In this document: positions 1-64,000 of the stretch, piece after piece
How the letters are laid out: every line of letters starts with the position of its first letter
How positions within the stretch are numbered: the stretch's first letter is position 1
NCBI GenBank assembly: GCA_973895155.1
Contig: OZ316899.1
Span: 14,821,934-14,885,933 of the forward strand
Direction: 5' to 3'
DNA length: 64,000 nt
Source: Marsupella aquatica
Lineage: Eukaryota; Plantae; Marchantiophyta
Translations under genes and position numbers: made by a program
Notes under the pieces: model-generated
Databases searched by the model: none
What the model was told of the DNA's origin: nothing
Seen by the model: the letters and a program-made list of their open reading frames with translations, nothing else

Positions 1-1008
1 CCGATGGTGGACCCAGTCAGGCCGATGGAGAGTTGACTCAGTCAAGGGCAGGTAATCTGTCAGAGAACGAACCTACTGCAGTGGCTGAGGAGGAAGCGTT
101 GGGGGCGTCCATTGAGGATCCACCACCGGTGTCGTGACGGTGCAAGGGCGCCGTTCCTTTTAGGAAGGGCGGATGTGGAGGTAGGAGGCGTGAGTGGGCA
201 GGGCGGGCGCTGATCTCCAAGTTTAGGATTAGGATCAGGACCAGGAGCGGCCCTGACACTTAGCTTAGTGGGATTGTGGTTCCACTGGTAGGAGCAACAC
301 TTGTGCTCCTGCCTTGCTGTACATAGGTAGATCCGGGCAGGTAGATTACTGTTAGGTAGATTAGGCTTATGCTGCAAAGAATTAGGTGGATCCACTACCA
401 GGATAAGTACCTGGGCAGCGGGGAGCTTAGGGCCTCTTCTTTAGCAAGTTTTTAGTTTGCACCAGCCGGGCTGGGATCAAGTAGTAAGAGAAGCTCTCGG
501 TTAGTCATACAATGACCCTTGTGTATATTCATGTTTCCTCATGCCTAAGCGCTGAATAGAGTTGGCCTCACGGCTTAGTTCGCAGAGCTTGTGTATGAGA
601 TGTACTGTTTGTATGCCAAGTGCATGGTATGACTCAGTCAGAAGGAGTCATTTTGCTATTTGTGTGTCGCATTAACTTGTGTGAAGAGTGCCCACATCAA
701 CTAATAGAGGAAGGAAAGTAAGCAGGGGAGTGAGAGTTGGATGTGTCGAGCTGAGAGAGGTCTTAGCGGCTTAACCAAGCCTATTGGGGATCATTTCGGC
801 GGCGGAATCCAAACATACCTAACAAGACGGAGGGGAAGACAAGGGAAGGCCTAGATTAGGCCGGCTACGTATCTCATGACCCGATGAAGGATCTGTCCAG
901 TATATGTGTGTAAAATGTTAATAGTAGTAGTAGAAGGAGGTTAGCAGCGTCCCATGCCGCTAAGCCGCAGAAACGGCCTCGCCAAGCGCAAAACCTGCGG
1001 GAATCGGC

Positions 1009-3256
1009 TTGAGCTGGGGGGTTCCTTGGGTTTGGGGAGCCATGGGACGCACCAGACTAACTACAATCTCGACTCTAACATTGCCCGATGCCCTTCATGT
1101 ATGTTTGTACAGAAGATCGACAGCTAAAGAAACTACCACACGACCGTCTCTCCATTCACGTAACCTTGATCGAACTGGCATAGGTTTCATACATCTCCTC
1201 TATACTAGTCATGCGTTTGAATGGTTACCACTACGTCAGATCTTCCAACAATGTCTTATAACAGTAGAGGCATCCGAATATATTCCGGCCTTAGAATATA
1301 TATGCTTTAGCTGGCGTTATACTCCCCCTATCTCTAAGCTATGCTATCATTCAGCCCACGTCTTTTGCAACTTCACATGTGAAAATCTTGCCTTTGATCT
1401 TACAGCTTGCTGCTGCCATGCCAATCGCATGTGGGCATTCTGTGATCCTCTAACTCAAACTGAGCACCAACTGCCGTCTGCCAATATCGACTTGCATGTG
1501 CGCACCACGGACCTTACAATCATCCACGATAAGCTACTTCGTTATGCTCTCTCATCAGGACTCAACCACATCATACCGCAACCTACAACCTATGATGATG
1601 CATTCCAAGAAATTTTGAAGGCTTGGCATTGCATTGGCAACCTTCTACAACTGTCTGAAAATGTGATTGAGTCAGGGATGGAAATTCTTCATGACATCTG
1701 TCATGACTTCTGGATTACTGGTATGCAACGTAACGTGGGACGGCATCGACGACATCTGCAGGGCCAACTTTCGCCCACGGCCATCTTCGAGTTGAACTAC
1801 CTTCTCAACCATTTATATTTTGCAGGCCTTGACAAAGCCGCTAACAACGCCTGCATTATGTGCATTCATCATATTCGTGTACAGGCTTGGCATCGACTAC
1901 AGGGGGAAGACTTCACCCCGGACCCACGACCACTCGAAGATGTGGTCAATACTTGCCAGACACAAATTGAGAAGCTTCTTCCAGAAGTCATCTTTCGGTA
2001 TGCCAATCTACCATTTATCATGGCATCTTACAAACTGCATAAACACAAATATCGTTGGATCACCAATGTTGCATCGTGCATTTTCTCCAGACCAACTAGC
2101 ATCATCACACAGATCTTGGGCCAAATCTCCAATGAACTCAAAGCCTGGGCGTTCAAGCAGTCTGAATACCTACGTAACTTCTTTCACATACATACTTCCT
2201 TTTTCTGGGTTATTGACTCGTTATATGAGTTCACGTTAAATCTCCCACCTAGTATACATTGTTTATATGTTGCTGATATTACCCGATGTTACAAAACCAT
2301 ACCACTGACGGGGGATGATAACTTGCCTGACGCTATCCGCCATGTTTCTAAGATTGCTTTTACACACTTCACGGCGCATACCTGAGCAGCTTTGGGTACA
2401 TATTGATCTTACTTTGGGTCTGGCCAAGGAAGCAAGATGGGCTCGATAGGCTCCTGGTAAGTCTTGCTGGATCAAATTTTCACTGGAGCGCTTTATTCAA
2501 CTACAAACGTGGCTCATACAACACTGCTACATACGACTTGGGGATCGTGCATGGCGACAGTCAACCGGCATTCCCATGGATTTTTCATGCTCTCCTCAAT
2601 GGTGTAACTTGTACTTTGTATCTTATGAAATTAGATTCGTCCAACGATTGACCCGGCTCAAGATGCACGCACTACTCGCTGACTTTCAATTCACATACCG
2701 ATACATCAACAATTTTTGCATCCTCAACAATCGAAACATTAGTCAATTCCTGGAGCCGTCTGCATTGCGCACACCGGATAATCCATATTGGATTTATCCT
2801 CTACATATTGTTTCTATGCAGCCGGAAATGGACACCCACGAACCAGGACATCCAAGTGTCGGCACATTGGGCCGTTTTCTCAATGTCCATATGGACATTT
2901 TGGACCAGATCACTGGATCCTTTACAACCACTAGGTTTGACAAACGGCGGTCCCTTCCATTCCCGTTTCAGCAGTATATTCAATTTTGCTCAAATAGACC
3001 CGTCCGACAATCATACAATATTGCGCTATCCCAAGTGGTTCCTATCTTGTATATGGCCAGCAGCGCAGATTTAGCATTTTCCAAAATTTGCATAGTCGTC
3101 AATACGCTTGTGAACAATGGATTCTTCCAGGCGCGCTTGAACCGAATCATTCTTAAATTCTGTAGCACACGACCTTTTCCCAGAATACGTTTTCCTCTTG
3201 CGGACCTCATTGCCCGTATGAACGAACACATAGACTGGCGTACTGCCCATATGTAA
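1009..3256 (+). pseudogene. Penelope-like element reverse transcriptase, resembling Naiad/Chlamys-type; disrupted
   Basis: ORFs 1009-2385 and 2576-3256 are joined across a frameshift and a stop. Motifs: CxC..HVRTTDLTII, DKAANN, YKLHK..YRWI, ADITRCYKTIP, RQSTGIPMDFSCSPQWCNLY, YRYINN (degenerate YxDD), FLN..DKR, SNRP. No endonuclease is recognisable. Confidence 0.8.
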
Positions 3257-3291
3257 CAAATATAGAGATGAGATATGGCTGGAGACGAGGC

Positions 3292-3343
3292 TGTGAGTAT
3301 GGTATGCACTCCCCATCTGGGGTGAGTGCATACCACACTCACA
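3292..3343. repeat. 20-bp inverted repeat (hairpin) just after the PLE ORF
   Basis: tgtgagtatggtatgcactc ... gagtgcataccacactcaca, one mismatch. Confidence 0.8.
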
Positions 3344-3378
3344 ACAGGTGGGGACCGCTACCATGGGTATATGGTGGT

Positions 3379-3457
3379 GGGACTCTCTCTCTCTCTCTCT
3401 CTTTGGATAAGTATGGACTCTCTCTGTCTCTCTCTCTCTCTTTGGATAAGTATGGAC
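3379..3457. repeat. (CT)n microsatellite inside a short tandem duplication
   Basis: Two copies of (ct)n-tttggataagtatggac. Confidence 0.9.
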
Positions 3458-4755
3458 AGTACACACAAAAAAAGACAGAACGCTGACTAGGGTACGTCAA
3501 TATTTGTAACACTTAGTTAATGACATCTTAAAAGATTACTCAGTATTATAAACGATTTATGTATTTACACATGTAAAGTCTATGTATGGTCTGGATTCAT
3601 CTCCATCTTAAAAGAGACACGTGGAATACACTAAAAGAGACATCCCAAATAGGGCAATCCTAGGTAAATCTGTGCCAGCTACACTAGCGGCTACCCTAAA
3701 AACCTTGCCTAAATTTTAGAGCCACTCACATATAGCACGAGCCCTAACTTTGCACCACTTTACCCCCATCCCATGTGCGGAAGAAATGACAGTCACTCCA
3801 CAACTAGTAGCACGAATACCATGCTCAGGCCGATGCAATAGAGGATCATGGCACACAAGCAGCAGTGAAACCCCTCTGACCAAAGACGCAGGCTGCTTCA
3901 TTTGAAGATCTTATCAACATGGCGCGTGCAGGACAGGTATGTGTACACAGACTGCATTTGCTTAGTTAGTGCATGAATGATTGATGATTTCTATAAGCAG
4001 TTATGCAGTACCGGCTAGCCTAGTGTTGGCTCATGTCTCCCCATTACCGCCGCGGCTCCAGGTAGTAGAAACATGGGACAAGGATTAAATGAAAATGATT
4101 TTTGATCCTGCCCCAAGGACGGGGGCTGAACGAAGACCCTGGGGTATGTAATGCAGATCATGTTGCCTGCATCCTAATGCTAGTTGATGGTCTACATCAT
4201 GCAGCTTGACTGGTTGTGATGACGTACCGCTTAGATATCCTGGATTCACCCCGGATTACACTAGTCTGCGTAATACTAACCTATTGATGTGTGTTGATTA
4301 CTAAAATGTGGCTTGTATTGTGACCACACTCTCTCTCGATCACCGACACTCAACATTTTTTTCCCTCAACACTGTGCATACGGCTGTCCACACCTTGCAT
4401 CTAGCAAGGATAATACCCTCGGTCTAGTCCCATCGTGATTTAGCCTGGAACAGCATAAGCATCTAATAAGCAGCTATACCTATTGTACGCGGTACAAATT
4501 ACACATGCACTTTTAATCACTAGATGGCTGATACAATGACGATGCTTTTTGCATTCATTACTATGCTCTGGCTCGACTATCTACTTTCACTCTAACTTTA
4601 ACTCTAACTTTAACGCTACCTAGCCTATGCTAATTCTATTTCTGATGACTTTATCGTTACCCAACTCGGATTTGTCCATGACTGCAATCCATGATTAATT
4701 TGTGACAAAAAGTCTATCGATAGTATGACCAGATAATGTGAATGATTCTGTATAT

Positions 4756-5058
4756 TGTTAGAATATATTTAACCCTTAGTCCATATGATGATACAAAGAG
4801 GTATGTAATACCCAGATATAAAGAGACACAAGACTAGGAGAGGGTAGTTACAACTACCCCAATGTACAATATAAGATAAGCCACATTGGCTATTCAATTC
4901 AATCATCTTTTGCGTAATACCTAGATATAAAGAGACACAAGACTAGGAGAGGGTAGTTACAACTACCCCAATGTACAATATAAGATAAGCCACATTGGCT
5001 TAAGAGAAATTCAATTCAATCATCTTTTGCTGGTGTATGTATATTTCATAGTTTAACA
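4756..5058 (+). repeat. 5' LTR of element A, with an internal ~109-bp duplication
   Basis: Matches 12455-12648 but the block taatacc..gccacattggct occurs twice. Confidence 0.93.
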
Positions 5059-5174
5059 CGTTATCAGCACATGATTTTGCTCCTCCAACAACTCTCGAGC
5101 TACTCATAGGCCTCTTGTGAATTTTTTCCCTATTCATGTGAACGAAGCATTGAACGAAATTCCCCAAGACACAT

Positions 5175-6080
5175 TTGTTTTCTTTCGCCAAGTACACCAC
5201 AAAATTTTTGTCGACTATGACAACATTGGAGAAGCTCCAATTCCCATTGCTCGCAACAGATGGCGACAATTATTTATCTTGGGCACAAAATACAGAAATT
5301 GTTCTCAACATGAAAGGCCTCGGCGACATTATCTTAGCAGATATCAATGGCACATTACAACAAAAGGCTCAGGCACTGTATATCATTTGCCATCACCTCG
5401 CTGCCAAACTACAACTTGAATACCTTACAGAGTTTAATCCCCGAGCCCTATGGGACGCTCTCAAATTGAGGTTCGACCATCTGTGTCTAATTTCCCTACC
5501 AGCTGCACGAAATGAATGGATTCATTTACGAGTTCTAGACTACCCTACAATTGCCAAATTCAATAGCGCCTTATTTCGGATAACTGCTCAACTAGCAGCC
5601 TGCGGCGAACCAATCAATGAAGCAGCAAAGATCGAGAAGACTCTTTCTACATTCTCGACAGCAAACATGCAGTTATTGCAGATTTATAGACAACGCCATT
5701 TCACCCAATTCTCATATTTGATTGCAGTCATGCTCCTGGCTGAAAAGAATGACCTCCTCCTTTTGAGGAACTCTCGCGAGCGACCACCAGGCACGCTTCC
5801 TAAACCGGAAATACAATTCATGAATACCAATAGAGGTAATTCCTCTTACAATCGACCCCATGGCCAATTTAAAGGCAATCCAAGTCGTTTTAATAAATTC
5901 CACAAGAGACAACAATTTCGCACAGACAAAGGCAAAATCTCCAAGCCTCCCATGAATTCTTGGTATCGTAACCCCAACCATATGCCAAATAAACCTACAC
6001 AGAATTATCCCGCAAATAATCAGCCCAAGTGTTTCCGTTGCGGTGGGACAGGGCATATCCAAAAGAATTGCAGAGTTTGA
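5175..6080 (+). CDS. gag: Gag of element A
   Basis: Bianca-type N-terminus LEKLQFPLLATDGDNYLSW; zinc knuckle CFRCGGTGHIQKNC. Confidence 0.9.
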   Translation: MFSFAKYTTKFLSTMTTLEKLQFPLLATDGDNYLSWAQNTEIVLNMKGLGDIILADINGTLQQKAQALYIICHHLAAKLQLEYLTEFNPRALWDALKLRFDHLCLISLPAARNEWIHLRVLDYPTIAKFNSALFRITAQLAACGEPINEAAKIEKTLSTFSTANMQLLQIYRQRHFTQFSYLIAVMLLAEKNDLLLLRNSRERPPGTLPKPEIQFMNTNRGNSSYNRPHGQFKGNPSRFNKFHKRQQFRTDKGKISKPPMNSWYRNPNHMPNKPTQNYPANNQPKCFRCGGTGHIQKNCRV

Positions 6081-6257
6081 GCTCACCTAGTCAAACTATA
6101 CCAGGCCACCCTCACAACATCCAACACCTTAACAGCCGCATATCACTTGGAGATCGATGACGATCTCTCCAAATACACGCTTGCACCTCCCCCACCAGAG
6201 GTTCATATAGTATCACATGAAGTGAATGACACATCTCTCGCCGGTGCTGATATTTGC

Positions 6258-8468
6258 TGTAGAGTAGGGTTTAAGGAAATATGAATTACTTTCCTCTTAA
6301 ACAACCAAAATTCGTTCCCGTTAAGAGCTTGTGAGACCTAAAAGATTGCATTAATATACTTTGAGATAGTTAAGCTAACCTATCTCAGATTTTAAGTCTT
6401 TACCGACATGCTTAGGTCAGGTGGAAGGAGTTTTTAATACATCCTCAGGTATTGATGTTTGCATCATCAACAGTGCAATAATTAATTCTAAAACTATAAC
6501 AAAACAACCAAAAGCCGGAGGCGTAAAGAGAGGATTAGGTGAGCCTTAAATGTCTCATCTCCTCTCGCCACTTAGCAATCTATGACTAAGTTAGGCACGA
6601 TTAAGAGTCAACAGAGAGTCTGACTAAATTAGGCTGATGCCTAAAGCTAATCCTTAAAGCCAACCATCTAAGAATTTGTAAAAGATGTATATAAGATAGC
6701 CCGTATTAACTTTCTGACCTATGTCAAGGCAAAGGTGGTACTGATTACTCCGAACTAACTTATTCTTCTATTCAATCCTTCAGATTGCTCTTTTAGGACT
6801 ACGCAATTTGTGAGTTCTTGTATGGTGCTTCTTCCACTAATACTTAATAAGCCATAAGTATTCCATAGTCAACATGAATCTTTAGACCTTTGCATGGTCT
6901 CATGCATGCATTTCCAGTCAGCCTAAAGGTTAACTATGACATTGCTAGTCACTTTCCATAGATTTTCTAGCAAGAATGGTCACACACTAATGTCCAAACA
7001 CAAAGCATAGATCACCAAAATTATGAATCTATTACTTCTCTTCAAAGAAGGAGACTTTCACAAGTGAAATGCAAGTCTGAGTAAAATGGTGGAAACTTTC
7101 CCTCTTATACTTAGGGACAAGTCTCCTCTAAACAAAAGTTGAAGAGGTATGCCCCTTCAATTCCTAACCTAAGTGTAAAAGTAAAAAGTAATGCTAAAGT
7201 CTGAAACTAGACTATGAGATAAAGTGCTCAGCAAAAATTCAAAGTCTAATTCTTCCTATACTAAGTTTTATAGGGCTTCAAACACGAAACCGGATCAAAA
7301 ACCGGGTGGGAAACCGGATGGGAAGCCGGTTCAACTTCCGGATGGAATAACTTTTTACTCTTCAGAAGTTGAAGTGTCAGGCTTCACCGATGTGGAGTCT
7401 ACTGCTGGATCAATGGAGTTGAGAGGGTTTGGCATGAAAGTGATACCTCCAAAGGTAGTAGTAAGATAGGAAGCAAGTAGTACATTTCTTGGTTTCAAAG
7501 TGAAAGGTTTCCAAAAATGAGGTCTTGAGATAATGTCCATTGGTGTAAGTAAAATGTAGGAGTGCCAGAGTAATAAGAATTTGACTATCGAGTCTCTCCA
7601 TCTTCCAATGAATGGGTATATCTTTTCATAGTATCATTTCATACTTATCCAACCATTTTGATTGGTTAAGGTCTTTAGCCATGGATCATGCTTTCTTGGT
7701 CCAAAGTCAGACATCTTGAAGGTCAAATGGTGTGGAAGCAACGCTTCAAAATCTTCATTCCATTATTTGTCCGGAAATCTCGGATATCTCTTGGTTGCAC
7801 CGGTTGGAGTCTCATAATATTAAGTGGGTCATTTCGAGTCCATTTTCAGACTTCTTTATATATATCTTAACCGCATCGGAAAGAGCTTTCCAACACACTT
7901 TACAGATCTTGATTTGGATAAATGGTTTGAGAGTTATGGTAATTTTTCTACCGGATGGTATGTCCAAACCGGATCAAAAACCGGCTCAAAAATTGGATGG
8001 AAACCGGTTCAAATTCCGGATGGAATAACTCCTCAATTTCCATCACTTAGTTGGTGTAATTTTTTTCCATGAACTACTGGAAGGTGGGGTAACACAACCT
8101 TGATAAAAGATTGAGCTACTTGTTGCTGAAATGCACTGATTAATTCACCTTAGAATTAGCCGTCTAACTCAAATTTGTGAAAAGTTGGACCTCAATTCCA
8201 AAGTTAAACCTTTGCTTGAGGGGTTGAAGTAGGTCTCTCCTTGCTATCAGATTTTCCCAATACCAATCCATTTATGGTTTTATTCCTCTTTCACTATTGA
8301 GTCGGATGAGGGACCATAACATCTTTATATGCACCTTGGCATGATTCAAGCTTAATATACTCACAGATGCTTAAATAATCATTCAAGGTCCTCAAAATGG
8401 TCATTGAAAACTATTTTTTTCACACAAGATAACTTTTCTATCCTTAAGGGCTTAACCCCTCTATTACA
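6258..8468. mobile_element. Solo LTR (2211 bp) inserted into the protease of element A
   Basis: Begins tgtag, ends ttaca; TSD TTTGC at 6253-6257 and 8469-8473. Removing it restores DIC|ILDNDTSHSIL. No coding domains. Internal ~65-bp direct repeat at 7287-7352 and 7966-8030. Confidence 0.85.
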
Positions 8469-8473
8469 TTTGC

Positions 8474-11400
8474 ATTCTTGACAACGACACTTCTCACTCA
8501 ATCCTAAAAGACAAATGTTATTTCCAGCACATATACCCATCAAATAGACCTGTGACTACTATCACAGGTATAAACCAATTAGAGGAAGGCCATGGACCTG
8601 CCCAACTTACCCTTCCTCAAGGCACAACCATTAAAATTGCATCTGCCATATATGCCCCACTCGCGACACGGAACTTACTAAGTTTCCATGATGTCCGCCA
8701 AAACAATCTCCATATACGCTCTGCACCCGACAACCACATAAACTCTCTACAGATTTTTCGAGAAACTGATAATGGCCCTATCACACTAGAGACATTACCA
8801 CTCCATCCCCCCGGCGTTTATGCCACTAAGATCATGTCTTACAATTCCTAACAACAACAATTATCCCCAACAGAATTATGGCATATCCGCCTCGGCCACC
8901 CAGGCCCAGGGATGTACCATAAAATTATTAAGAACACCATTGGCATACCAAAAGGAGTACACCCATCCACGAAGTTAGACACTTGCATCCCCTGTGCACA
9001 AGGCAAATTTATCACTCATCCAGCTTCCACTAAGAACACCTATCAAATCCCTGACTTCCTCTCACAGATCAATGTGGACGTCTGCGGACCTATTGATCCA
9101 CCGAGTGGACCATTTAGGTTTTTCCTAGTAATGATATGCTCCTCAACCAAATGGTCCTCTGTTTCTTTAATTTCCACAAGAAACCTTGTCTTTGCCAGAC
9201 TGCTAACACATCTTATACGTCTTCGCACTCAATTCCCTGACTCACCTACCAAAATAATTCGAATTGATAATGCTGGCGAATTTACATCACCAGCATTCGA
9301 TGACTTCTGTCAAATCCTGGGCATCACAATTCAATACTCAGTACCATATGTACATTTCCAGAATGGTACTGCAGAGGCATTAATAAAATGTTTACAGATG
9401 ATCTCAAGACCTATGCTATTACAGACACAACTCCCACTTACAGCCTGGGGACATGCTATACTCCATGGCGATGCACTACTGCGATATAGACCATCGGCTT
9501 TTAATATTTACACACCACACCAACTAGCATATGGCTCTATACCAGATATTACACACCTGAAAGTGTTTGGCTGCCTTGTTCTAGTACCCATTCTTGGCCC
9601 CAAGCACACCAAGATGGGACCACAGCGTCGACGTGGCATCTATGTTGGCTACGACTCTCCCTCGATAATAAGGTATCTCGAACCCACCACTGCTGATGTG
9701 TTTCGAGCTCGATACCAGGACTGTAAATTCTGTGAAGAAATCTTCCCACCACTTCTAACTCCAGCACAACTCTCCAAACAGCCTGTCTCAACACACACAT
9801 TAGAATGGACAACAAAGGATCCATTCTGGAATGATCCTCGTACTCAATTGACAGACGATGAAGTGCAATGCATTCCAAATCTCCATCAAGTTATGGAGAA
9901 AATACCTGACGCATTTAATGATGCTACAAATGTAACAAAATCACATATAGATGCAGCCAATACTCCTGCGAGAATTCATATACCAGATACTCGAGCCACA
10001 GACCTCGCTCCCAAGGCTAAGCGAGGCAGACCTTCAGGTTCCAAAGACTCTAGACCACGGCATAAGACACTTGTATCAACACATTTATCCTTACAATTAC
10101 CGCCAATCATACAGGATGAGAATGAAGAAATATCCATCCACTATATGCATACTGGACATTTATGGCATCAAAATTTAACTGAACCAGATGAGCATTTTGC
10201 TTTCCTTATATCCCAGGATATAACTAAAGATTTACCAGACCCTCGGACAATTAAAGAAGCACAACAACGACCAGACTGGCCCAAATGGAACTCTGCTATT
10301 AACTCCGAGCTTGATTCTCTGATATCTCGCCAAGTTTTTGGAGAACTCCGAGTCGTCCCTGTTGCACAACACCTAACTGGGTATAGGATTATATTGATAC
10401 GCAAACATAATGCCGCAGGTGAAGTAATCCGCTACAAAGCCAGACTTGTGGCTAGAGGCTACACACAAATATATGGCAAAGATTACGACCTTACTCATTC
10501 ACCAGTCATGGACTCCATTACCTACCGATATCTGATTGCTTTTGCCCTCACACATCAAATTCGTATGCATCTTATGGACGTGGTAACTGCTTACCTTTAC
10601 GGTATACTTGATACTGACATACAAATGCAAGCTCCACCTGAATTAATTCAGAGGGTAATTTTCCACATTAAGGGGGAGCATACAACCTCCCCAACCCCGG
10701 ACCTAAAGTCGAGTATTGATAAGATTGTCCCTACATAGGACTTTAAGGACCACCTCATTCACTCAGGCCAGATGATACCTGCTGAAATACATCACTCATC
10801 AGCGGTCCAAAATAAAAAGACCCAGCAAATTGCTAATGGTGAACAGTCAGCGGATTCACCATTGAATTATACTGACTTACTCGCTGAGGTAAATCCTGTT
10901 CACCACAGAATCAATAAAGCCAAGAAACCAGAGAAAGCATTTGCTGTACAGGTTCTTAGGTCACTCTATGGTTTAAAGCAGAGTGGCCGCATCTGGTATA
11001 AGCGTTTCCGTGCTGAGATGCTTGCACTTGGTTTCGTGAATGAGGACATTGCTCCTTGCCTTTTTATCAAAAGAGATGGCACTGAGTTTATAATTATAGC
11101 AATATATGTCGACGACATTAACCTAATGGGTACTAAACTCATTATGGATCAAACCATTACCACACTTAAGAGATATTTGAAATGAAGGATATTGGTCAAC
11201 CTCTATTTTGTATTGGCATTCAATTTGAACATTTATCCAGCGGTATTCTTATTCATCAATCTACATATACCAGAAAACTATTAAAACAATTCAACATGGA
11301 CAAAAGCTATCCAGTCACGACACCTATGGAAATTCGATCTTCAGACACATCCAGAGATCTGTATAAGCGCAGGACCAAACATGAACCAATCTTGGGCCCA

Positions 11401-12104
11401 AAGAAACCTTACCTCTCTGCTATAGGAGCCTTGATGTACCTGGCAAATCAAACTCGCCCAGACATCTCTTTCGCTGTTCACTTGCTTGCCCGCCACAGCT
11501 CCCAACCAACTATTAGACATTGGAATGGCATTAAGAGGATACTACGCTACCTTCAAGGTACAATCGACACTGGCCTCTATTACCCTAAAGATGTGCCTAA
11601 CGAATTGATTGGTTACGCAGATGCAGGTTACCTTACAGACCCCGATGATGCAAAATCCCAGACGGGATATGTATTTCTACAAGGACATACAGCCATATCC
11701 TGGAAAAGTACCAAGCAGACTTTGACGACCACATCCTCCAACCACGCGGAAATCATAGCACTATACGAAGCCAGCCGAGAATGCCTGTGGCTTTGACAGC
11801 TTATCAATCACATCCAGTCGTCTACAGGCCATGCAATTCTTACCAAGCCTACTATCATCTACGAGGATAACAAGCCTTGTGTTGATCAGATCGTTAAGGG
11901 CTTTATCAAGGGCGACCGAATCAAACATATTGCCCCCAAATTTTTCCACACGCATGAACAGCACGGGGACCAAATCAATGTTCAATGGATACCTTCTAAA
12001 GATAATCGCGCTGACCTTTTTACGAAGCCCTTACCTCGCATTCTCCATGAAACGCATTCGACTGGAATAGGCCTCCGTAGATTATCGGACTTCACTGAAA
12101 TCTA
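8474..12104 (+). pseudogene. pol: Pol of element A (PR remainder, integrase, RT, RNase H) with stops and a frameshift
   Basis: WHIRLGHP, DVCGPIDPPSGPFRFF, IDNAGEF, YKARLVARG, LYGLKQSG, IYVDDI, GYADAGY, EIIALYEASRE. Confidence 0.93.
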
Positions 12105-12454
12105 ACTTCCCCACCTCTTCCATAAATTTCTTATTCCATTGCGACACGACTGTGTTTCCCCCACGATACCTCCTCTGTTCTATGCATATTCTACTGAACG
12201 TATGTTCTCCATACTCGAACATTTCAACACGTCCTATCGAACACTCGTTTTGATTCAGCCATACATGATTACACTCCTTTCTTACTATTTTTGACTCATT
12301 ACATATGAGGTAGTGACACTCTTTTTACCCCAGAAGAAAGCGGGGGTTTTTAATGAGGTCATACCCCAATGAGTTTTTCCATTATACTCAGAACTAGGCT
12401 TAAATTTATTTCCAAAATGGTTACTTTAAGAAACATAAAGTAACCAAGGGGGAG

Positions 12455-12648
12455 TGTTAGAATATATTTAACCCTTAGTCCATATGATGATACAAAGAGG
12501 TATGCAATACCTAGATATAAAGAGACACAAGACTAGGAGAGGGTAGTTACAACTACCCCAATGTACAATATAAGATAAGCCACATTGGCTTAAGAGAAAT
12601 TCAATTCAATCATCTTTTGTTGGTGTATGTATAATTCATAGTTTAACA
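12455..12648 (+). repeat. 3' LTR of element A
   Basis: tgttag..ttaaca, preceded by the PPT and followed by TSD TATAT. Confidence 0.95.
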
Positions 12649-13409
12649 TATATGAGTATTAAATGAGATATTATTCGTTACCATGCTTGACGCTGTCTAG
12701 ACTACACCTATGCTAGCTATGATTTAGTCCAAACTTGACATTGGCCTTGAATGGGTGTTTTTCTTATGAAATTATCTCTCTCTACCCCCATCGCACATTG
12801 GAAAGAAATTTCTTTCGGGCCCTTGCCGGTGACAAGTGTCAATTTGGCTTCATTGGTAGTGAATTCCTTTGTATTGTTGGGGGGTAATTTTTCTTTATGG
12901 TGTTTTAGGGGGTTTAAAAAGCTCGTGTGTGTATACACACACGATCCCCATCCCTTGCCAATTTTTTTGGTTGGACCCCGTGCCCCTCCCTGTATGCCCG
13001 TTGCTCGCCCTCCCGTGTACGCCCATTTTTAGGCAGTTGCAGCCGCGGCTAAGGGCAACGGCTGGTGCTAAACCCTCCCGCCCAAAGTTTTTCCTCCCCG
13101 CCCACCGGCCAGTACGCCTTCCCTCCCCCCGCGCCCGAAAACTCCTTCCCGATGACTCCTTTTGGAGTCGCGGCTGCCCTTCGACCCCGACTCAAGCGGA
13201 TGCGGCTGCCAATGCCGCCGCCCCTCCTACCCCCACACCTGGCCCCTAATACCTCCGTGCTTTTCTTAAGGGGATCCACACCCCCTTAAAGCATTTTTAA
13301 AATTTTCCTTTTCCAGGTTTCTGATTGGCTATCGCATCCCGGGACCTGCCGCCCTCCACTTTAACCGCTTGGACAGGGGGAACGGCCCCCTGTGAGCCTT
13401 GCTGCTCTG

Positions 13410-13786
13410 TGTGAGAATATTCCCAAAAAATAGAGAGCATGTTTTTGGCCGTCCGTCAAAGATTCTGTCCGCCAAATGGTAACTTTTTCCTTATGTCTTC
13501 GGCAAGGAGGTAGCCATTGGTGTTGGCCACATGGTGCACCACTCATATTGCATTTCAGATGTTGGGTACTAGTTCACATTTTGGTTATTCCCCGAGGTGG
13601 TCAAAACGGGGGAGAATTCCAAGTTTTACCCACCCCGACCAAAAAGTGAATAACTTTTACGTCGGAGTTTGGTTTTGATTCTGGTTTTCAGCGTTGGAAA
13701 GCTAGGCTTGTGGGCTACGTGGCGGTGATAAGTTTTGAGTTTTTGGAGAAGTTGAGAAAAACGGCATTTTTTCTTGCATTCTCACA
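13410..13786 (+). repeat. Possible LTR (candidate 5' LTR of copia B, or an orphan LTR)
   Basis: Bounded by the 9-bp inverted repeat tgtgagaat..attctcaca and directly precedes the gag remnant of B. No TSD and no second copy in the window. Confidence 0.35.
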
Positions 13787-13789
13787 TGA

Positions 13790-15669
13790 GTGTTTCGGAG
13801 GAGATTTTTGAAGACGTGGATCCAGATCTGGTGCATCGTCATCTGGTGCTGCCTTGAATGTAAACCGTGGGAGGTCACAGCGGCGTCCTGAGCAGCGCAC
13901 AAATGGCAAGGGACGAAGTAAATCTAGGACAAGATTTGATTCAAGGGGGAAGTCCCAGGAGAGAAAGCCAGTAGTCTGCTAGAAGTGTCACAAGGTTGGT
14001 CAGGTTAAGAGGGATTATAAGGGTAAGGCAACTGAATCTTCATCAGTCAATGTGGCTAGTGCTGATGGAGAAGTTGATTTACTCAACAATGAGTATGTTT
14101 TATGAAGTTAGGAGTATGCCTTGTGCACATCATCTAGGAGAGAAAATGATGTGTGGATTCTTGATTGTGCTTGCTCCTTTCACATTTATTATATTTGCGA
14201 GTATTTCAATTCTTATTCTGTGTCAAACGGTTCAATTTTGATGGGAAATGATCACTCCTATCAAGTTGAGGGTATTGGGTCTGTAAAGATTCACATGTTT
14301 GATGGCATTGTGCGCACAATGTCCGGAGTCAGGTTTGTATCTGGCATGCGTAAGAATTTAATTTCACTCGGTGTGTTGGATACAAATGGTTATCAATGGC
14401 AAGTAATTGATGGTGAACTTCAAGTCATGTTGGGAGAGACAGTGATTTTGAAGGGGAGCAGATAGAAGAATTTGTATGTGGTGCAGGGCAATACAGTATG
14501 TGGAGAGGCCAATGTAACCAAGTCTCATGAGGAAATGACTCAACTGTGGCATTCACGGCTAGGCCACATGAGTGAGAAGGGTTTGGCTATCTTGCGGAAG
14601 AATGACTCATTTTTTATTTGCAGTCTTGTAAATTGGATTTCTGTGAGCATTGCATATTTGGAAAGTAGCATTGTCATGCTTTTGGTGTTGGAACTCATTG
14701 TTCCAAAGCGGTTCTTGAGTACATACATAGTGACGTGTGGGGACCATCCCCGACTCTCTCATATTCTAGAAAATTGTACTATGTATCCTTCATTGATGAT
14801 TACTCAAGATTTGTATGGATTTATTTCATGACGCATAAGTTTCATGTCTTGCCCATTTTTACAAAGTGGAAGGCCCAAGTGGAGAATCGGACCGGAAAAA
14901 TGGTTAAATGTTTGGATACCAGGGTGAAGAGTCTGAGGGGTCAGACAACGGTGGGGACTACACTTCAATAGAATTTGAAAAGTACTGTGCAGAACAGGGG
15001 ATAACTCACCATCTCACCCCAGTTTATACTCCGTAGGAGAATGGTGTCGCTGAGAGGCTCAATCGAACACTATTGGAGCGGTCATAGAGTATGCTGAGCC
15101 AATCAGGTTTACCACAGGAATTTTGGGCAGAAGCTGTCAATACTGTAGCTTATTTGGTAAATCTTTCTCTGTCTAGTGTAATCAATTTCAAAACGTCGTT
15201 TGCAATGCGTTATAAGCGGCAAGCAGACTATCATGGCTTGGTAGTTTCTGGAAGTGATGCATATGCTCTCACACCAAAGCAGAATAGGACCAAGTTGGAT
15301 CCTACATCCAAGAAATGTATTTTTCTTGGGAATTAGAGTGGTGTGAAGGCCTACAGGCTACGGGATCCTATTGCCTGTAAGCTTGTTGTCAATATGGATG
15401 TTTCCTTCAATGAATCTAGATTATTGAAGGAGGGGAGAATACTCAGGTCTCTCGTACTGACAAAGGGAAATCTCCTATCCCGGATCTCATTGAGGGGGAG
15501 ATTGATCATGAAGTGCATGATCGGAGAGAAGGAGGTGCTCCAAGCATGGAGCTGGTTCCTGTGCCAGAGGAACAAGAGGAGTTTGTTGATGCTGGTGAGC
15601 AGCAAATGGATGCTGCTGAGCTTCAAATTGTACCGATAGACGCAATTCAACCAGAGTCATCGGCTAGAG
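13790..15669 (+). pseudogene. Copia B gag end, protease and integrase fragments
   Basis: ORF pieces 14121-14465, 14472-14831, 14735-14971, 15091-15336; many stops and frameshifts. Confidence 0.88.
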
Positions 15670-17154
15670 AGTTGCGGAACTCGACTACCTTAACACTTAG
15701 CTCCAGCGTCGCTGACTCCGACGCCGAGCTCCCTTATGGTCCAGACCCGGATAGGCCATCCGGGGAGGACTTAGCATGGGGAGACTTGTGGGCAATGAGA
15801 CGTGGCACTAGCGAGGCAAGGGGCCAAGCTGGGGACACACACTAAGGACTTGGACTAGCCTATGGCTAGTCGGGTCAAGGGGAAATGGGCCGGGCTCAAG
15901 GATGGCCGTCTGGACCTTTGGATGGACTTTGAGTTATGAGGGCTTGGGAGTGAGCCCCTCTTGGGCCCAAGGCCAATGGAGTTGACGCCGTTGGCAACGG
16001 ACGCTTGGGGCGCAAGTTGTGGCCCAATCCGGGTTGGGCCGGTTGGGGGCCACGAGCGGCGATCAGACCTGAGGGCCTAGGCATGAGCACTGGGTCGGCC
16101 CGGTCATAACCGGCTAAGGCACTCCGCTTGCGGATGCCTATCAAGAAAGTTATGGGCGTTGCCAGTTGGTGACGTGCCCATTATGCGCGATGGGATCTGG
16201 GTTGGAGGCCAAATGTTTAGGGACCAAAGCTGGTCCGTGGGTGGCAGGTCTCCAGAAGCATATATGAGGGGAGTGGTGTTTCCCTGGGGGCTAAGGCCGA
16301 GCCGAAGTCGTGAGCCACGGCGATCGCGACACTAAGGGAAACCGCCAAACAGAAAATGGCAATATCTCCCCAACGAGAAGTCCGTTGGAGGACTTCTTGG
16401 GTGCGTTGGAAAGCTCTTGAGGAGGGCTACGTCTTCCTGAGCTCAGCTGGGTCTAGGGGTGCCGTGGGTTCTCCTGGTTTGCGGGTGTTAGCTTGCCCGC
16501 TTGCCAAATCCTGTCAAACAGCAACCAAGCCGCGTTCAGTCTCCCAAGGGAGCTTGCATTGGGGAGGCAAGGCCAAGTAGGTGCGGAGGATGAGTTCCAA
16601 GGGTGCTCGGCCCCTAGACCACTAGTGGGGCAAACCGGGAGCGGTTGCTAGAGTCGGGACCATTATGGTCTCGGCGTCTTGGGACAAGCTTTAGGACAAG
16701 CTATGCTACTTGGGCCATGAGCATGTCCTGAGGTCAGGGCGGTCAGTTGGTGATGGATAGGTACGAGGGGGAACCCGGGCCACACCCAAGGAAGAAGTTG
16801 TTCTGGACAAACAATGGGTGTGGGTTCTTGTTCCGGCTTATGGCATCGGGTGGACCTATCGCTGACCTATTTACCAACGTCTATTGAGCTGGAGTTAGGA
16901 TGCTAGACTTGCCGAGTTCTAGATCTTGAAAGGTTACTTACCGAGATGCTTGGTTGCTTGTGCAGATAGGGAGGACCGTTGAGTAGCGGTCATGTTAGAG
17001 AGCAAGTGAGGCTTTGTATGGGCGGGGCCGCTAGCGGTGCAAAGGGGCACTAGGTTGCTTGCTCGAGGTATTCCGTGGAGGTGTTCGGGCACCAAGGGCA
17101 CTTAGGAGTGAGTGCTGGGATTGGTGAGGGCACTGGGTGGTGAAGTCCACCACT
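15670..17154 (+). repeat. 5' LTR of gypsy C
   Basis: Direct repeat of 23464-24946; termini agt..act. Confidence 0.93.
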
Positions 17155-17299
17155 TGTGGTATCAGAGCGATTGTTGGCATAGACACCGGGCCGGGGTTGT
17201 GCTAAGTCGGAATCCAAAAATCTTAGCGGATTTTTGCGGGGACTTAGTGCTTCAACGTGCCCGGCGGGTGGACTGCGGGCAGATTCGGTCATTGGGAAC

Positions 17300-18937
17300 A
17301 TGGCTAAAAACACTCAATCAAAGAGTGGCAAACATGCTCCCCCCACCAAGGGGAGAGCCCAAGTCCAAGATGAACAGAAGGAGGACGGGTCGACTTCCCT
17401 AGACAAACATTATAAGCAGGACAAAGAAGACGCACTGGCCGAACCGCCGACTGCTGCGGTGAACACGTCAAGTGCAGAGGGCCGTCAACTTAAAGGGAAT
17501 GAGGTGGCTGATCCTTCAGAGGATGGGTCGGATGACAACAACTCCGACGCAGAAGGAAGCGACGACGAGGCTGAAACAGAGGAAGAGGGTCAGGATCCAG
17601 AGGAGGAACTGATCCCAGCCTTGAGAGGGTTGAAATAATGCGGAACCAGAGGATGATGTCAAGCCGGACGTCATCATGGATAATTCGACCAAGCAGAACC
17701 AGGATGACGCGGGTGATACCTCAGTCCCGGGAGGTCATGGTGCTCGCAAGACGCGGGGGGTATCACCAAAATCCACAAGAGAACCTAAGGACAGGCGGCC
17801 CGCAAAGGAAAGACGGTTGGAGGACCATCCTCATACAACCCGCAAGGGCCCGGCCGCTTACGACTGTCTGGGTCCGTTGACTCAAGACCAACGACTCATC
17901 TACGAGCAGTTGGAACACAACAAGGGGGCCTTGTTAAGTACTTACTTAGTCTGGGTAGTCAGAGTGCGTCGCGTCCCGAGGGGGGAATGGTAGTTGGAAG
18001 GAGTATGTTCCAAGTGAACCAGCTACTGACTCCTCCAACTTACGATGGGGCCTACGAACAAAGTGGACAAAAGTTCCTAAGTTGGCTCTCCACAATGGAT
18101 ATTCATCTCCAAGCGTGCGTTGAGCGTTCCACTTGGGCTACCGCAGCCGCCCCTTACCTGAAGGACTGTGACTTGACTTGGTACAAGTCATGGAAGAAGT
18201 CGCGAGAGGACTCCTCCTTGCTGTTAACTTGGGAAAACCTGGTTGAGGGTCTCCGTGCTCATGTCACCACTAAGTACCCGGAGTGGCACGCTCAGAAATG
18301 TGTAACGGAGATGAGTTTCAGGGGTGATATCCAAAATATCATCACTTATTACTAGAATCAGTTGGCGTGTATCTTGGCGGGATAAGAGACCCTACATACA
18401 CAGCTTCACAACTTTATCGTGAAGCTCCCGCCGTTGCTCAGGGAAAAGTTGCAGGAAAAGCGTCATGAGTTCAAAACGCTTTCTGACGCCTTCGACAAGG
18501 CCACTACGTTGGTGAATAACCGACCGGACTTAGCGAAGGTGGGTGGCAAGGGATCCGAGGGGGAAGCTGGGAAAGCAAAAGGTCCCGGGAATAAGCGTAA
18601 GCAACCTGAGGGAGCAGGGGCCGGTGGTTAGGATCCCCAGCCCCAGAATGGAGAAGCTAAGCAAAACCGGAAGGCCGGCAACTTCAAGAAAGGAGCCTCA
18701 TCGGCACAAAAAGCAAAGAAGCAGGAAACCATGGAGCAGAGGCGGGCTGAAGGTTTGTGCTTCACATGTGGTGCCATGGGCCATCAAAGTAAGGATTGTT
18801 CCACAAAAGGTGGCAAGCCAAATGGAGATGGTGGAGGGCAGAAGAGCATTAAGGTAAGTATCGCTCTAACCGAACCCTTAGTAGCTGACAAGATCCCTAT
18901 AGGGGATGTCCCTGACGGTGAGAGGGGGTTGTTGTGA
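17300..18937 (+). pseudogene. gag: Gag of gypsy C, broken
   Basis: Retrotransposon-gag-like PPTYDG..WL..M..A.TWY segment; zinc knuckle CFTCGAMGHQSKDC. Confidence 0.8.
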
Positions 18938-18961
18938 GAGAAGATACCTAAAGTTAAGACA

Positions 18962-21900
18962 ATGGATCCTGAAAAACTGATTTTTGTGAATGTCACTTCT
19001 AACGGTAATCTGGGTGTTGCTTTGGTGGATACAGGCGCGACCGCCTGCTTCATAAGTGGGCAGGTGGCAGCTCATCTTGGGGTGGACGTGCAAGAGTTGC
19101 TACAACAGTTAGTGTGCAAGTTTGCCAAGGACACAAAGGGGATAGTGTTGAGAGTAGTGCATAGGCTTTGGGTAGAGGTCATAGGCGAACAACAAAATTT
19201 TGTTAGTCAAGAGATGTTCTACGTTCTAGACGGTCTAGCCGTAGACTTCATTTTGTCGGTAGCTTATCTCAGAAAGCACAATGTTACCTTGAAACCGGGG
19301 GGTGAGGTGCTCCATTTTCCCAATAAGGGCGGCGAGCCCATCGTTGTACACAATACCAAAAATAAAGAAATATTTCTTAAAGTAAGTAAAGTGTCGTGGA
19401 TGTCTTCATGTGTATCGGCGAAGCAATGGTGGAAAGACTTCAATGGTGGACATGAATGTTTCTTCTTTCATCTCCACCCAACTAAGGGGGCTGCGTCGCA
19501 GCCAAAGGTCAAGTCAGCTAAGGTCGGGCCCGACTGCGGTCAAATTCCTGAAATTTTAGAGGAATTCAACAACGTGCTCTCGCAAAAGCTACCTAAAGGT
19601 TTACCCCCTCGGAGAGAAGTGGATCACCAAGTTGAGTTGAAGTCGGGATCGGCTCCTCAGGCTAAAGCTCCTTACCGTCTGAACCTGAATGAGCGAATGA
19701 TGTTGAAGAACGCCTTGGAAGAGTTGATTGACCAAGGGTTCATTTGCCCTAGTAAGAGTCCTTACGGGGCGCCCGTGCTGTTTGTGTCCAAAAAGGATGG
19801 TACTTTGAGATTGTGTGTAGATTACCGGGCCCTCAATAAGCAGAAGGTAAAGAACAAGTACCCGTTACCTCATATGGATGACCTCTTCGATTGCCTCTCC
19901 GGGGCTAAGAAGTTTTCAAAGGTGGACTTGTGGTCTGGGTATTACCAGATCCGCATGGCTAAGGGAGACGAGTATAAGACCGCGATGCGCACAAGGTTTG
20001 GATCCTATGAGTTTTTGGTTAAGCCGTTTGGGTTGTGTAATGCAACCGCAACGTTCATGAAGATGATGAATACCATCTTTCACGACTTGTTGGACCAAGG
20101 AGTGGTCGTCTTTATTGACGACATCCTAATCTACTCAAAAACGTTGGAGGAACATGAGCAGTTCAGAGAAGTGTTCTCTTGCCTTTGCAAGGCTTGTCTC
20201 TTTGCTAAACCTAGCAAGTGCAAGTTTGCGATGAACGAGATTCAGTTCCTCGGCCATACCTTTACCCTGGAAGGGATTACGCCTAGTCAGGACAAGCTTA
20301 AGGAGATCAAAGAATGGGAGCGCCCGTCCAATGTAAGGCAAGTTAGAGCCTTCTTAGGATTTACGGGGTTCTATCGGAGATACATGAAAGACTATGCGGG
20401 GATTGCGAGGCCCCTAAACGCGCTAAAGTTGAAAAACAAAGTGTTTGTGTGGACAGAGGATTGCGAGTTAGCATTCCTAGAACTTAAGAGGTTAATGATA
20501 ACGCCACCGGTTCTAAAGTTACCTGAGATGGGGAAGCCGTTCGAGATTTGGACAGACGCAAGTGATTATGCCATTGGCGCCTGTCTTCACCAAGATGGGC
20601 GTCCTATGGCCTTTGAGTCATGTAAGGTGGAAAATCACTGGATCACGTCAGAAAGAGAAATGTATGTTGTGATCTATGCGTTGAAGAAGTGGGAGATTTA
20701 CCTTAAGAACGGTCCCCCAACATTATTAATAATGGGTTGGATGTGCGAACGGATGAAGGGTGCAAAAAATCTGATTTGAGATTAATTTTTATAATTGGCT
20801 TAGAAATATCAAGGGATGGTTTTATTCAAAGAACCCTTTCTAACTAATATAGGCTTATATAAATGTCGCCCAAGTTAATATGCTTCAAGAGGTGATGTAA
20901 TATGGATGTGACACGCGTCACAATAGGATTGGTCCTTGTGGCCACCCTTTATTGGAACATGTGTATATGACATATAATTATGCTTGCAACATCTATGATT
21001 CAGAGTAGTTTAGGACTTTGGAGCTTTTGAACCTTGACTACCTTGCCCTGTGGTTCAGAAATGCCCCAAAGTTGAAGTTTGGGGTTAAAGGGTCACGAAC
21101 ACAAAAATGTATGTACCCAAAACCCTTCCAAAACACTCCCGTCAGTTTTAGAACCGTTTGCACATGATGAATTTATAACTTTTCAAGGCTTTCATAAATG
21201 GTGTAAAATGTGAAATTATAATATCTCAAAGGGGCAGATTTATTCTCCAAAATTAAGTTTTTAAGAATAACAAGAGAAATTTTTATAGGCTTCCAAAAAT
21301 AATAAGGGGTACTAGGGAGGGGGGTGTACGCACGTATACCTCTTTAGTTTACAAAGGCTGGGGGCCCAGGGAACGGTCCCAAAGTGGTAATCCACACAGA
21401 TAGCTCGCCGGCCGGGTACTTCAGTTCTAAGCCAAGGCTGAACCCCAAGGAAATGCGCTGGCAGATGTTCTTGGCGGATTTCAATTTCAAAGTCCGCCAC
21501 GTTCCAGGGAAGACAAATACGGCAGCAGACGCGTTATCGCGTAAGGACCAACATCGTGTCAATGGGATCACGATGCTCGAATCTGAGTGGCCAAAGGTTC
21601 TGGCCGCGGCGTATGGGGATGACAGGTTAGCTAAGGAATGGCAAAGCAATGGGGGTAGCCAAGGCAAGGTAAGGCACGTATCGTTGGGGTTGGATAAGAC
21701 GCATAATGTCCAGTTATGGCGATACAAGCAGAGGCGTGTGTACATACCGGATTCTCTAAGGTTAGAGGTTCTGCAAAAGTACCACGACTCGCCCTGGGGA
21801 GGGCATGGTGGTCAAGCCGCTACGTATCGCAGCATGTCGCGAGATGTGTATTGGCCGGACATGAAGCAATCAGTCCTTCAACACGTGCAAAGTTGTTACT

Positions 21901-23074
21901 CGTGCCAAAAGAACCGAACAGTCTATAGGGCAAAAGGAGGACTACTGCAACCCTTACTAGTAGCTGCGGCTCCATGGGAGTCTATCTCCATGGACTTCAT
22001 TGTTGGGTTACCTGAGTCCCACGGCAGTAACTCCATCTTAACAATCGTGGATTGTTTTTCCAAGATGGCGTATTTCTTGCCTACTACGAAGATGGTTTTG
22101 GCTTGAGAGGTTGCCGGTCTAGTATTTGACAATGTCTTCCGACAATGGGGATTGTCGTTGCATATCCTGTCCGATCGCGATACCAAGTTCACGGGCCATT
22201 TCTAGAAGGCGTTGTTTCGGCTATCCGGAACAGACCTGACTAGGGGATCAACGTATCATCATGAGCCAAACGGAATGGGTTAATGGTATCGTGGAGGACT
22301 AGCTACTTGCATCAATTTGTGACGGCCAATCAAAAGGATTGGGCAAAGCATTTAACAATGGTCGAGATTAGGTATAACTCGACCAAGCATTTGGCGACGG
22401 GGTTTGCACCGTTTGTGTTGGCCACAGGGAGGACGCCAAGGGCGCCCTCCTGGTTTATAAATCCGGAAGCTTGGCGGACGGAAAGCAAGGTTCCTTCTGT
22501 GGACAATTTTATTTGAGAGCGGCGCCTAGTTGTGAAAGCGGCTACCAAGGGTATGACCCTTGCCCAAAGTCGGTACAAAGAGCAAGGGAATAAACATCGG
22601 CGCCAGGTAAGCTTTGAAATTGGGGAGAGCATCTGGTTGCAGTTGAGACCTGAGAAATACCATGGGAACATAAGTAGGAAGTTGGCTCCCAGATATGCGG
22701 GGCCCTATTGCATTATACGATGGGCCCACAAGGATAATCTGGTTTTTGTGGTGTTGGGGACACCCAAGGAAATGGGCGTGGGCAAAAGCTACCATGTTAG
22801 CCAGCTCAAGAAATTTGTCAAGGATGACGATCCCAACCGGGATCAAGTCTTGCGTCCGGATGCCATGCTGGTAGAGGACGCTGAGGAGTTTGAGGTGGAG
22901 GCAATTCTGGACCACCGTTACAAACGCAAATTGGGAAGGCAAATCTTGGAGTATTTGGTGAAGTGGGCTGGCTATGACCAGGCCGAAAGTACTTGGGAGC
23001 CGGAAGAAAATTTGGGTAATGCCTCAGAGATCCTTGGAAGCTATCGTAAGCAAAGCGGCCTACCGCCGTTGTGA
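18962..23074 (+). pseudogene. pol: Pol of gypsy C (PR, RT, RNase H, integrase, chromodomain), interrupted
   Basis: LVDTGAT, LCVDYRALN, VFIDDILIYS, TDASDYAIG, HDSPWGGHGG..C..C, SMDFI, chromodomain FEVEAILDHR..EYLVKWAGY..STWEPEENL. Confidence 0.93.
20716..21371. mobile_element. Non-coding ~656-bp insertion in the RNase H of gypsy C
   Basis: Flanked by a duplication of aacggtcc (up to gaacggtccc). Removing it restores YLKNGPKVVIHTD. AT-rich; ends ccc..ggg; no long TIR. Confidence 0.8.
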
Positions 23075-23463
23075 ACTGGTACAGGCAATTGTAGCTACCT
23101 TTGTGAGTTATATCCTAGTTTCACTCCTCTCGGCCTCTTAAGGATAAAGTCGGATTGCGTTGGTGCTAGAGGTTGTTGGGCGGACGATTTGCTTTTTGCG
23201 AGTGGAAGTTGATGGTGCCCGCCCTACATCTGTGGGCAGGCTAGTTCGAACCAAAGGGGAGCGCCCCAAGGGGAGAACAATGGGTCCGACGAGTTTGGAG
23301 TTAGCTTACCCGTTTGGACTGGCATCCTACTTGGATAAGTGGGATAGGTTGGAATGCGCATACCAACCTGGTTTGCATCAGCGTTTGGGGCCCAAAGTGG
23401 TCTAGGCGTGTTGGAACATTTACCGAGGTCACGCAGATGTGACCATTTTTAAGGGGGGGTGCA

Positions 23464-24946
23464 AGTCGCGGAACTCGACTATCTTAATACTTAGCTCCGG
23501 CGTCGCTGACTCCGACGCCAAGCTCCCTTATGGTCCAGGCCCGGATAGGTCATCCAGGGAGGACTTAGCATGGGGAGACTTGTGGGCAATGAGACATGGC
23601 ACTAGCGAGGCAAGGGGCCAAGCTGGCGACACACACTAAGGACTTGGACTAGCCTATGGCTAGTCGGGTCAAGGGGAAATGGGCCGGGCTCAAGGATGGC
23701 CATCCGGACCTTTGGATGGACTTTGAGTTCTAAGGGCTTGGGAGTGAGCCCCTCTTGGGCCCAAGGCCAATGGAGTTGACGCCGTTGGCAACGGACGCTT
23801 GGGGCGCAAGTTGTGGCCCAATCCGGGTTGGGCAGGTTGGGGGCCACGAGCGGCGATCAGACCTGAGGGCCTAGGCATGAGCACTGGGTCGGCCCGGTCA
23901 TAACCGGCTAAGGCACTCCGCTTGCGGATGCCTATCAAGAAAGTTATGGGCGTTGCCAGTTGGTGACGTGCCCATTATGCGCGATGGGATCCGGGTTGGG
24001 GGCCAAATGTTTAGGGACCAAAGCTGGTCCGGGGGTGGCAGGTCTCCAGAAGCATATATGAGGGGAGTGGTGTCTCCCTGGGGGCTAAGGCCGAGCCGAA
24101 ATCGTGAGCCGCGGCGGTTGCGACACTAAGAGAAACCGCCAAACGGAAATGACGATATCTCCCCAACGGGAAGTCCGTTGGAGGACTTTTTGGGTGCGTT
24201 GAAAAGCTCTTGAGGAGGGCTATGTCCTCCTGAGCTCAACTGGGTCTAGGGGTGCCGTGGGTTCTCCTGGTTTGCGGGTGTTAGCTCGTCTGCTTGCCAA
24301 ATCCTGCCGAACAGCAGCCAAGCCGCGTTCAGTCTCCCAAGGGAGCTTGCGTTGGGGAGGTAAGGCCAAGTAGATGCGGAGGCTGAGTTCCAAGGGTGCT
24401 CGTCCCCTAGACCACCAGTGGGGAAACCAGGAGCGGTTGCTAGAGTCGGGACCGTTCTGGTCTCGGCGTCTTGGGACAAGCTTTAGGACAAGCTACGCTA
24501 CTTGGGCCATGAGCATGTTCTGAGGTCAGGGCGGTCAGTTGGTGATGGATAGGTACGAGGGGGAACCCGGGCCGTGCCCAAGGAAGAAGTTGTTCTGGAT
24601 GAACAGTGGGCATGGGTTTTGGTTCCGGCTTATGGCATCGGGTGGACCTATCGCTGACCTATTTACCAACGTCTGTTGAGCTTGAGTTAGGATGCTAGAC
24701 TTGGCAAGTTCTAGATCTTGAAGGGTTACTTACCGAGATGCTTGGTTGCTTGTGCAGATAGGGAGGACCATTGAGTAGCGGTCGTGTTAGAGAGCAAGTG
24801 CGGCTTCGTATGGGCGGGGCCGCTGGCGGTGCAAAGAGGCACTAGGTTGCTTGCTCGAGGTATTCTGTGGAGGCATTCGGGCACCAAGGGCATTTACGCA
24901 TGAGTGCTGGGATTGGTGAGGGCGCTAGGTGGTGAAGTCCACCACT
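23464..24946 (+). repeat. 3' LTR of gypsy C
   Basis: Direct repeat of 15670-17154, following the PPT. Confidence 0.93.
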
Positions 24947-25872
24947 TAGAAGAACATCTGGTTGCATTGTACGCGCTCCTTCTAGGTATGGACAGTGGGT
25001 TGATTCATCTCAACTGCAAGAGGATGATTTTACAGCTAATGATGAGGGTGATGTGTTAATTTTGGAAGAAGGGGAACCTCCTTCATTTCATGAGGCAAGT
25101 GCTTCAAAGGAGAAGCAGAAGTGGACTGTAGCAATGCAAACGGAGATGCAGTCACTGAAGGACAACAAAACTTGGGAGCTTGTTAAGCTGCCTAAGGGTC
25201 AGCAAGTGGTGGACAATAAGTGAATATACAAGGTAAAGGATCAGTCTACGGGAGGTGGATCGAAGGTCTACAAGGCTAGGTTGGTAGCCAAGGGATTCAT
25301 ACAGGAAAAATGTGTAGATTATAATGAAGTCTTCTCACCAGTTGCTAAGTACTCAACAATATGGCTATTGTGTGTGCTTGTTGTAATGTTTGGTCTGCTG
25401 CTAGATCAGATGGATGTTGTCAGTGCAGAGTTTAAGATGAAGGACCTAGGGCCAGCTAAAAGGACTTTGGGTATGGAGATCACTAGGGGAGGCTGGTAAG
25501 CTATGGTTGACACAGAGCAGTTATGCGAGGAAGGTAATTTTCAGGTTCAACATGGGGGATAGTAAGCCAGTAAGTACCCCTTTGGCTGCACACTTCAAAT
25601 TGTCATCAGCTTTTTGTCCCATAGATGCGACAGAGAAGGGGTTGATGTCAAAGGTTCCTTATGATAAGGCAGTGGGAAGTCTCGTGTATTTGATGACTTG
25701 CACTAGACCTGATCTTGCCATGGCCATGGGCAAGGTGAGCAGGTACATGTCGAATCCAGGGAAGGTACACCGGGAAGCAGTGAAGTGGATTATCAGGTAC
25801 TTGAAAGATATCATGGATCATGGTCTTTTATTTGATGCAAATGCAAAGAATGCTAGATTATTGATTGGCTAT
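24947..25872 (+). pseudogene. Copia B RT fragment with an internal deletion
   Basis: KARLVAKG..DYNEVFSPV..MDV is fused directly to SAEFKMKDLG, so the LYGLKQ/YVDD core is missing; TRPDL is present. Confidence 0.85.
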
Positions 25873-26009
25873 TGTTATAAACCAAATACACCAACAATGA
25901 TATGATCTTCTATTCCAAGGAGAGAATATATACATATGGTAACTCTGGTTGGAGTTACCCATGGGTTCTAACTATAGTTAGTATACCCAATCATAGTTAG
26001 GGTATAATA
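25873..26009 (-). repeat. 3' LTR of element D
   Basis: Direct repeat of 63373-63509. Confidence 0.95.
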
Positions 26010-26601
26010 CTCCCCCTTGGGTGTTATCATTTTAGAAAAAATGTGACAACCAATCTTCTATCAATGTATATGAAGTTAGGTGATGTGGGTGCAACCTCAT
26101 TAAAACCTTCCCTACTTTCTTTTGTGGAAGGAAAGAGTATTGCCACCCTACATCCCTTTAAGTTTTAAAATAAAGTTGTGTCTTTCTAAAGTAATATGTA
26201 TTTGTGTTTGTCTATTCCCTACTTTTCTAGAAGTATGGTTGGACTAATTGCGTTCAATGTATATGTTTTTAGGTTTGTATTTGGGGTTGCGGTGTTGTTC
26301 TGCAAGAAGTCCATCGAGTGTAAGTGTTGTTGAAGTCGGTTGTATGAGAGTGGAATGGCGGGTTCTCTTTCGCGCAATTACTGTCGATGCCGGGGTGAAT
26401 CGCAATGGTTGGAGACTCATTTTCCTTGGGTCTTTGTGATAGTGTTGATCGGAGAGATGCCAGTGCGTCTTCTCAATGATTTATCAGGTTTCGTCTGTGG
26501 TTCTTCAGGAAGTTGAGTGCGAGAGGTTAGTCGATCGACTTATGTTCTATCATGTTCTGTCAAGCTGGTGCTATTTGTTCTCGCAACGTTCATCAGGGAA
26601 G

Positions 26602-29235
26602 TCAAATCTCCCCCTCAATCGTTGTATCTTGCAAAAGCTTTGTTATGCTGCGTATTCCTGTTGAATAAGTTAGTGATTGATGGAGGGACGGTGGTAGTGA
26701 CTTTGTAAGGATATCTGCCAAGTTCTGATTTCCTGGAATCCATTGTACATCAATTTCTTTTCCTTGTTGTTCGTGTGAGAAAAAGAATTTAGGCGCAATA
26801 TGTTTTGTACGTTCGCCTTTGATGAATCCGGTTTTGATTTGAGTGATGCAAGGCATGTTATCTTCTAAGAGTATTGTAGGTTTGGTTAATTTTGGTTTAC
26901 CTGTGTTGATCAAAATATGATCTAAGACTTTACGCAGCCATAAGCACTCACGACTTGCTTCGTAGAGAGCAATTATTTTGGAGTGATTGGAAGAAGTAGT
27001 AGTAAGTGTCTGTTTGGTGCTGCGCCATGAAATTGGTGTCGGGCCCATCAAGAAAATATATCCAGTTTGAGATTTACCATCTTGTGGGTCGGATAGATAG
27101 CCCGCGTCAGCATATCCTGTTAAATTGTAATCTGCATCATAAGGGAAGTATAAACCAAAGTCGGATGTACCAATAAGATAATGGAATATCCTTTTAATAC
27201 CATTCCAGTGTCTGATCATGGGCTGTGCGCTATGTCTTGCGAGTAAGTTGACCGCAAATGCAATGTCCGGTCGAGTTTGATTAGATAAAAACATGAGAGC
27301 ACCGATAGCCAAAAGGTATGGCATATCTGAACCTAGTAAAGGTTCGAAATCTTCTCTCTTCCTGAACATATCTTTCTGTATGTCCAAGGTACGTATATCC
27401 ATGGGGGACTTTACAGGTTTTAACAAGTCCATATGGAAATGTTTTAACACCTTCTTTGTGTAAGTCTCTTGATGCAAGAGAATGCCCGTTTGTAAATGTT
27501 CAAATTGAAGTCCGATGCAGTAAGAAGTTCTTCCTAAATCCCGCATTTTGAATACGCGTTTCAGTGTCTGTATAGATTCTTGCATCATCTTGTTTGTACC
27601 AAACAAGTTGAGGTCATCTACATAAATAGCAATTATTATGAATTCAGGTCCTTGATTCTTTATGAATAGACAAGGTGCAATCTCTGAATTTTGTATCCCA
27701 TGGATATCATCTCTGTTTTGAAACGCTGGTACCAGGTACGTCCACTTTGTTTTAGGCCGTAGAGTGAACGAAGAACCTGAATAGCAAATCGGGTCTTTCT
27801 ATTTCCAGGAGTTTCCTGGAATGCAATTGCTTTAGAGGTATTGTGGAGTACCAGCTTATTTAAGTAGTCAAATTCATTTGCATGTTTGTTTCTATGCATA
27901 TTTGAATCATGATTTGAATTTGCATGGAAATTGACACGTTCTATAAGCTGTGGTGGAGCTTCCATATAGATCACAGTGTCAAGTTGACCGTAAAGTTAAG
28001 CGGTCACCACATCTAGTTGATGCATTAAGAGTTTGTGTTGGATTGCAAATGCTATCAAGTAGCGGTAAGTAGTTACATCCATGACTGGTGAATAAGTTAG
28101 GTCATAATCTGTGCCATAGATTTGAGTATATCCCTTTGCAACGAGTCGAGCTTTATATCTCACAATTTCACCTTGGGAATTCCTCTTTTTGGTAAATATG
28201 ATTCTGTACCCTGTAAGGTGTTGGTCTAGGGAAGCAATGGTTATAGGACCAAATACTTTTCTAGAGATCAAAGAGTCTAACTCAGAGTTCATGGCTATTT
28301 TCCATTTAGGCCAATCTGCTTGGTTTTGTGCTTCTTTGATAGATTTCGGGTCAGGTAAGTTAGTAATATCGTGTGATATATGAAAGGCAAATTGATCATC
28401 AGGTATTACTCTGGTTCTATCTAAGATATGGCCAGTGGTATTATAATGTATGGCTATCTCTGGTGATATGATTCTGAAATGTGAGTATGGGTTTCTGGTC
28501 TCATTTCAGATGATGTTGGTAGTTTTTGCCTTTGTCTGAGTTGTTTATCGACATCCCCTACAGGGCATCCTCTCTTGGGTTTTAATTGTTGATCAGAAGC
28601 TAACCGAGTTCCAATTTGAATCCGGGATGGGGTATTTGCTGCTGGGATATGGGATTTTGTAACATTTGTTGTATCTGCAAATGAATCAGGTATGGCTTCC
28701 ATAATCTTAGTAAGTTGAATTATTCTTTTGACTTCTAATTCAACTTGATCTGTGCGTGGATCTGGACAGAGTTCAAGACTATCTTGCCAGGTAAATATTT
28801 TTGGTAATGTTTGCTGTTTGCCCTCTGGTAATGTTAGAGATGGAAAATGGTTTCATAAAAATGACAATCGGTAAATCAAGCTTTGAATATATCTGCAGTG
28901 GTAGGTTCCATGTAACGGATGATTGATGTAGAGTTGAATCCCACATAGATGCCTTTTCTTCTTTGAAGTCCTAATTTTGTCCGTTTTGGACCTAGGATTG
29001 GTACAAGGACTTGACATCCGAATATCTTCAAGTGTGAAATGTCTGGAGAATTTCCAAATGCCAATTGATGAGGTGTAATGCTGTTGAAAGCTGATGGTCT
29101 GTATAGGAGGAGAGACGTAGCATGTAAGACTGCGTGTCCCCATGCAGTTGCTGGAAGAGAAGATTGCATTAATAAAGGTCGGGCTATTTGCTGTATGCGT
29201 TTAATAAGTGACTCGACCATTCCATTCTGGAAATG
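26602..29235 (-). pseudogene. pol: Element D pol, 3' part (integrase end, RT, RNase H)
   Basis: HFQNG..E, YKARLVAKG, LYGLKQSG, TRPDIAF, GYADAGY; several stops and frameshifts. Confidence 0.92.
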
Positions 29236-29259
29236 CACTAGTACATTTTATTGCCCTTT

Positions 29260-29700
29260 TCCGACAATGAAAGTATCGGAACCCTTCGGCAACTTGTGAC
29301 CAGATTTTTGGAACTTCCGATTACCACAACATTGGTACATGCCATTTTTTGCACATCGGATATAGACCATCGGACAACTATCGGAAACACCGATATTACC
29401 TTCATTGGACCATCCGTAATCTAAAATATCGGATATTTTACTTTCCGATGCCGGAAGTATTGGACCACCACCTTTTTGCCTGTTCTGTTTAGTTCATGTC
29501 CGATTAGTGTCCGTTGGTTAAGACATCGGAATATACAATATTAGTAGTATTGCAAGTTCCAATGCGGTAAGATTTGGAAGATCCGAATGTTCTGGAATGG
29601 GAAAGTCCAATACACAAGTGCATCGGAAGGGCGTGGTTTTGGTTGGATGGAGTGGGATGATTTAAGTATCGGAATGGCATCGGAAAGAGCACTTTGGGAA
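29260..29700. repeat. Left subterminal ATCGGA/TCCGAT motif array of CACTA E
   Basis: Many atcgga/tccgat copies in both orientations; mirrored at ~60830-61125. Confidence 0.8.
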
Positions 29701-29726
29701 GCGGGGATGCCACGCTTATTAGCATA

Positions 29727-29790
29727 TTTAGGGGGTTAGGGTTAGGGTTAGGGTTAGGGTGAGGGTGAGGGTGAGGATTAGGTGTAGGGG
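29727..29790 (+). repeat. Telomere-like (TTAGGG)4 followed by TGAGGG variants
   Basis: Read directly from the sequence. Confidence 0.85.
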
Positions 29791-31422
29791 TGTTTTGGAG
29801 GCATTTTGGAGCTTATTGAAAAAACCATGCAACATAGATCTAATTAGAACCCATGCATGGCCAAAAAGGGTACTCAAGCCCCTAAAATGAATATATACAT
29901 ATAGACCCCAATATGTACAAGTGTGATCCACTCGAATCAAATAAGAAATAGCAGCCTGCCCCATATGGTCTACACTTTGTGCCCTAACACACTAGGCCTC
30001 TACTTTGCACATGCTGGTCAACTATCTGACTTGCTACCAGCTCAAAATGGAGCATATCGTCCCTTCCTCTTTTTGGAACGAGTCCATGGAGGTGGGGGTG
30101 GAGAAGCCTCGGTGAATGTGGTCTGGTCCATATTGGCTTGGTCCAGGTCGTCTGTCCCAAGTGTAGAGGCAACATGAGGAAGTGGACCAACCCCACCACC
30201 ACCACCATGGGAAGCCCCTGAGCCATGAGAGGGCACACCCTCTTCGCTACCTCGGCAAGTATGAAAGGAAGCTGCAGGACCCCCCTGTTAAACGCCAACT
30301 TCGACCTTGCGATTAATGGCCATTTAACTACCTTCTCCTCAGTAATCTCGTTTAAATGATTAACCGTCCTTCGAGAGGCGGCACTCCTTCTATCTCGACA
30401 CAGTCCCTGTAAGTGAATCCGACCAAGTGCTCTTGAATGTCGAGTTCCGTCTTCCACTTCTTAGGCACTTCAGCCTCGGCCAACACCAACCCCTCTCTAT
30501 ACACAATCTCAATGAACCCACACCACTCGCGGTAAGTGATCAAGCAAATCGGAATGTTGTCGTATAGTAACTGACGGGAAATAAGATGGGTACCGATAGA
30601 ACAGATCCACAGTTCCAGTGATCTTAAGGTAATCAAGGAGCAAGACTTGTCGTCACTGCTGTCTACATTCATGGTTTTTAGTAGCCGTGACCTGATTAAA
30701 TCCGGCTGTCCTTGGAATCTGCCTGCCTGGCAATTGATTTCCGGATTGTGTGGGTGACTATGACAAGGTTACCCTAAGCAAGTACCCCAGTATCACGTTT
30801 ACCCTTGTATGATGGAGGTGTATGACGACCAGTGTATCGCCTTCAAAACACACTATCTCCAACCAGACATTGCTTCTCACTAGCTGTGTGTTCAACCTAT
30901 ACCTTGAGGCGCTGGCCCGTAAGGTTCTGGTTCGCAATGAGACAATATTCATTCATCGTTGCGATTAACGAGTAACGACTTGCTGCATAAGGCAAATTCC
31001 TTCTCTCTTTCTCTCTCTCTCTCTGATTCGACATTCTCATTCACTGCTCAAGTGCGGACTTCACTCTGTTGCATTCATTCCAAACTCTCTCTTTATACTC
31101 AAAAATTACTCAACTGAGTAGGGACACTATTACAAAATTGCTGGTATTCATAAGGTGAGCGGAGCTCTACCTTGCCCCAGACTTCTAGCAAAAAGTGACC
31201 GAGCGACTAGCGCTCCACAGCCTCTAAATACCTATGCCTCGCGTCCATCTTTGCCCGAGGCCTCTACTACTTCTTGGGGTGAGCCGATTACAGTTGGACG
31301 ACTCGCGCCTCCTCTTTGATCTCCTTCGCTCATTTATCAAGAACGCTAACTAATGCCTACCAGAACGATGAGTGGAAGCCAAGAACTGCTGATTACTATG
31401 TCAAGAAGTTTTGTCTTCCTGG

Positions 31423-32028
31423 TTACTGAACTGTGCAACGGCCTCCTTGATTCCCTTCGGTTGCGCCTGATCCGGAAGCTTTCGGACTTCCGATTGTTAA
31501 TCTTGCCATATGTGCCTCGACCTCCTGACTTCTGTCATCTTCCTTGGGGTTGCTTGGTTCGCCGGCCACGATTACTTGTTCGGTGGTGATTAATCGCCAC
31601 GTAATCCGCTGATCGTGGCTGTTCTCCCGTCTTAGCAGCAGATTCCATTTCTTCCGCATGACCTTTCTACAGAGTTCTTCGATGGCCTCGTCGATGGTGA
31701 ATCGTTGGCGGAACTCTTTGCCCTTCATTCCGAACAATTGTTGCCCCGCCACATCCCATACACGACAGCTTCCTTCTTTGATCCGAATAGTGAACATGAA
31801 CATAGGCACTCCTTCGCCTAGCGACTTACACTCATGAGCTAACCGATTCCTGCTAACGGGGGTTCCTATATTCGCCCCCCTTTGCCTTCTCTGTCGAGCT
31901 CTTGTGCCTAAGGCACATACTCTGCCATCTGCTAGTAGGCCATCGCAGCCTTCATAGCAGAACTCAACTCCTACACGACCGTTAATCGAGATGGTCGTCG
32001 CCTCCCCTACTTCCAGCCTTTCTGTCAT
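31423..32028 (-). CDS. LTR-encoded protein resembling the RPA70 C-terminal OB fold (3' LTR copy)
   Basis: FCYEGC..C..HEC..PMFMFTIRI..VWD.AGQQLFGMK..EF..K(K)WNLLL pattern; 201-aa open frame in both LTRs. Confidence 0.6.
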   Translation of the reverse strand: MTERLEVGEATTISINGRVGVEFCYEGCDGLLADGRVCALGTRARQRRQRGANIGTPVSRNRLAHECKSLGEGVPMFMFTIRIKEGSCRVWDVAGQQLFGMKGKEFRQRFTIDEAIEELCRKVMRKKWNLLLRRENSHDQRITWRLITTEQVIVAGEPSNPKEDDRSQEVEAHMARLTIGSPKASGSGATEGNQGGRCTVQ

Positions 32029-32041
32029 CTCAACAAAATGA

Positions 32042-32968
32042 GATCCTCACCCCGTCAAGTCGAGTGGCAAGGACCACTAACACCGTCCCTAACTGCTCCA
32101 GACCGGCGAGATGTGGGTGCGGCCATAATTGACTCCTCCGGGCCCAACGACTTTGCATCTGAATTGTTCGCCCCTGAGCCCTCCTTCGAGTCCTCACCCT
32201 CCGACCCCTCCTCCACTGAGCCCTACATATATCCAACTAGCAATCCAGTTAGTGTATGCTCCATCTTACCACAGAATTTTCATCAACCAATTAAGACATT
32301 GCATTCAGAGGATTGTCCATACCGAACCCAACTCCTCCTCCATGTGAATCTTGAGAGCTCGCGGTCCATGCTTCTTAGCCAACTCCCTCTTGTCTGGTAA
32401 GATCGGCCGCCCATGCTCACGCTCCTACACCCCACACAAAATGGCCCCAACATCAAATTGTCCCCCATTAGTCCCTCCCTATCACACCCCAAGTAGTCCT
32501 ACATCCTCACACCCCCAAATACATGTACAATGGCCTTTGGATCCTACTAACAAATCTACCAAGGATTACCGATAAAAATTCAAATTATCCGATTAACCAA
32601 GTATCGGACCCCTCGTGCTAAAATATCGGACACACTGTCCGAATGTTGATCCGATACTGATACTATCGGATCATAATCGGACCCCAATTTCAAAAAAAGG
32701 TGTGATAACACTTCCGATTATGGGTCCGATACCGACAGAATCGGACCGGTATCAAAAAAACCGGCCCAGGAAAGAAAAAATACAGTGCCGAGAGCGGGCC
32801 TGACTTGCAGGACTCACCTCGACAAGGGTTTAGGGTTTAGGGTTTAGGGTTGGGGCTCTTTAGGCATACACAAGCCTCAGATGATCAAGAAAATTGAGGT
32901 GAGGAGCTTGGACAGAGGAGGGGGAGTACTTACAAACTCTGCCTTGAGACGTTGCAACCCACCCCGCC
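32042..32968. repeat. Ectopic copy of CACTA sequence 42992-43915 inside gypsy F
   Basis: Near-identical to 42992-43915; replaces one end of the 3' LTR and the PPT of F. Confidence 0.93.
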
Positions 32969-33290
32969 TGCTCCGCTGGTGCCTCGATTACTGATTCGGT
33001 TTGTGTCTCTAGGGTTGGCTCCTCGGCGGGCCTCTGCCCTTCCCTTTTGGCTGTAGTTTCCGAGAGATGGTCAGCCGCTGAAGGTCCCTGACTCACGATC
33101 TCTTGATCATCTTCGGGGTTGCTCCTTTCCCTTTCCGCTGACTCGGAAACTTCCAGCTCCATGCCCTCTGCTGTTGTCGGCCCTTCTCCCTCTGTGTGCG
33201 TGGGGGTGGGTGTCTCCTCCATCGTCGGGGTTTCGAGTAGTTCGCTGATAGTAACGCGTTTCTCGGTTTATCGTCCTCAAACTCATTTGA

Positions 33291-33782
33291 TCATTTCAGC
33301 TTCAAAGTCTTCATGCCCACCGGTAATGTGTAATGCCTATTACCGACCCTCGACCATTCGAATTTCACCTCGCGCTGATAGCCACTCCACTCGGGGTTCT
33401 CTCGTAATCTCCTTGCCAGTCGGAAATAGGGTTTTTGGTTTAACAGTTCTTTTGCGGCTGATGGTGCTCGCCCTTTGGATCCTAGTGTATCCTGAACTTC
33501 TAGTATAACATGTAATTTTCCCATGGAGTAGTCCTCAATACAGGGTATCGAGTTGGGTCCTATCAAAATCCGATCTGCAATCCATGTGGAAAAGGGTCCG
33601 TGTGTACATCCTACGATTACTACTCTATAAGGAAACCTTCTCCTCCTCTCTTCCTGGCCTTTGGGTAATTTGTGCTTCCAATCGTGGATCTGAAAGATTT
33701 CAGATAGGTCCTCCTCCGCTAGAACCACTGACTTGATTTGACCTGATTCCGTTGGTTCGTTTGATGGAATGGTTCCGTTCAC
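33291..33782 (-). CDS. Unknown ORF downstream of F pol, in the same frame after TGA-TGA
   Basis: 163-aa open frame; the frame is open from 33845; no recognisable motif. Confidence 0.4.
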   Translation of the reverse strand: MNGTIPSNEPTESGQIKSVVLAEEDLSEIFQIHDWKHKLPKGQEERRRRFPYRVVIVGCTHGPFSTWIADRILIGPNSIPCIEDYSMGKLHVILEVQDTLGSKGRAPSAAKELLNQKPYFRLARRLRENPEWSGYQREVKFEWSRVGNRHYTLPVGMKTLKLK

Positions 33783-33848
33783 GTAATCCTCTAACGGGTA
33801 CCCCTTGATCGTTAGTTCTCGTCCTTGTTCATTTGTGCTTTCTTCTCA

Positions 33849-36800
33849 TCATAGTGTGTCACGTGTGGTGGTCGCGACTAGCTTCTTTGCGTGTGCTAAG
33901 GGTCGCTCCTTGTTCTTGGCGGTGAGTGCCCCTCCGGTGGCTTTTGTAGATGCTTGATCAGGGGTCATGCTGATACAGGCTACCATTCTAGTGGGTAGCT
34001 CGTACCCTTCTCCATCCGCTTGATTCTCGTTAGGTGGTGCTGTCGGCAGTTGATAGCTGTCGTCGTCCTCGTTGAGCGCCGGTACCGTATCGGAGTCGTT
34101 GCCGACTTCGCTTTCCCCTGGGTAGTCGTTAAACGTATCCTCTACTTCTCGTAAGTACACGTCGTTCCTTACGTGGTACGACTTCATCTTATTCCCGTTC
34201 ACCCGCTGTTGCTCGCTCCCATCCTGGTTGGTAATTTCGAAGGTTCCGTTTCCCCACGCCTTGAGGACGGTAAAGGGTCCTTCCCATTTAAGTCTCAACT
34301 TTCCTTTTTTTATTCGTGCCCGCTTTCGGCACCACAGTACTAATTCCCCTTCCGTGAACGTGGTTACCTCCCGTTGATCGTCTATTCGTCGCTTGCGTTG
34401 TCCTTGTACATACTCTAATCGCTCTTCGGCCCTTCTCCGGGTTTCGGTAACCTCCAATAGTGCTTTTAACCGTCTAGTTAAACATGGGTTCTGATTTATG
34501 TTGTATCTCGCTGCGATTTGCAAACTAGGTAATTCGTAGTCTGTCGGCATACGGGCCTCAACTCCAAACATTAATTGAAAAGGGGTGTGGCCCGTGGTTA
34601 CCTTATATGCCGTGCGGAATGCCCATACTGCCGCCGGCAGCTGAACGTCCCAATTGTTTTGCTGTTCGTTAACCACTTTCCGTAAAATGTTGAGTAAGAC
34701 TTTGTTTGTTGACTCCGCTTGCCCGTTACACTGAGGGTAATAGGGAGTCAAAAACCGATGGCTTATATGGTAATTATCCGTCAGTTCCTGGATAACCTTG
34801 TTCAAAAAATGTGAACCTTGATCGCTCACTAGCTCACCTGGTAATCCATATCTCGTGATGATGTTCTGGTACAAGAACTTGGCTGTTACTCGGGCAGTGT
34901 TCTCCCGAGTTGCGATTGCTTCCACCCATTTTGTGGTATACTCTGTTGCTGCTAAAATATACTGGTTCTGACTATATCTGGAAGATGGAGTGATGGGTCC
35001 TATGAAATCTAGTCCCCATTTCTGAAAAATATAAGGGGCGATTATAGGCCTGAACTCCATGTTTTCCTTTATAGGTCCTGTACGCTGACACAGGTCGCAC
35101 GTTTTTACAAACTCCCGAGTGTCTTTATGGACAGTTGCCCACCAACGTCCTTGCTGAAGGATCTTCCTCAGGGTGATCTCGGTGCCGAAATGTCCCCCTC
35201 CTAGTCCTTCATGTGCCGCGATTAAGGCTTCTGGCCGTTCTTCCTCCGGAACTACTCTACGTAGTATGTCATCAGGCCCCTGGTAATAAAGCACGTGGTT
35301 GATCAAGGTGTAGGGTCTTGCCTTATAGGCGTAGACCTTCCTTTCCTTACTAGACAACCCCTCGGGGAATACTGTTGTGCATAAATACCTTTCTAATGCT
35401 GGTTCGTCATCCAAGGTCACTAGATTTACAGGATGCCTTTCCTTGGCGTCTTGAAATAGCTCCATATCCGGTAATTGATTGTCTTCTTCCTTGCCTGTCT
35501 CTCCTGATTCGAGTCTACTCAAATAATCGGGTATGACATGGGTTTTCCCGGGTTTATAAATGATGGTGTAATCAAACTCAGCTAATAACAAAATCCATCT
35601 TGCAATTCGGCCCGACAGCTGTGGTTTGTTTACTAAGTTGACCAAGGCATTATGATCTACATAGAATATGAATCGATTCCCAAGTAAATAATGCCTAAAT
35701 TTCTTTACTGCAAATATCATGGCTAATGCTTCCCTCTCAGTCGTGGTGTAGTTCCTTTCATGCACGTTTAACAGTCTACTGGCATAGTATACTGGTAAAT
35801 CGATACCTTGTTCTCCCTTCTGTGCTAACACTGCCCCCACCGCCACCAGAGAAGCATCTGTATGTAGATGGAACTCCCTCTTCCAATCTGGCTCCTTGAG
35901 TATGGGTGCATGGCACAACCGGTCCTTGATTTCTTCAAACGCTTTCTGACAGTCGTCGTCCCAAGTGAACGTTTGATGGTTACCCGTTAATCGTGCCAAC
36001 GGGGCACTGATTTGGGAGTAACTCTTGATGTAACGACGATAGAAACCTCCACTTCCCAGAAACCTTCTGACTTGAGTTGCACTATTGGGAACTGGCATCT
36101 CTTTAATGATTTTTATCTTATCTGGGTCTACTAACAAGCCCTGTTTACAAACTATGTGTCCTAATATCTTGCCCGATGGTACAAAGAAGGTGCACTTATC
36201 AGGGTTCAGGCTGATTCCCCCTTCCCTACATCTTAAGAGGCATAATCTGAGATGACCTATATGTTGCTCTTCCTCTCCGTATATGGTGAAGTCATCTAGG
36301 AAGATTTGCATAAACTGATTCAAATACTCATGAAATAACATCATCATTAATCGTTGGAATGTACTAGGCCCATTGCATAATCCAAAGGGTAATACGAGAC
36401 ACTGGAAAGCGCCCCATTCCGTAATGAAAGTGGTCAGCTCCCTTGCTTCCGTGGCTAACCGGACCTGACTGTACCCGCTGTACCCATCTAAAAATGAGTA
36501 AGCTGACTTTCCTACTACCACATCCAGAACTGCTTCTAGAAAGGGTACCGGAAAAGGGTATTTTATGGTCGCTGCGTTTAATTTTCTGAAATCAATGCAG
36601 ACTCTTAACTTCCCATTTTTCTTAGGTACTACGACTATCAGGGATAGCCACGTATAACGCTTAACAGGTTCAATGAATTTGGCATCAAGGAGCCTTTGGA
36701 TTTCTTCTTTTACCTTTTCCGCATAGTTGGGGTTCATCCTATATCGTTGTGTCTGCACCGGTACTGATCTTGGTACGAGTCGGATTCGATGTACGCCAAT

Positions 36801-38228
36801 TGACTCTGGAACTCCCTTTAACTCCGTGTAATCCCAGGCAAAAACATCTCGGAATTCGGCGAGTAGGGTAACAAGTTCCTCTTTGAGCTCGGGGGAAAGG
36901 TGTTTCCCTATCTTTACTTCTCGTGGTCGTTCAGTGTCACTCAAATCGACCTTCTGAATGTGCTCTTCTTTGGTGGCACTCCATCCCACCACCTTCTCTG
37001 CTATATCCTGCAAGGTGGTCTGTGCTTCTTCCTCCTTTAATGAACACTCCTGAATGCCTTGCGGGTCTATGTGTTTAAACAGATCGTTTCGTAGATCATG
37101 ATCCATTTTTTCTTTGGTCATTCCTTGCATCTCATCGAGCTTGACTATTTCCATATCTGAAATGGGGACTAAGTCTGGACGGCATTTTAAATAGGTCTCT
37201 TCTTCATCCTCATTCAACCCCTCTGCCCAGTTCAAGGTACAGACTCTGGCCATAGGTGGTACACCGTCCTCGATAGCCTTGGTTCTGATTTTGAAAGTCT
37301 CTCCTCCGTGTTCTATTTTTATATAATCCTTCTCTTCCCCCCAGTGTTGTTTTACTTTGGCCTGTCTTAGCCAAGGTCGTCCTAACAACATGGGTTGTCC
37401 TCGGGTGGAATCTGCTTCTCTCAAAACTACCACTCCTAAATTGTACTTGATGCTTGAAATGAGCATTGGTAAGTCTGGCACGTACCCCAGTGGGTGACAG
37501 CTGCTTTGATCGGCCATTATTAAATTAAAAGGGGCTGGTAAGAGTTTGACTCTGCCTAGCAGTCTGTAGGTCTGCTCACTCATGAGGTTTACGGCTGACC
37601 CTCCATCCAGCAATATGTTCTTTAGTTTGATGCCCCTTACGCTGATCTGTACTACGGCTCCTTTGTCGATTAGGGGAATCTTCCCAGCTTGGTACAGTGG
37701 TACTCCGGGTAATGTGGTAGGACTAATTCTGCCCCCCAACCGTCTCATTACTGCTTCCTTGCACTGTGGTGCTAACTGGAACAGTTCCTCGACAGTGATG
37801 TCGACTCTGGTCTTCGCGATGAGTTGCACTAGCTTATCCACTATTCGCTGGTTCGCTTCGGCAGGGTTATTCGGTGGTTCTTCGTCTCGTGGAAGTTGTC
37901 CCGTTTCTTGATCGAATCCCCCCATCATCACTCCCTCCTCTAGAATTTCCGTATCTGTCTCTGCGTAAGGTTCTGAACGCATTAATCGTTCAGGTCGTGG
38001 CAAAGTCTCGTTCCGCTGTTTGTGGCGAATTTCATCCGCCATTTCTCGGGTGGTTGCATCCATTTGGCTCCAATTGAATCCCCCTCCGTCTCCGGGGAAT
38101 TGGTTTGGGTTGAGTTCTCTGGCTGCCCTTGAGATCTTGTCACCACGTATGTTGACACTTGCACAGTATTCACAGGTGCTGGGGCTTTCCCCGCTATTTC
38201 TTCTTTTTCTTTCATGTGCTTCATCCAT
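33849..38228 (-). CDS. pol: Pol of gypsy F (PR-RT-RH-INT), intact 1459-aa frame
   Basis: LLDGGSAVNLM, VCIDFRKLN, IFLDDF, HTDAS, EREALA, H..GGHF..C..CQ, WGLDFIGP, SDQGSHF, NGQAE, WEGPF. Confidence 0.95.
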   Translation of the reverse strand: MDEAHERKRRNSGESPSTCEYCASVNIRGDKISRAARELNPNQFPGDGGGFNWSQMDATTREMADEIRHKQRNETLPRPERLMRSEPYAETDTEILEEGVMMGGFDQETGQLPRDEEPPNNPAEANQRIVDKLVQLIAKTRVDITVEELFQLAPQCKEAVMRRLGGRISPTTLPGVPLYQAGKIPLIDKGAVVQISVRGIKLKNILLDGGSAVNLMSEQTYRLLGRVKLLPAPFNLIMADQSSCHPLGYVPDLPMLISSIKYNLGVVVLREADSTRGQPMLLGRPWLRQAKVKQHWGEEKDYIKIEHGGETFKIRTKAIEDGVPPMARVCTLNWAEGLNEDEEETYLKCRPDLVPISDMEIVKLDEMQGMTKEKMDHDLRNDLFKHIDPQGIQECSLKEEEAQTTLQDIAEKVVGWSATKEEHIQKVDLSDTERPREVKIGKHLSPELKEELVTLLAEFRDVFAWDYTELKGVPESIGVHRIRLVPRSVPVQTQRYRMNPNYAEKVKEEIQRLLDAKFIEPVKRYTWLSLIVVVPKKNGKLRVCIDFRKLNAATIKYPFPVPFLEAVLDVVVGKSAYSFLDGYSGYSQVRLATEARELTTFITEWGAFQCLVLPFGLCNGPSTFQRLMMMLFHEYLNQFMQIFLDDFTIYGEEEQHIGHLRLCLLRCREGGISLNPDKCTFFVPSGKILGHIVCKQGLLVDPDKIKIIKEMPVPNSATQVRRFLGSGGFYRRYIKSYSQISAPLARLTGNHQTFTWDDDCQKAFEEIKDRLCHAPILKEPDWKREFHLHTDASLVAVGAVLAQKGEQGIDLPVYYASRLLNVHERNYTTTEREALAMIFAVKKFRHYLLGNRFIFYVDHNALVNLVNKPQLSGRIARWILLLAEFDYTIIYKPGKTHVIPDYLSRLESGETGKEEDNQLPDMELFQDAKERHPVNLVTLDDEPALERYLCTTVFPEGLSSKERKVYAYKARPYTLINHVLYYQGPDDILRRVVPEEERPEALIAAHEGLGGGHFGTEITLRKILQQGRWWATVHKDTREFVKTCDLCQRTGPIKENMEFRPIIAPYIFQKWGLDFIGPITPSSRYSQNQYILAATEYTTKWVEAIATRENTARVTAKFLYQNIITRYGLPGELVSDQGSHFLNKVIQELTDNYHISHRFLTPYYPQCNGQAESTNKVLLNILRKVVNEQQNNWDVQLPAAVWAFRTAYKVTTGHTPFQLMFGVEARMPTDYELPSLQIAARYNINQNPCLTRRLKALLEVTETRRRAEERLEYVQGQRKRRIDDQREVTTFTEGELVLWCRKRARIKKGKLRLKWEGPFTVLKAWGNGTFEITNQDGSEQQRVNGNKMKSYHVRNDVYLREVEDTFNDYPGESEVGNDSDTVPALNEDDDSYQLPTAPPNENQADGEGYELPTRMVACISMTPDQASTKATGGALTAKNKERPLAHAKKLVATTTRDTL

Positions 38229-39295
38229 AATTCACAATCGGGCCCCCTGATGTGGCCAGTTAGTCGACAGTAATAGCAAATCGGTGGGTATTTAGTACCA
38301 CCATCCTTATAGGGCCTTCGGTTTGCATTACGATCCGGATTGTAATATCCCTAACTACTCTCCATCCTATCCCCATCTTGTTTGCTTGTTCCTACCTGAT
38401 TTACACCCAGGCTAGGTTTTTTTTTTAAAGGATTTTGGTTGCATTCCTGAGTAGTATGTCCAGGCCTCATATGTATTTCACAGAATTTACGAGTACTAAG
38501 CTCGCCTCGCTCTCGGTTTTCCTTGACTTCTACCTTAGAAGGTTCTATTTTCCGGTTAACCCTCTCTTCATCCTTACTGCTCTCATTCTTTTCCTGGTTA
38601 AGCATTTGAGTAATGCCTTCTAGCCGTATTAATCTTTTCTCGTATTCGTCAGCATTAGAAGTGGGATTTTGTTCTACCACTGTGACTAGACTTCCCTTCA
38701 CAGCCTTTCTCATCCAGCTAATTCGTTGCCCGTCGGACGGTTTGTTAGTTAATCGCCTCATTGTTACCTTTAATCGTCCAATATAGTTATGTACTGGTTC
38801 TCCTTTCTTCTGAGTCATGTTTTGCAGAATGCTATACAAATCAGATTCTTCCTTAGCCCTTCTGTAATGATCTAAGAATTCTTTTGAAAACTCAGGCCAA
38901 GTTTTGAAATGGTCAGCTGCGTATTGAGTGTACCATACAAAAGCCTCCTTGTCCAGTGAGCTGGGAAACAGCTCTAATCGGGCTGTGTTGTTCTGTTCGT
39001 GGTTAGCTCTGAGCATTTCTTCAAACCGTGCTAAGTGGGTATCGGCATCTTCATCAGGTGCTCCCTTGAACATGGGTCTTTTAACCCTTCTGGTAGGAGC
39101 CGATCTCGAACTAGTGCCAGCTCCTTGGTGGGTTTTAAGTCGTTCCATGGCTTCTTCCAGGGGTTCTTCGACCTTATCTTGAGTCCTTGAAGTCTCGATT
39201 CGTTCTTCGACCTCAAGTCTGAGTCTGCTTTCTTGGAAAGGTTTGAACTCCTCTGCCATTTCCCCTTCGTTGGGATTGATGGGCGTCTTGCCCAT
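37982..39295 (-). pseudogene. gag: Gag of gypsy F, with one premature stop at 38351
   Basis: FKGAPDED..HL..F, A..WY, QKKGEPV..Y. After the stop the frame continues through CYYCRLTGHIRGPDC. Confidence 0.85.
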
Positions 39296-39517
39296 TTATC
39301 TTCTGGGTTAGCAAAACCTTTTCTCTGCCTTCAAGCAATATACTCAACGATCAGGTCTTTCTTTACAATGGTGATGTCAAGATCTTATTACTCGTTAATT
39401 TTCACAAAAACAGAGACCTTCTACTGTCTCCTTTACTTGATTAATGCTATAACTTTTGTTAATCAGTTCCTCTCTCTCCTTTGCTCAACTGCGGCTATGC
39501 CCTCTACGAAATGACTC

Positions 39518-40100
39518 CTATTCGCTTAAACTAGGAGTGCAGGCTTCTGGAGCCATGAGTTCCTCGTTAAAGCACATCGTTAATAACTGGTTTAACATAG
39601 AAAACTCAAAACTGTCATGTTGACTCCACATCATACATCTTGGGCAAGCTCCTGCGGTTTCCTCTAGTTTAGAACTTAATTTCCTAGCGATTCTGCCTAT
39701 ATGGAATGCTATCGCAACCGGGTACTCATTTCGATTCCAATGACACCATTCTAAGAGTTTTCTAAGGTCCTCCTTTCTCTTGGGTAGGCGGTACTGCATG
39801 TAGCCTTGAGGTAATCGATCACTTGGTGGCATGGTCGCTGCTGTAACCGCTGCTCCGAACAGAGGATTGCAAATGAATTGCTCGCCTCCTCACGTTCCAG
39901 GTTCCTCCATGCGCTTCTCGAAGTACCAACTCTGTGTGTGTGGGCGTGGTGTAAGCAATTATCATAACATCGCCTTCTCGTGCCCGACTTCTCCCGCTGG
40001 CTAGTATCGAGTGCTCTTTCTCGTTCAGTGTTGCTATGATTGCTGCTTCGGCATCCTTCTCAAAATAGAACATCGTCCAGAACTCCTTCGGCGAGTTCAT
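39518..40100 (-). CDS. Two small overlapping unknown ORFs between the PBS and gag of F (39819-40100, 39518-39832)
   Basis: Sense orientation, ATG starts, overlapping arrangement; no homology recognised. Confidence 0.35.
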
Positions 40101-40218
40101 GTCCCCCGTTCGCCTTTCTGGATTTGCGCGTTTCTCTCTTGGTTCGGACTGCTGGTCGTAGCAGTTGCTCCTCTTTCGGAACCCTCAACGAGGCATTCCC
40201 CAGTATGGTCACCAAAAA

Positions 40219-42085
40219 TGTTAAACGCCAACTTCGACCTTGCGATTAATGGCCGTTTAACTACCTTCTCCTCAGTAATCTCGTTTAAATGATTAACCGT
40301 CCTTCGAGAGGCGGCACTCCTTCTATCTCGACACAGTCCCCGTAAATGAATCCGACCAAGTGCTCTTGAATGTCGAGTTCTGTCTTCCACTTCTTAGGCA
40401 CTTCAGCCTCGGCCAACACCAACCCCTCTCTATACACAATCTCAATGAACCCACACCACTCACGGTAAGTGATCAAGCAAATTGGAATGTTCTCATATAG
40501 TAACTGACGGGAAATAAGATGGGTACCGATAGAACAGATCCACAGTTCCAGTGATCTTAAGGTAATCAAGGAGCAAGACTTGTCATCACTGCTGTCTACA
40601 TTCATGGTTTTTAGTAGCCGTGACCTGATTAAATCCGGCTGTCCTTGGAATCTGCCTGCCTGGCAATTGATTTCCGGATTGTGTGGGTGACTATGACAAG
40701 GTTACCCTAAGCAAGTACCCCAGTATCACGTTTACCCTTGTATGATGGAGGTGTATGACGACCAATGTATCGCCTTCAAAACACACTATCTCCAACCAGA
40801 CACTGCTTCTCACTAGCTGTCTGTTCAACCTATACCTTGAGGCGCTGGCCCGTAAGGTTCTGGTTCGCAATGAGACAATATTCATTCATCGTTGCGATTA
40901 ACGAGTAACAACTTGCTGCATAAGGCAAATTCCTTCTCTCTTTCTCTCTCTCTCTGATTCGACGTTCTCATTCACTGCTCAAGTGCGGACTTCACTCTGT
41001 TGCATTCATTCCAAACTCTCTCTTTATACTCAAAAACTACTCAACTGAGTAGGGACACTATTACAAAATTGCTGGTATTCATAAGGTGAGCGGAGCTCTA
41101 CCTTGCCCCAGACTTCTAGCAAAAAGTGACCGAGCGCCTAGCACTCCACAGCCTCTAAATACCTATGCCTCGTGTCCGTCTTCGCCCGAGGCCTCTACTA
41201 CTTCTTGGGGTGCGCCGATTACAGTTGGACGACTCGCGCCTCCTCTTTGATCTCCTTTGCTCATTTATCAAGAACGCTAACTAATGCCTACCAGAACGAT
41301 GAGTGGAAGCCAAGAACTGCTGATTACTATGTCAAGAAGTTCTGTCTTCCTGGTTACTGAATTGTGCAACGGCCTCCTTGATTCGCTTCGGTTGCGCCTG
41401 ATCCGGAAGCTTCCGGACTTCCGATTGTTAATCTTGCCATATGTGCCTCGACCTCCTGACTTCTTTCATCTTCCTTGGGGTTGCTCGGTTCGCCGGCCAT
41501 GATTACTTGTTCGGCGGTGATTAATCGCCACGTAATCCGCTGATCGTGGCTGTTCTCCCATCTTAGCAGCAGATTCCATTTCTTCCGCATGACCTTTCTA
41601 CAGAGTTCTTCGATGGCCTCGTCGGTGGTGAATCGTTGGCGGAACTCTTCGCCCTTCATTCCAAACAATTGTTGCCCCGCCGCATCCCATACACGACAAC
41701 TTCCTTCTTTGATCCGAATAGTGAACATGAACATAGGCACTCCTTCGCCTAGCGACTTACACTCATGAGCTAACCGATTCCTGCTAACGGGGGTTCCTAT
41801 ATTCGCCCCCCTTTGCCTTCTCTGTCGAGCTCTTGTGCCTAAGGCACATACTCTGCCATCTGCTAGTAGGCCATCACAGCCTTCATAGCAGAACTCAACT
41901 CCTACACGACCGTTAATCAAGATGATCGTCGCCTCCCCTACTTCCAGCCTTTCTGTCATCTCAACAAAATGAATAACCGCTGGTCTTTGCTTACTACTTC
42001 CTAAATACTCTTGGTTGACCTCTAGTTGACACTTCTAAACCTAAAAAAAACTATAATATCGCCGGTGTAATTTTTATCGTTTACA
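40219..42085 (-). repeat. 5' LTR of gypsy F (1867 bp)
   Basis: Direct repeat of 30286-32041 plus a further ~115 bp ending in tttaca. Confidence 0.93.
41354..41959 (-). CDS. LTR-encoded RPA70C-like OB-fold protein (5' LTR copy)
   Basis: Second intact 201-aa copy of 31423-32028. Confidence 0.6.
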   Translation of the reverse strand: MTERLEVGEATIILINGRVGVEFCYEGCDGLLADGRVCALGTRARQRRQRGANIGTPVSRNRLAHECKSLGEGVPMFMFTIRIKEGSCRVWDAAGQQLFGMKGEEFRQRFTTDEAIEELCRKVMRKKWNLLLRWENSHDQRITWRLITAEQVIMAGEPSNPKEDERSQEVEAHMARLTIGSPEASGSGATEANQGGRCTIQ

Positions 42086-42189
42086 CCCCCCAACTGGTCC
42101 CATTGGCAGTAGAACGTCGTGACTCACCACCACCACCACCACTCCCTCCTAACTGGCTAGGGGCACCATGACTAGCCGCTGGAGGACCT

Positions 42190-42730
42190 GAGTGGTGAGA
42201 GACCCCACCACCACCGCCTCCACTCCCTCCAGATGTGCTTGAGGCACATCCACCACCCCCAATGCTGCCTGCATGCTGAGAGACACCGCCACCACTGCCT
42301 GCACTCCCTCCAGACTGGCCAGGGGCATGTCGACCACCCCCAGTGCTGTCCGCATGTTGAGAGACACCACCACCACTACCTGCACTCCCTCCGGACTGGC
42401 CAGGGGCATGTCGACCACCCCTAGTGCTGCCTCCATGGTGAGAGACTCCACCACCACCGCCTGCACTCCCTCCGGACTGGCCAAGGGCATGTCGACCACT
42501 CCCAGTGCTGCCTCCATGGTGAGAGACTCCACCACCACCGCCTGCACTCCCTCTGGACTGGCCAAGGGCATGTCGACCACTCCCAGTGCTGCCTCCATGG
42601 TGAGAGACTCCACCACCACCGCCTGCACTCCCTCCAGACTGGCCACCCCCAGTGCGGCCAGAGTGCCAAGACCCTCCACCGTCGGCTGCACTCCCTCCAA
42701 CCTGGCCACCCCCAGTGCGGCCAGAGTGGC
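42190..42730. repeat. 81-bp tandem repeat (about 5-6 copies plus shorter derivatives), probably a Gly/Ser-rich coding tail of CACTA ORF2
   Basis: 27-aa periodicity in the translated frames; one minus frame reads GQSGGSAGGGGGVSHHGGSTGSGRHAL. Confidence 0.85.
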
Positions 42731-43879
42731 CAGAGCCTCCAGAGCCACTCCCAACTATGCCTAACTGCTGAGAGCCTCTAGAACACCCTTCCCCGTGGGG
42801 CTCTAATCGGCGAGACCCACCAACAGCATGTCGTGCAACAACATGTTGCAGGCCCTAAGTGTCAGCTCTACCAGCAACCCCTGATTGGTGTCGGCCACTA
42901 GAACCAACCCCTATGGCTCTCGACTGGTGTGCTCTAGGGGCCCGACTAGCACCACCTCTGCCAGCCCTACTCCGTGACGCTGGAACACCATGATCCTCAC
43001 CCCGTCAAGTCGAGTGGCAAGGACCACTAACACCGTCCCTAACTGCTCCAGACCGGCGAGATGTGGGTGCGGCCACAATTGACTCCTCTGGGCCCAACGA
43101 CTTTGCATCTGAATTGTTCGCCCCTAAGCCCTCCTTCGAGTCCTCACCCTCCGACCCCTCCTCCTCTGAGCCCTACATATATCCAACTAGCAATCCAGTT
43201 AGTGTATGCTCCATCTTACCACAGAATTTTCATCAACCAATTAAGACATTGCATTCAGAGGATTGTCCATACCGAACCCAACTCCTCCTCCATGTGAATC
43301 TTGAGAGCTCGCGGTCCATGCTTCTTAGCCAACTCCCTCTTGTCTGGTAAGATCGGCCGCCCATGCTCACGCTCCTACACCCCACACAAAATGGCCCCAA
43401 CATCAAATTGTCCCCCATTAGTCCCTCCCTATCACACCCCAAGTAGTCCTACATCCTCACACCCCCAAATACATGTACAATGGCCTTTGGATCCTACTAA
43501 CAAATCTACCAAGGATTACCGATAAAAATTCAAATTATCCGATTACCCAAGTATCGGACCCCTCGTGCTAAAATATCGGACACACTGTCCGAATGTTGAT
43601 CCGATACTGATACTATTGGATCATAATCGGACCCCAATTTCAAAAAAAGGTGTGATAACACTTCCAATTATGGGTCCGATACCGACAGAATTGGACCGGT
43701 ATCGAAAAAACCGGCCCAGGAAAGAAAAAATACAGTGCCGAGAGCGGGCCTGACTTGCAGGACTCACCTCGACAATAAGAAGGGACTAGCTTTGGGTTGG
43801 GGCTCTTTAGGCATACACAAGCCTCAGATGATCAAGAAAATTGAGGTGAGGAGCTTGGACAGAGGAGGGGGAGTACTTA

Positions 43880-45000
43880 CAAACTCTGCCTTGAGACGTT
43901 GCGACCCACCCCGCCCCATCCGTTGAGTGATTACTGGCCTATTGTCAACTCGAAGCAATGCTTTCAGGATTTGTGAGGGAGGGTCTCCAAGCTGAACTGA
44001 TCTTGCTTCCCAATGCTGCAGGTTGCTCTGAGCATGGCGGGTGTCAACAGTCTCCCCTGCTTGGGCCTTGGTGGCAAGCTCTTCTAATTCGGCCTGCCAG
44101 TACCGTCTTGCCTGCCAAGCTCAAACTTGTAGCTTGGTCTTGATCCAAGCTGCCCATACATCTGGTGGTAGATCAACTGGGCACCCCCTCTGCCTGATCA
44201 CCTCCTCATTTTCCTTGCATTCACCAAGGTATTTCCTGAGCTTCTCCCTGACATGGTTCCTTCTGTCTGCAAGTGAGAGGCTGATTTTTTTGATTCAAGA
44301 ACCTGTCATCAAGGAATGATCCATTGGAAAACCTCTCCTTCACCTGCTCACGAACTCTGAATTTCTCCTATTCATTTTGCTTCCCCCAGTAGTCTAACAC
44401 CCCAAAATGGGATCTAAGTACCTGCCCAAGCTGACTCCTGAAGAGATTATAGTTCTTGGCCCTGGGAGCTCCTCCACTATTCAAAAACAACTTTGGCCGC
44501 TTGCTTCGCTCCTCTGCTTGCTGTTTCTCCTCCTCTGCTCTCTTCCTCTCTGCAGCCCATGTTTCTTTACGCAGGGCTTTCTCTCTCTGTCTTGGTGAGA
44601 GGGCCTCCGCGGGGATGCTCCGCTTCTCATCCCTTTGCTTCCTCTTCTTTTCTTTCTCCCTTTGCTGCCTTTCCTTGAATGCTTTCTCAGCTTCTGAAAT
44701 AATTGTGCCCTTTGAAGAGTCAATCAATCCCTGTGTCAATGCAGCAACCTGTTGTGCAACTTCTATTGAGAGCCCTATTTGCGTTTGAAAAATGGCTCTC
44801 ATAATGTCCCCAAAGTTTTGAGATGGCCCGGCTCCATCTCCTGCAGATCCTCCGGCTCCCCCGACTGCTCTGGCTCCCCCGGCTCCACCTCCTGCCCCTC
44901 CATTGTTCCCCTCCATAGCCATAAGCTCCTCCCGGCCTTCAATTCCAGTTCGTGACCATGCACCTCCCCGGCTTTTACCAAAGAAAACATCTCCCGACAC
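43880..45000 (-). pseudogene. CACTA accessory ORF2 (TnpA/TNP1-like), first exon; the 3' part probably extends to ~30042 across gypsy F
   Basis: ORF 44368-45000 appears to continue past a stop and frameshift to MGRGGSQRLKAEF, followed by a gtaagt donor. Divergent from the transposase gene. Confidence 0.5.
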
Positions 45001-45902
45001 TCTTTCGATGCAAAGCCCGACTAAGAAGGAGTGGCACTTTGGTCGGGAAACCTAAAACTTGTCCGACTATGGATCCGATTCTTACAACATCGGAACAAGC
45101 GATGCTATAATTATCGGAAACATAGTGGATGTCCGATTCTTACAGCATCGGACCCCTCTTGTTAATTCCTTGTATTACTCATGTCCGAAGTTTTTTCCGA
45201 TAGAATAACTATGGCAATTAATTTGGTTGTATGTTTGATGACCCTATGTTGGTTCTATGTGTTTAAGCAGGGTTTTAGGGATAGGGTTGACCGTTGGAGC
45301 TGCGGTCCCTTCTCATTGTGTGGTTTGGAGGTGGTTGGTATGTATAGATGTTGCAAGTTATATTTGAGAGTTGTGTGGTATTTACATTGTGACATTTTGG
45401 GGGCAAAATATGGATTCACCTAGCTAGCTAACCTTATGCATACAATGACATGCCAAATTTTGCAGTTCTTTTTTGCAGAGGGTTAAGTCACTCAGTTTTT
45501 GCGGAGGGTTAGGTTGCTGAGATTTTTTGGGGGTCCATTTTTGTAATGCATCATGCACAGCGAGAGCCCGCACGCCTGAAAGGTATGGTTGGACCACTCT
45601 AAAAGGTTCTGGAGGTGAATGTTGGGAGGTGCCCGGCATAGGTCGGCCCCCTAGCCAACTATAATTATGGTCATACAGAGGTTAATTATTGATCTTGTTC
45701 CACACTAATTAAGTTGAAGTGTTCTTGTGCAGTAATTTCAGACTTGTCTTAGCATATAGTCTAAGGCCAAGATCCTAGTTGGCACTGCAGAGCGCGGGTC
45801 TCATTAAGGTATTATTGATTTAAACATTTTTTTGTTTTGCCTTAAGACATATATATATGTAAGTCACAATGGTGCGGATTCTAAAATATAGTGACATTGT
45901 GT

Positions 45903-46148
45903 ATGGATGATGGGCAGATGTCCAGTTCTGGGAGTTCTGAGTCAAACTCAAACTCAACCTCGTCATCTTCTGAGGGGGACGTTCCTCCTCCCCCTCCTCG
46001 GACTCAATGTCCTCCTCCTATAGGACCTATTCCATGCTGGTGTGTTAGATGTAAAGGCATGGTGGTTCGTCAAGCCTGGGAAGCCATTGAGCACATTGAG
46101 AACTATGGCCGACATGAGGGTGATTTACCTGGATATTCTGCTCGCCAG
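45903..46148 (+). CDS. First exon of the CACTA transposase/SET transcription unit (transposase-associated Cys/His motif)
   Basis: IPCWCVRCKG...EHIENYG motif; phase-0 donor cag|gtatgc at 46148/46149. Confidence 0.65.
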
Positions 46149-46247
46149 GTATGCATCATTTATTGCGCTTGGAGACATTGATATGCACAAGTTGTAACAT
46201 TGCACCCATACATTTATTAATTGTTGGTATTTTTTGTGATTGAATAG

Positions 46248-47162
46248 GTGCCTCGTAGGACCTCTCCTCCATTGGTCTCTAATGACTTATGGGTAAACAC
46301 ACTTTTGGCTGGTGCAAGAGAGTTGTTAGCAGCATCATCAGATCCCCCTCAATGTAGCCTCCCTTGTGTTGATCCGGAGACTATACCAGTTCCATCTAGG
46401 GTTGGTTGCACCCGAGCAGGTTCCCGAAGACAACGGCATCGTTATGAACCCTTGGGTGTGCATGAGACCGAGCACCAAGTTCTGCACCATACTCATAGAG
46501 TACCGCCAGGAGAGGACTATGTGGAAGTGGAAGGGAGGTTGGGGCTTTCATATGTCACTGGGAAGGCATTGATAGTCTTGAAGGATTTCTCATCTGAGAG
46601 ATTCAAAATACGCCCTGGCCTAACCATTGACACTCCTATCCACATATGGGGTCACCAATGGATAGTGAAGGCATCCTCCCTTGGTCCCGACATAGGATTT
46701 GGCGTATTTGCCTTGGAGGACATTTTGGTCCCTGCAAAGCCATGGCCCCGAGGTTATGATGGGGAGCACCTATTTCCATATATTGGTCCCGTATACACTT
46801 CAAAAAGTTGGAACATTCTATTGCGCCAACACCCATCTTGGGGTGTCTATGCATTGCAAATGGATTCTGATCCAGATGAGGTCATACAGAGGCCTTGGCA
46901 TTCTCGGATGATTGATGGGGACCCTGTTCGCTCTGACAACATAGCCGGGTACATCAATAGTACTCGTGGGAGAGGGAGAGGACTTAGGCCTAATGTTGAG
47001 TGGATACAAATATTTGGTCCACCTAGAGAGCCTTATTATGTAAAACACATGGATGACCATGTCATGACTGTAGCCATTACAACCATTAGGGCTGGCGAGG
47101 AGTTGTTTTGCGACTATGAGTGGGATGCTCCCAAGAAAGCATTCCTTTCTCGCCCTGTGTAG
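46248..47162 (+). CDS. SET-domain protein exon (putative lysine methyltransferase) within CACTA E
   Basis: VKASSLG..IGFGVFALEDI, PYIG, IDGDP..NIAGYINS, PNVEW, TIRAGEELFCDY; intact 304-aa frame after a tag| acceptor. Confidence 0.85.
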   Translation: MPRRTSPPLVSNDLWVNTLLAGARELLAASSDPPQCSLPCVDPETIPVPSRVGCTRAGSRRQRHRYEPLGVHETEHQVLHHTHRVPPGEDYVEVEGRLGLSYVTGKALIVLKDFSSERFKIRPGLTIDTPIHIWGHQWIVKASSLGPDIGFGVFALEDILVPAKPWPRGYDGEHLFPYIGPVYTSKSWNILLRQHPSWGVYALQMDSDPDEVIQRPWHSRMIDGDPVRSDNIAGYINSTRGRGRGLRPNVEWIQIFGPPREPYYVKHMDDHVMTVAITTIRAGEELFCDYEWDAPKKAFLSRPV

Positions 47163-47325
47163 GGCAGACATGTATATACCACCTCTTTTGTTGAATATAA
47201 AATACATGACAATGGTTTCCAAACAAATTTGGTTCTTTGTATAAATAAATCCTAAACCCTAAACCCTAAAACACTTGTCTCATTGTGGGTTTCTTCTAAT
47301 ATTTATGTATGTTTGTGAACGCTAG

Positions 47326-49220
47326 AATGCGTATGTTCAACCAGATGTGGGGGTATTATCACAAGCAATGCGGCAACACCTTGTCGAGGCCATGGAAGAT
47401 TGGTGTAGGGCTCAAGCTTCAGCGAATAAAGATATCCCTCCTGAGCAAGTATCTAATGCCACCAATGACAGACTTGAGGATGAGAGGGCCATGGATGATC
47501 TCATGCACTAGTTCTATGACATAGAGAATGGTGACCATGGTATGGGTGATGCATTTGACACCACAGCACATGCTCATCATGACATTCCTTCACGTCGAGG
47601 TTCCCACTCTAGACAATGGGAGGAAGCTCGTGACCATGCACAAACAAGGATTTTTTAGGGGTCACAACTGTCTTGACTATCAGGAACAATGTTATTGTTG
47701 AACTTGGAACAAAGACATGGTGCAAGCAATCTCCTTCTTGATGATCTTTTCAGGACTTTGCATAGTCGGATTTTGCCAGAAGGGAACTGCTTGCCTAGTT
47801 CCTGGAAAGCAGCAAAAAAGGTGTTGAAATCCATAGGTCTCAAATACGAAGTCATACATGCTTGTGTGAATGATTGTGTTCTCTTTAGGGGGGAACACAA
47901 AGATGCCACTACATGTCCTACATGTGACCAACCGAGGTATCGAGAGGACATGCTCATTGGAAAAGTAGCACAGAAGGTCATGAGGTATTTTCCTCTTATC
48001 CCTAGATTACGGCACTAGTACCGATGTGCGGAGTTGGCTGAGTATACGGTGTGGCATTCCAAGAACCAGTCAGATATGACTTCAGATCCGCCCACCATGC
48101 GTATGATGGTGGACTCACCTGCCAATAGGTTTGTGGAGGACCGATGGGGTGAGTTCAAGACAGATCCACGTCATGTACGTCTAGGTTTGGCATCAGATGG
48201 GATCAGCCCCTTTGCATTGGCAGGGAAGGCCCAACCATACTCAGTTTGGCCAGTAGTCCTTACAAATTATAACATCCCTCCATGGATGGCCATGAAGAAA
48301 GGTCATTTGCTGCTCTCAATGATTATCCCAGGCCCCAAACAAGTAAAAAAGATTGATGTTTACTTGCAACAATTGTTGGAGGAGCTTCAACAACTATGGA
48401 GAGGAGTGGATTGCTATGATGGTTGAGTGCTTACGGGTGGTTTACCTCATGAATTTAAATTGAAAGCCATCTGTATGTGGACCATACACGATCTTCCGGG
48501 TATGTGGAAATATACCTCACCCCATATAAATTATGCATGGTTTGTCATTTCTGGATAATATACCTCACCCCATATTAATTATCATATATTGGACCCCTGG
48601 CCATTGTTTAATGTATGCAGTGGGTGTGAACATTGTAGGGTTTGGATATATCTCTGGGTTGCAGGTCTCGGGATACCGAGCTTGCCCAACTTGTGGGCCC
48701 GATTTGGAGGGAGTGGCTCGCCCAAAGTCTACCACCCTACGGAGATAGTTTACATTGGTCACACAAAGTATCTCCCCCCAGAGCATGAATGGAGGCGTGA
48801 CCCATTCTTATACGACACAGATGATGGCCAACCAGACACACGCCCTCAACCAGTGCCAAGGGATCCACATTATTGGAAAGATGTATGGGATAGAGTGACA
48901 GACCCGGATGATCCATTACAGTTGACTCGGTGTGGCATGACTCGATTGTCTGCATTAATGTCAAAGCTGCCATATTGGGCTGAGATGCCAATTAACCATT
49001 TGTTTGACCCTATGCACATTGAGGGGAATGTTGGGAGGTCATTGATTCGCCATCTATATGGAGAGAAAGACAACAACTAGAGAGAGAGTTGTGAGAAGAT
49101 GGGGATGCATGGCCCTCATGGGTTTTGGCCATCTATGGATCCTCCTAATGCCCCCCTTACTATTCACCCTCCTTGGGTATTGACCAGAGGTGAGCGGACT
49201 GAGTTTCGCAAACGTATAGG
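47326..49220 (+). pseudogene. CACTA TnpD/TNP2 transposase, 5' part
   Basis: IHACVNDCVLF..CPTC, YFPLIPRL, RLGLASDGISPF, YSVWPV, IIPGPKQ..IDVYL, WTIHDLP, intron ~48500-48638, ACPTCG, DPMHIEGNV; several stops. Confidence 0.92.
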
Positions 49221-49933
49221 TGTCGTGACATATAGTATCGTAGCCATAGTGTATCAAAAACATACAAGTCACCGGCAAGGCATATGTGCAAGCTGCTAGC
49301 AACCAACATGCATAGAAAAAGTCCAATCACATTCACAAGTGCCAAGAAAAAGCAAATGAAGTGGTATGTACATAGTGGAGGTGTAAACCTCTGTATAATA
49401 AAAGGCGTAAGAGAAACAATCGTACTGAAATCGAATCAAAAACCGGCGGGATGCCAAGATCGGTCGGGAGCATCTAACGAATCACTATGTGAATCCCGTG
49501 TACGGAACCGACGAGCACTGTCTGAGCTCTGTCAATAACGATTCAAGAAGAACTGAAAACCCATAAAGAAAGACATGCCCTAAGTAAACAAAGTCTTGGC
49601 GTCACACTAACAAGCGTGTTTGCTTCAAGAACGCCTGGCATTTGCTATAAGAACATGTTGCTAACTCAAGTAGTACACTAGCCCTAACTACATACCTAGC
49701 GGGCATGCGAGGGACATGCCGATGTGCATAAGAGGCACTATCCCTCAGCATGACAGCTGTCGTGACACATAGTATCGTAGCCATAGTGTATCAAAAACAT
49801 ACAAGTCGTCGACAAGGCATATGTGCAAGCTGCTAACAACCAACATGCATAGAAAAAGTCCAATCACATTCACAAGTGCCAAGAAAAAGCAAATGAAGTG
49901 GTATGTACGTAGTGGAGGTGTAAACCTCTGTAT
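49221..49933 (-). repeat. Composite 3' terminal repeat block of G (sense order R2-gc-R1-R2)
   Basis: Two copies of the 176-bp R2, one of the 359-bp R1, palindromic junction catgaca-gc-tgtcgtg at 49749-49764; G7 PPT at 49934-49940. Confidence 0.92.
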
Positions 49934-49972
49934 CCCCCCCAGATCACAGCCAAAAGGAGGGCTGAAGAAAAT

Positions 49973-50254
49973 TCAGGTAGCACGTGGAGCACAGGAAGGG
50001 CAAAACCATAACCCTTTTGGCACCTGGGTAAGTTCAGGCCAAAGGCAGAAAAGACGGTACCCTCCATTGCAATTGTCACACAGCAGCATCTGGTCAACAT
50101 CATCAATTTGCAAACACAATTTGCAAGGGTAGTCCATAGGTGGAATCCAAGTAGAAGTCACAATGGTGGGATCTAGGTTAGGCAAATGACAAGGGGCGCA
50201 ATTCTTGGCATTGTCAGCAATTGTGCACCCATCTGCCCCTTGTAACTCTAGCAC
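49973..50254 (-). CDS. PHD finger at the integrase C-terminus of G (frameshifted from pol)
   Basis: CKLC...MLLCDNCNGGY(R)LFCL.PEL..VPKGLWFCPSC matches C4HC3 with His changed to Arg. Confidence 0.9.
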   Translation of the reverse strand: MLELQGADGCTIADNAKNCAPCHLPNLDPTIVTSTWIPPMDYPCKLCLQIDDVDQMLLCDNCNGGYRLFCLWPELTQVPKGLWFCPSCAPRAT

Positions 50255-52815
50255 TCCAGATGGTCGAATAGCTTTAACCCTGAGAATAGTACGACTGGTA
50301 GAGGTGTCCAGGGTGTCGTTAGCTTGCCGCTACAAGTACACAAAATCTCCCACTTCAAACTTCCTGACCTTGGGCTGAAACGTGTGTGTGCATAACGCAG
50401 TGTGTCCCTGTGCTGTGCGATGGCCAAATTCTCCATGGCCATGGGCATAACCCTCCTGAATAGGGCAGCCCTCTCAAAGATCACATCAAACCAAGTCACA
50501 GCTGAATCCAAGTCTACCACCTGAAGCATGTGAGTAGCAATAGCAGAAGGTGGAACCGGGTGACGACCAAACAACAAGAAGTAGGGAGAAAAGTTAGACA
50601 GTGATGCATGTCTGGACATCCTATACCCCATGGCAATGTAGGGTAAGGCCAGGTCCCAATCCTCCTTGTTTTTGGTGAGGCAAATCTTCCGGAGACCCTT
50701 CTTGCATGTCTGAACCATGCGCTCTGCCAAGCCATCTACCTGTGGGTGATCTCGTGATGTCCGGCGATGATCAATGAGGGCCTGATCAAGCATCTCCTGG
50801 AACTCTCCTCTAAACTCTGAGCCATGGTCAGTGAGACATTCTGCACAAGCTCCAAAGCGGCTGAGAACTTGTTGCGGGAATGCCTGGCTGGTGCTACGGG
50901 AGGTCTTATCCGGCAATGCCACAAGTTCTATCCACTTGGAGAAATGCTCTATCATGATCATGATGTAGAGATTACCCCGAGACGTGAGGGGTAATTCTCT
51001 AGCCAAATCACATGACCAGCGATAAAACATGCCCTGAATAGGGAGTGGATGAAGTGTGGGTTGCCAAGATGTGAAAGAAGTCCTCACCCTATCACACTGT
51101 TCACACCGGGCAATAACATCTCGAACCTGGCCATGCATGCCTCTCCAATGATAATGAGGGACCCAAAGGCTGTAAGTCCTCTTAACGCCAAAATGACCAA
51201 GCTCAGAATGTACCTTACGGATAAGGCCAACCCTCTCATGAATGGGTGGAACCACCACTTCCCTGTCTGGCAAGCAGCGCACGAGATGATTTCCCTTCCA
51301 CAAGTAACGCTTGGACCTTTGCTGAATTTGGTCTCTCTGGGTTGCAGTAACATGTATGGGGTACTCCCCATGCTGCAAAAATCTCAGAGTGTCGTTGTCC
51401 TCCCATATGTCCACCACAGGTTGGTCAACAACGTAGCATGGTAGCAAAGCAAGATAGGTAGATGCATGAAATGTAGGCAGGATGGAAACCTGGTCAAAAT
51501 CCTGCCGTGCATCTGAGGAATCATCAGAGGCAATCAAAGGGCTGCGGGACATAGTGTCAACATTTTGATGTGTCACACCAGGCCTATGAATTACCTCAAA
51601 ATCATACTCCTGGAGTATGAGCGCCCAACGAGCAAGCTTGCCAGTAAGCTTGTCGTTGGTCATCAACCACTTCAAGGGCTGGTGGTCGGTGTAGAGAACA
51701 AACTTGGTCCCATAGAGGTAGGGCCTGTAATGTATGACAACCCACACAACAGCAAGGCATTCACCCTCATAAGAAGAATAATGACTCTCTGCCTGATTGT
51801 TGCTCCTGGATGCATAGGCAATGACGTACTCTTTACCTTCCTCATCATGCTGGCCCAGAATGGCACCAATCCCAAGGGCACTCCAATCTGTGTGTAGCAC
51901 AAAGACCTTGCTGAAATCAGGTCTTCTCAGCACCGGGTATTCTGAGAGCTTCTCCTTCAAAGTGGCAAATGTTGCCTCAGCATCTGTACTCCATGTCCAA
52001 GTCACATTCTTTTTCAACAAAGCATACAATGGGTGTGCAATGGTGCTGAAATCTTTGATGTAGATCCGATAGTAATTGCACAACCCAATAAAACTCCTCA
52101 AAGTGTGAACATTGGTAGGAGTGGGCATTTCCAAGATGGATACCACCTTGGCCCAGTGAGCCATGGTTCCATTTGGAAGAATGCGGTGCCCAAGGTATAC
52201 TACTGATCTGACAGAAAGTTCACACTTCTTGGGGTGTATCTTTAGGTTCACCTTCTTAAGCCTCATGAATAGCTCCTCAAGGTCAAGTAGATGCTGGTCA
52301 AATCCTTTGCTGTGGACCAACACATCATCAATGTAACATTTCAGAAACTCAGCACCTTGAAGAACCTGGTCCATGACTCTTTGAATGAATATGGGCGCAT
52401 TCTTCAAGCCAAATGGCATCACCAACCACTCCCATAGTTGGTTACTACCATGGAAAGTTGTTTTCTTGCGGTCCTTTGCAAGCAACAAAATCTGGTTAAA
52501 GCCTTGCCTTAGATCCACAAGAGTGAAGATGTCTGATTCTCCAATGCTGTCAAATAGCTCCTCTGGCCGTGGCATGGGATACCTGTCCTGGGGTGTGACC
52601 AGGTTCAGTGGCCTGTAGTCCCCACACATGCGCTTCTCTGTCCACAATCCACTAGAATCCTTCTTTGTTGGCATCACTGTAGCTGCTGCAAAATCTGATG
52701 TAGATGGCTGAATAAGACCAGCTTCATATAACTCTTGGCACCTCTCATCCACCAGCTGCCACTCATGCTTACTCAAACGATGTCTCCGCCTGAAGATAGG
52801 TGTTTCATCAACCAA
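50248..52815 (-). CDS. pol: RT-RNase H-integrase of G
   Basis: RMCGDYRPLN, MPFGLKNAP, CYIDDVLV, HTDWSALG, HSELGHFG..CEQC, WSCDL, TDHGSEF, GLAER. Confidence 0.95.
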   Translation of the reverse strand: MVDETPIFRRRHRLSKHEWQLVDERCQELYEAGLIQPSTSDFAAATVMPTKKDSSGLWTEKRMCGDYRPLNLVTPQDRYPMPRPEELFDSIGESDIFTLVDLRQGFNQILLLAKDRKKTTFHGSNQLWEWLVMPFGLKNAPIFIQRVMDQVLQGAEFLKCYIDDVLVHSKGFDQHLLDLEELFMRLKKVNLKIHPKKCELSVRSVVYLGHRILPNGTMAHWAKVVSILEMPTPTNVHTLRSFIGLCNYYRIYIKDFSTIAHPLYALLKKNVTWTWSTDAEATFATLKEKLSEYPVLRRPDFSKVFVLHTDWSALGIGAILGQHDEEGKEYVIAYASRSNNQAESHYSSYEGECLAVVWVVIHYRPYLYGTKFVLYTDHQPLKWLMTNDKLTGKLARWALILQEYDFEVIHRPGVTHQNVDTMSRSPLIASDDSSDARQDFDQVSILPTFHASTYLALLPCYVVDQPVVDIWEDNDTLRFLQHGEYPIHVTATQRDQIQQRSKRYLWKGNHLVRCLPDREVVVPPIHERVGLIRKVHSELGHFGVKRTYSLWVPHYHWRGMHGQVRDVIARCEQCDRVRTSFTSWQPTLHPLPIQGMFYRWSCDLARELPLTSRGNLYIMIMIEHFSKWIELVALPDKTSRSTSQAFPQQVLSRFGACAECLTDHGSEFRGEFQEMLDQALIDHRRTSRDHPQVDGLAERMVQTCKKGLRKICLTKNKEDWDLALPYIAMGYRMSRHASLSNFSPYFLLFGRHPVPPSAIATHMLQVVDLDSAVTWFDVIFERAALFRRVMPMAMENLAIAQHRDTLRYAHTRFSPRSGSLKWEILCTCSGKLTTPWTPLPVVLFSGLKLFDHLEC

Positions 52816-52827
52816 CTCAATGGAGAA

Positions 52828-54558
52828 CTACATGGTCTTGCACTTACCCAAGTCCTTCATAGAGAAAGCAAACACGTTCTCATGCTTGAGGAGAAAATTT
52901 AGCAGCTGGTCCTTCTGTCTTTTACTCAGGTGGTTGCCCATGATGAATGTGTAGTTGGCAACACTAGGAATAGGACCTGATGTACTCGTGCTTGAAGAGC
53001 CAGAAGTGCCAGCCTCTCCACTGTTCAAGCTGCTAGCATGCTGCTGATAAGGTGATGAGGCCTCTCTAAGGCCTGTTGAACCTGTTACGCTGGTCTCATC
53101 CACACCATGAAACTCAGAAATAATATCATCCACATTACAAGGGACCTCCTCCCCCCCAACACTTGGACTGAAGCGATGAGTGTTGAATAGAGGTAAGTGC
53201 ACTTGGTCTGGATGCCATGTAGCAGCACCATGGAGTGGTAGGGCTGGAACTCCTGATGCTGGATGAATGTACATCTGAAAAAGGATGCAAGTGACCAAAA
53301 GCCAAGTGAGAGCATTAAGATCCATTACCCTGCCAAGTAAAGCATTCCTGGCCAGCTTGGTGATTTTGGTGTGGCCTGTAGTACCGAGTTGGAAGCCCAT
53401 AGCCCGTTCACTTTCCTCAGGACTAGGTTCATCCCATGTACCGGTAGAATGTCGATAAATCAGGCCAGGACCTTCACCCTGAAAAGCATGTGCACCTGGA
53501 AAGGACACAAATGTAGGCCAAGCAGCACGGGGCTGTCCAATGGTATTGGCTGGATACCAAGGTGCAGGCTCTTGCCGTGTAACTGGTTGGCAAGAACTGT
53601 CAGGATCCAAAATCTGGTCCACTGTGAGGTTAGTGTCCCTGGATGTGTGGTGAAGAGCTAACTCCAGCAAGGAAGGTGGTGCAAGGTTAGTCCAAAAGTT
53701 ACGAAGACGATGTGCATAAGAACCACAGTGCACTGCATCAATGAGAAGGGGTGGTCCCAAGTAGTGCTGGACCACACTGAAATCCTCTTTGACCTGTGGA
53801 CGTTGGTCAAACTGAGATGGAGTATTCTCAATGATATAACCAACAGCAAGATAAAGGGATTGAGCCCAGGTGAGAATCTGAACCAATGCTGTGAAAAGGC
53901 CAGAACGAGAATCATGCAATCCAGCACTGTGACCAGCAGCTGAAAACCCTTGGCATTCCCAATCAGCTATGATCAAATCAAGGGAGCCAAGAAGGGTTAA
54001 GTGTCGGTGCTGGACAAGCTGGATATCTGGAGGGAAGAAAGAAAATGCAGACTTCCATGCACTGTGTGGAAACTGCTGGGGAAATCGCTTTGAAAATTCC
54101 AGCAAACGGGATTCAGCCACGTGCCTTGCACCTGGATCAATGTCCACGTAGATGTACTGCTTCACCACCATGCCAGACTATAGGAGAGCTTCCAGGCCTG
54201 TAGAAATGCCACCAAAAAGCTCAAGCAATGTAAAGCCATCCGGAGGAGGAGTCCATGTAACTGGTGCGCTCAAGATTGGGGCTATCGGTTGTCCATTATG
54301 CTGCCCAAGGTCCTCAAATTTGCGCAATGCAGCCACCAAAGGTCCATGGGCTGCTTGGAGCCGTAGTACCACCTCTGGTTGATGATCCACGCTGATGGAA
54401 AGTGTTGCTATACGTGCAACAACCACCTCATCATCATCCTCCTCAATCCAATCTTGCAATGGGTGGTTGACATAGGTAGCTGTGTGCACTGCTTTCAACA
54501 CACAGTGGTGAGCCATAGGTGTATGGGCACCATGCAAATCAAGTGGAATGTAGCCCAA
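52828..54558 (-). CDS. C5 DNA-cytosine methyltransferase domain (DNMT3-like) within the G polyprotein; one in-frame TAG
   Basis: Motif I LLELFGGI, II YVDID, III DI, IV DLIIADWECQGFS, V GLHDSRSGLF, VI IIENT, VIII AHRLRNFWTNL, IX ERAMGF, X RNALLG. Confidence 0.92.
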
Positions 54559-54606
54559 GTGTGAGCCATCCGTATGCCAATCAACTCTGTAGTATGCGTG
54601 CTCATG

Positions 54607-55218
54607 CTAGTTGTCAATGGTAAAACCTGGTGGGAACAAAGCCTCCTGGCCAATGAGCACATCATACGTAGTGGCATTGGTAACCAAACATCCGACTGGG
54701 AAATGCAATTCCTGATCTGTACCTCCATTAAAAGTGAGAGTGAGTAAAGTAGAACTCTCACCCAGCACATCCTCCACAGTGCCACTAGCAGTCCGAATGT
54801 GCCACCTGGATTGTTGTAAATGATCAGTCAACAGTCCCATCTTCTTGGCAAACTGAATGCCCAATATCACTGGTTGAGCGCCTGTGTCTAGCATGACCAC
54901 CTTAGGAGTGTGACCCTCCAACTTGACCGCTGAATTCCTGTTGTCAACAATGGCAATGGTGGTGGAAACTAAAGTCCTGTCACTAGGCACCACTTTTGGC
55001 AAATGATGAGGTACCTTGTAAAGGGAGTTAGTGTCCACGGTCTTCCCACTCAACAGCATAGCCAGGAAAGATGGAGCAGCATGACCAGAATCAAGTGTAG
55101 CTCTGGTCACACAATCTGTAGCAATACTGTCATCTCTACCACTGGAAATTGGTACTGGGATAGCCAAACCGGCCAGTGGAAGCATGTAATGGAGAAGAAG
55201 AAGGTCTAGCATGTACAT
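54607..55218 (-). CDS. Aspartic protease of G
   Basis: VMLDTGAQPVILG ... YDVLIGQE. Confidence 0.88.
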   Translation of the reverse strand: MYMLDLLLLHYMLPLAGLAIPVPISSGRDDSIATDCVTRATLDSGHAAPSFLAMLLSGKTVDTNSLYKVPHHLPKVVPSDRTLVSTTIAIVDNRNSAVKLEGHTPKVVMLDTGAQPVILGIQFAKKMGLLTDHLQQSRWHIRTASGTVEDVLGESSTLLTLTFNGGTDQELHFPVGCLVTNATTYDVLIGQEALFPPGFTIDN

Positions 55219-55499
55219 GAGATTGGACCTCCAAAACCAGTGGCACAGGGACTGATGAAGAATGCAGTGAGCCCTCTAGCACTCTCATGACAGCTCTAGC
55301 ATGCAGTTGTAAATCATGGCAACTGAAAAGTGGAGTTGTAAGAATCCTTTGTGCCATACCAAAGGTGAAATGCTCAAGCAGCTCAGGAGAAACAACTCCC
55401 TATGAAATGTCAGCAGCACCTGATGGTGGAATGGATGTAGCTGCAGCTCCCTCCCCCCTCGCCAACAAGGTGCGCTCTTCAGCAAGTGTGAGTGGCTGA

Positions 55500-57131
55500 A
55501 AAGATTGGGGAAGACAGCCCGAGCTCCCCTGGCTCTAGTCATAGGACCGGTAGCAAGACCATCAGCCTGTACAATGTGGCGTGTGGAAGCAATACGAGAG
55601 GCAGCACTAGCTTGCTGGTAAGCAAAATAGGATGGGCAGAATGAATCTGAAAATTCTGCTATAAGGCGAGGCTGTGTAGCAGAGGACAGCACACACTCAC
55701 CCATATGAGCATCAAATGGCAAGCCATAGAAAGAGCGGGGTAGAGGTGCTGAACTGTCAGTGGTGCCTGGGCCAGGGATGGGTTGCACGTGACCAGCCGG
55801 TTGAGAAGGACCAGCAGAGGCAGTTGACTTGCCTTTGATGTTGGCAAGTTGGGCACGTAGGGACTCAACCTCATGAGTCAGAGACTCGAGTTGAGTTGCC
55901 TGTGCGTTGTGAGCCTCCTTCTGAGCTGGTTGCTTCTGTTGCTGCTTGGGCGATTTGTTGGCACCAGGTGCTTTGCCACTGGAAGGAGGAGCAACTGAGG
56001 CAATAGGAGCCCTCCTAGCTGGTGGGGGAGTGGAAGCAGGAGTAGGATGAGGGGCCTGTTGTCATAGCTGCTTCCCCTCTGGGAATTTGGCAAAACAAAC
56101 TGCCCCCAAGTGACCCACTTTCCCGCAAAAATCACAAGACAGGTCCTCAGCAACAATATCACATTCATTAGCCTTGTGATTGGGGTTACCACAATAGTTG
56201 CAAGATGGCAGCATGAAAGTAGCATGGGCTGGCTTGGTCTTGGAACCATACTGTGGCACACGGGAAGGGGTGGCCAGTGTAGGGGCAGCAGCCTGATACC
56301 TGGATCGCGGTGGACGTGCAATATTGGCCTCATAATGTGCATGGGCCAACTCAAGTTTCTCAGCAGTGTCATAGACATTGAGCAGGGTGTAGCTGTCTCC
56401 AAACTCTAAGAATACTTGCTGCAACACTTGCAAATGGAGAGCTGGTGTGCCCTCCAATGCGCAAAGATAGTGATGAGCAGCTTCCAGGTCAGTGATGCTC
56501 TGGGTGTCCTCCTTCAGCTTGAGAAGCCGATGATACATCATCTTCAAGGTTTCATCGCGCTACCTCACAAAGGTGACCAACTGCATGATTTTGTCAGCAC
56601 TCTTGATTGAGAATTCCAATTCAAGAACCTGGAAAAACTCAGCCACTGGATCAGCAAAGGCAGGAAAATCAATGGTGGGAGAAATGCCTGATGTAGCCTG
56701 TGCCAAGACAATGGGAGTAACTGGCGCAATGGTAGGAACTGGAGTAGGAGGGGAAGTGGCAGGAGCAGCAGCATGGGCTGCAATGGCATTCTGTAAGGCC
56801 AATTGTGAGGCTACCGTAATTGCACTGGCATAGGTAGGGTTAGGCAACTGTGTGACAGCAAGCAGCCATTGAGAATGTTGCTCATACACATCCAAAGCCT
56901 CATGGTGCACATACCTGGCTAGCTCTTAAATGCAAAAGCATTTGTGAAATTGTTGTCGTACTTCAACTCCAATTCGTAAATGACAGTGTAGAAAGTGGAT
57001 TTGAACTCACATAAAGAAACAGTGCCTGGCCACCCATTGAAGCGTTCAATGCGGCCAGATGAGTGGCTGGCGTCCATGCTGTATGTTGGTGAAGCAGGAA
57101 CAATCACAGATGCAGAAGGGGTAAATGGCAA
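55500..57131 (-). pseudogene. gag: Gag of G, fragmented
   Basis: Two zinc knuckles, CNYCGNPNHKANEC and CDFCGKVGHLGAVC; collinear ORF pieces 56919-57131, 56560-56910, 56062-56547. Confidence 0.8.
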
Positions 57132-58932
57132 TGAAGTGATAGCAGGCTTTGGAGTAGTGGTGAAGCGACCACCAAATTGAGCAGGATTGCGTGGTGTGGG
57201 TGCTGCTGCTATCTGTGGATGTCATTGAAATTGCCGAGACTCCAATGAAATTGGCACCAATGGTCGTGGATCACTCCGTAAATGGTACCTAGGTGTTAGT
57301 GGCGATGAGTTGCTACCTCCTGGCTCGTCGGCTGACATGTTGCATGCTCACTCGGGGTGCCAATGGGAAAGAAATTGACAAGAAAAAGGAGTGGCAACCC
57401 CAAGGCTAGGAAATGAAACCCACGAAGGAGGCAAACGGTGTAAGGCAGCAATGTGTCGAATGTGTAAACACACAGAAAAACCGTCACAAAGAAAAACCGT
57501 AGGCAAAGAAAAGCCCCTTAAAAACTCCGGAAAGGCCTAGTGTTGGCGGCAATAAAGAAATCCGGGAAAAGAAAATAGAAGTGGCCCCCCCTTAAGTGTA
57601 TACATCGGGCCCCTATGTGGACCCAAAACTGGCAGGAAAAGGGAAACCAAAGAGGCGCGCGTCTGCGGGAAAAGAAAACCAGGCCAAGTGGGACACAGTA
57701 TCGGGGCACGGTGCTCTATGGAGGTCGTCGATGGCAAGGTAAGAGCAAACAGAAAGAAACGGGCCCTACAAAATGTGAAAGGGGCCCCCTAAAGTGTATA
57801 CACATCAGCCCGATGTGGACCTGAGAGATGGAAACAGGTCGATCATCGTGCGGCAAAAAAGCAAGACAAGCCAAAAAAGGCAAAAATAAAACGGGAAGAG
57901 TGAGGCGAAGAAAAAGAAATGAGCCCTGCATAGGGCTTCGCACCCCCCTCCCCCCTCATTATGAGCTCCCATAGCCTCCTTGGGGCTTCGTGCCCTGGCA
58001 GGCCTAAGTACTCCCGTGTGAGGGAGTTCAAATTGAACTCCCCTCCCCTCCTTTAATGCAGCTTGGGCCTTGTGCCCTCTCCTGGCACTCTCGCTCCCCC
58101 TCATGGCCTCCTTTTATTGCAGCATAGGGCCTCGTGCCCACTCCTTGCACTCCTGCTCCCCTCCTCCTGGCTTTAATGCTGCTGAAGGGCTTTGTGCCCT
58201 GCAAGAGGACTTCCGAAAGGAGTCTAAGTTTACTCCCCCCTCTTCAATGCTGACAGTGGGCTCCGTGCCCTACAGAAGGACTCCCAAAGGGGGTCGACGT
58301 TAACTCCCCTCTCTCTTTAAATCTTCATAGGGCCTCGTGCCCTCTCCTTGCGCTTGTGCTCCTGGTCGGCTCCCCCTCCTCGCGCTTAATTAAATGCTGG
58401 CCAAGATGTTGGCAACGGGCGCAGGAGGAAGAAAAATGCCGAAGGGAGTGCGCGCGGCCCTATGCACGACCCAGGGGCAATGATGAGCCCCGCATGTGTA
58501 TACACAGGCAGGACTGGGAGGCACCTCGCGACGGTAGCTGCGAGGGGAGGCAAAATGAAACAACGGCCGGTGAGAGAAAAGAAAGAACAGGACCCCAAAG
58601 GGTCATGAAAACGTAAGGCGAAGGGAAGGTGGTCGCGCTGCGACCGGAAAACACCAAATATGGCCCGAAAAAGGTCGTGCAGTCAGCAACTGGCAGCCAT
58701 AGTCGAAAGCAGCAAAGGGTCCCCTGATGCAACCGGAAAGCAAAAGTCAGGCTCCAACGGGAGCGTTATGTGTATACTTATGTTAAGTATACACATAACA
58801 CCATATTGAACCCATAATTTCAACTTGTCCCTCCGATGTCCGTCGAAGAAATTGCAATGGCTTCACCAAAAATTGTTGAAATTGTCACGAGCAATCTTCT
58901 TCCCCTCACCGCTATCTCAGCAGTTCTTCTTG

Positions 58933-59291
58933 AATAAAGGGCGTGAGAGAAACAATTGTATTGAAATCAAATCAAAAACCGGCGGGATGCCAAGATCGGC
59001 CGGGAGCATCTAACAAATCACTGTGAGAATCCTGTGTACGGAACCGACGAGCATTGTCTGAGCTCTGTCAACAGCGATTCAAGAAGAACTGAAAACCCAC
59101 AAAGAAAGACATGCCCTAAGTAAACAAAGTCCTGGCGTCACACTAACAAGCGTGTTTGCTTCAAGAACGCCTGACATTTGCTATAAGAACATGTTGCTAA
59201 CTCAAGTAGTACACTAGCCCTAACTACATACCTAGCGGGCACGCGAGGGACATGCCGATGTGCATAAGAGGCACTGTCCCTCGGCATGACA
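58933..59291 (-). repeat. 5' terminal repeat R1 of G
   Basis: 359-bp direct repeat of 49397-49755. Confidence 0.93.
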
Positions 59292-59295
59292 TAGG

Positions 59296-60622
59296 GTCAA
59301 TGAGGTTTCCCACTGGTTATGGTGCCAATCTTCGTAAGGCATTTGGGGGTGATGATTCTCCAAAATGGCCATCTTACCTGAAAACACATGATTTTCATTG
59401 GTTACTCAAACATATCATTCCAGTTGCAATTATTGGATTGGGTAGTGAGGATCTTCGAGATGCCCTATGGTCATTAGGTAAGCTCTTGAGGTGGGTGTGT
59501 CAGAAATAGGTGAATGAGGATGAGATTGCAGCGATGGACCTTTTTGGAGTGGAGGTATTGTGCAAGTTGGAGAGGGCACTCCCTCCTTCATTCTTTGATG
59601 GTCAAGTTCACTTCCTCCTCCACCTAGTGCGTGAGGTTGCGATTGCAGGGCCAGTACATTGTCGTTGGATGTACTGGGTAGAGCGGTATATGGGAGTGAT
59701 GAAGTCATATGTGTCAAATCGTGCAAGAGTGGAAGGTAGCATTGCTGAGCGTCATCTTGGAGCAGAGAGCATGTTTTATTGTACAAACATTGTAGCTACA
59801 CTTGATCCCAGAGCTCCAAGGGGCTGGATAGACGAGGCATCAAGGGAAGCAGACTTTGAGGATGACCGTCTCACAGGGGCAAAGGGAGAACAACTTATGG
59901 GCTCAACTGAGCGTCTTCAACTTACTACATTTATGTTGTATAACTCGCCTGAGATTGTGGGAGATTGGACAAGTTTTTATGAGGAGGAAAAGGCAAATAG
60001 TCGTCGGCCACGCAACTTCCCCAAGTTTGTCCCATACATGAAGGCAAAGTTGACAGAGATTGATGCCTTGTTGGAGCAAGGGGAGAGTGTGTCAGACTTC
60101 CCTTTGGTTACAGACAGTCTTCGCACCTTGGTTCATGGACCATTACTTACGGTGACAACTTGGACAGCCATGTGGTCAAAGGGAAGACATTTTTGTGTGC
60201 AACGACTTGATGACAAGAGGGCAGCTACACAAGATTGTGGGGTCATGGGTTGGTTCACCCAAGATTCACAAAGTAGCATATCTGATAGGAATCCAATACG
60301 CTCTATGGTGGCCCACTATGGAAAGATTGAAGAGATATTGAGTGTGAAGTACCATGCGCACACCACTTTGGAGGAGGTGGTGTTGAAGTGCAAATGGTTT
60401 CGGATGAACCTTGTTGGCCAAAACCGAACTTGCGAAGAAGATGCTTGTGGGTTCACACGGTTGAAGACAGGTGCAAATAGTGTCATTAGCTCAACTTGGA
60501 GAACCTCTGATCCATTTGCATTCCCCAATCATCTTGAGCAGGCCTTCTATCTTCCCTATCCCGATGATCCTGAGTGGTCCATTGTCATGAGTTATATTCC
60601 ACGATCACGATCCATAGTCTAG
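59296..60622 (+). pseudogene. CACTA TnpD transposase, 3' part (DUF4218/DUF4216-like)
   Basis: FPTGY, LKTHDFH, PPSFFD..VH.LLHLV.E..IAGPVHCRWMYWVERYM, NRARVEGSI, HYGKIEEI, KCKWF, DPFAFP..QAFY. Confidence 0.92.
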
Positions 60623-61146
60623 GAGCGACCCAATGTAGTTGTAGTTGAAGATTTGGACCCTGAGCCTTGAGGTCCTTGCTAGTGTACCTTGGGACCAATC
60701 AAATAGGACCACCTTTGAATGTTTACTTTTACCGGCATTATATATGATTGTTTTATTTCATGTACCCTCTCCTATGAGAGTGACCACATTTCTTAATAAA
60801 CTTATGAATGTTGGTTTTCCCACACTCTGTCCGATGTAGTCACCAATGGAAAGTACTCGAAAACATAGTGCCTTACAATTGTGGCAATATCCAATTCAAT
60901 CTGCATCGGACCCCTCATGAAAGTTATCGAAGACATTTCCGATCCTCTCCGCATCGGAACACTTCCGATGCCAAAAATAACGGAAATAGGGACCGATGGC
61001 TGTTGTATCGGACAAGTAATATGCGATGTAAACATAATGGCAAATTGCGTAAGGTAAAATATTGGAACTGTGCCACGGTATTAGTATCGGAAGAGTGACG
61101 AGGCGCGATATTGGAGCATCGGAAAAATGCTGAAAATGTACTAGTG

Positions 61147-63110
61147 ATGTACATAAGGTACATTGTATTGTGAATCAATTCCGTTGATGAGGCAAAATTC
61201 ATCAAAAGTTTTCGATGTGAACTCTCCAGCTTCATCAGTCCTGAGGGTTTGAATTGGGTATTCTGGGAATTGAGCTCTCAACCGTATAATGTGTGCCGGA
61301 ATCCTTGAGAAAATGAGGTTCCAGGTTGATAATAGGGAAACCCTTGACCATTTGGAGCTTGCATCTATGACGACCAGGAAATAGCGGAATGGGCCACTGG
61401 GAGGATCGATGGGTCCGCCAACATCTGCATGAAGTCTCTCAAGAAATGCAGGTATGTGATTTTTGGTTTTAGAATTGGAGGGAGCAGTAATCATCTTGCC
61501 CTGTGAGCAGGCAAGGCATGGTCCTTTGAATGCTCTAGGGTGTACTTCTTTTGATACTCCTTTAGAATTATTGACAATTCCGTGGAACATGCTTGTTCTA
61601 GGATGTCCCAACCGTCTATGTCAGATCTCTGTGAGGTTATGTGATTCAGTCTGAACATGGTAGCATTGAGTTCGAGTTGCATAGTATCCTAAAGGGTAAG
61701 CTTGTAAAGTTTCTTTAACGAGTCTGCCTTTTGATGAGTGAGATACTATTTGGAGAACGTCTCATGAGTCTTGAATATCTATATGAATATGTAGGTTATT
61801 CGCTCTTATGTCTTTAAAGCTGAGAAGGTTTCTGGTTGCTTTGGGGGCATAAATCGCTGATGTGATTTTGATTATTGTTCCTTCTGGGAGAACTACTGTG
61901 GCTTTGCCATGACCCTCCTCTATTTGATGTGGTCCCATTATAGTTGTTATTTTCCTTTGTGAAGGGGTGATTTCGTGGAAATATTTACTATCTCGAAGGA
62001 TAGTATGGGTTGTGCCGTTGTCGACAATGCAGAAATCTGGATCTTCAATATTTAATGATGAATCCAGCATATGGATTTCTGGTATAATCTATGGTGACTA
62101 TAAATAAGCCCATGTGCTTCGAATTGCGATTCATCCAAGCTCTTCTTATAAAGTAGAACTAGGTGGCTAGGTGCATGGCATACCTTTTTGGTGTGCCCTT
62201 TAGTTTCGCACCTGATGCATGTAATGGGATTCTCTTGTTTATAATTTGAGGTAGGTCGTTGTCGCTCCCGATTTTGTTGTTGATGATCCGCTCTGCCACT
62301 CTTCCAGTTGCTTTGATTCGCATTGTTCATTCTTCCACGACCTCATCCTCTGTAGTTGGAACTGTTTCCACCTCTTTGGGAGAAATTACCTCTCCCTCTC
62401 ATGGTTCCTCGGCCACGGTATGAACCTCTCCCCCTCGATGTGTATCCATTTGTATTTGTCATATTTGTTTCTGCTGTCATATCCTATGTAACTAAGTTGG
62501 TTTCAGTTTTGGTTGTCACAGGAAGTGTTCCCGGAGGTCTCTCCTTTGCATTATTCATAAGGAGGATGGAATTTTGCTCTGCTAAAAGCATATGAGCAAC
62601 GAGTGCCGAGTATGTTGTAAATGCCATGTTCCTGTACTGATTTGAAATCACCAAGTTAGTTGGGTGAAATGTGGCTAATGTCTTCTCGATTTGCTGTTTA
62701 TCACTGACTGGTTCTCCACACATTTGGAGTTCATTTGAGATTCTAAACATCTCACTATTGTATAAATCTACTGATTTGAATTCTTGTACTCGTAGAGTTA
62801 CCCAAGCCTGTAGAGCATTCGACAGATTTATTGTAGTGATATGCTCGAATCTCAATTTCAATGCATCCTAGAGTAATCTAGGATTGTATACAGTCTTATA
62901 CTGGCATTTGAGAGGATCGACTAAGTGATGTCTCAGTAGTACCAAGGCTTGTGCCTTTGTGTATTGATCCACACCGACATCTGTGTGTATGGCCTCTTCA
63001 ATTCGTTTTGCCATGAGATGGACCTCCACATCTATATACCAATCATTGTAATTCTTGCCATCAATTTGCAAAGCTGGAAATAGAAGTTTTTCAATGGAGT
63101 TTGATGTCAT
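61147..63110 (-). pseudogene. Element D gag, protease and integrase 5' part
   Basis: IEKLLFPALQIDGKNYNDW, CIRCETKGH..C, CIVDNGTTHTIL, RLGHP, GPIDPPSGPFRYF, TDEAGEF. Confidence 0.92.
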
Positions 63111-63372
63111 TCTAGTATCAAGAATGTATAATTGTTTTTCAAATGGATGTTTGGGGAGCGGTCATGAATGTGTATCAACCTGATGTATGTTATCAAATCT
63201 GTTTTTTTAATCATCCCCGTTATCATTCCCATAAGGGTACGACGTTTTTCTAAAAGAAAAAGCCTGCATACGTTGCCCAAATGTTGACAAATTTGCATAA
63301 TTGCCAAGTATAACTGCCTTGACATTGAACGACCCCTAAAAAACAATTAAGAGCACACTCGTGCTGATAACA

Positions 63373-63509
63373 TGTTATAAACCAAATACACCAACAATGA
63401 TATGACCTTCTATTCCAAGGAGAGAATATATACATATGGTAACTCTGGTTGGAGTTAACCATGGGTTCTAACTATAGTTAGTATACCCAATCATAGTTAG
63501 GGTATAATA
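63373..63509 (-). repeat. 5' LTR of element D
   Basis: Adjacent to the PBS; direct repeat of 25873-26009. Confidence 0.95.
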
Positions 63510-63975
63510 GCTATGTAGATTCTGACTATGGACAAGATCTGGACTGAAGGAGATCAACAACAGGGTACATGTTCACACTTGGCAGTGGATGCATAAGTTG
63601 GAGGTCTACTTTGTATAAGTGTATTGTTCAGTCTACTACATAAGCGGAGTATGTTGCAGCAAGGAAGTAGCAAAGGAAGCTATTTGGTTGGATAGACTTA
63701 TCACTGAAATGAGATTGTCACAGGGGAATGTGAAGCTCCATTGTGATAGTCAGAGTGCGCTCCACCTTGTTGTGAACCAGGTGATGGACAGTAGAGTGAA
63801 GCACATAGACGTCAGGTACCATTTTATCAAACAGGCTGTGTCTGATAATTTGTTTGAGCTAGTCAAGATAGACGGTAAACTCAACTCAACTGACGCATTT
63901 ACCAAAGTGATTCCTTCGGAAAGTTTCTCTAGAGATCGTGATGTGCTACAGGTTTTGCAATTGCGTCACAAGTAA
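63510..63975 (+). pseudogene. Copia B RNase H
   Basis: YVDSDY..RRSTTGY, KEAIWL, CDSQSA, KHIDVRYHFI. Confidence 0.92.
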
Positions 63976-64000
63976 GGGTTTTGCTTAACATTTACTGTAA

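Follow-up and report, generated by a model that had tools for sequence, protein, structure and literature searches.

The stretch of Marsupella aquatica DNA analysed here (64,000 nucleotides of contig OZ316899.1; hereafter the window) carries on its minus strand a retroelement with split, permuted repeats. Read in sense order, the locus consists of CCTA, repeat part A (359 bp), body, polypurine tract, repeat part B (176 bp), the dinucleotide gc, a second A, a second B and again CCTA. Its features are as follows (window positions, in sense order of the element).

59510..60622, plus strand: insertion target, a multi-copy DUF4218/DUF4216 transposase region, which we take to be CACTA-type (empty copies in run contigs)
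59292..59295, minus strand: left copy of the target-site duplication, CCTA (sequence and empty-site joints)
58933..59291, minus strand: A1 (R1), 359 bp, opening with the left attachment end TGTCATG
59077..59091, minus strand: 5' arm of the self-priming stem, A position 201-215, predicted transcript 5' end
58921..58935, minus strand: 3' arm of the stem, the primer-binding site, sharing 3 bases with the end of A1
55290..56900, minus strand: gag region containing a CCHC zinc knuckle and interrupted by stops
54610..55275, minus strand: aspartic protease (PF13975, E 3.6e-7)
53300..54230, minus strand: Dnmt3-like cytosine methyltransferase domain (PF00145), with one in-frame stop at 54180
50248..52827, minus strand: reverse transcriptase (RT), RNase H, H2C2 and rve (DDE) integrase (Pfam)
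49991..50125, minus strand: PHD finger 3' of the integrase, frame-shifted in the window element (PF00628, E 7.8e-7)
49934..49940, minus strand: polypurine tract G7, abutting B1 (same position in relatives)
49758..49933, minus strand: B1 (R2), 176 bp, closing with the right attachment end CACGACA
49756..49757, minus strand: GC spacer between B1 and A2
49749..49764, minus strand: palindromic junction CACGACA-GC-TGTCATG, the predicted integrase cleavage site
49397..49755, minus strand: A2 (copy of R1), 359 bp, opening with TGTCATG
49390..49403, minus strand: A/B joint, the primer-defined end fused to the end defined by the polypurine tract at 49397/49396
49221..49396, minus strand: B2 (copy of R2), 176 bp, with outer right end CACGACA
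49217..49220, minus strand: right copy of the target-site duplication, CCTA (sequence and empty-site joints)

The two A copies are identical at 340/359 positions (18 transitions, one transversion) and the two B copies at 170/176 (six transitions), in both cases with no gaps. On the minus strand the A/B fusion reads TTTTATT/ATACAG. Repeat order, TG..CA ends and fusion point were already described in the initial annotation, and re-reading reproduced them exactly. The annotated 4-bp duplication was likewise borne out: when read as 5 bp, only 2/5 positions match, and in runs X2, X3 and X4 the empty-site contigs pass directly from 49214/49215 to 59290/59291. The 10,075 bases skipped correspond to the element (10,071) plus one 4-bp duplication, and since exactly this length is missing, both the borders and the duplication are confirmed. 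Other host copies were viewed through the contigs of runs X1-X4, where variants of the A/B joint one base shorter and one base longer occur. Joints from 59291 to 49221 in run X1 were rejected as circle evidence, as internal junctions of other copies explain them equally.

Coding content and protein relatives

A six-frame Pfam scan of the element, with stops read as X, detected protease, DNA methylase, RT, RNase H, H2C2, rve integrase and PHD domains but no tyrosine recombinase, in agreement with the DDE integrase assigned initially. The triad D...D-x34-E is present in the window copy, and the D-x34-E spacing is found in 66/71 scoreable proteins. The best solved relative of the methyltransferase domain is DNMT3A (E 3.6e-4); a Dnmt3-like methyltransferase is also encoded by L001, L002, L082, L088, P0041 and P0059. 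This domain, the PHD finger and the self-priming stem go beyond the initial annotation. The window element is a dead copy: its frame changes near 56.9, 55.3-55.5 and 50.4 kb, and in-frame stops interrupt it at 56562, 56064, 54609, 54180 and 52830. The relatives L002 and L082 are intact, with long open frames.

The closest named proteins are from Calypogeia fissa (63-82% identity). The RT-integrase stretch is 45-52% identical to Klebsormidium nitens proteins, of which the two scanned, P0055 and P0078, begin after any methyltransferase; neither is labelled KnitGypsy. No tRNA gene was found in the window.

Repeat structure among relatives

Relatives were surveyed in metagenomes using the best 80 of 481 loci, fetched by their pol, and duplicates of one insertion were counted once. 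Within these 80, ends of the form B-xx-A-B were found at 25 loci (18 distinct insertions), ends with B only at 27 loci (24 distinct; 5 without clean end), and B-xx-A followed by other DNA at four loci (three distinct); ten loci were distant relatives and 14 had no B match. The split-repeat layout is thus a family trait and not a one-off. That annotation had not foreseen the second form, A-body-B, which makes up more than half of the 3' ends. A search of viral_contigs returned one weak, unrelated locus.

Both end forms are flanked by 4-bp duplications, as is the window element. The duplication is perfect in 6/8 A-body-B-A-B copies and in 3/5 intact A-body-B copies, one further copy of each form matching at 3 of 4 bases; two intact-ended copies, L053 and L021, have none. 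Both ends were tallied for 15 loci, not one of which carries two full A-B repeats, and B lies upstream of A in 0/17 distinct 5' ends. The layout A-body-B-A-B was seen eight times and its mirror image A-B-A-body-B never (p = 0.008). B-only and B-A-B copies are intermixed on the tree (15 changes versus 14.8 when shuffled) and equally old (12/20 B-only per age half). B-only copies could stem from later recombination between B copies or from collapse during short-read assembly.

The G-tract precedes B and the self-priming stem follows A, supporting B-gc-A as the repeat bounded by reverse-transcription signals, as the initial annotation had proposed for the true LTR (R2-gc-R1). The window stem is a perfect 15-bp complement, which 0/2000 shuffles reached; folding of 58900-59110 contains it, at an ordinary overall energy (z -0.48). 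As in Tf1-type elements, a site 3' of the 5' repeat is thus complementary to a site within the repeat. L035 and L072 have 15-bp stems with two compensating changes, and 5/10 distant metagenome loci have stems of 12-16 bp with a different sequence; the stem sequence thus differs between families. In 14/17 near-family loci the perfect stem has decayed to just 6-11 bp.

The palindrome GACA-xx-TGTC is found 3' of the G-tract in 5/10 distant metagenome loci and 5/12 genome_contigs loci, and GACA-GC-TGTC persists in relatives whose proteins are as little as about 37-50% identical. The spacer measures 2 nt in all 30 junctions read (32 examined; L028 and L040 were the unread ones). Given the counts of GC (14), AC (8), GT (4), AT (3) and AA (1), nearly all spacers are GC or transition products of it.

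The A/B joint, by contrast with this fixed junction, varies in length. Inspection by eye of 18 insertions revealed six blunt joints, seven that are two bases short over an AT microhomology and five others; 14 of the 18 fall between two bases short of and one base over blunt. Joint types do not cluster on a tree of 16 insertions (8 changes versus a shuffled mean of 7.7), a weak test given that 4/13 branches are well supported. (L044 was omitted from both trees and L025 from the second; they have insertions upstream of B.) In L083 the B copies are 100% identical and the joint is nonetheless imprecise. Two loci, L022 and L029, show an A end fused precisely to element body in inverted orientation, as would be expected of a free DNA end. 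The pattern makes it probable that the joint is remade in every cycle. Post-insertion slippage in the A end, a low-complexity CAATT-type repeat, may account for some of the variation in the joint.

Two further signals were considered and set aside. (i) The larger divergence within A pairs (A 233/2148 versus B 86/1199, p = 0.0005) might have indicated a different origin; this was rejected, since A is also the more divergent part in comparisons between insertions (0.18-0.19 versus 0.11-0.13). (ii) L082, a closed 9,158-bp assembly with one B-gc-A, and L002, L005 and L034, which run from B-gc-A into the primer site, were not taken for circles, since the assembly graph of any many-copy element contains such a cycle.

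A proposed route of integration

The interpretation we favour, with a probability of roughly 0.55, is that integrase of this Gypsy-type family cuts the internal palindrome CA^GC TG of an end-joined, likely circular cDNA. Its parts differ in strength: use of the internal attachment site by integrase is highly probable, and on balance we lean towards end joining of the cDNA before integration. With the attachment sites inside the repeat, insertion would have to use end-joined (circular) cDNA.

Judged from the signals described above, transcription would start about 200 bases inside A1, and the 5' end of the RNA would pair with the site after A1 and prime reverse transcription itself. Plus-strand synthesis from the G-tract is then predicted to give linear B-gc-A-body-B-gc-A, whose ends, ATACAG... 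and ...TTATT, do not appear to be attachment sites. Joining of these ends, bluntly or over 1-2 bases of microhomology, would generate the A/B joint. At a junction, integrase would nick each strand 3' of CA, leaving 2-base 5' overhangs identical to processed retroviral ends, and insert the DNA with a 4-base stagger. Cutting of the upstream junction would yield A-body-B-gc-A-B, presumably the sole form able to recopy itself. Dead-end A-body-B copies may arise from one-repeat circles or, alternatively, from an upstream A end being paired with a downstream B end. A preference for the upstream junction is conceivable, if speculative, as it would be the first to become double-stranded in plus-strand synthesis.

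The initial annotation had proposed insertion from a 2-LTR circle. In favour of this, the outer ends are halves of the palindrome and the joint is seemingly remade; equal use of the two junctions did not hold, since those of a plain 2-LTR circle are identical and fail to explain the count of eight versus none. The runs covered were contigs; the circle itself is putative and its cleavage predicted.

Alternatively, integration might precede joining: integrase would cut the upstream junction of linear cDNA and insert both halves, and host repair would then seal the free A end to the B start in chromosomal DNA, with no free circle; in a variant, the upstream A end and the downstream B end excise A-body-B directly. 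Identical products and a variable joint are predicted, and early capture would account for the missing mirror form if the upstream junction is double-stranded first. Where joining failed, A ends would be expected next to other DNA, and L022 and L029 show such ends. However, the odd A ends of these two loci join element body and not host DNA. Moreover, every insertion would be a chromosome break, yet most joints are near blunt and the flanking duplications clean. We consider this sequence of events unlikely.

Similarly low is the probability that RT makes the joint, either by an end-to-end strand jump or by template switches on the internal B-gc-A that rebuild the ends. End rebuilding by template switching is the model proposed for Ngaro/PAT elements. 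Integrase would then act on a nicked or branched circle offering a single usable junction, which would account for the absence of A-B-A-body-B. In several families the A end or primer site shares 1-7 bases with the B start (AT in the window and the near family, CACTTGA in L082), and the layout is that of Ngaro/PAT (PMC5890265). Microhomology suits end-joining repair equally, however; a strictly inherited joint is disfavoured by the scatter of joints on the tree, and G-tract and self-priming stem occupy the positions required for ordinary LTR reverse transcription.

Taken alone, A2-B2 resembles a normal 535-bp TG...CA LTR, and no long read spanning the window element was seen, as would fit an assembly error or a single rearrangement of an ordinary element whose LTR is A-B. 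This reading is refuted by the relatives, which share the layout (the 18 distinct insertions above, L076 and L083, and K. nitens; PMC5890265). Moreover, full A-B repeat pairs are lacking in all both-end loci, and in run contigs the same four breakpoints recur in copies from the host itself.

Relation to known elements and significance

A split layout in a Gypsy element is already in the literature, without a mechanism. The legend to Fig. 4c of de Mendoza et al. 2018 (PMC5890265) gives a DIRS-like repeat order for KnitGypsy-Dnmt3 of K. nitens, which, like the window element, combines Gypsy domains with a Dnmt3-like methyltransferase in its polyprotein. Neither a mechanism nor a junction sequence, duplication, priming signal or A-body-B form is given in the text examined of that paper, and 'target site' and 'PHD' have 0 matches in it. 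KnitGypsy-Dnmt3 is borne by an alga, whereas the window copy resides in a bryophyte. A literature search for an earlier description or mechanism found this paper alone; subscription papers, theses and Repbase reports were mostly outside its scope. In Chlamydomonas, Gypsy-7a_cRei has a PHD finger and 'LTR subparts', split repeats not being described in the text examined (PMC9940879).

With Ty3/Gypsy elements (Metaviridae), including Tf1/Sushi and Tcn1, the window element shares the order PR-RT-RH-IN, and with Tf1/Sushi and Tcn1 the predicted self-priming in place of a tRNA primer (PMC6317226). Further Ty3/Gypsy features are TG...CA outer ends, a short duplication within the range of 4-6 bp, a polypurine tract and a DDE integrase with HHCC zinc domain (rve plus Integrase_H2C2). 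Unlike Ty3/Gypsy elements, it lacks two full flanking LTRs, has its attachment sites inside the reverse-transcribed repeat, and carries a PHD finger in place of a chromodomain; the D-x34-E spacing of its integrase is a further difference. The order A-body-B-A-B and the proposed insertion via the B-A junction recall Ngaro/PAT DIRS elements, whose split-direct-repeat layout is also shown by SymbioDIRS-Dnmt3 (PMC5890265). Ngaro/PAT elements encode a tyrosine recombinase; the window element has none and instead possesses protease, DDE integrase, polypurine tract, inverted-repeat ends and 4-bp duplications. Like Troyka, it would represent an LTR lineage with unusual termini; membership was rejected, as Troyka has CG...CG ends, 3-bp duplications and paired LTRs and is confined to animals (PMC12440569).

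Retroviruses and LTR retrotransposons integrate from linear cDNA, and 2-LTR circles have traditionally been described as dead ends (PMC4372172). HIV-1 integrase cleaves palindromic 2-LTR junctions (PMC4372172), and circle cleavage is reported for HIV-1 and foamy virus (PMC4372172, PMC1905944, PMC1180852). There, as predicted for the window element, a retroviral-type integrase converts a palindromic CA...TG junction to CA-3' ends. In these viruses the palindrome is the ligated end-to-end joint and the route a backup; in the window element it is templated and internal, the end joint lies elsewhere and the route would be obligatory. IS3-family elements insert via a minicircle junction, and in IS3, IS30, IS21 and IS256 a DDE enzyme inserts from abutted left and right ends (PMC3299598); their junction is made from DNA by transposase, whereas that of the window element is carried in the repeat and reverse-transcribed.

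Inserted copies of this plant and algal family begin and end mid-repeat, and the insertion route proposed above would be one undescribed for Gypsy-type elements. In a Gypsy lineage extending from green algae to bryophytes, the attachment sites would have moved from the cDNA ends to a templated internal palindrome, hence insertion from end-joined (circular) cDNA with one replicating product; we regard this as somewhat favoured. If true, a lineage with internal attachment sites would open circle-junction integration by a retroviral-type integrase to direct testing, for which the intact relatives L002 and L082 offer enzymes that can be assayed. It would also provide a mechanistic link between LTR elements and IS3-type sequences and a case of layout convergence with Ngaro/PAT. 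Programs that search for paired LTRs would miss or mislabel such elements. The lineage with its own Dnmt3-like methyltransferase and PHD finger would extend to land plants, beyond the reported alga.

Structure and coding content of the element

The Gypsy element at 49221-59291 carries two half-repeats, A (359 bp) and B (176 bp), termed R1 and R2 in the initial annotation. The anatomy proposed in the initial annotation proved exact, each part being recovered on the minus strand in the following order:

flank, minus strand, CCTA
58933-59291, minus strand, first A half-repeat (A1)
between A1 and B1, minus strand, body, ending in a tract of seven G
49758-49933, minus strand, first B half-repeat (B1)
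between B1 and A2, minus strand, spacer GC
49397-49755, minus strand, second A half-repeat (A2)
49221-49396, minus strand, second B half-repeat (B2)
flank, minus strand, CCTA

Identity within pairs is 340/359 for A and 170/176 for B. TGTCATG and CACGACA, the two outer ends, are near-perfect inverted repeats of each other; they also meet internally in the palindrome CACGACA-GC-TGTCATG. The element was inserted in a multi-copy DUF4218/DUF4216 region; contigs from three sequencing runs (X2-X4) carry the empty site and skip exactly 10,075 bases, i.e. the element plus one 4-bp duplication. Contigs of the host's own family break at these four points as well: where A starts, where B ends, at the G-tract border of B and at the primer border of A.

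The body codes for (i) gag with a zinc knuckle; (ii) protease; (iii) a cytosine methyltransferase, to which DNMT3A is closest among solved structures; (iv) reverse transcriptase (RT); (v) RNase H; (vi) a DDE integrase; (vii) a PHD finger. A six-frame scan of the element detected no tyrosine recombinase. Given several stops and frame changes, the window copy is dead. Among named proteins, those of the liverwort Calypogeia fissa are nearest (63-82%), followed by Klebsormidium, Closterium, Riccia and chlorophytes, a ranking that points to a bryophyte as the probable host.

Further features were seen in the proteins. In the integrase, 34 residues separate the second catalytic D from the E in 66 of 71 scoreable proteins (window 50248-52827 and related proteins P0001-P0120), and 35 do so only in five distant ones; the shorter spacing is a clade trait that may be linked to junction cleavage. 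In intact relatives (L001:4660, L002:5082, L082:3488) a lone TAG separates the gag-protease-methyltransferase frame from the RT frame and is followed by CAATCA or CAGTTA, which fits the UAG-CAR-YYA read-through signal. The methyltransferase catalytic motif (about 53960) reads WEC here and WPC in four intact relatives. In L088:122-9916, a 3,265-residue frame, the methyltransferase does not precede RT but follows RNase H and precedes the integrase; despite this different order, the same palindromic junction is present, at 12875. L082-L093 are eukaryotic-type retrotransposon contigs inside prokaryotic genome records, most likely owing to binning contamination.

The entire stretch under study is nested within a pair of 137-bp LTRs (25873-63509; 37.6 kb apart, 5-bp duplication GCTAT) around Copia-type RT remains. 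Nearby lie an ordinary Gypsy element (30286-43915) with LTRs of about 2.7 kb, the upstream one longer by about 950 bases containing an 81-bp tandem array, and a SET-domain open frame (PF00856; 46248-47162) among transposon remains. The element's leader (57604-58716) holds short purine-rich repeats (family D14) and has a summed contig depth far below that of the body, which suggests a variable region.

Layout and reverse-transcription signals among relatives

An alignment of 36 proteins matched 481 metagenome loci; of the best 80, which were retrieved, 70 form one family at 65-80% identity. The 3' end was B-xx-A-B in 25 of these 70 (18 distinct insertions), B only in 27 (24 distinct) and B-xx-A followed by other DNA in 4 (3 distinct), with no B match in 14. 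Among copies with both ends, a perfect 4-bp duplication flanks 6/8 A-body-B-A-B and 3/5 intact A-body-B copies, one further copy per class matches at 3 of 4 bases, and L053 and L021 are without target duplication. The layout and its 4-bp duplication thus hold as a family trait. In L055:9335 the outer right end lies 14-15 bases early, at an upstream copy of B's short subterminal repeat, with a perfect 4-bp duplication. The palindrome behind a G-tract recurs in 5/10 distant metagenome loci and 5/12 loci from genome_contigs, in relatives with as little as about 37-50% identity; a complete B-A-B end is present in L076 and L083.

B always directly abuts the G-tract. No tRNA-type primer site (no TGG) follows A1; instead, 15 bases across the A1 end are a perfect complement of A positions 201-215, a length reached by none of 2000 shuffles. 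The 15-bp stem is retained with two compensating changes in L035 and L072, has decayed to 6-11 bp in 14/17 near-family loci, and is replaced by 12-16-bp stems of different sequence in 5/10 distant loci. In the relevant passage of PMC6317226, such a stem is the basis for predicting self-priming in Tf1/Sushi and Tcn1 elements. The G-tract before B and the stem spanning the A1 end bear out the earlier proposal that the true LTR is B-gc-A. From established knowledge, ordinary LTR reverse transcription would give B-gc-A-body-B-gc-A, whose ends would not be TG...CA.

Two kinds of joint and the proposed route of insertion

Of 32 junctions examined, 30 could be read, and every one of these has a palindrome spacer of 2 nt, chiefly GC or its transition products; the spacer thus behaves like inherited sequence. 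If both strands of CA-GC-TG were nicked after CA, 2-base 5' overhangs would result, like those of processed retroviral ends. The A|B joint varied: among 18 insertions judged by eye, 6 were blunt, 7 were two bases short over shared AT and 5 were other, with the caveat that A ends in a slippery repeat. One-base variants also occur in the host's own family, and joint types did not cluster on a weakly resolved tree of 16 copies. Two loci, L022 and L029, have their A end joined exactly to inverted body sequence, as would be expected of a free DNA end. At L032:1805-1929 the right attachment end runs straight into an inverted A repeat, by autointegration or insertion into another copy.

The best reading of these sequences is that the integrase attachment sites are internal and the cDNA ends are joined, most simply via a circle, which we infer. 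A-body-B copies would arise from a one-repeat circle, or from an upstream A end paired with a downstream B end. They are interspersed with B-A-B copies on the tree and no older, and direct production therefore fits better than later recombination, which is still conceivable, as is assembly collapse. The contig L082:1-9285 closes on itself through an overlap of 127 bases; it has a single B-gc-A, its open frames continue across the closure, and it may be a one-repeat circle or an assembly cycle.

Integration from a 2-LTR circle, as initially proposed, agrees with the internal palindromic attachment site and the variable joint, but less well with the one-sided products. B lay upstream of A in none of 17 distinct 5' ends, and A-body-B-A-B outnumbered A-B-A-body-B by 8 to 0 (p = 0.008); this asymmetry is the model's weak point, as its two junctions would be identical. 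It could be accounted for if the upstream junction became double-stranded first, which is also compatible with a rival reading, insertion before joining. In the other rival reading, an end-to-end jump of RT would form the A|B joint.

Relation to known elements

Canonical Gypsy elements have paired LTRs and Ngaro/PAT elements a tyrosine recombinase; the window element differs from both. Troyka is unrelated. The proposed working mode resembles circle-junction insertion in the IS3 family (from part of PMC3299598) and backup cleavage of 2-LTR junctions in HIV-1 (from part of PMC4372172). According to the Fig. 4c legend of De Mendoza et al. 2018, KnitGypsy-Dnmt3 combines DIRS-type repeats with Gypsy domains (PMC5890265); by this one sentence the layout was already known for elements of that type. 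Junction, duplication and mechanism are not given in the text consulted, three supplementary files searched by term had no KnitGypsy passage, and we found no further description in the literature searched. Elements of this kind represent a genuine and widely distributed variant among Gypsy retrotransposons, for which comparison of sequences shows the internal attachment site, the predicted self-priming stem, the variable end-to-end joint and the second insertion form.

Follow-up and report, generated by a model that had tools for sequence, protein, structure and literature searches.

A degenerate Gypsy retrotransposon copy with a DNMT3-like methyltransferase domain in its pol frame

Introduction

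Plants silence transposons mainly through cytosine methylation, and a transposon that encodes a de novo methyltransferase of its own thus inverts the usual roles. The window analysed here (the whole stretch of 64,000 nucleotides) raises this question in a concrete form, since a sequence-only reading had proposed that it holds a Gypsy-type element whose pol contains a C5 DNA methyltransferase. Does such a domain really belong to the element, which enzymes does it resemble, and what might a retrotransposon do with it?

In print, Gypsy-DNMT3 elements come from one charophyte only, Klebsormidium: the KnitGypsy-Dnmt3 element of K. nitens combines Gypsy domains with DIRS-like A-coding-B-A-B repeats (de Mendoza et al. 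2018, PMC5890265). The same study treats this element and SymbioDIRS-Dnmt3 of Symbiodinium as independent acquisitions (PMC5890265).

Results

Termini, repeats and insertion site

The minus-strand segment 49221-59291 (10,071 bp) is very probably a degenerate copy of a Gypsy-DNMT3 retrotransposon, homologous to KnitGypsy-Dnmt3, that was inserted into a CACTA transposon. Its boundaries and repeats, given in the 5' to 3' direction of the element, are as follows.

59296-60622, plus strand: right part of a CACTA-type transposase gene (DUF4218, E 4e-29, and DUF4216, in ORF 59510-60622)
59292-59295, no strand: 5' copy of the target-site duplication (CCTA), identical to the four bases at 49217-49220
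58933-59291, minus strand: terminal repeat X1, the first "A" of A-coding-B-A-B, starting TGTCATGCC; 94.7% identity to X2
49934-49940, minus strand: G-run TCTGGGGGGG, polypurine-tract-like, abutting Y1 on its upstream side; conserved in the window copy and in relatives L005, L006 and L007
49758-49933, minus strand: repeat Y1, the first "B", ending GTCACGACA; 96.1% identity to Y2
49756-49757, minus strand: the two bases GC from the end of Y1 to the start of X2, completing the palindrome GACAGCTGTC
49397-49755, minus strand: repeat X2, the second "A", recognised by comparison with X1
49221-49396, minus strand: repeat Y2, the second "B", recognised by comparison with Y1; its GTCACGACA is the element terminus
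49217-49220, no strand: 3' copy of the target-site duplication (CCTA)
47962-49216, plus strand: left part of the CACTA-type transposase gene, interrupted by the element (weak Transposase_21 match in ORF 48589-49080)

The two CACTA parts match different portions of the same Transposase_21/DUF4218 protein, residues 6-76 aligning at 47962-48183 and residues 270-321 at 59621-59773. The element has termini of the TG...CA type (TGTCATGCC and GTCACGACA), and 4-bp duplications flank three copies: CCTA in the window, GGTC for L005 and CACC for L007. In these same three copies the repeats are split as X1-coding-Y1-X2-Y2, with no identical LTR pair, one per end. If the ends are taken for ordinary LTRs (Y+X or X+Y), neither the 5' end nor the target duplication can be accommodated. 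An assignment to DIRS/Ngaro fails as well: rve and Integrase_H2C2 are present, the tyrosine recombinase PF00589 is absent and there are target duplications. The palindrome GACAGCTGTC at the internal B/A junction corresponds to the right end of the element joined to its left end; four copies retain this Y1/X2 junction, while X and Y have diverged over most of their length. A tRNA-type primer binding site was sought downstream of X1 and none was seen there; a short A/G-rich motif at that place is common to three copies.

Coding region and lesions

Translated on the minus strand from 55218 to 50248, the sequence forms one frame, 1,656 codons long, that is interrupted at codons 204, 347 and 797, each time by TAG, just as the sequence-only reading had it for the protease, methyltransferase and RT-RH-INT (reverse transcriptase, RNase H, integrase) segments. 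Pfam was run on the four pieces of this frame; in scripted steps, stops were read through only as X. The features, all on the minus strand, are these.

55219-58932: gag region, fragmented, with a weak CCHC zinc knuckle at about 56158-56205; DNA collinear with the gag regions of L005 and L007
54610-55218: aspartyl protease piece, domain at about 54637-54927, LDTGA motif (PF13975, E 2.8e-7; PF13650)
54607-54609: in-frame stop 1 (TAG), at a position read through in relatives
54235-54606: protease-DNMT spacer, without Pfam match; conserved in relatives and faster evolving
53287-54234: DNMT3-like C5 methyltransferase core, motifs I to X (PF00145, 23.8 bits; DNMT3A as top PDB match)
54178-54180: in-frame stop 2 (TAG), inside the DNMT core, from the translation
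52831-53286: DNMT-RT linker with a Ser/Thr/Gly-rich stretch, and start of the RT region, from the translation
52828-52830: in-frame stop 3 (TAG), from the translation
51940-52827: reverse transcriptase (PF00078, RVT_1, E 1e-26)
51226-51939: RNase H and connection (PF17917, E 3e-38; PF17919)
50344-51225: integrase, H2C2 zinc finger and DDE core (PF17921, E 1.4e-12; PF00665, E 1.3e-11)
50330-50383: damage zone, made up of a frameshift (about 50344-50383) and an additional stop (50330-50332), from translation of both frames
49991-50125: PHD finger at the integrase C-terminus (PF00628, E 6e-9, in ORF 49976-50254); stop at 49973-49975

The Pfam domains lie in the pol order protease-RT-RNase H-integrase within one frame, the DNMT being placed between protease and RT, and RVT_1, RT_RNaseH, Integrase_H2C2 and rve are all found on a single piece of 859 aa; the initial idea of a Gypsy-type element with a C5 methyltransferase inside pol is thereby borne out. 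The methyltransferase had been given the whole of 52828-54558; a domain is indeed there, but its core occupies only 53287-54234 and the rest is spacer, linker and the start of RT. The zf-CCHC match in ORF 56065-56547 is a weak one (21.1 bits against a cut-off of 20.8), the gag being fragmented. Beyond the three TAG codons, an INT-PHD reading frame of the relative L005 is matched in frame -2 as far as 50344 and in frame -1 beginning at 50383. The PR-DNMT-RT-RH-INT-PHD polyprotein (PR, protease) that had been put forward is therefore correct in its order, which collinear relatives share, but its PHD finger lies past the frameshift (about 50344-50383) and the stop at 50330-50332 and not past three TAGs alone. 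The ancestral polyprotein ran gag (probably with CCHC)-protease-DNMT3-like methyltransferase-RT-RNase H-DDE integrase-PHD finger.

Considering its three TAG stops between PR and INT, one of them inside the DNMT, together with the frameshift and the stop before the PHD finger, the window copy is dead. The second TAG comes after motif I and splits the DNMT domain between motifs I and II. Non-angiosperm land plants retain DNMT3 genes (PMC6453930), and one could imagine that such an element has been domesticated here into a host gene that serves the plant. There is next to no chance of this, given five disabling lesions, the terminal repeats and target duplication, the location inside another transposon and relatives that are multi-copy within one genome.

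A methyltransferase nearest to DNMT3

On a 449-aa piece the PF00145 (DNA_methylase) match clears its threshold by a little (23.8 bits, cut-off 22; E 3.6e-5), and the scores of relatives range from 25 to 45 bits. The motifs follow one another in the canonical order, as had been claimed: FGGISTG (I), DWECQGFS (IV), IIENTP (VI), AHRLRNFWTNL (VIII), ESERAMGF (IX) and LLGRVMD (X), including the catalytic Cys, the motif VI Glu and the motif VIII Arg. The Pro-Cys dipeptide of motif IV is Glu-Cys in the window. Of 165 domain sequences of relatives, 102 have Glu at this position and 51 have Pro; the Cys is present in all 165, in agreement with the first description of a catalytic Cys retained within WECQ, the motif VI Glu in 164, and the two motif VIII Arg in 158 and 157, while the motif I Gly is found in 131/131. 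Judged from these alignments, WECQ is a family trait rather than decay.

To which methyltransferases is this domain closest? A single-sequence search with the window domain returns DNMT3A as the best PDB match. The family profile against PDB ranks DNMT3A (E 1.4e-20), DNMT3C and DNMT3B (about 4e-18) far ahead of DRM (6e-11 to 3e-8), M.HhaI (4e-7) and DNMT2 (only about 0.09), and in the same search DNMT1 and CMT gave no match. An AF2 model of a relative with 59% identity has a core with pLDDT >90 and a spacer of low pLDDT; the top Foldseek matches of this core are all DNMT3A/B/C (TM 0.80-0.83, E 5e-16). By profile and by the predicted fold of a relative, the domain ranks closer to DNMT3 than to DRM, DNMT1/MET1, CMT, DNMT2 or the bacterial enzymes. 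In the analysis of de Mendoza et al. (2018, PMC5890265), the homologues from K. nitens fall into a clade that is related to DNMT3 but divergent.

Relatives and distribution

In public sequence data, 1,179 cluster representatives match the domain at E<=1e-3 and 220 at E<=1e-30. The K. nitens contig DF238327.1, which carries GAQ93235.1, gives a single tblastn alignment that extends from PR through INT. The K. nitens proteins P0264, P0267 and P0272 are themselves without a DNMT, which is in the adjacent gene on the same contig. Closterium proteins have the order CCHC-PR-DNMT-RT-RH-INT, the CCHC being clear in one relative. Two loci of the liverwort Calypogeia fissa share the layout of the window element and 70-78% of its DNA positions, too few for the window to be probably from that species. 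PR-DNMT-RT-RH-INT is also collinear in two plant-like (Sphagnum-like) metagenome contigs. A PPR-E-DYW gene adjoins the locus L005, which has 84-85% identity to Sphagnum proteins. The repeats of L007 are 99.3-100% identical, implying recent activity in a land plant.

A second arrangement, type b, is found in Scenedesmus and reads RT-RH-DNMT-INT-PHD. In the DNMT tree the window domain groups with the type a elements, including those of K. nitens and Closterium. The PHD finger is also present in L005, L006, P0214 and the type b relatives. These comparisons support PR-DNMT-RT-RH-INT-PHD as the ancestral order for the lineage of the window element.

Might the DNMT nevertheless have come about by accident in the window copy alone, as a piece of a host DNMT3 gene, through a nested insertion or by misassembly? 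Nothing beyond the weak Pfam score of the isolated window piece speaks for it. Seven or more independent loci, from K. nitens, Closterium, C. fissa and environmental contigs, share the order and the frame. The DNMT domain has neither repeats nor target duplications around it and is under purifying selection. The collinear relatives refute this reading, to which we give virtually no credence; the domain is not limited to one copy.

Constraint on the domain and CpG content

In deep pairs the DNMT core has dN of 0.17-0.24 and, dS being saturated, an omega of roughly 0.07-0.12, similar to PR and RH; spacer and linker together span 0.11-0.28 (spacer 0.18-0.28, linker 0.11-0.26), and saturation of synonymous sites in most pairs makes all these omega values approximate. 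For the recent pair L005-L003 (dS about 0.3) the values are 0.27 for DNMT, 0.31 for RT, 0.25 for RH and 0.36 for INT, although in this sole unsaturated pair the effects of selection before insertion and of later decay are mixed. On the compared pairs, the domain does not evolve neutrally across the family. As far as sequence comparison can tell, constraint on the DNMT equals that on the other pol domains family-wide, and the catalytic residues are all kept, bar the Glu that usually replaces the Pro of Pro-Cys.

CpG observed/expected is 0.39 in the element, as against 0.56-0.77 in three other intact LTR elements of the window. We considered this depletion as a sign of self-methylation and rejected it as such: in other genomes, relatives have flanks that are just as depleted, and K. 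nitens is without depletion. The CpG depletion of the element is compatible with methylation and silent on which enzyme methylates.

The host genome

The contig is not human. The first assignment of the window to a land-plant genome is likely to be right, going by the nearest named relatives of the element (liverwort and Sphagnum), by the DUF4218/DUF4216 CACTA transposase and by a Tat-like Gypsy, but the window offers no host gene to confirm it. Host genes were sought among its remaining long ORFs, which have only transposon domains, one sub-threshold PAN2_N, or no match; a SET-domain ORF at 46248-47162 found no match in a PDB sequence search, and an Rfam scan of the window found no RNA gene. 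The window further contains a chromovirus at 15670-24947. The named relatives of its Tat-like Gypsy are angiosperms, and the neighbouring Gypsy with an intact pol of 1,459 aa has no counterpart in an exact look-up of that protein and reaches at best 42% identity in a homology search.

Discussion

Relation to known systems

The novelty originally attached to this locus was overstated, since the element is homologous to KnitGypsy-Dnmt3, already in print, and shares its architecture and unusual repeats, and since the copy is dead. Both carry a DNMT3-type domain in the Pol ORF in the order PR-DNMT-RT-RH-INT, the A-coding-B-A-B repeats and purifying selection on the domain. Across pol, however, their proteins are only about 36% identical, motif IV reads WECQ in the window and FPCQ in K. 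nitens, and the nearest named relatives of the window element are liverwort and Sphagnum elements rather than those of a charophyte, the host of KnitGypsy-Dnmt3. The window element has a PHD finger after the integrase; the K. nitens contig ends short of that point, which leaves no comparison there. The window copy, unlike KnitGypsy-Dnmt3, is broken.

SymbioDIRS-Dnmt3 (Symbiodinium, PMC5890265) resembles the window family in its DNMT3-like domain in Pol, its A-coding-B-A-B repeats and the coexistence of two domain orders, but it uses a tyrosine recombinase and makes no target duplication, whereas the window element has a DDE integrase, TG...CA-type ends and a 4-bp duplication. Cellular DNMT3 enzymes (animal DNMT3A/B/C; PpDNMT3b, PMC6453930) are the top profile and fold matches, and share with the window domain the canonical, unrearranged motifs that set both apart from DRM. 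The window domain differs from them in being without PWWP, ADD or the plant DUF, in having Glu for the motif IV Pro, and in being translated within a retrotransposon polyprotein whose PHD finger sits at the far end of the integrase. In the chromoviruses, also Gypsy elements, a histone-reader domain is likewise fused to the integrase C-terminus; there the reader is a chromodomain, whereas here it is a PHD finger, with a DNA-modifying enzyme in addition. The EpiLTRs of Cymbomonas and Euglena (bioRxiv 10.64898/2026.05.21.726589) also join a cytosine methyltransferase to a chromatin-reader domain, but unlike the window element they carry a DNMT4-related enzyme, an adenine methyltransferase and a chromodomain; their authors regard this acquisition as distinct from the streptophyte Gypsy-DNMT3 (bioRxiv 10.64898/2026.05.21.726589).

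What might the domain do?

In active copies the domain may be a working SAM-dependent cytosine-5 methyltransferase, made as a part of Pol and probably released by the element's own protease at the flexible spacers. Its targets would be the cDNA of the element, the fresh insertion or nearby chromatin, and the PHD finger at the integrase C-terminus, by reading histone tails, could place the complex. The element would then set its own methylation state without waiting for the host. Carrying the enzyme might camouflage the element as methylated self, or it might serve self-limitation. We put this forward tentatively, as a prediction with somewhat less than an even chance of being right; pre-methylation of cDNA was already raised by de Mendoza et al. 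(2018, PMC5890265), who, in the one published trial of a Gypsy-borne DNMT3, saw no methylation by the K. nitens Gypsy DNMT in yeast and call that result inconclusive (PMC5890265).

Alternatively, the DNMT-like domain could be a non-methylating module that binds DNA or chromatin and aids the integrase, with the PHD finger, in target choice. The Glu in place of Pro in the catalytic Pro-Cys of the window element and most relatives would fit such a role, as would the K. nitens domain's lack of activity in yeast (PMC5890265). Yet human DNMT3B likewise failed in that assay (PMC5890265), and the K. nitens enzyme has the canonical Pro-Cys, so its failure is not tied to the Glu. Moreover, the family as a whole retains the Cys, the motif VI Glu, the two Arg of motif VIII and the Gly of the SAM loop, and a pure binding module needs no catalytic residues; their retention counts against this explanation, which we judge distinctly improbable. 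It is even harder to believe, and in our opinion very unlikely, that the domain methylates RNA, either the element's transcript or its primer, instead of DNA. De Mendoza et al. suggest the same for a LINE-borne DNMT (PMC5890265), and a tRNA-type primer site was not recognised in the window element. Against this, DNMT3A/B/C, which act on DNA, are nearest both in sequence and in fold, the tRNA enzyme DNMT2 reaches only E of about 0.09 against the profile, and the motif VIII-IX region aligns over its full length with DNMT3 in the fold search.

A more elaborate version of the self-methylation proposal joins the domain to the unusual ends. Here the element would belong to a green plant and green algal clade that replicates differently from ordinary LTR elements, whose DDE integrase cuts a palindromic junction, GACA-NN-TGTC, in a circular or tandem intermediate, whose Glu-Cys loop alters the activity or specificity of a DNMT3-derived enzyme, and which is still active in bryophytes, writing its own methylation. 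Cutting at an end-to-end palindrome would explain how permuted A-coding-B-A-B ends come with target duplications; taken with all its parts, this combined scenario is unlikely, albeit worth stating.

Significance

The window copy itself is a fossil that adds one further host genome for Gypsy-DNMT3. The range of these elements is now wider, taking in a liverwort, where they were recently mobile, Sphagnum and Closterium, with a rearranged form in a chlorophyte. Tractable hosts and natural enzymes of both the Pro and the Glu type offer a route to what a transposon may gain from a methyltransferase.

Reading frame and lesions of the window copy

Within the decayed Gypsy element at 49221-59291, translation of 55218-50248 on the minus strand gives a single frame 1,656 codons long that three stops interrupt. 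The sequence-only reading was therefore right to place protease (PR), methyltransferase (DNMT) and RT-RNase H-integrase (RT-RH-INT) in one frame broken by three TAG codons. Domains were assigned by searching Pfam with each of the four stop-delimited pieces one by one (stops in broken frames were written as X in our scripts); the 142-aa second piece had no Pfam match.

54607-54609, 54178-54180 and 52828-52830, minus strand: in-frame stops, all TAG, from translation
First piece, minus strand: aspartyl protease (PF13975, E 2.8e-7)
Third piece (449 aa), minus strand: DNA_methylase (PF00145, 23.8 bits, cut-off 22)
53287-54234, minus strand: catalytic core of the methyltransferase
Fourth piece, minus strand: RVT_1, RT_RNaseH, Integrase_H2C2 and rve (Pfam)
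49976-50254: ORF with a PHD finger, in a frame different from that of PR-INT

What did not stand was the count of lesions: alignment with the INT-PHD ORF of a relative maps a frameshift to about 50344-50383, before the PHD finger, and an extra stop follows at 50330-50332, which makes five disabling lesions rather than three. The window copy is dead. For each of the three TAG stops there are relatives with a sense codon one transition away.

A DNMT3-like methyltransferase

The methyltransferase had been placed at 52828-54558; it is present, as the PF00145 match of the 449-aa piece confirms, but its catalytic core is confined to 53287-54234. The second TAG comes shortly after motif I (ELFGGISTGLEAL) and splits the domain between motifs I and II. 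The further motifs follow in the order claimed for them, with the catalytic Cys present:

Motif IV: DWECQGFS
Motif VI: IIENTP
Motif VIII: AHRLRNFWTNL
Motif IX: ESERAMGF
Motif X: LLGRVMD

By itself the window piece matches DNMT3A catalytic domains at E ~1e-3. A family profile built from 34 members has its best match in DNMT3A (1.4e-20), then DNMT3C and DNMT3B (~1e-18), the rearranged plant DRM enzymes (6e-11 to 3e-8), M.HhaI (4e-7) and DNMT2 (~0.09); DNMT1 and CMT were not matched by this profile. An AlphaFold model was made of P0156, a relative at 59% identity whose methyltransferase domain has no stop. Its core (residues 85-415) has pLDDT >90, and its best PDB matches by Foldseek are all DNMT3A/B/C methyltransferase domains (target TM 0.80-0.83, E 5e-16). 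On this profile ranking and predicted fold, the window methyltransferase is judged to be DNMT3-like, with a canonical order of motifs.

Relatives and their two architectures

In an exhaustive HMMER search, the 449-aa piece matched 1,179 cluster representatives at E<=1e-3, of which 220 reached E<=1e-30; many of the matched sequences are polyproteins 1,300-3,400 aa long. With collinear elements in other genomes as well, the domain is not confined to this copy; a local chimera is effectively excluded, as is a domesticated gene.

Two domain orders are seen in the family. In type a, to which the window element belongs, DNMT lies ahead of RT. This order recurs in metagenome contigs L003, L004 and L005, in three Closterium proteins (one being CCHC-PR-DNMT-RT-RH-INT) and at two Calypogeia fissa loci, L006 and L007 (assembly GCA_965154635.1), which are collinear with the window element at 70-78% DNA identity. 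It is also found on Klebsormidium nitens contig DF238327.1, where one tblastn alignment runs from protease to integrase at 36% identity to the window polyprotein; the gene next to it encodes GAQ93235.1 (KFL_013780020). Type b, the second and larger clade, is RT-RH-DNMT-INT-PHD, with DNMT between RNase H and integrase, and is hosted by many GC-rich environmental contigs (such as L001 and L002) and by the chlorophyte Scenedesmus sp. PABB004 ('pol', P0009, KAF8056149.1). On L001 a separate upstream ORF of 1,795 aa has no Pfam match on record.

In a midpoint-rooted FastTree phylogeny of DNMT domains from family members, its branching order read without support values, types a and b fall apart; the window and C. 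fissa copies form one clade, the L005 group is adjacent, and other type a members, including Closterium and K. nitens, come next. The closest named relatives of the window DNMT and RT are from Calypogeia fissa (66% and ~81-82%, respectively) and Sphagnum. L005 has 84-85% identity to Sphagnum proteins. This 55-kb 'metagenome' contig also carries, at 17244-18536 and adjoining the element, a PPR-E-DYW gene. Such genes encode organelle RNA-editing factors of land plants; the gene shows that the environmental assembly contains plant nuclear DNA, probably Sphagnum-like.

Selective constraint and function

Selection was estimated for pairs of copies by the Nei-Gojobori method, with codons aligned to the reading frame of the window element. 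Four pairs are deep: the window copy with each of L005, L006 and L007, and L006 with L007. Their synonymous sites are saturated or nearly so (pS 0.70-0.74), and for the DNMT core they give a non-synonymous divergence of 0.17-0.24. L005 against L003 is the sole unsaturated pair (dS ~0.3).

Omega by region (deep pairs with synonymous sites at or near saturation; then L005 against L003 where estimated)
DNMT core: ~0.07-0.12; 0.27
Protease: 0.09-0.13
RT: 0.04-0.08 (with integrase); 0.31
RNase H: 0.06-0.09; 0.25
Integrase: 0.04-0.08 (with RT); 0.36
Spacer and linker: 0.11-0.28

Neutral evolution of the domain is thus contradicted: its omega is comparable to those of RT, RNase H and integrase, so the methyltransferase is constrained as strongly as the element's indispensable enzymes. 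Over 165 domain sequences the catalytic Cys is invariant (165/165), the motif VI Glu is kept in 164/165, the two motif VIII Arg residues in 158/165 and 157/165, and the second Gly of motif I in 131/131. The residue before the catalytic Cys is Glu in 102/165 and Pro in 51/165 (Pro in K. nitens), with both states in types a and b. The Glu-Cys of the window copy (WECQ, earlier noted as retaining the Cys) is therefore a state that is common and kept up across the family rather than a lesion. Within this lineage, Pol has the DNMT3-type domain as an integral, selected component.

Where the element is alive, its domain would be an active cytosine-5 methyltransferase, with the element cDNA, the freshly inserted copy or chromatin close to it as possible targets; two rival readings make it a module that only binds, or an RNA methyltransferase. 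Self-methylation of cDNA was proposed in 2018 (PMC5890265), when dinoflagellate DIRS enzymes were found to methylate CG in yeast; methylation by the K. nitens Gypsy enzyme was not seen there, a negative result that its authors rate inconclusive (PMC5890265). Along with an active methyltransferase, the PHD finger on the integrase may act as a histone reader, and their combination recalls the pairing of ADD and methyltransferase in animal DNMT3.

Termini and insertion site

The repeats of the element (in element orientation) are as follows:

59291-58933: X1, followed by the coding region
49933-49758: Y1, followed by GC
49755-49397: X2
49396-49221: Y2

Identity is 94.7% between X1 and X2 and 96.1% between Y1 and Y2. 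X starts TGTCATGCC, Y finishes GTCACGACA, and CCTA borders the element at both ends as a target duplication. The same plan is found in L005 (duplication GGTC) and in L007 (CACC), whose repeats are 99.3-100% identical, indicating a very recent insertion. A G-run immediately precedes Y1 in four copies. The Y1/X2 junction, GTCACGACA-GC-TGTCATGC, has exactly the sequence that joining both ends of the element would give, and is kept although X and Y have mostly diverged. The near-palindrome GTCACGACA-NN-TGTCATGC marks this internal junction of the split repeats at 49745-49768 in the window, 14395-14415 in L005 and 16186-16205 in L007.

An 'A-coding region-B-A-B' layout was described for DIRS elements by de Mendoza et al., and the published K. 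nitens homologue, KnitGypsy-Dnmt3, combines such repeats with Gypsy domains (PMC5890265), as does the window element. A DIRS identity was rejected for the latter because it has a DDE integrase and target duplications. The layout might be copied through a circular or tandem intermediate that the integrase cuts at the palindrome.

The insertion lies inside a CACTA-type transposase gene, interrupted into two parts:

47962-49080: Transposase_21-like part
59510-60622: DUF4218/DUF4216 part

Other elements of the window

Nested plant-type transposons occupy the window throughout; no host gene was found in it, and Rfam gave no match over it. The DNA is not human. A land-plant host, most likely a bryophyte, is suggested by the Calypogeia fissa and Sphagnum relatives of the DNMT and RT, by the place of the window copy in the C. 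fissa clade of the DNMT tree, by the DUF4218 and DUF4216 domains of the CACTA transposase and by the angiosperm relatives of the neighbouring Tat-like Gypsy.

4756-12619, plus strand: Copia element, LTRs ~94% identical
15670-24947, plus strand: chromovirus-type Gypsy with LTRs at 94.5% identity and a chromodomain encoded by ORF 22532-23074
26735-28404, minus strand: Copia fragment
30286-43915, minus strand: large Tat-like Gypsy, LTRs ~2.7 kb and 97.7% identical
46248-47162, plus strand: SET-domain ORF of 304 aa (PF00856, E 7e-7), flanked by the Tat-like element on one side and the CACTA remnant on the other

The Tat-like Gypsy may have been recently active, given its intact gag (38351-39295) and pol (33849-38228, 1,459 aa) ORFs. 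Its best database relative is 42% identical, and its named relatives are angiosperm. One LTR contains an 81-bp minisatellite of ~7 units (42112-42741) that is unexpanded in the other. The SET-domain ORF, without a match in a PDB sequence search, may be an exon of a host gene or part of a histone methyltransferase captured by a transposon. The CpG observed/expected ratio is 0.39 over 49221-59291 (0.23 in the DNMT part; TpG+CpA 1.41); the window's three other intact LTR elements are less depleted (0.56-0.77), and no depletion is seen in the homologue from K. nitens (1.16).

Significance

Full-text searches, with most subscription journals outside their scope, located Gypsy-DNMT3 in K. nitens only (PMC5890265) and no published report of copies in liverworts, mosses, Closterium or Scenedesmus; later papers refer to its hosts as 'streptophytes' (PMC12344493; bioRxiv 10.64898/2026.05.21.726589). 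The window element is a further member of a kind already known; chiefly, the finding widens the range of hosts, brings out the Glu-Cys state and defines exact termini together with their target duplications.
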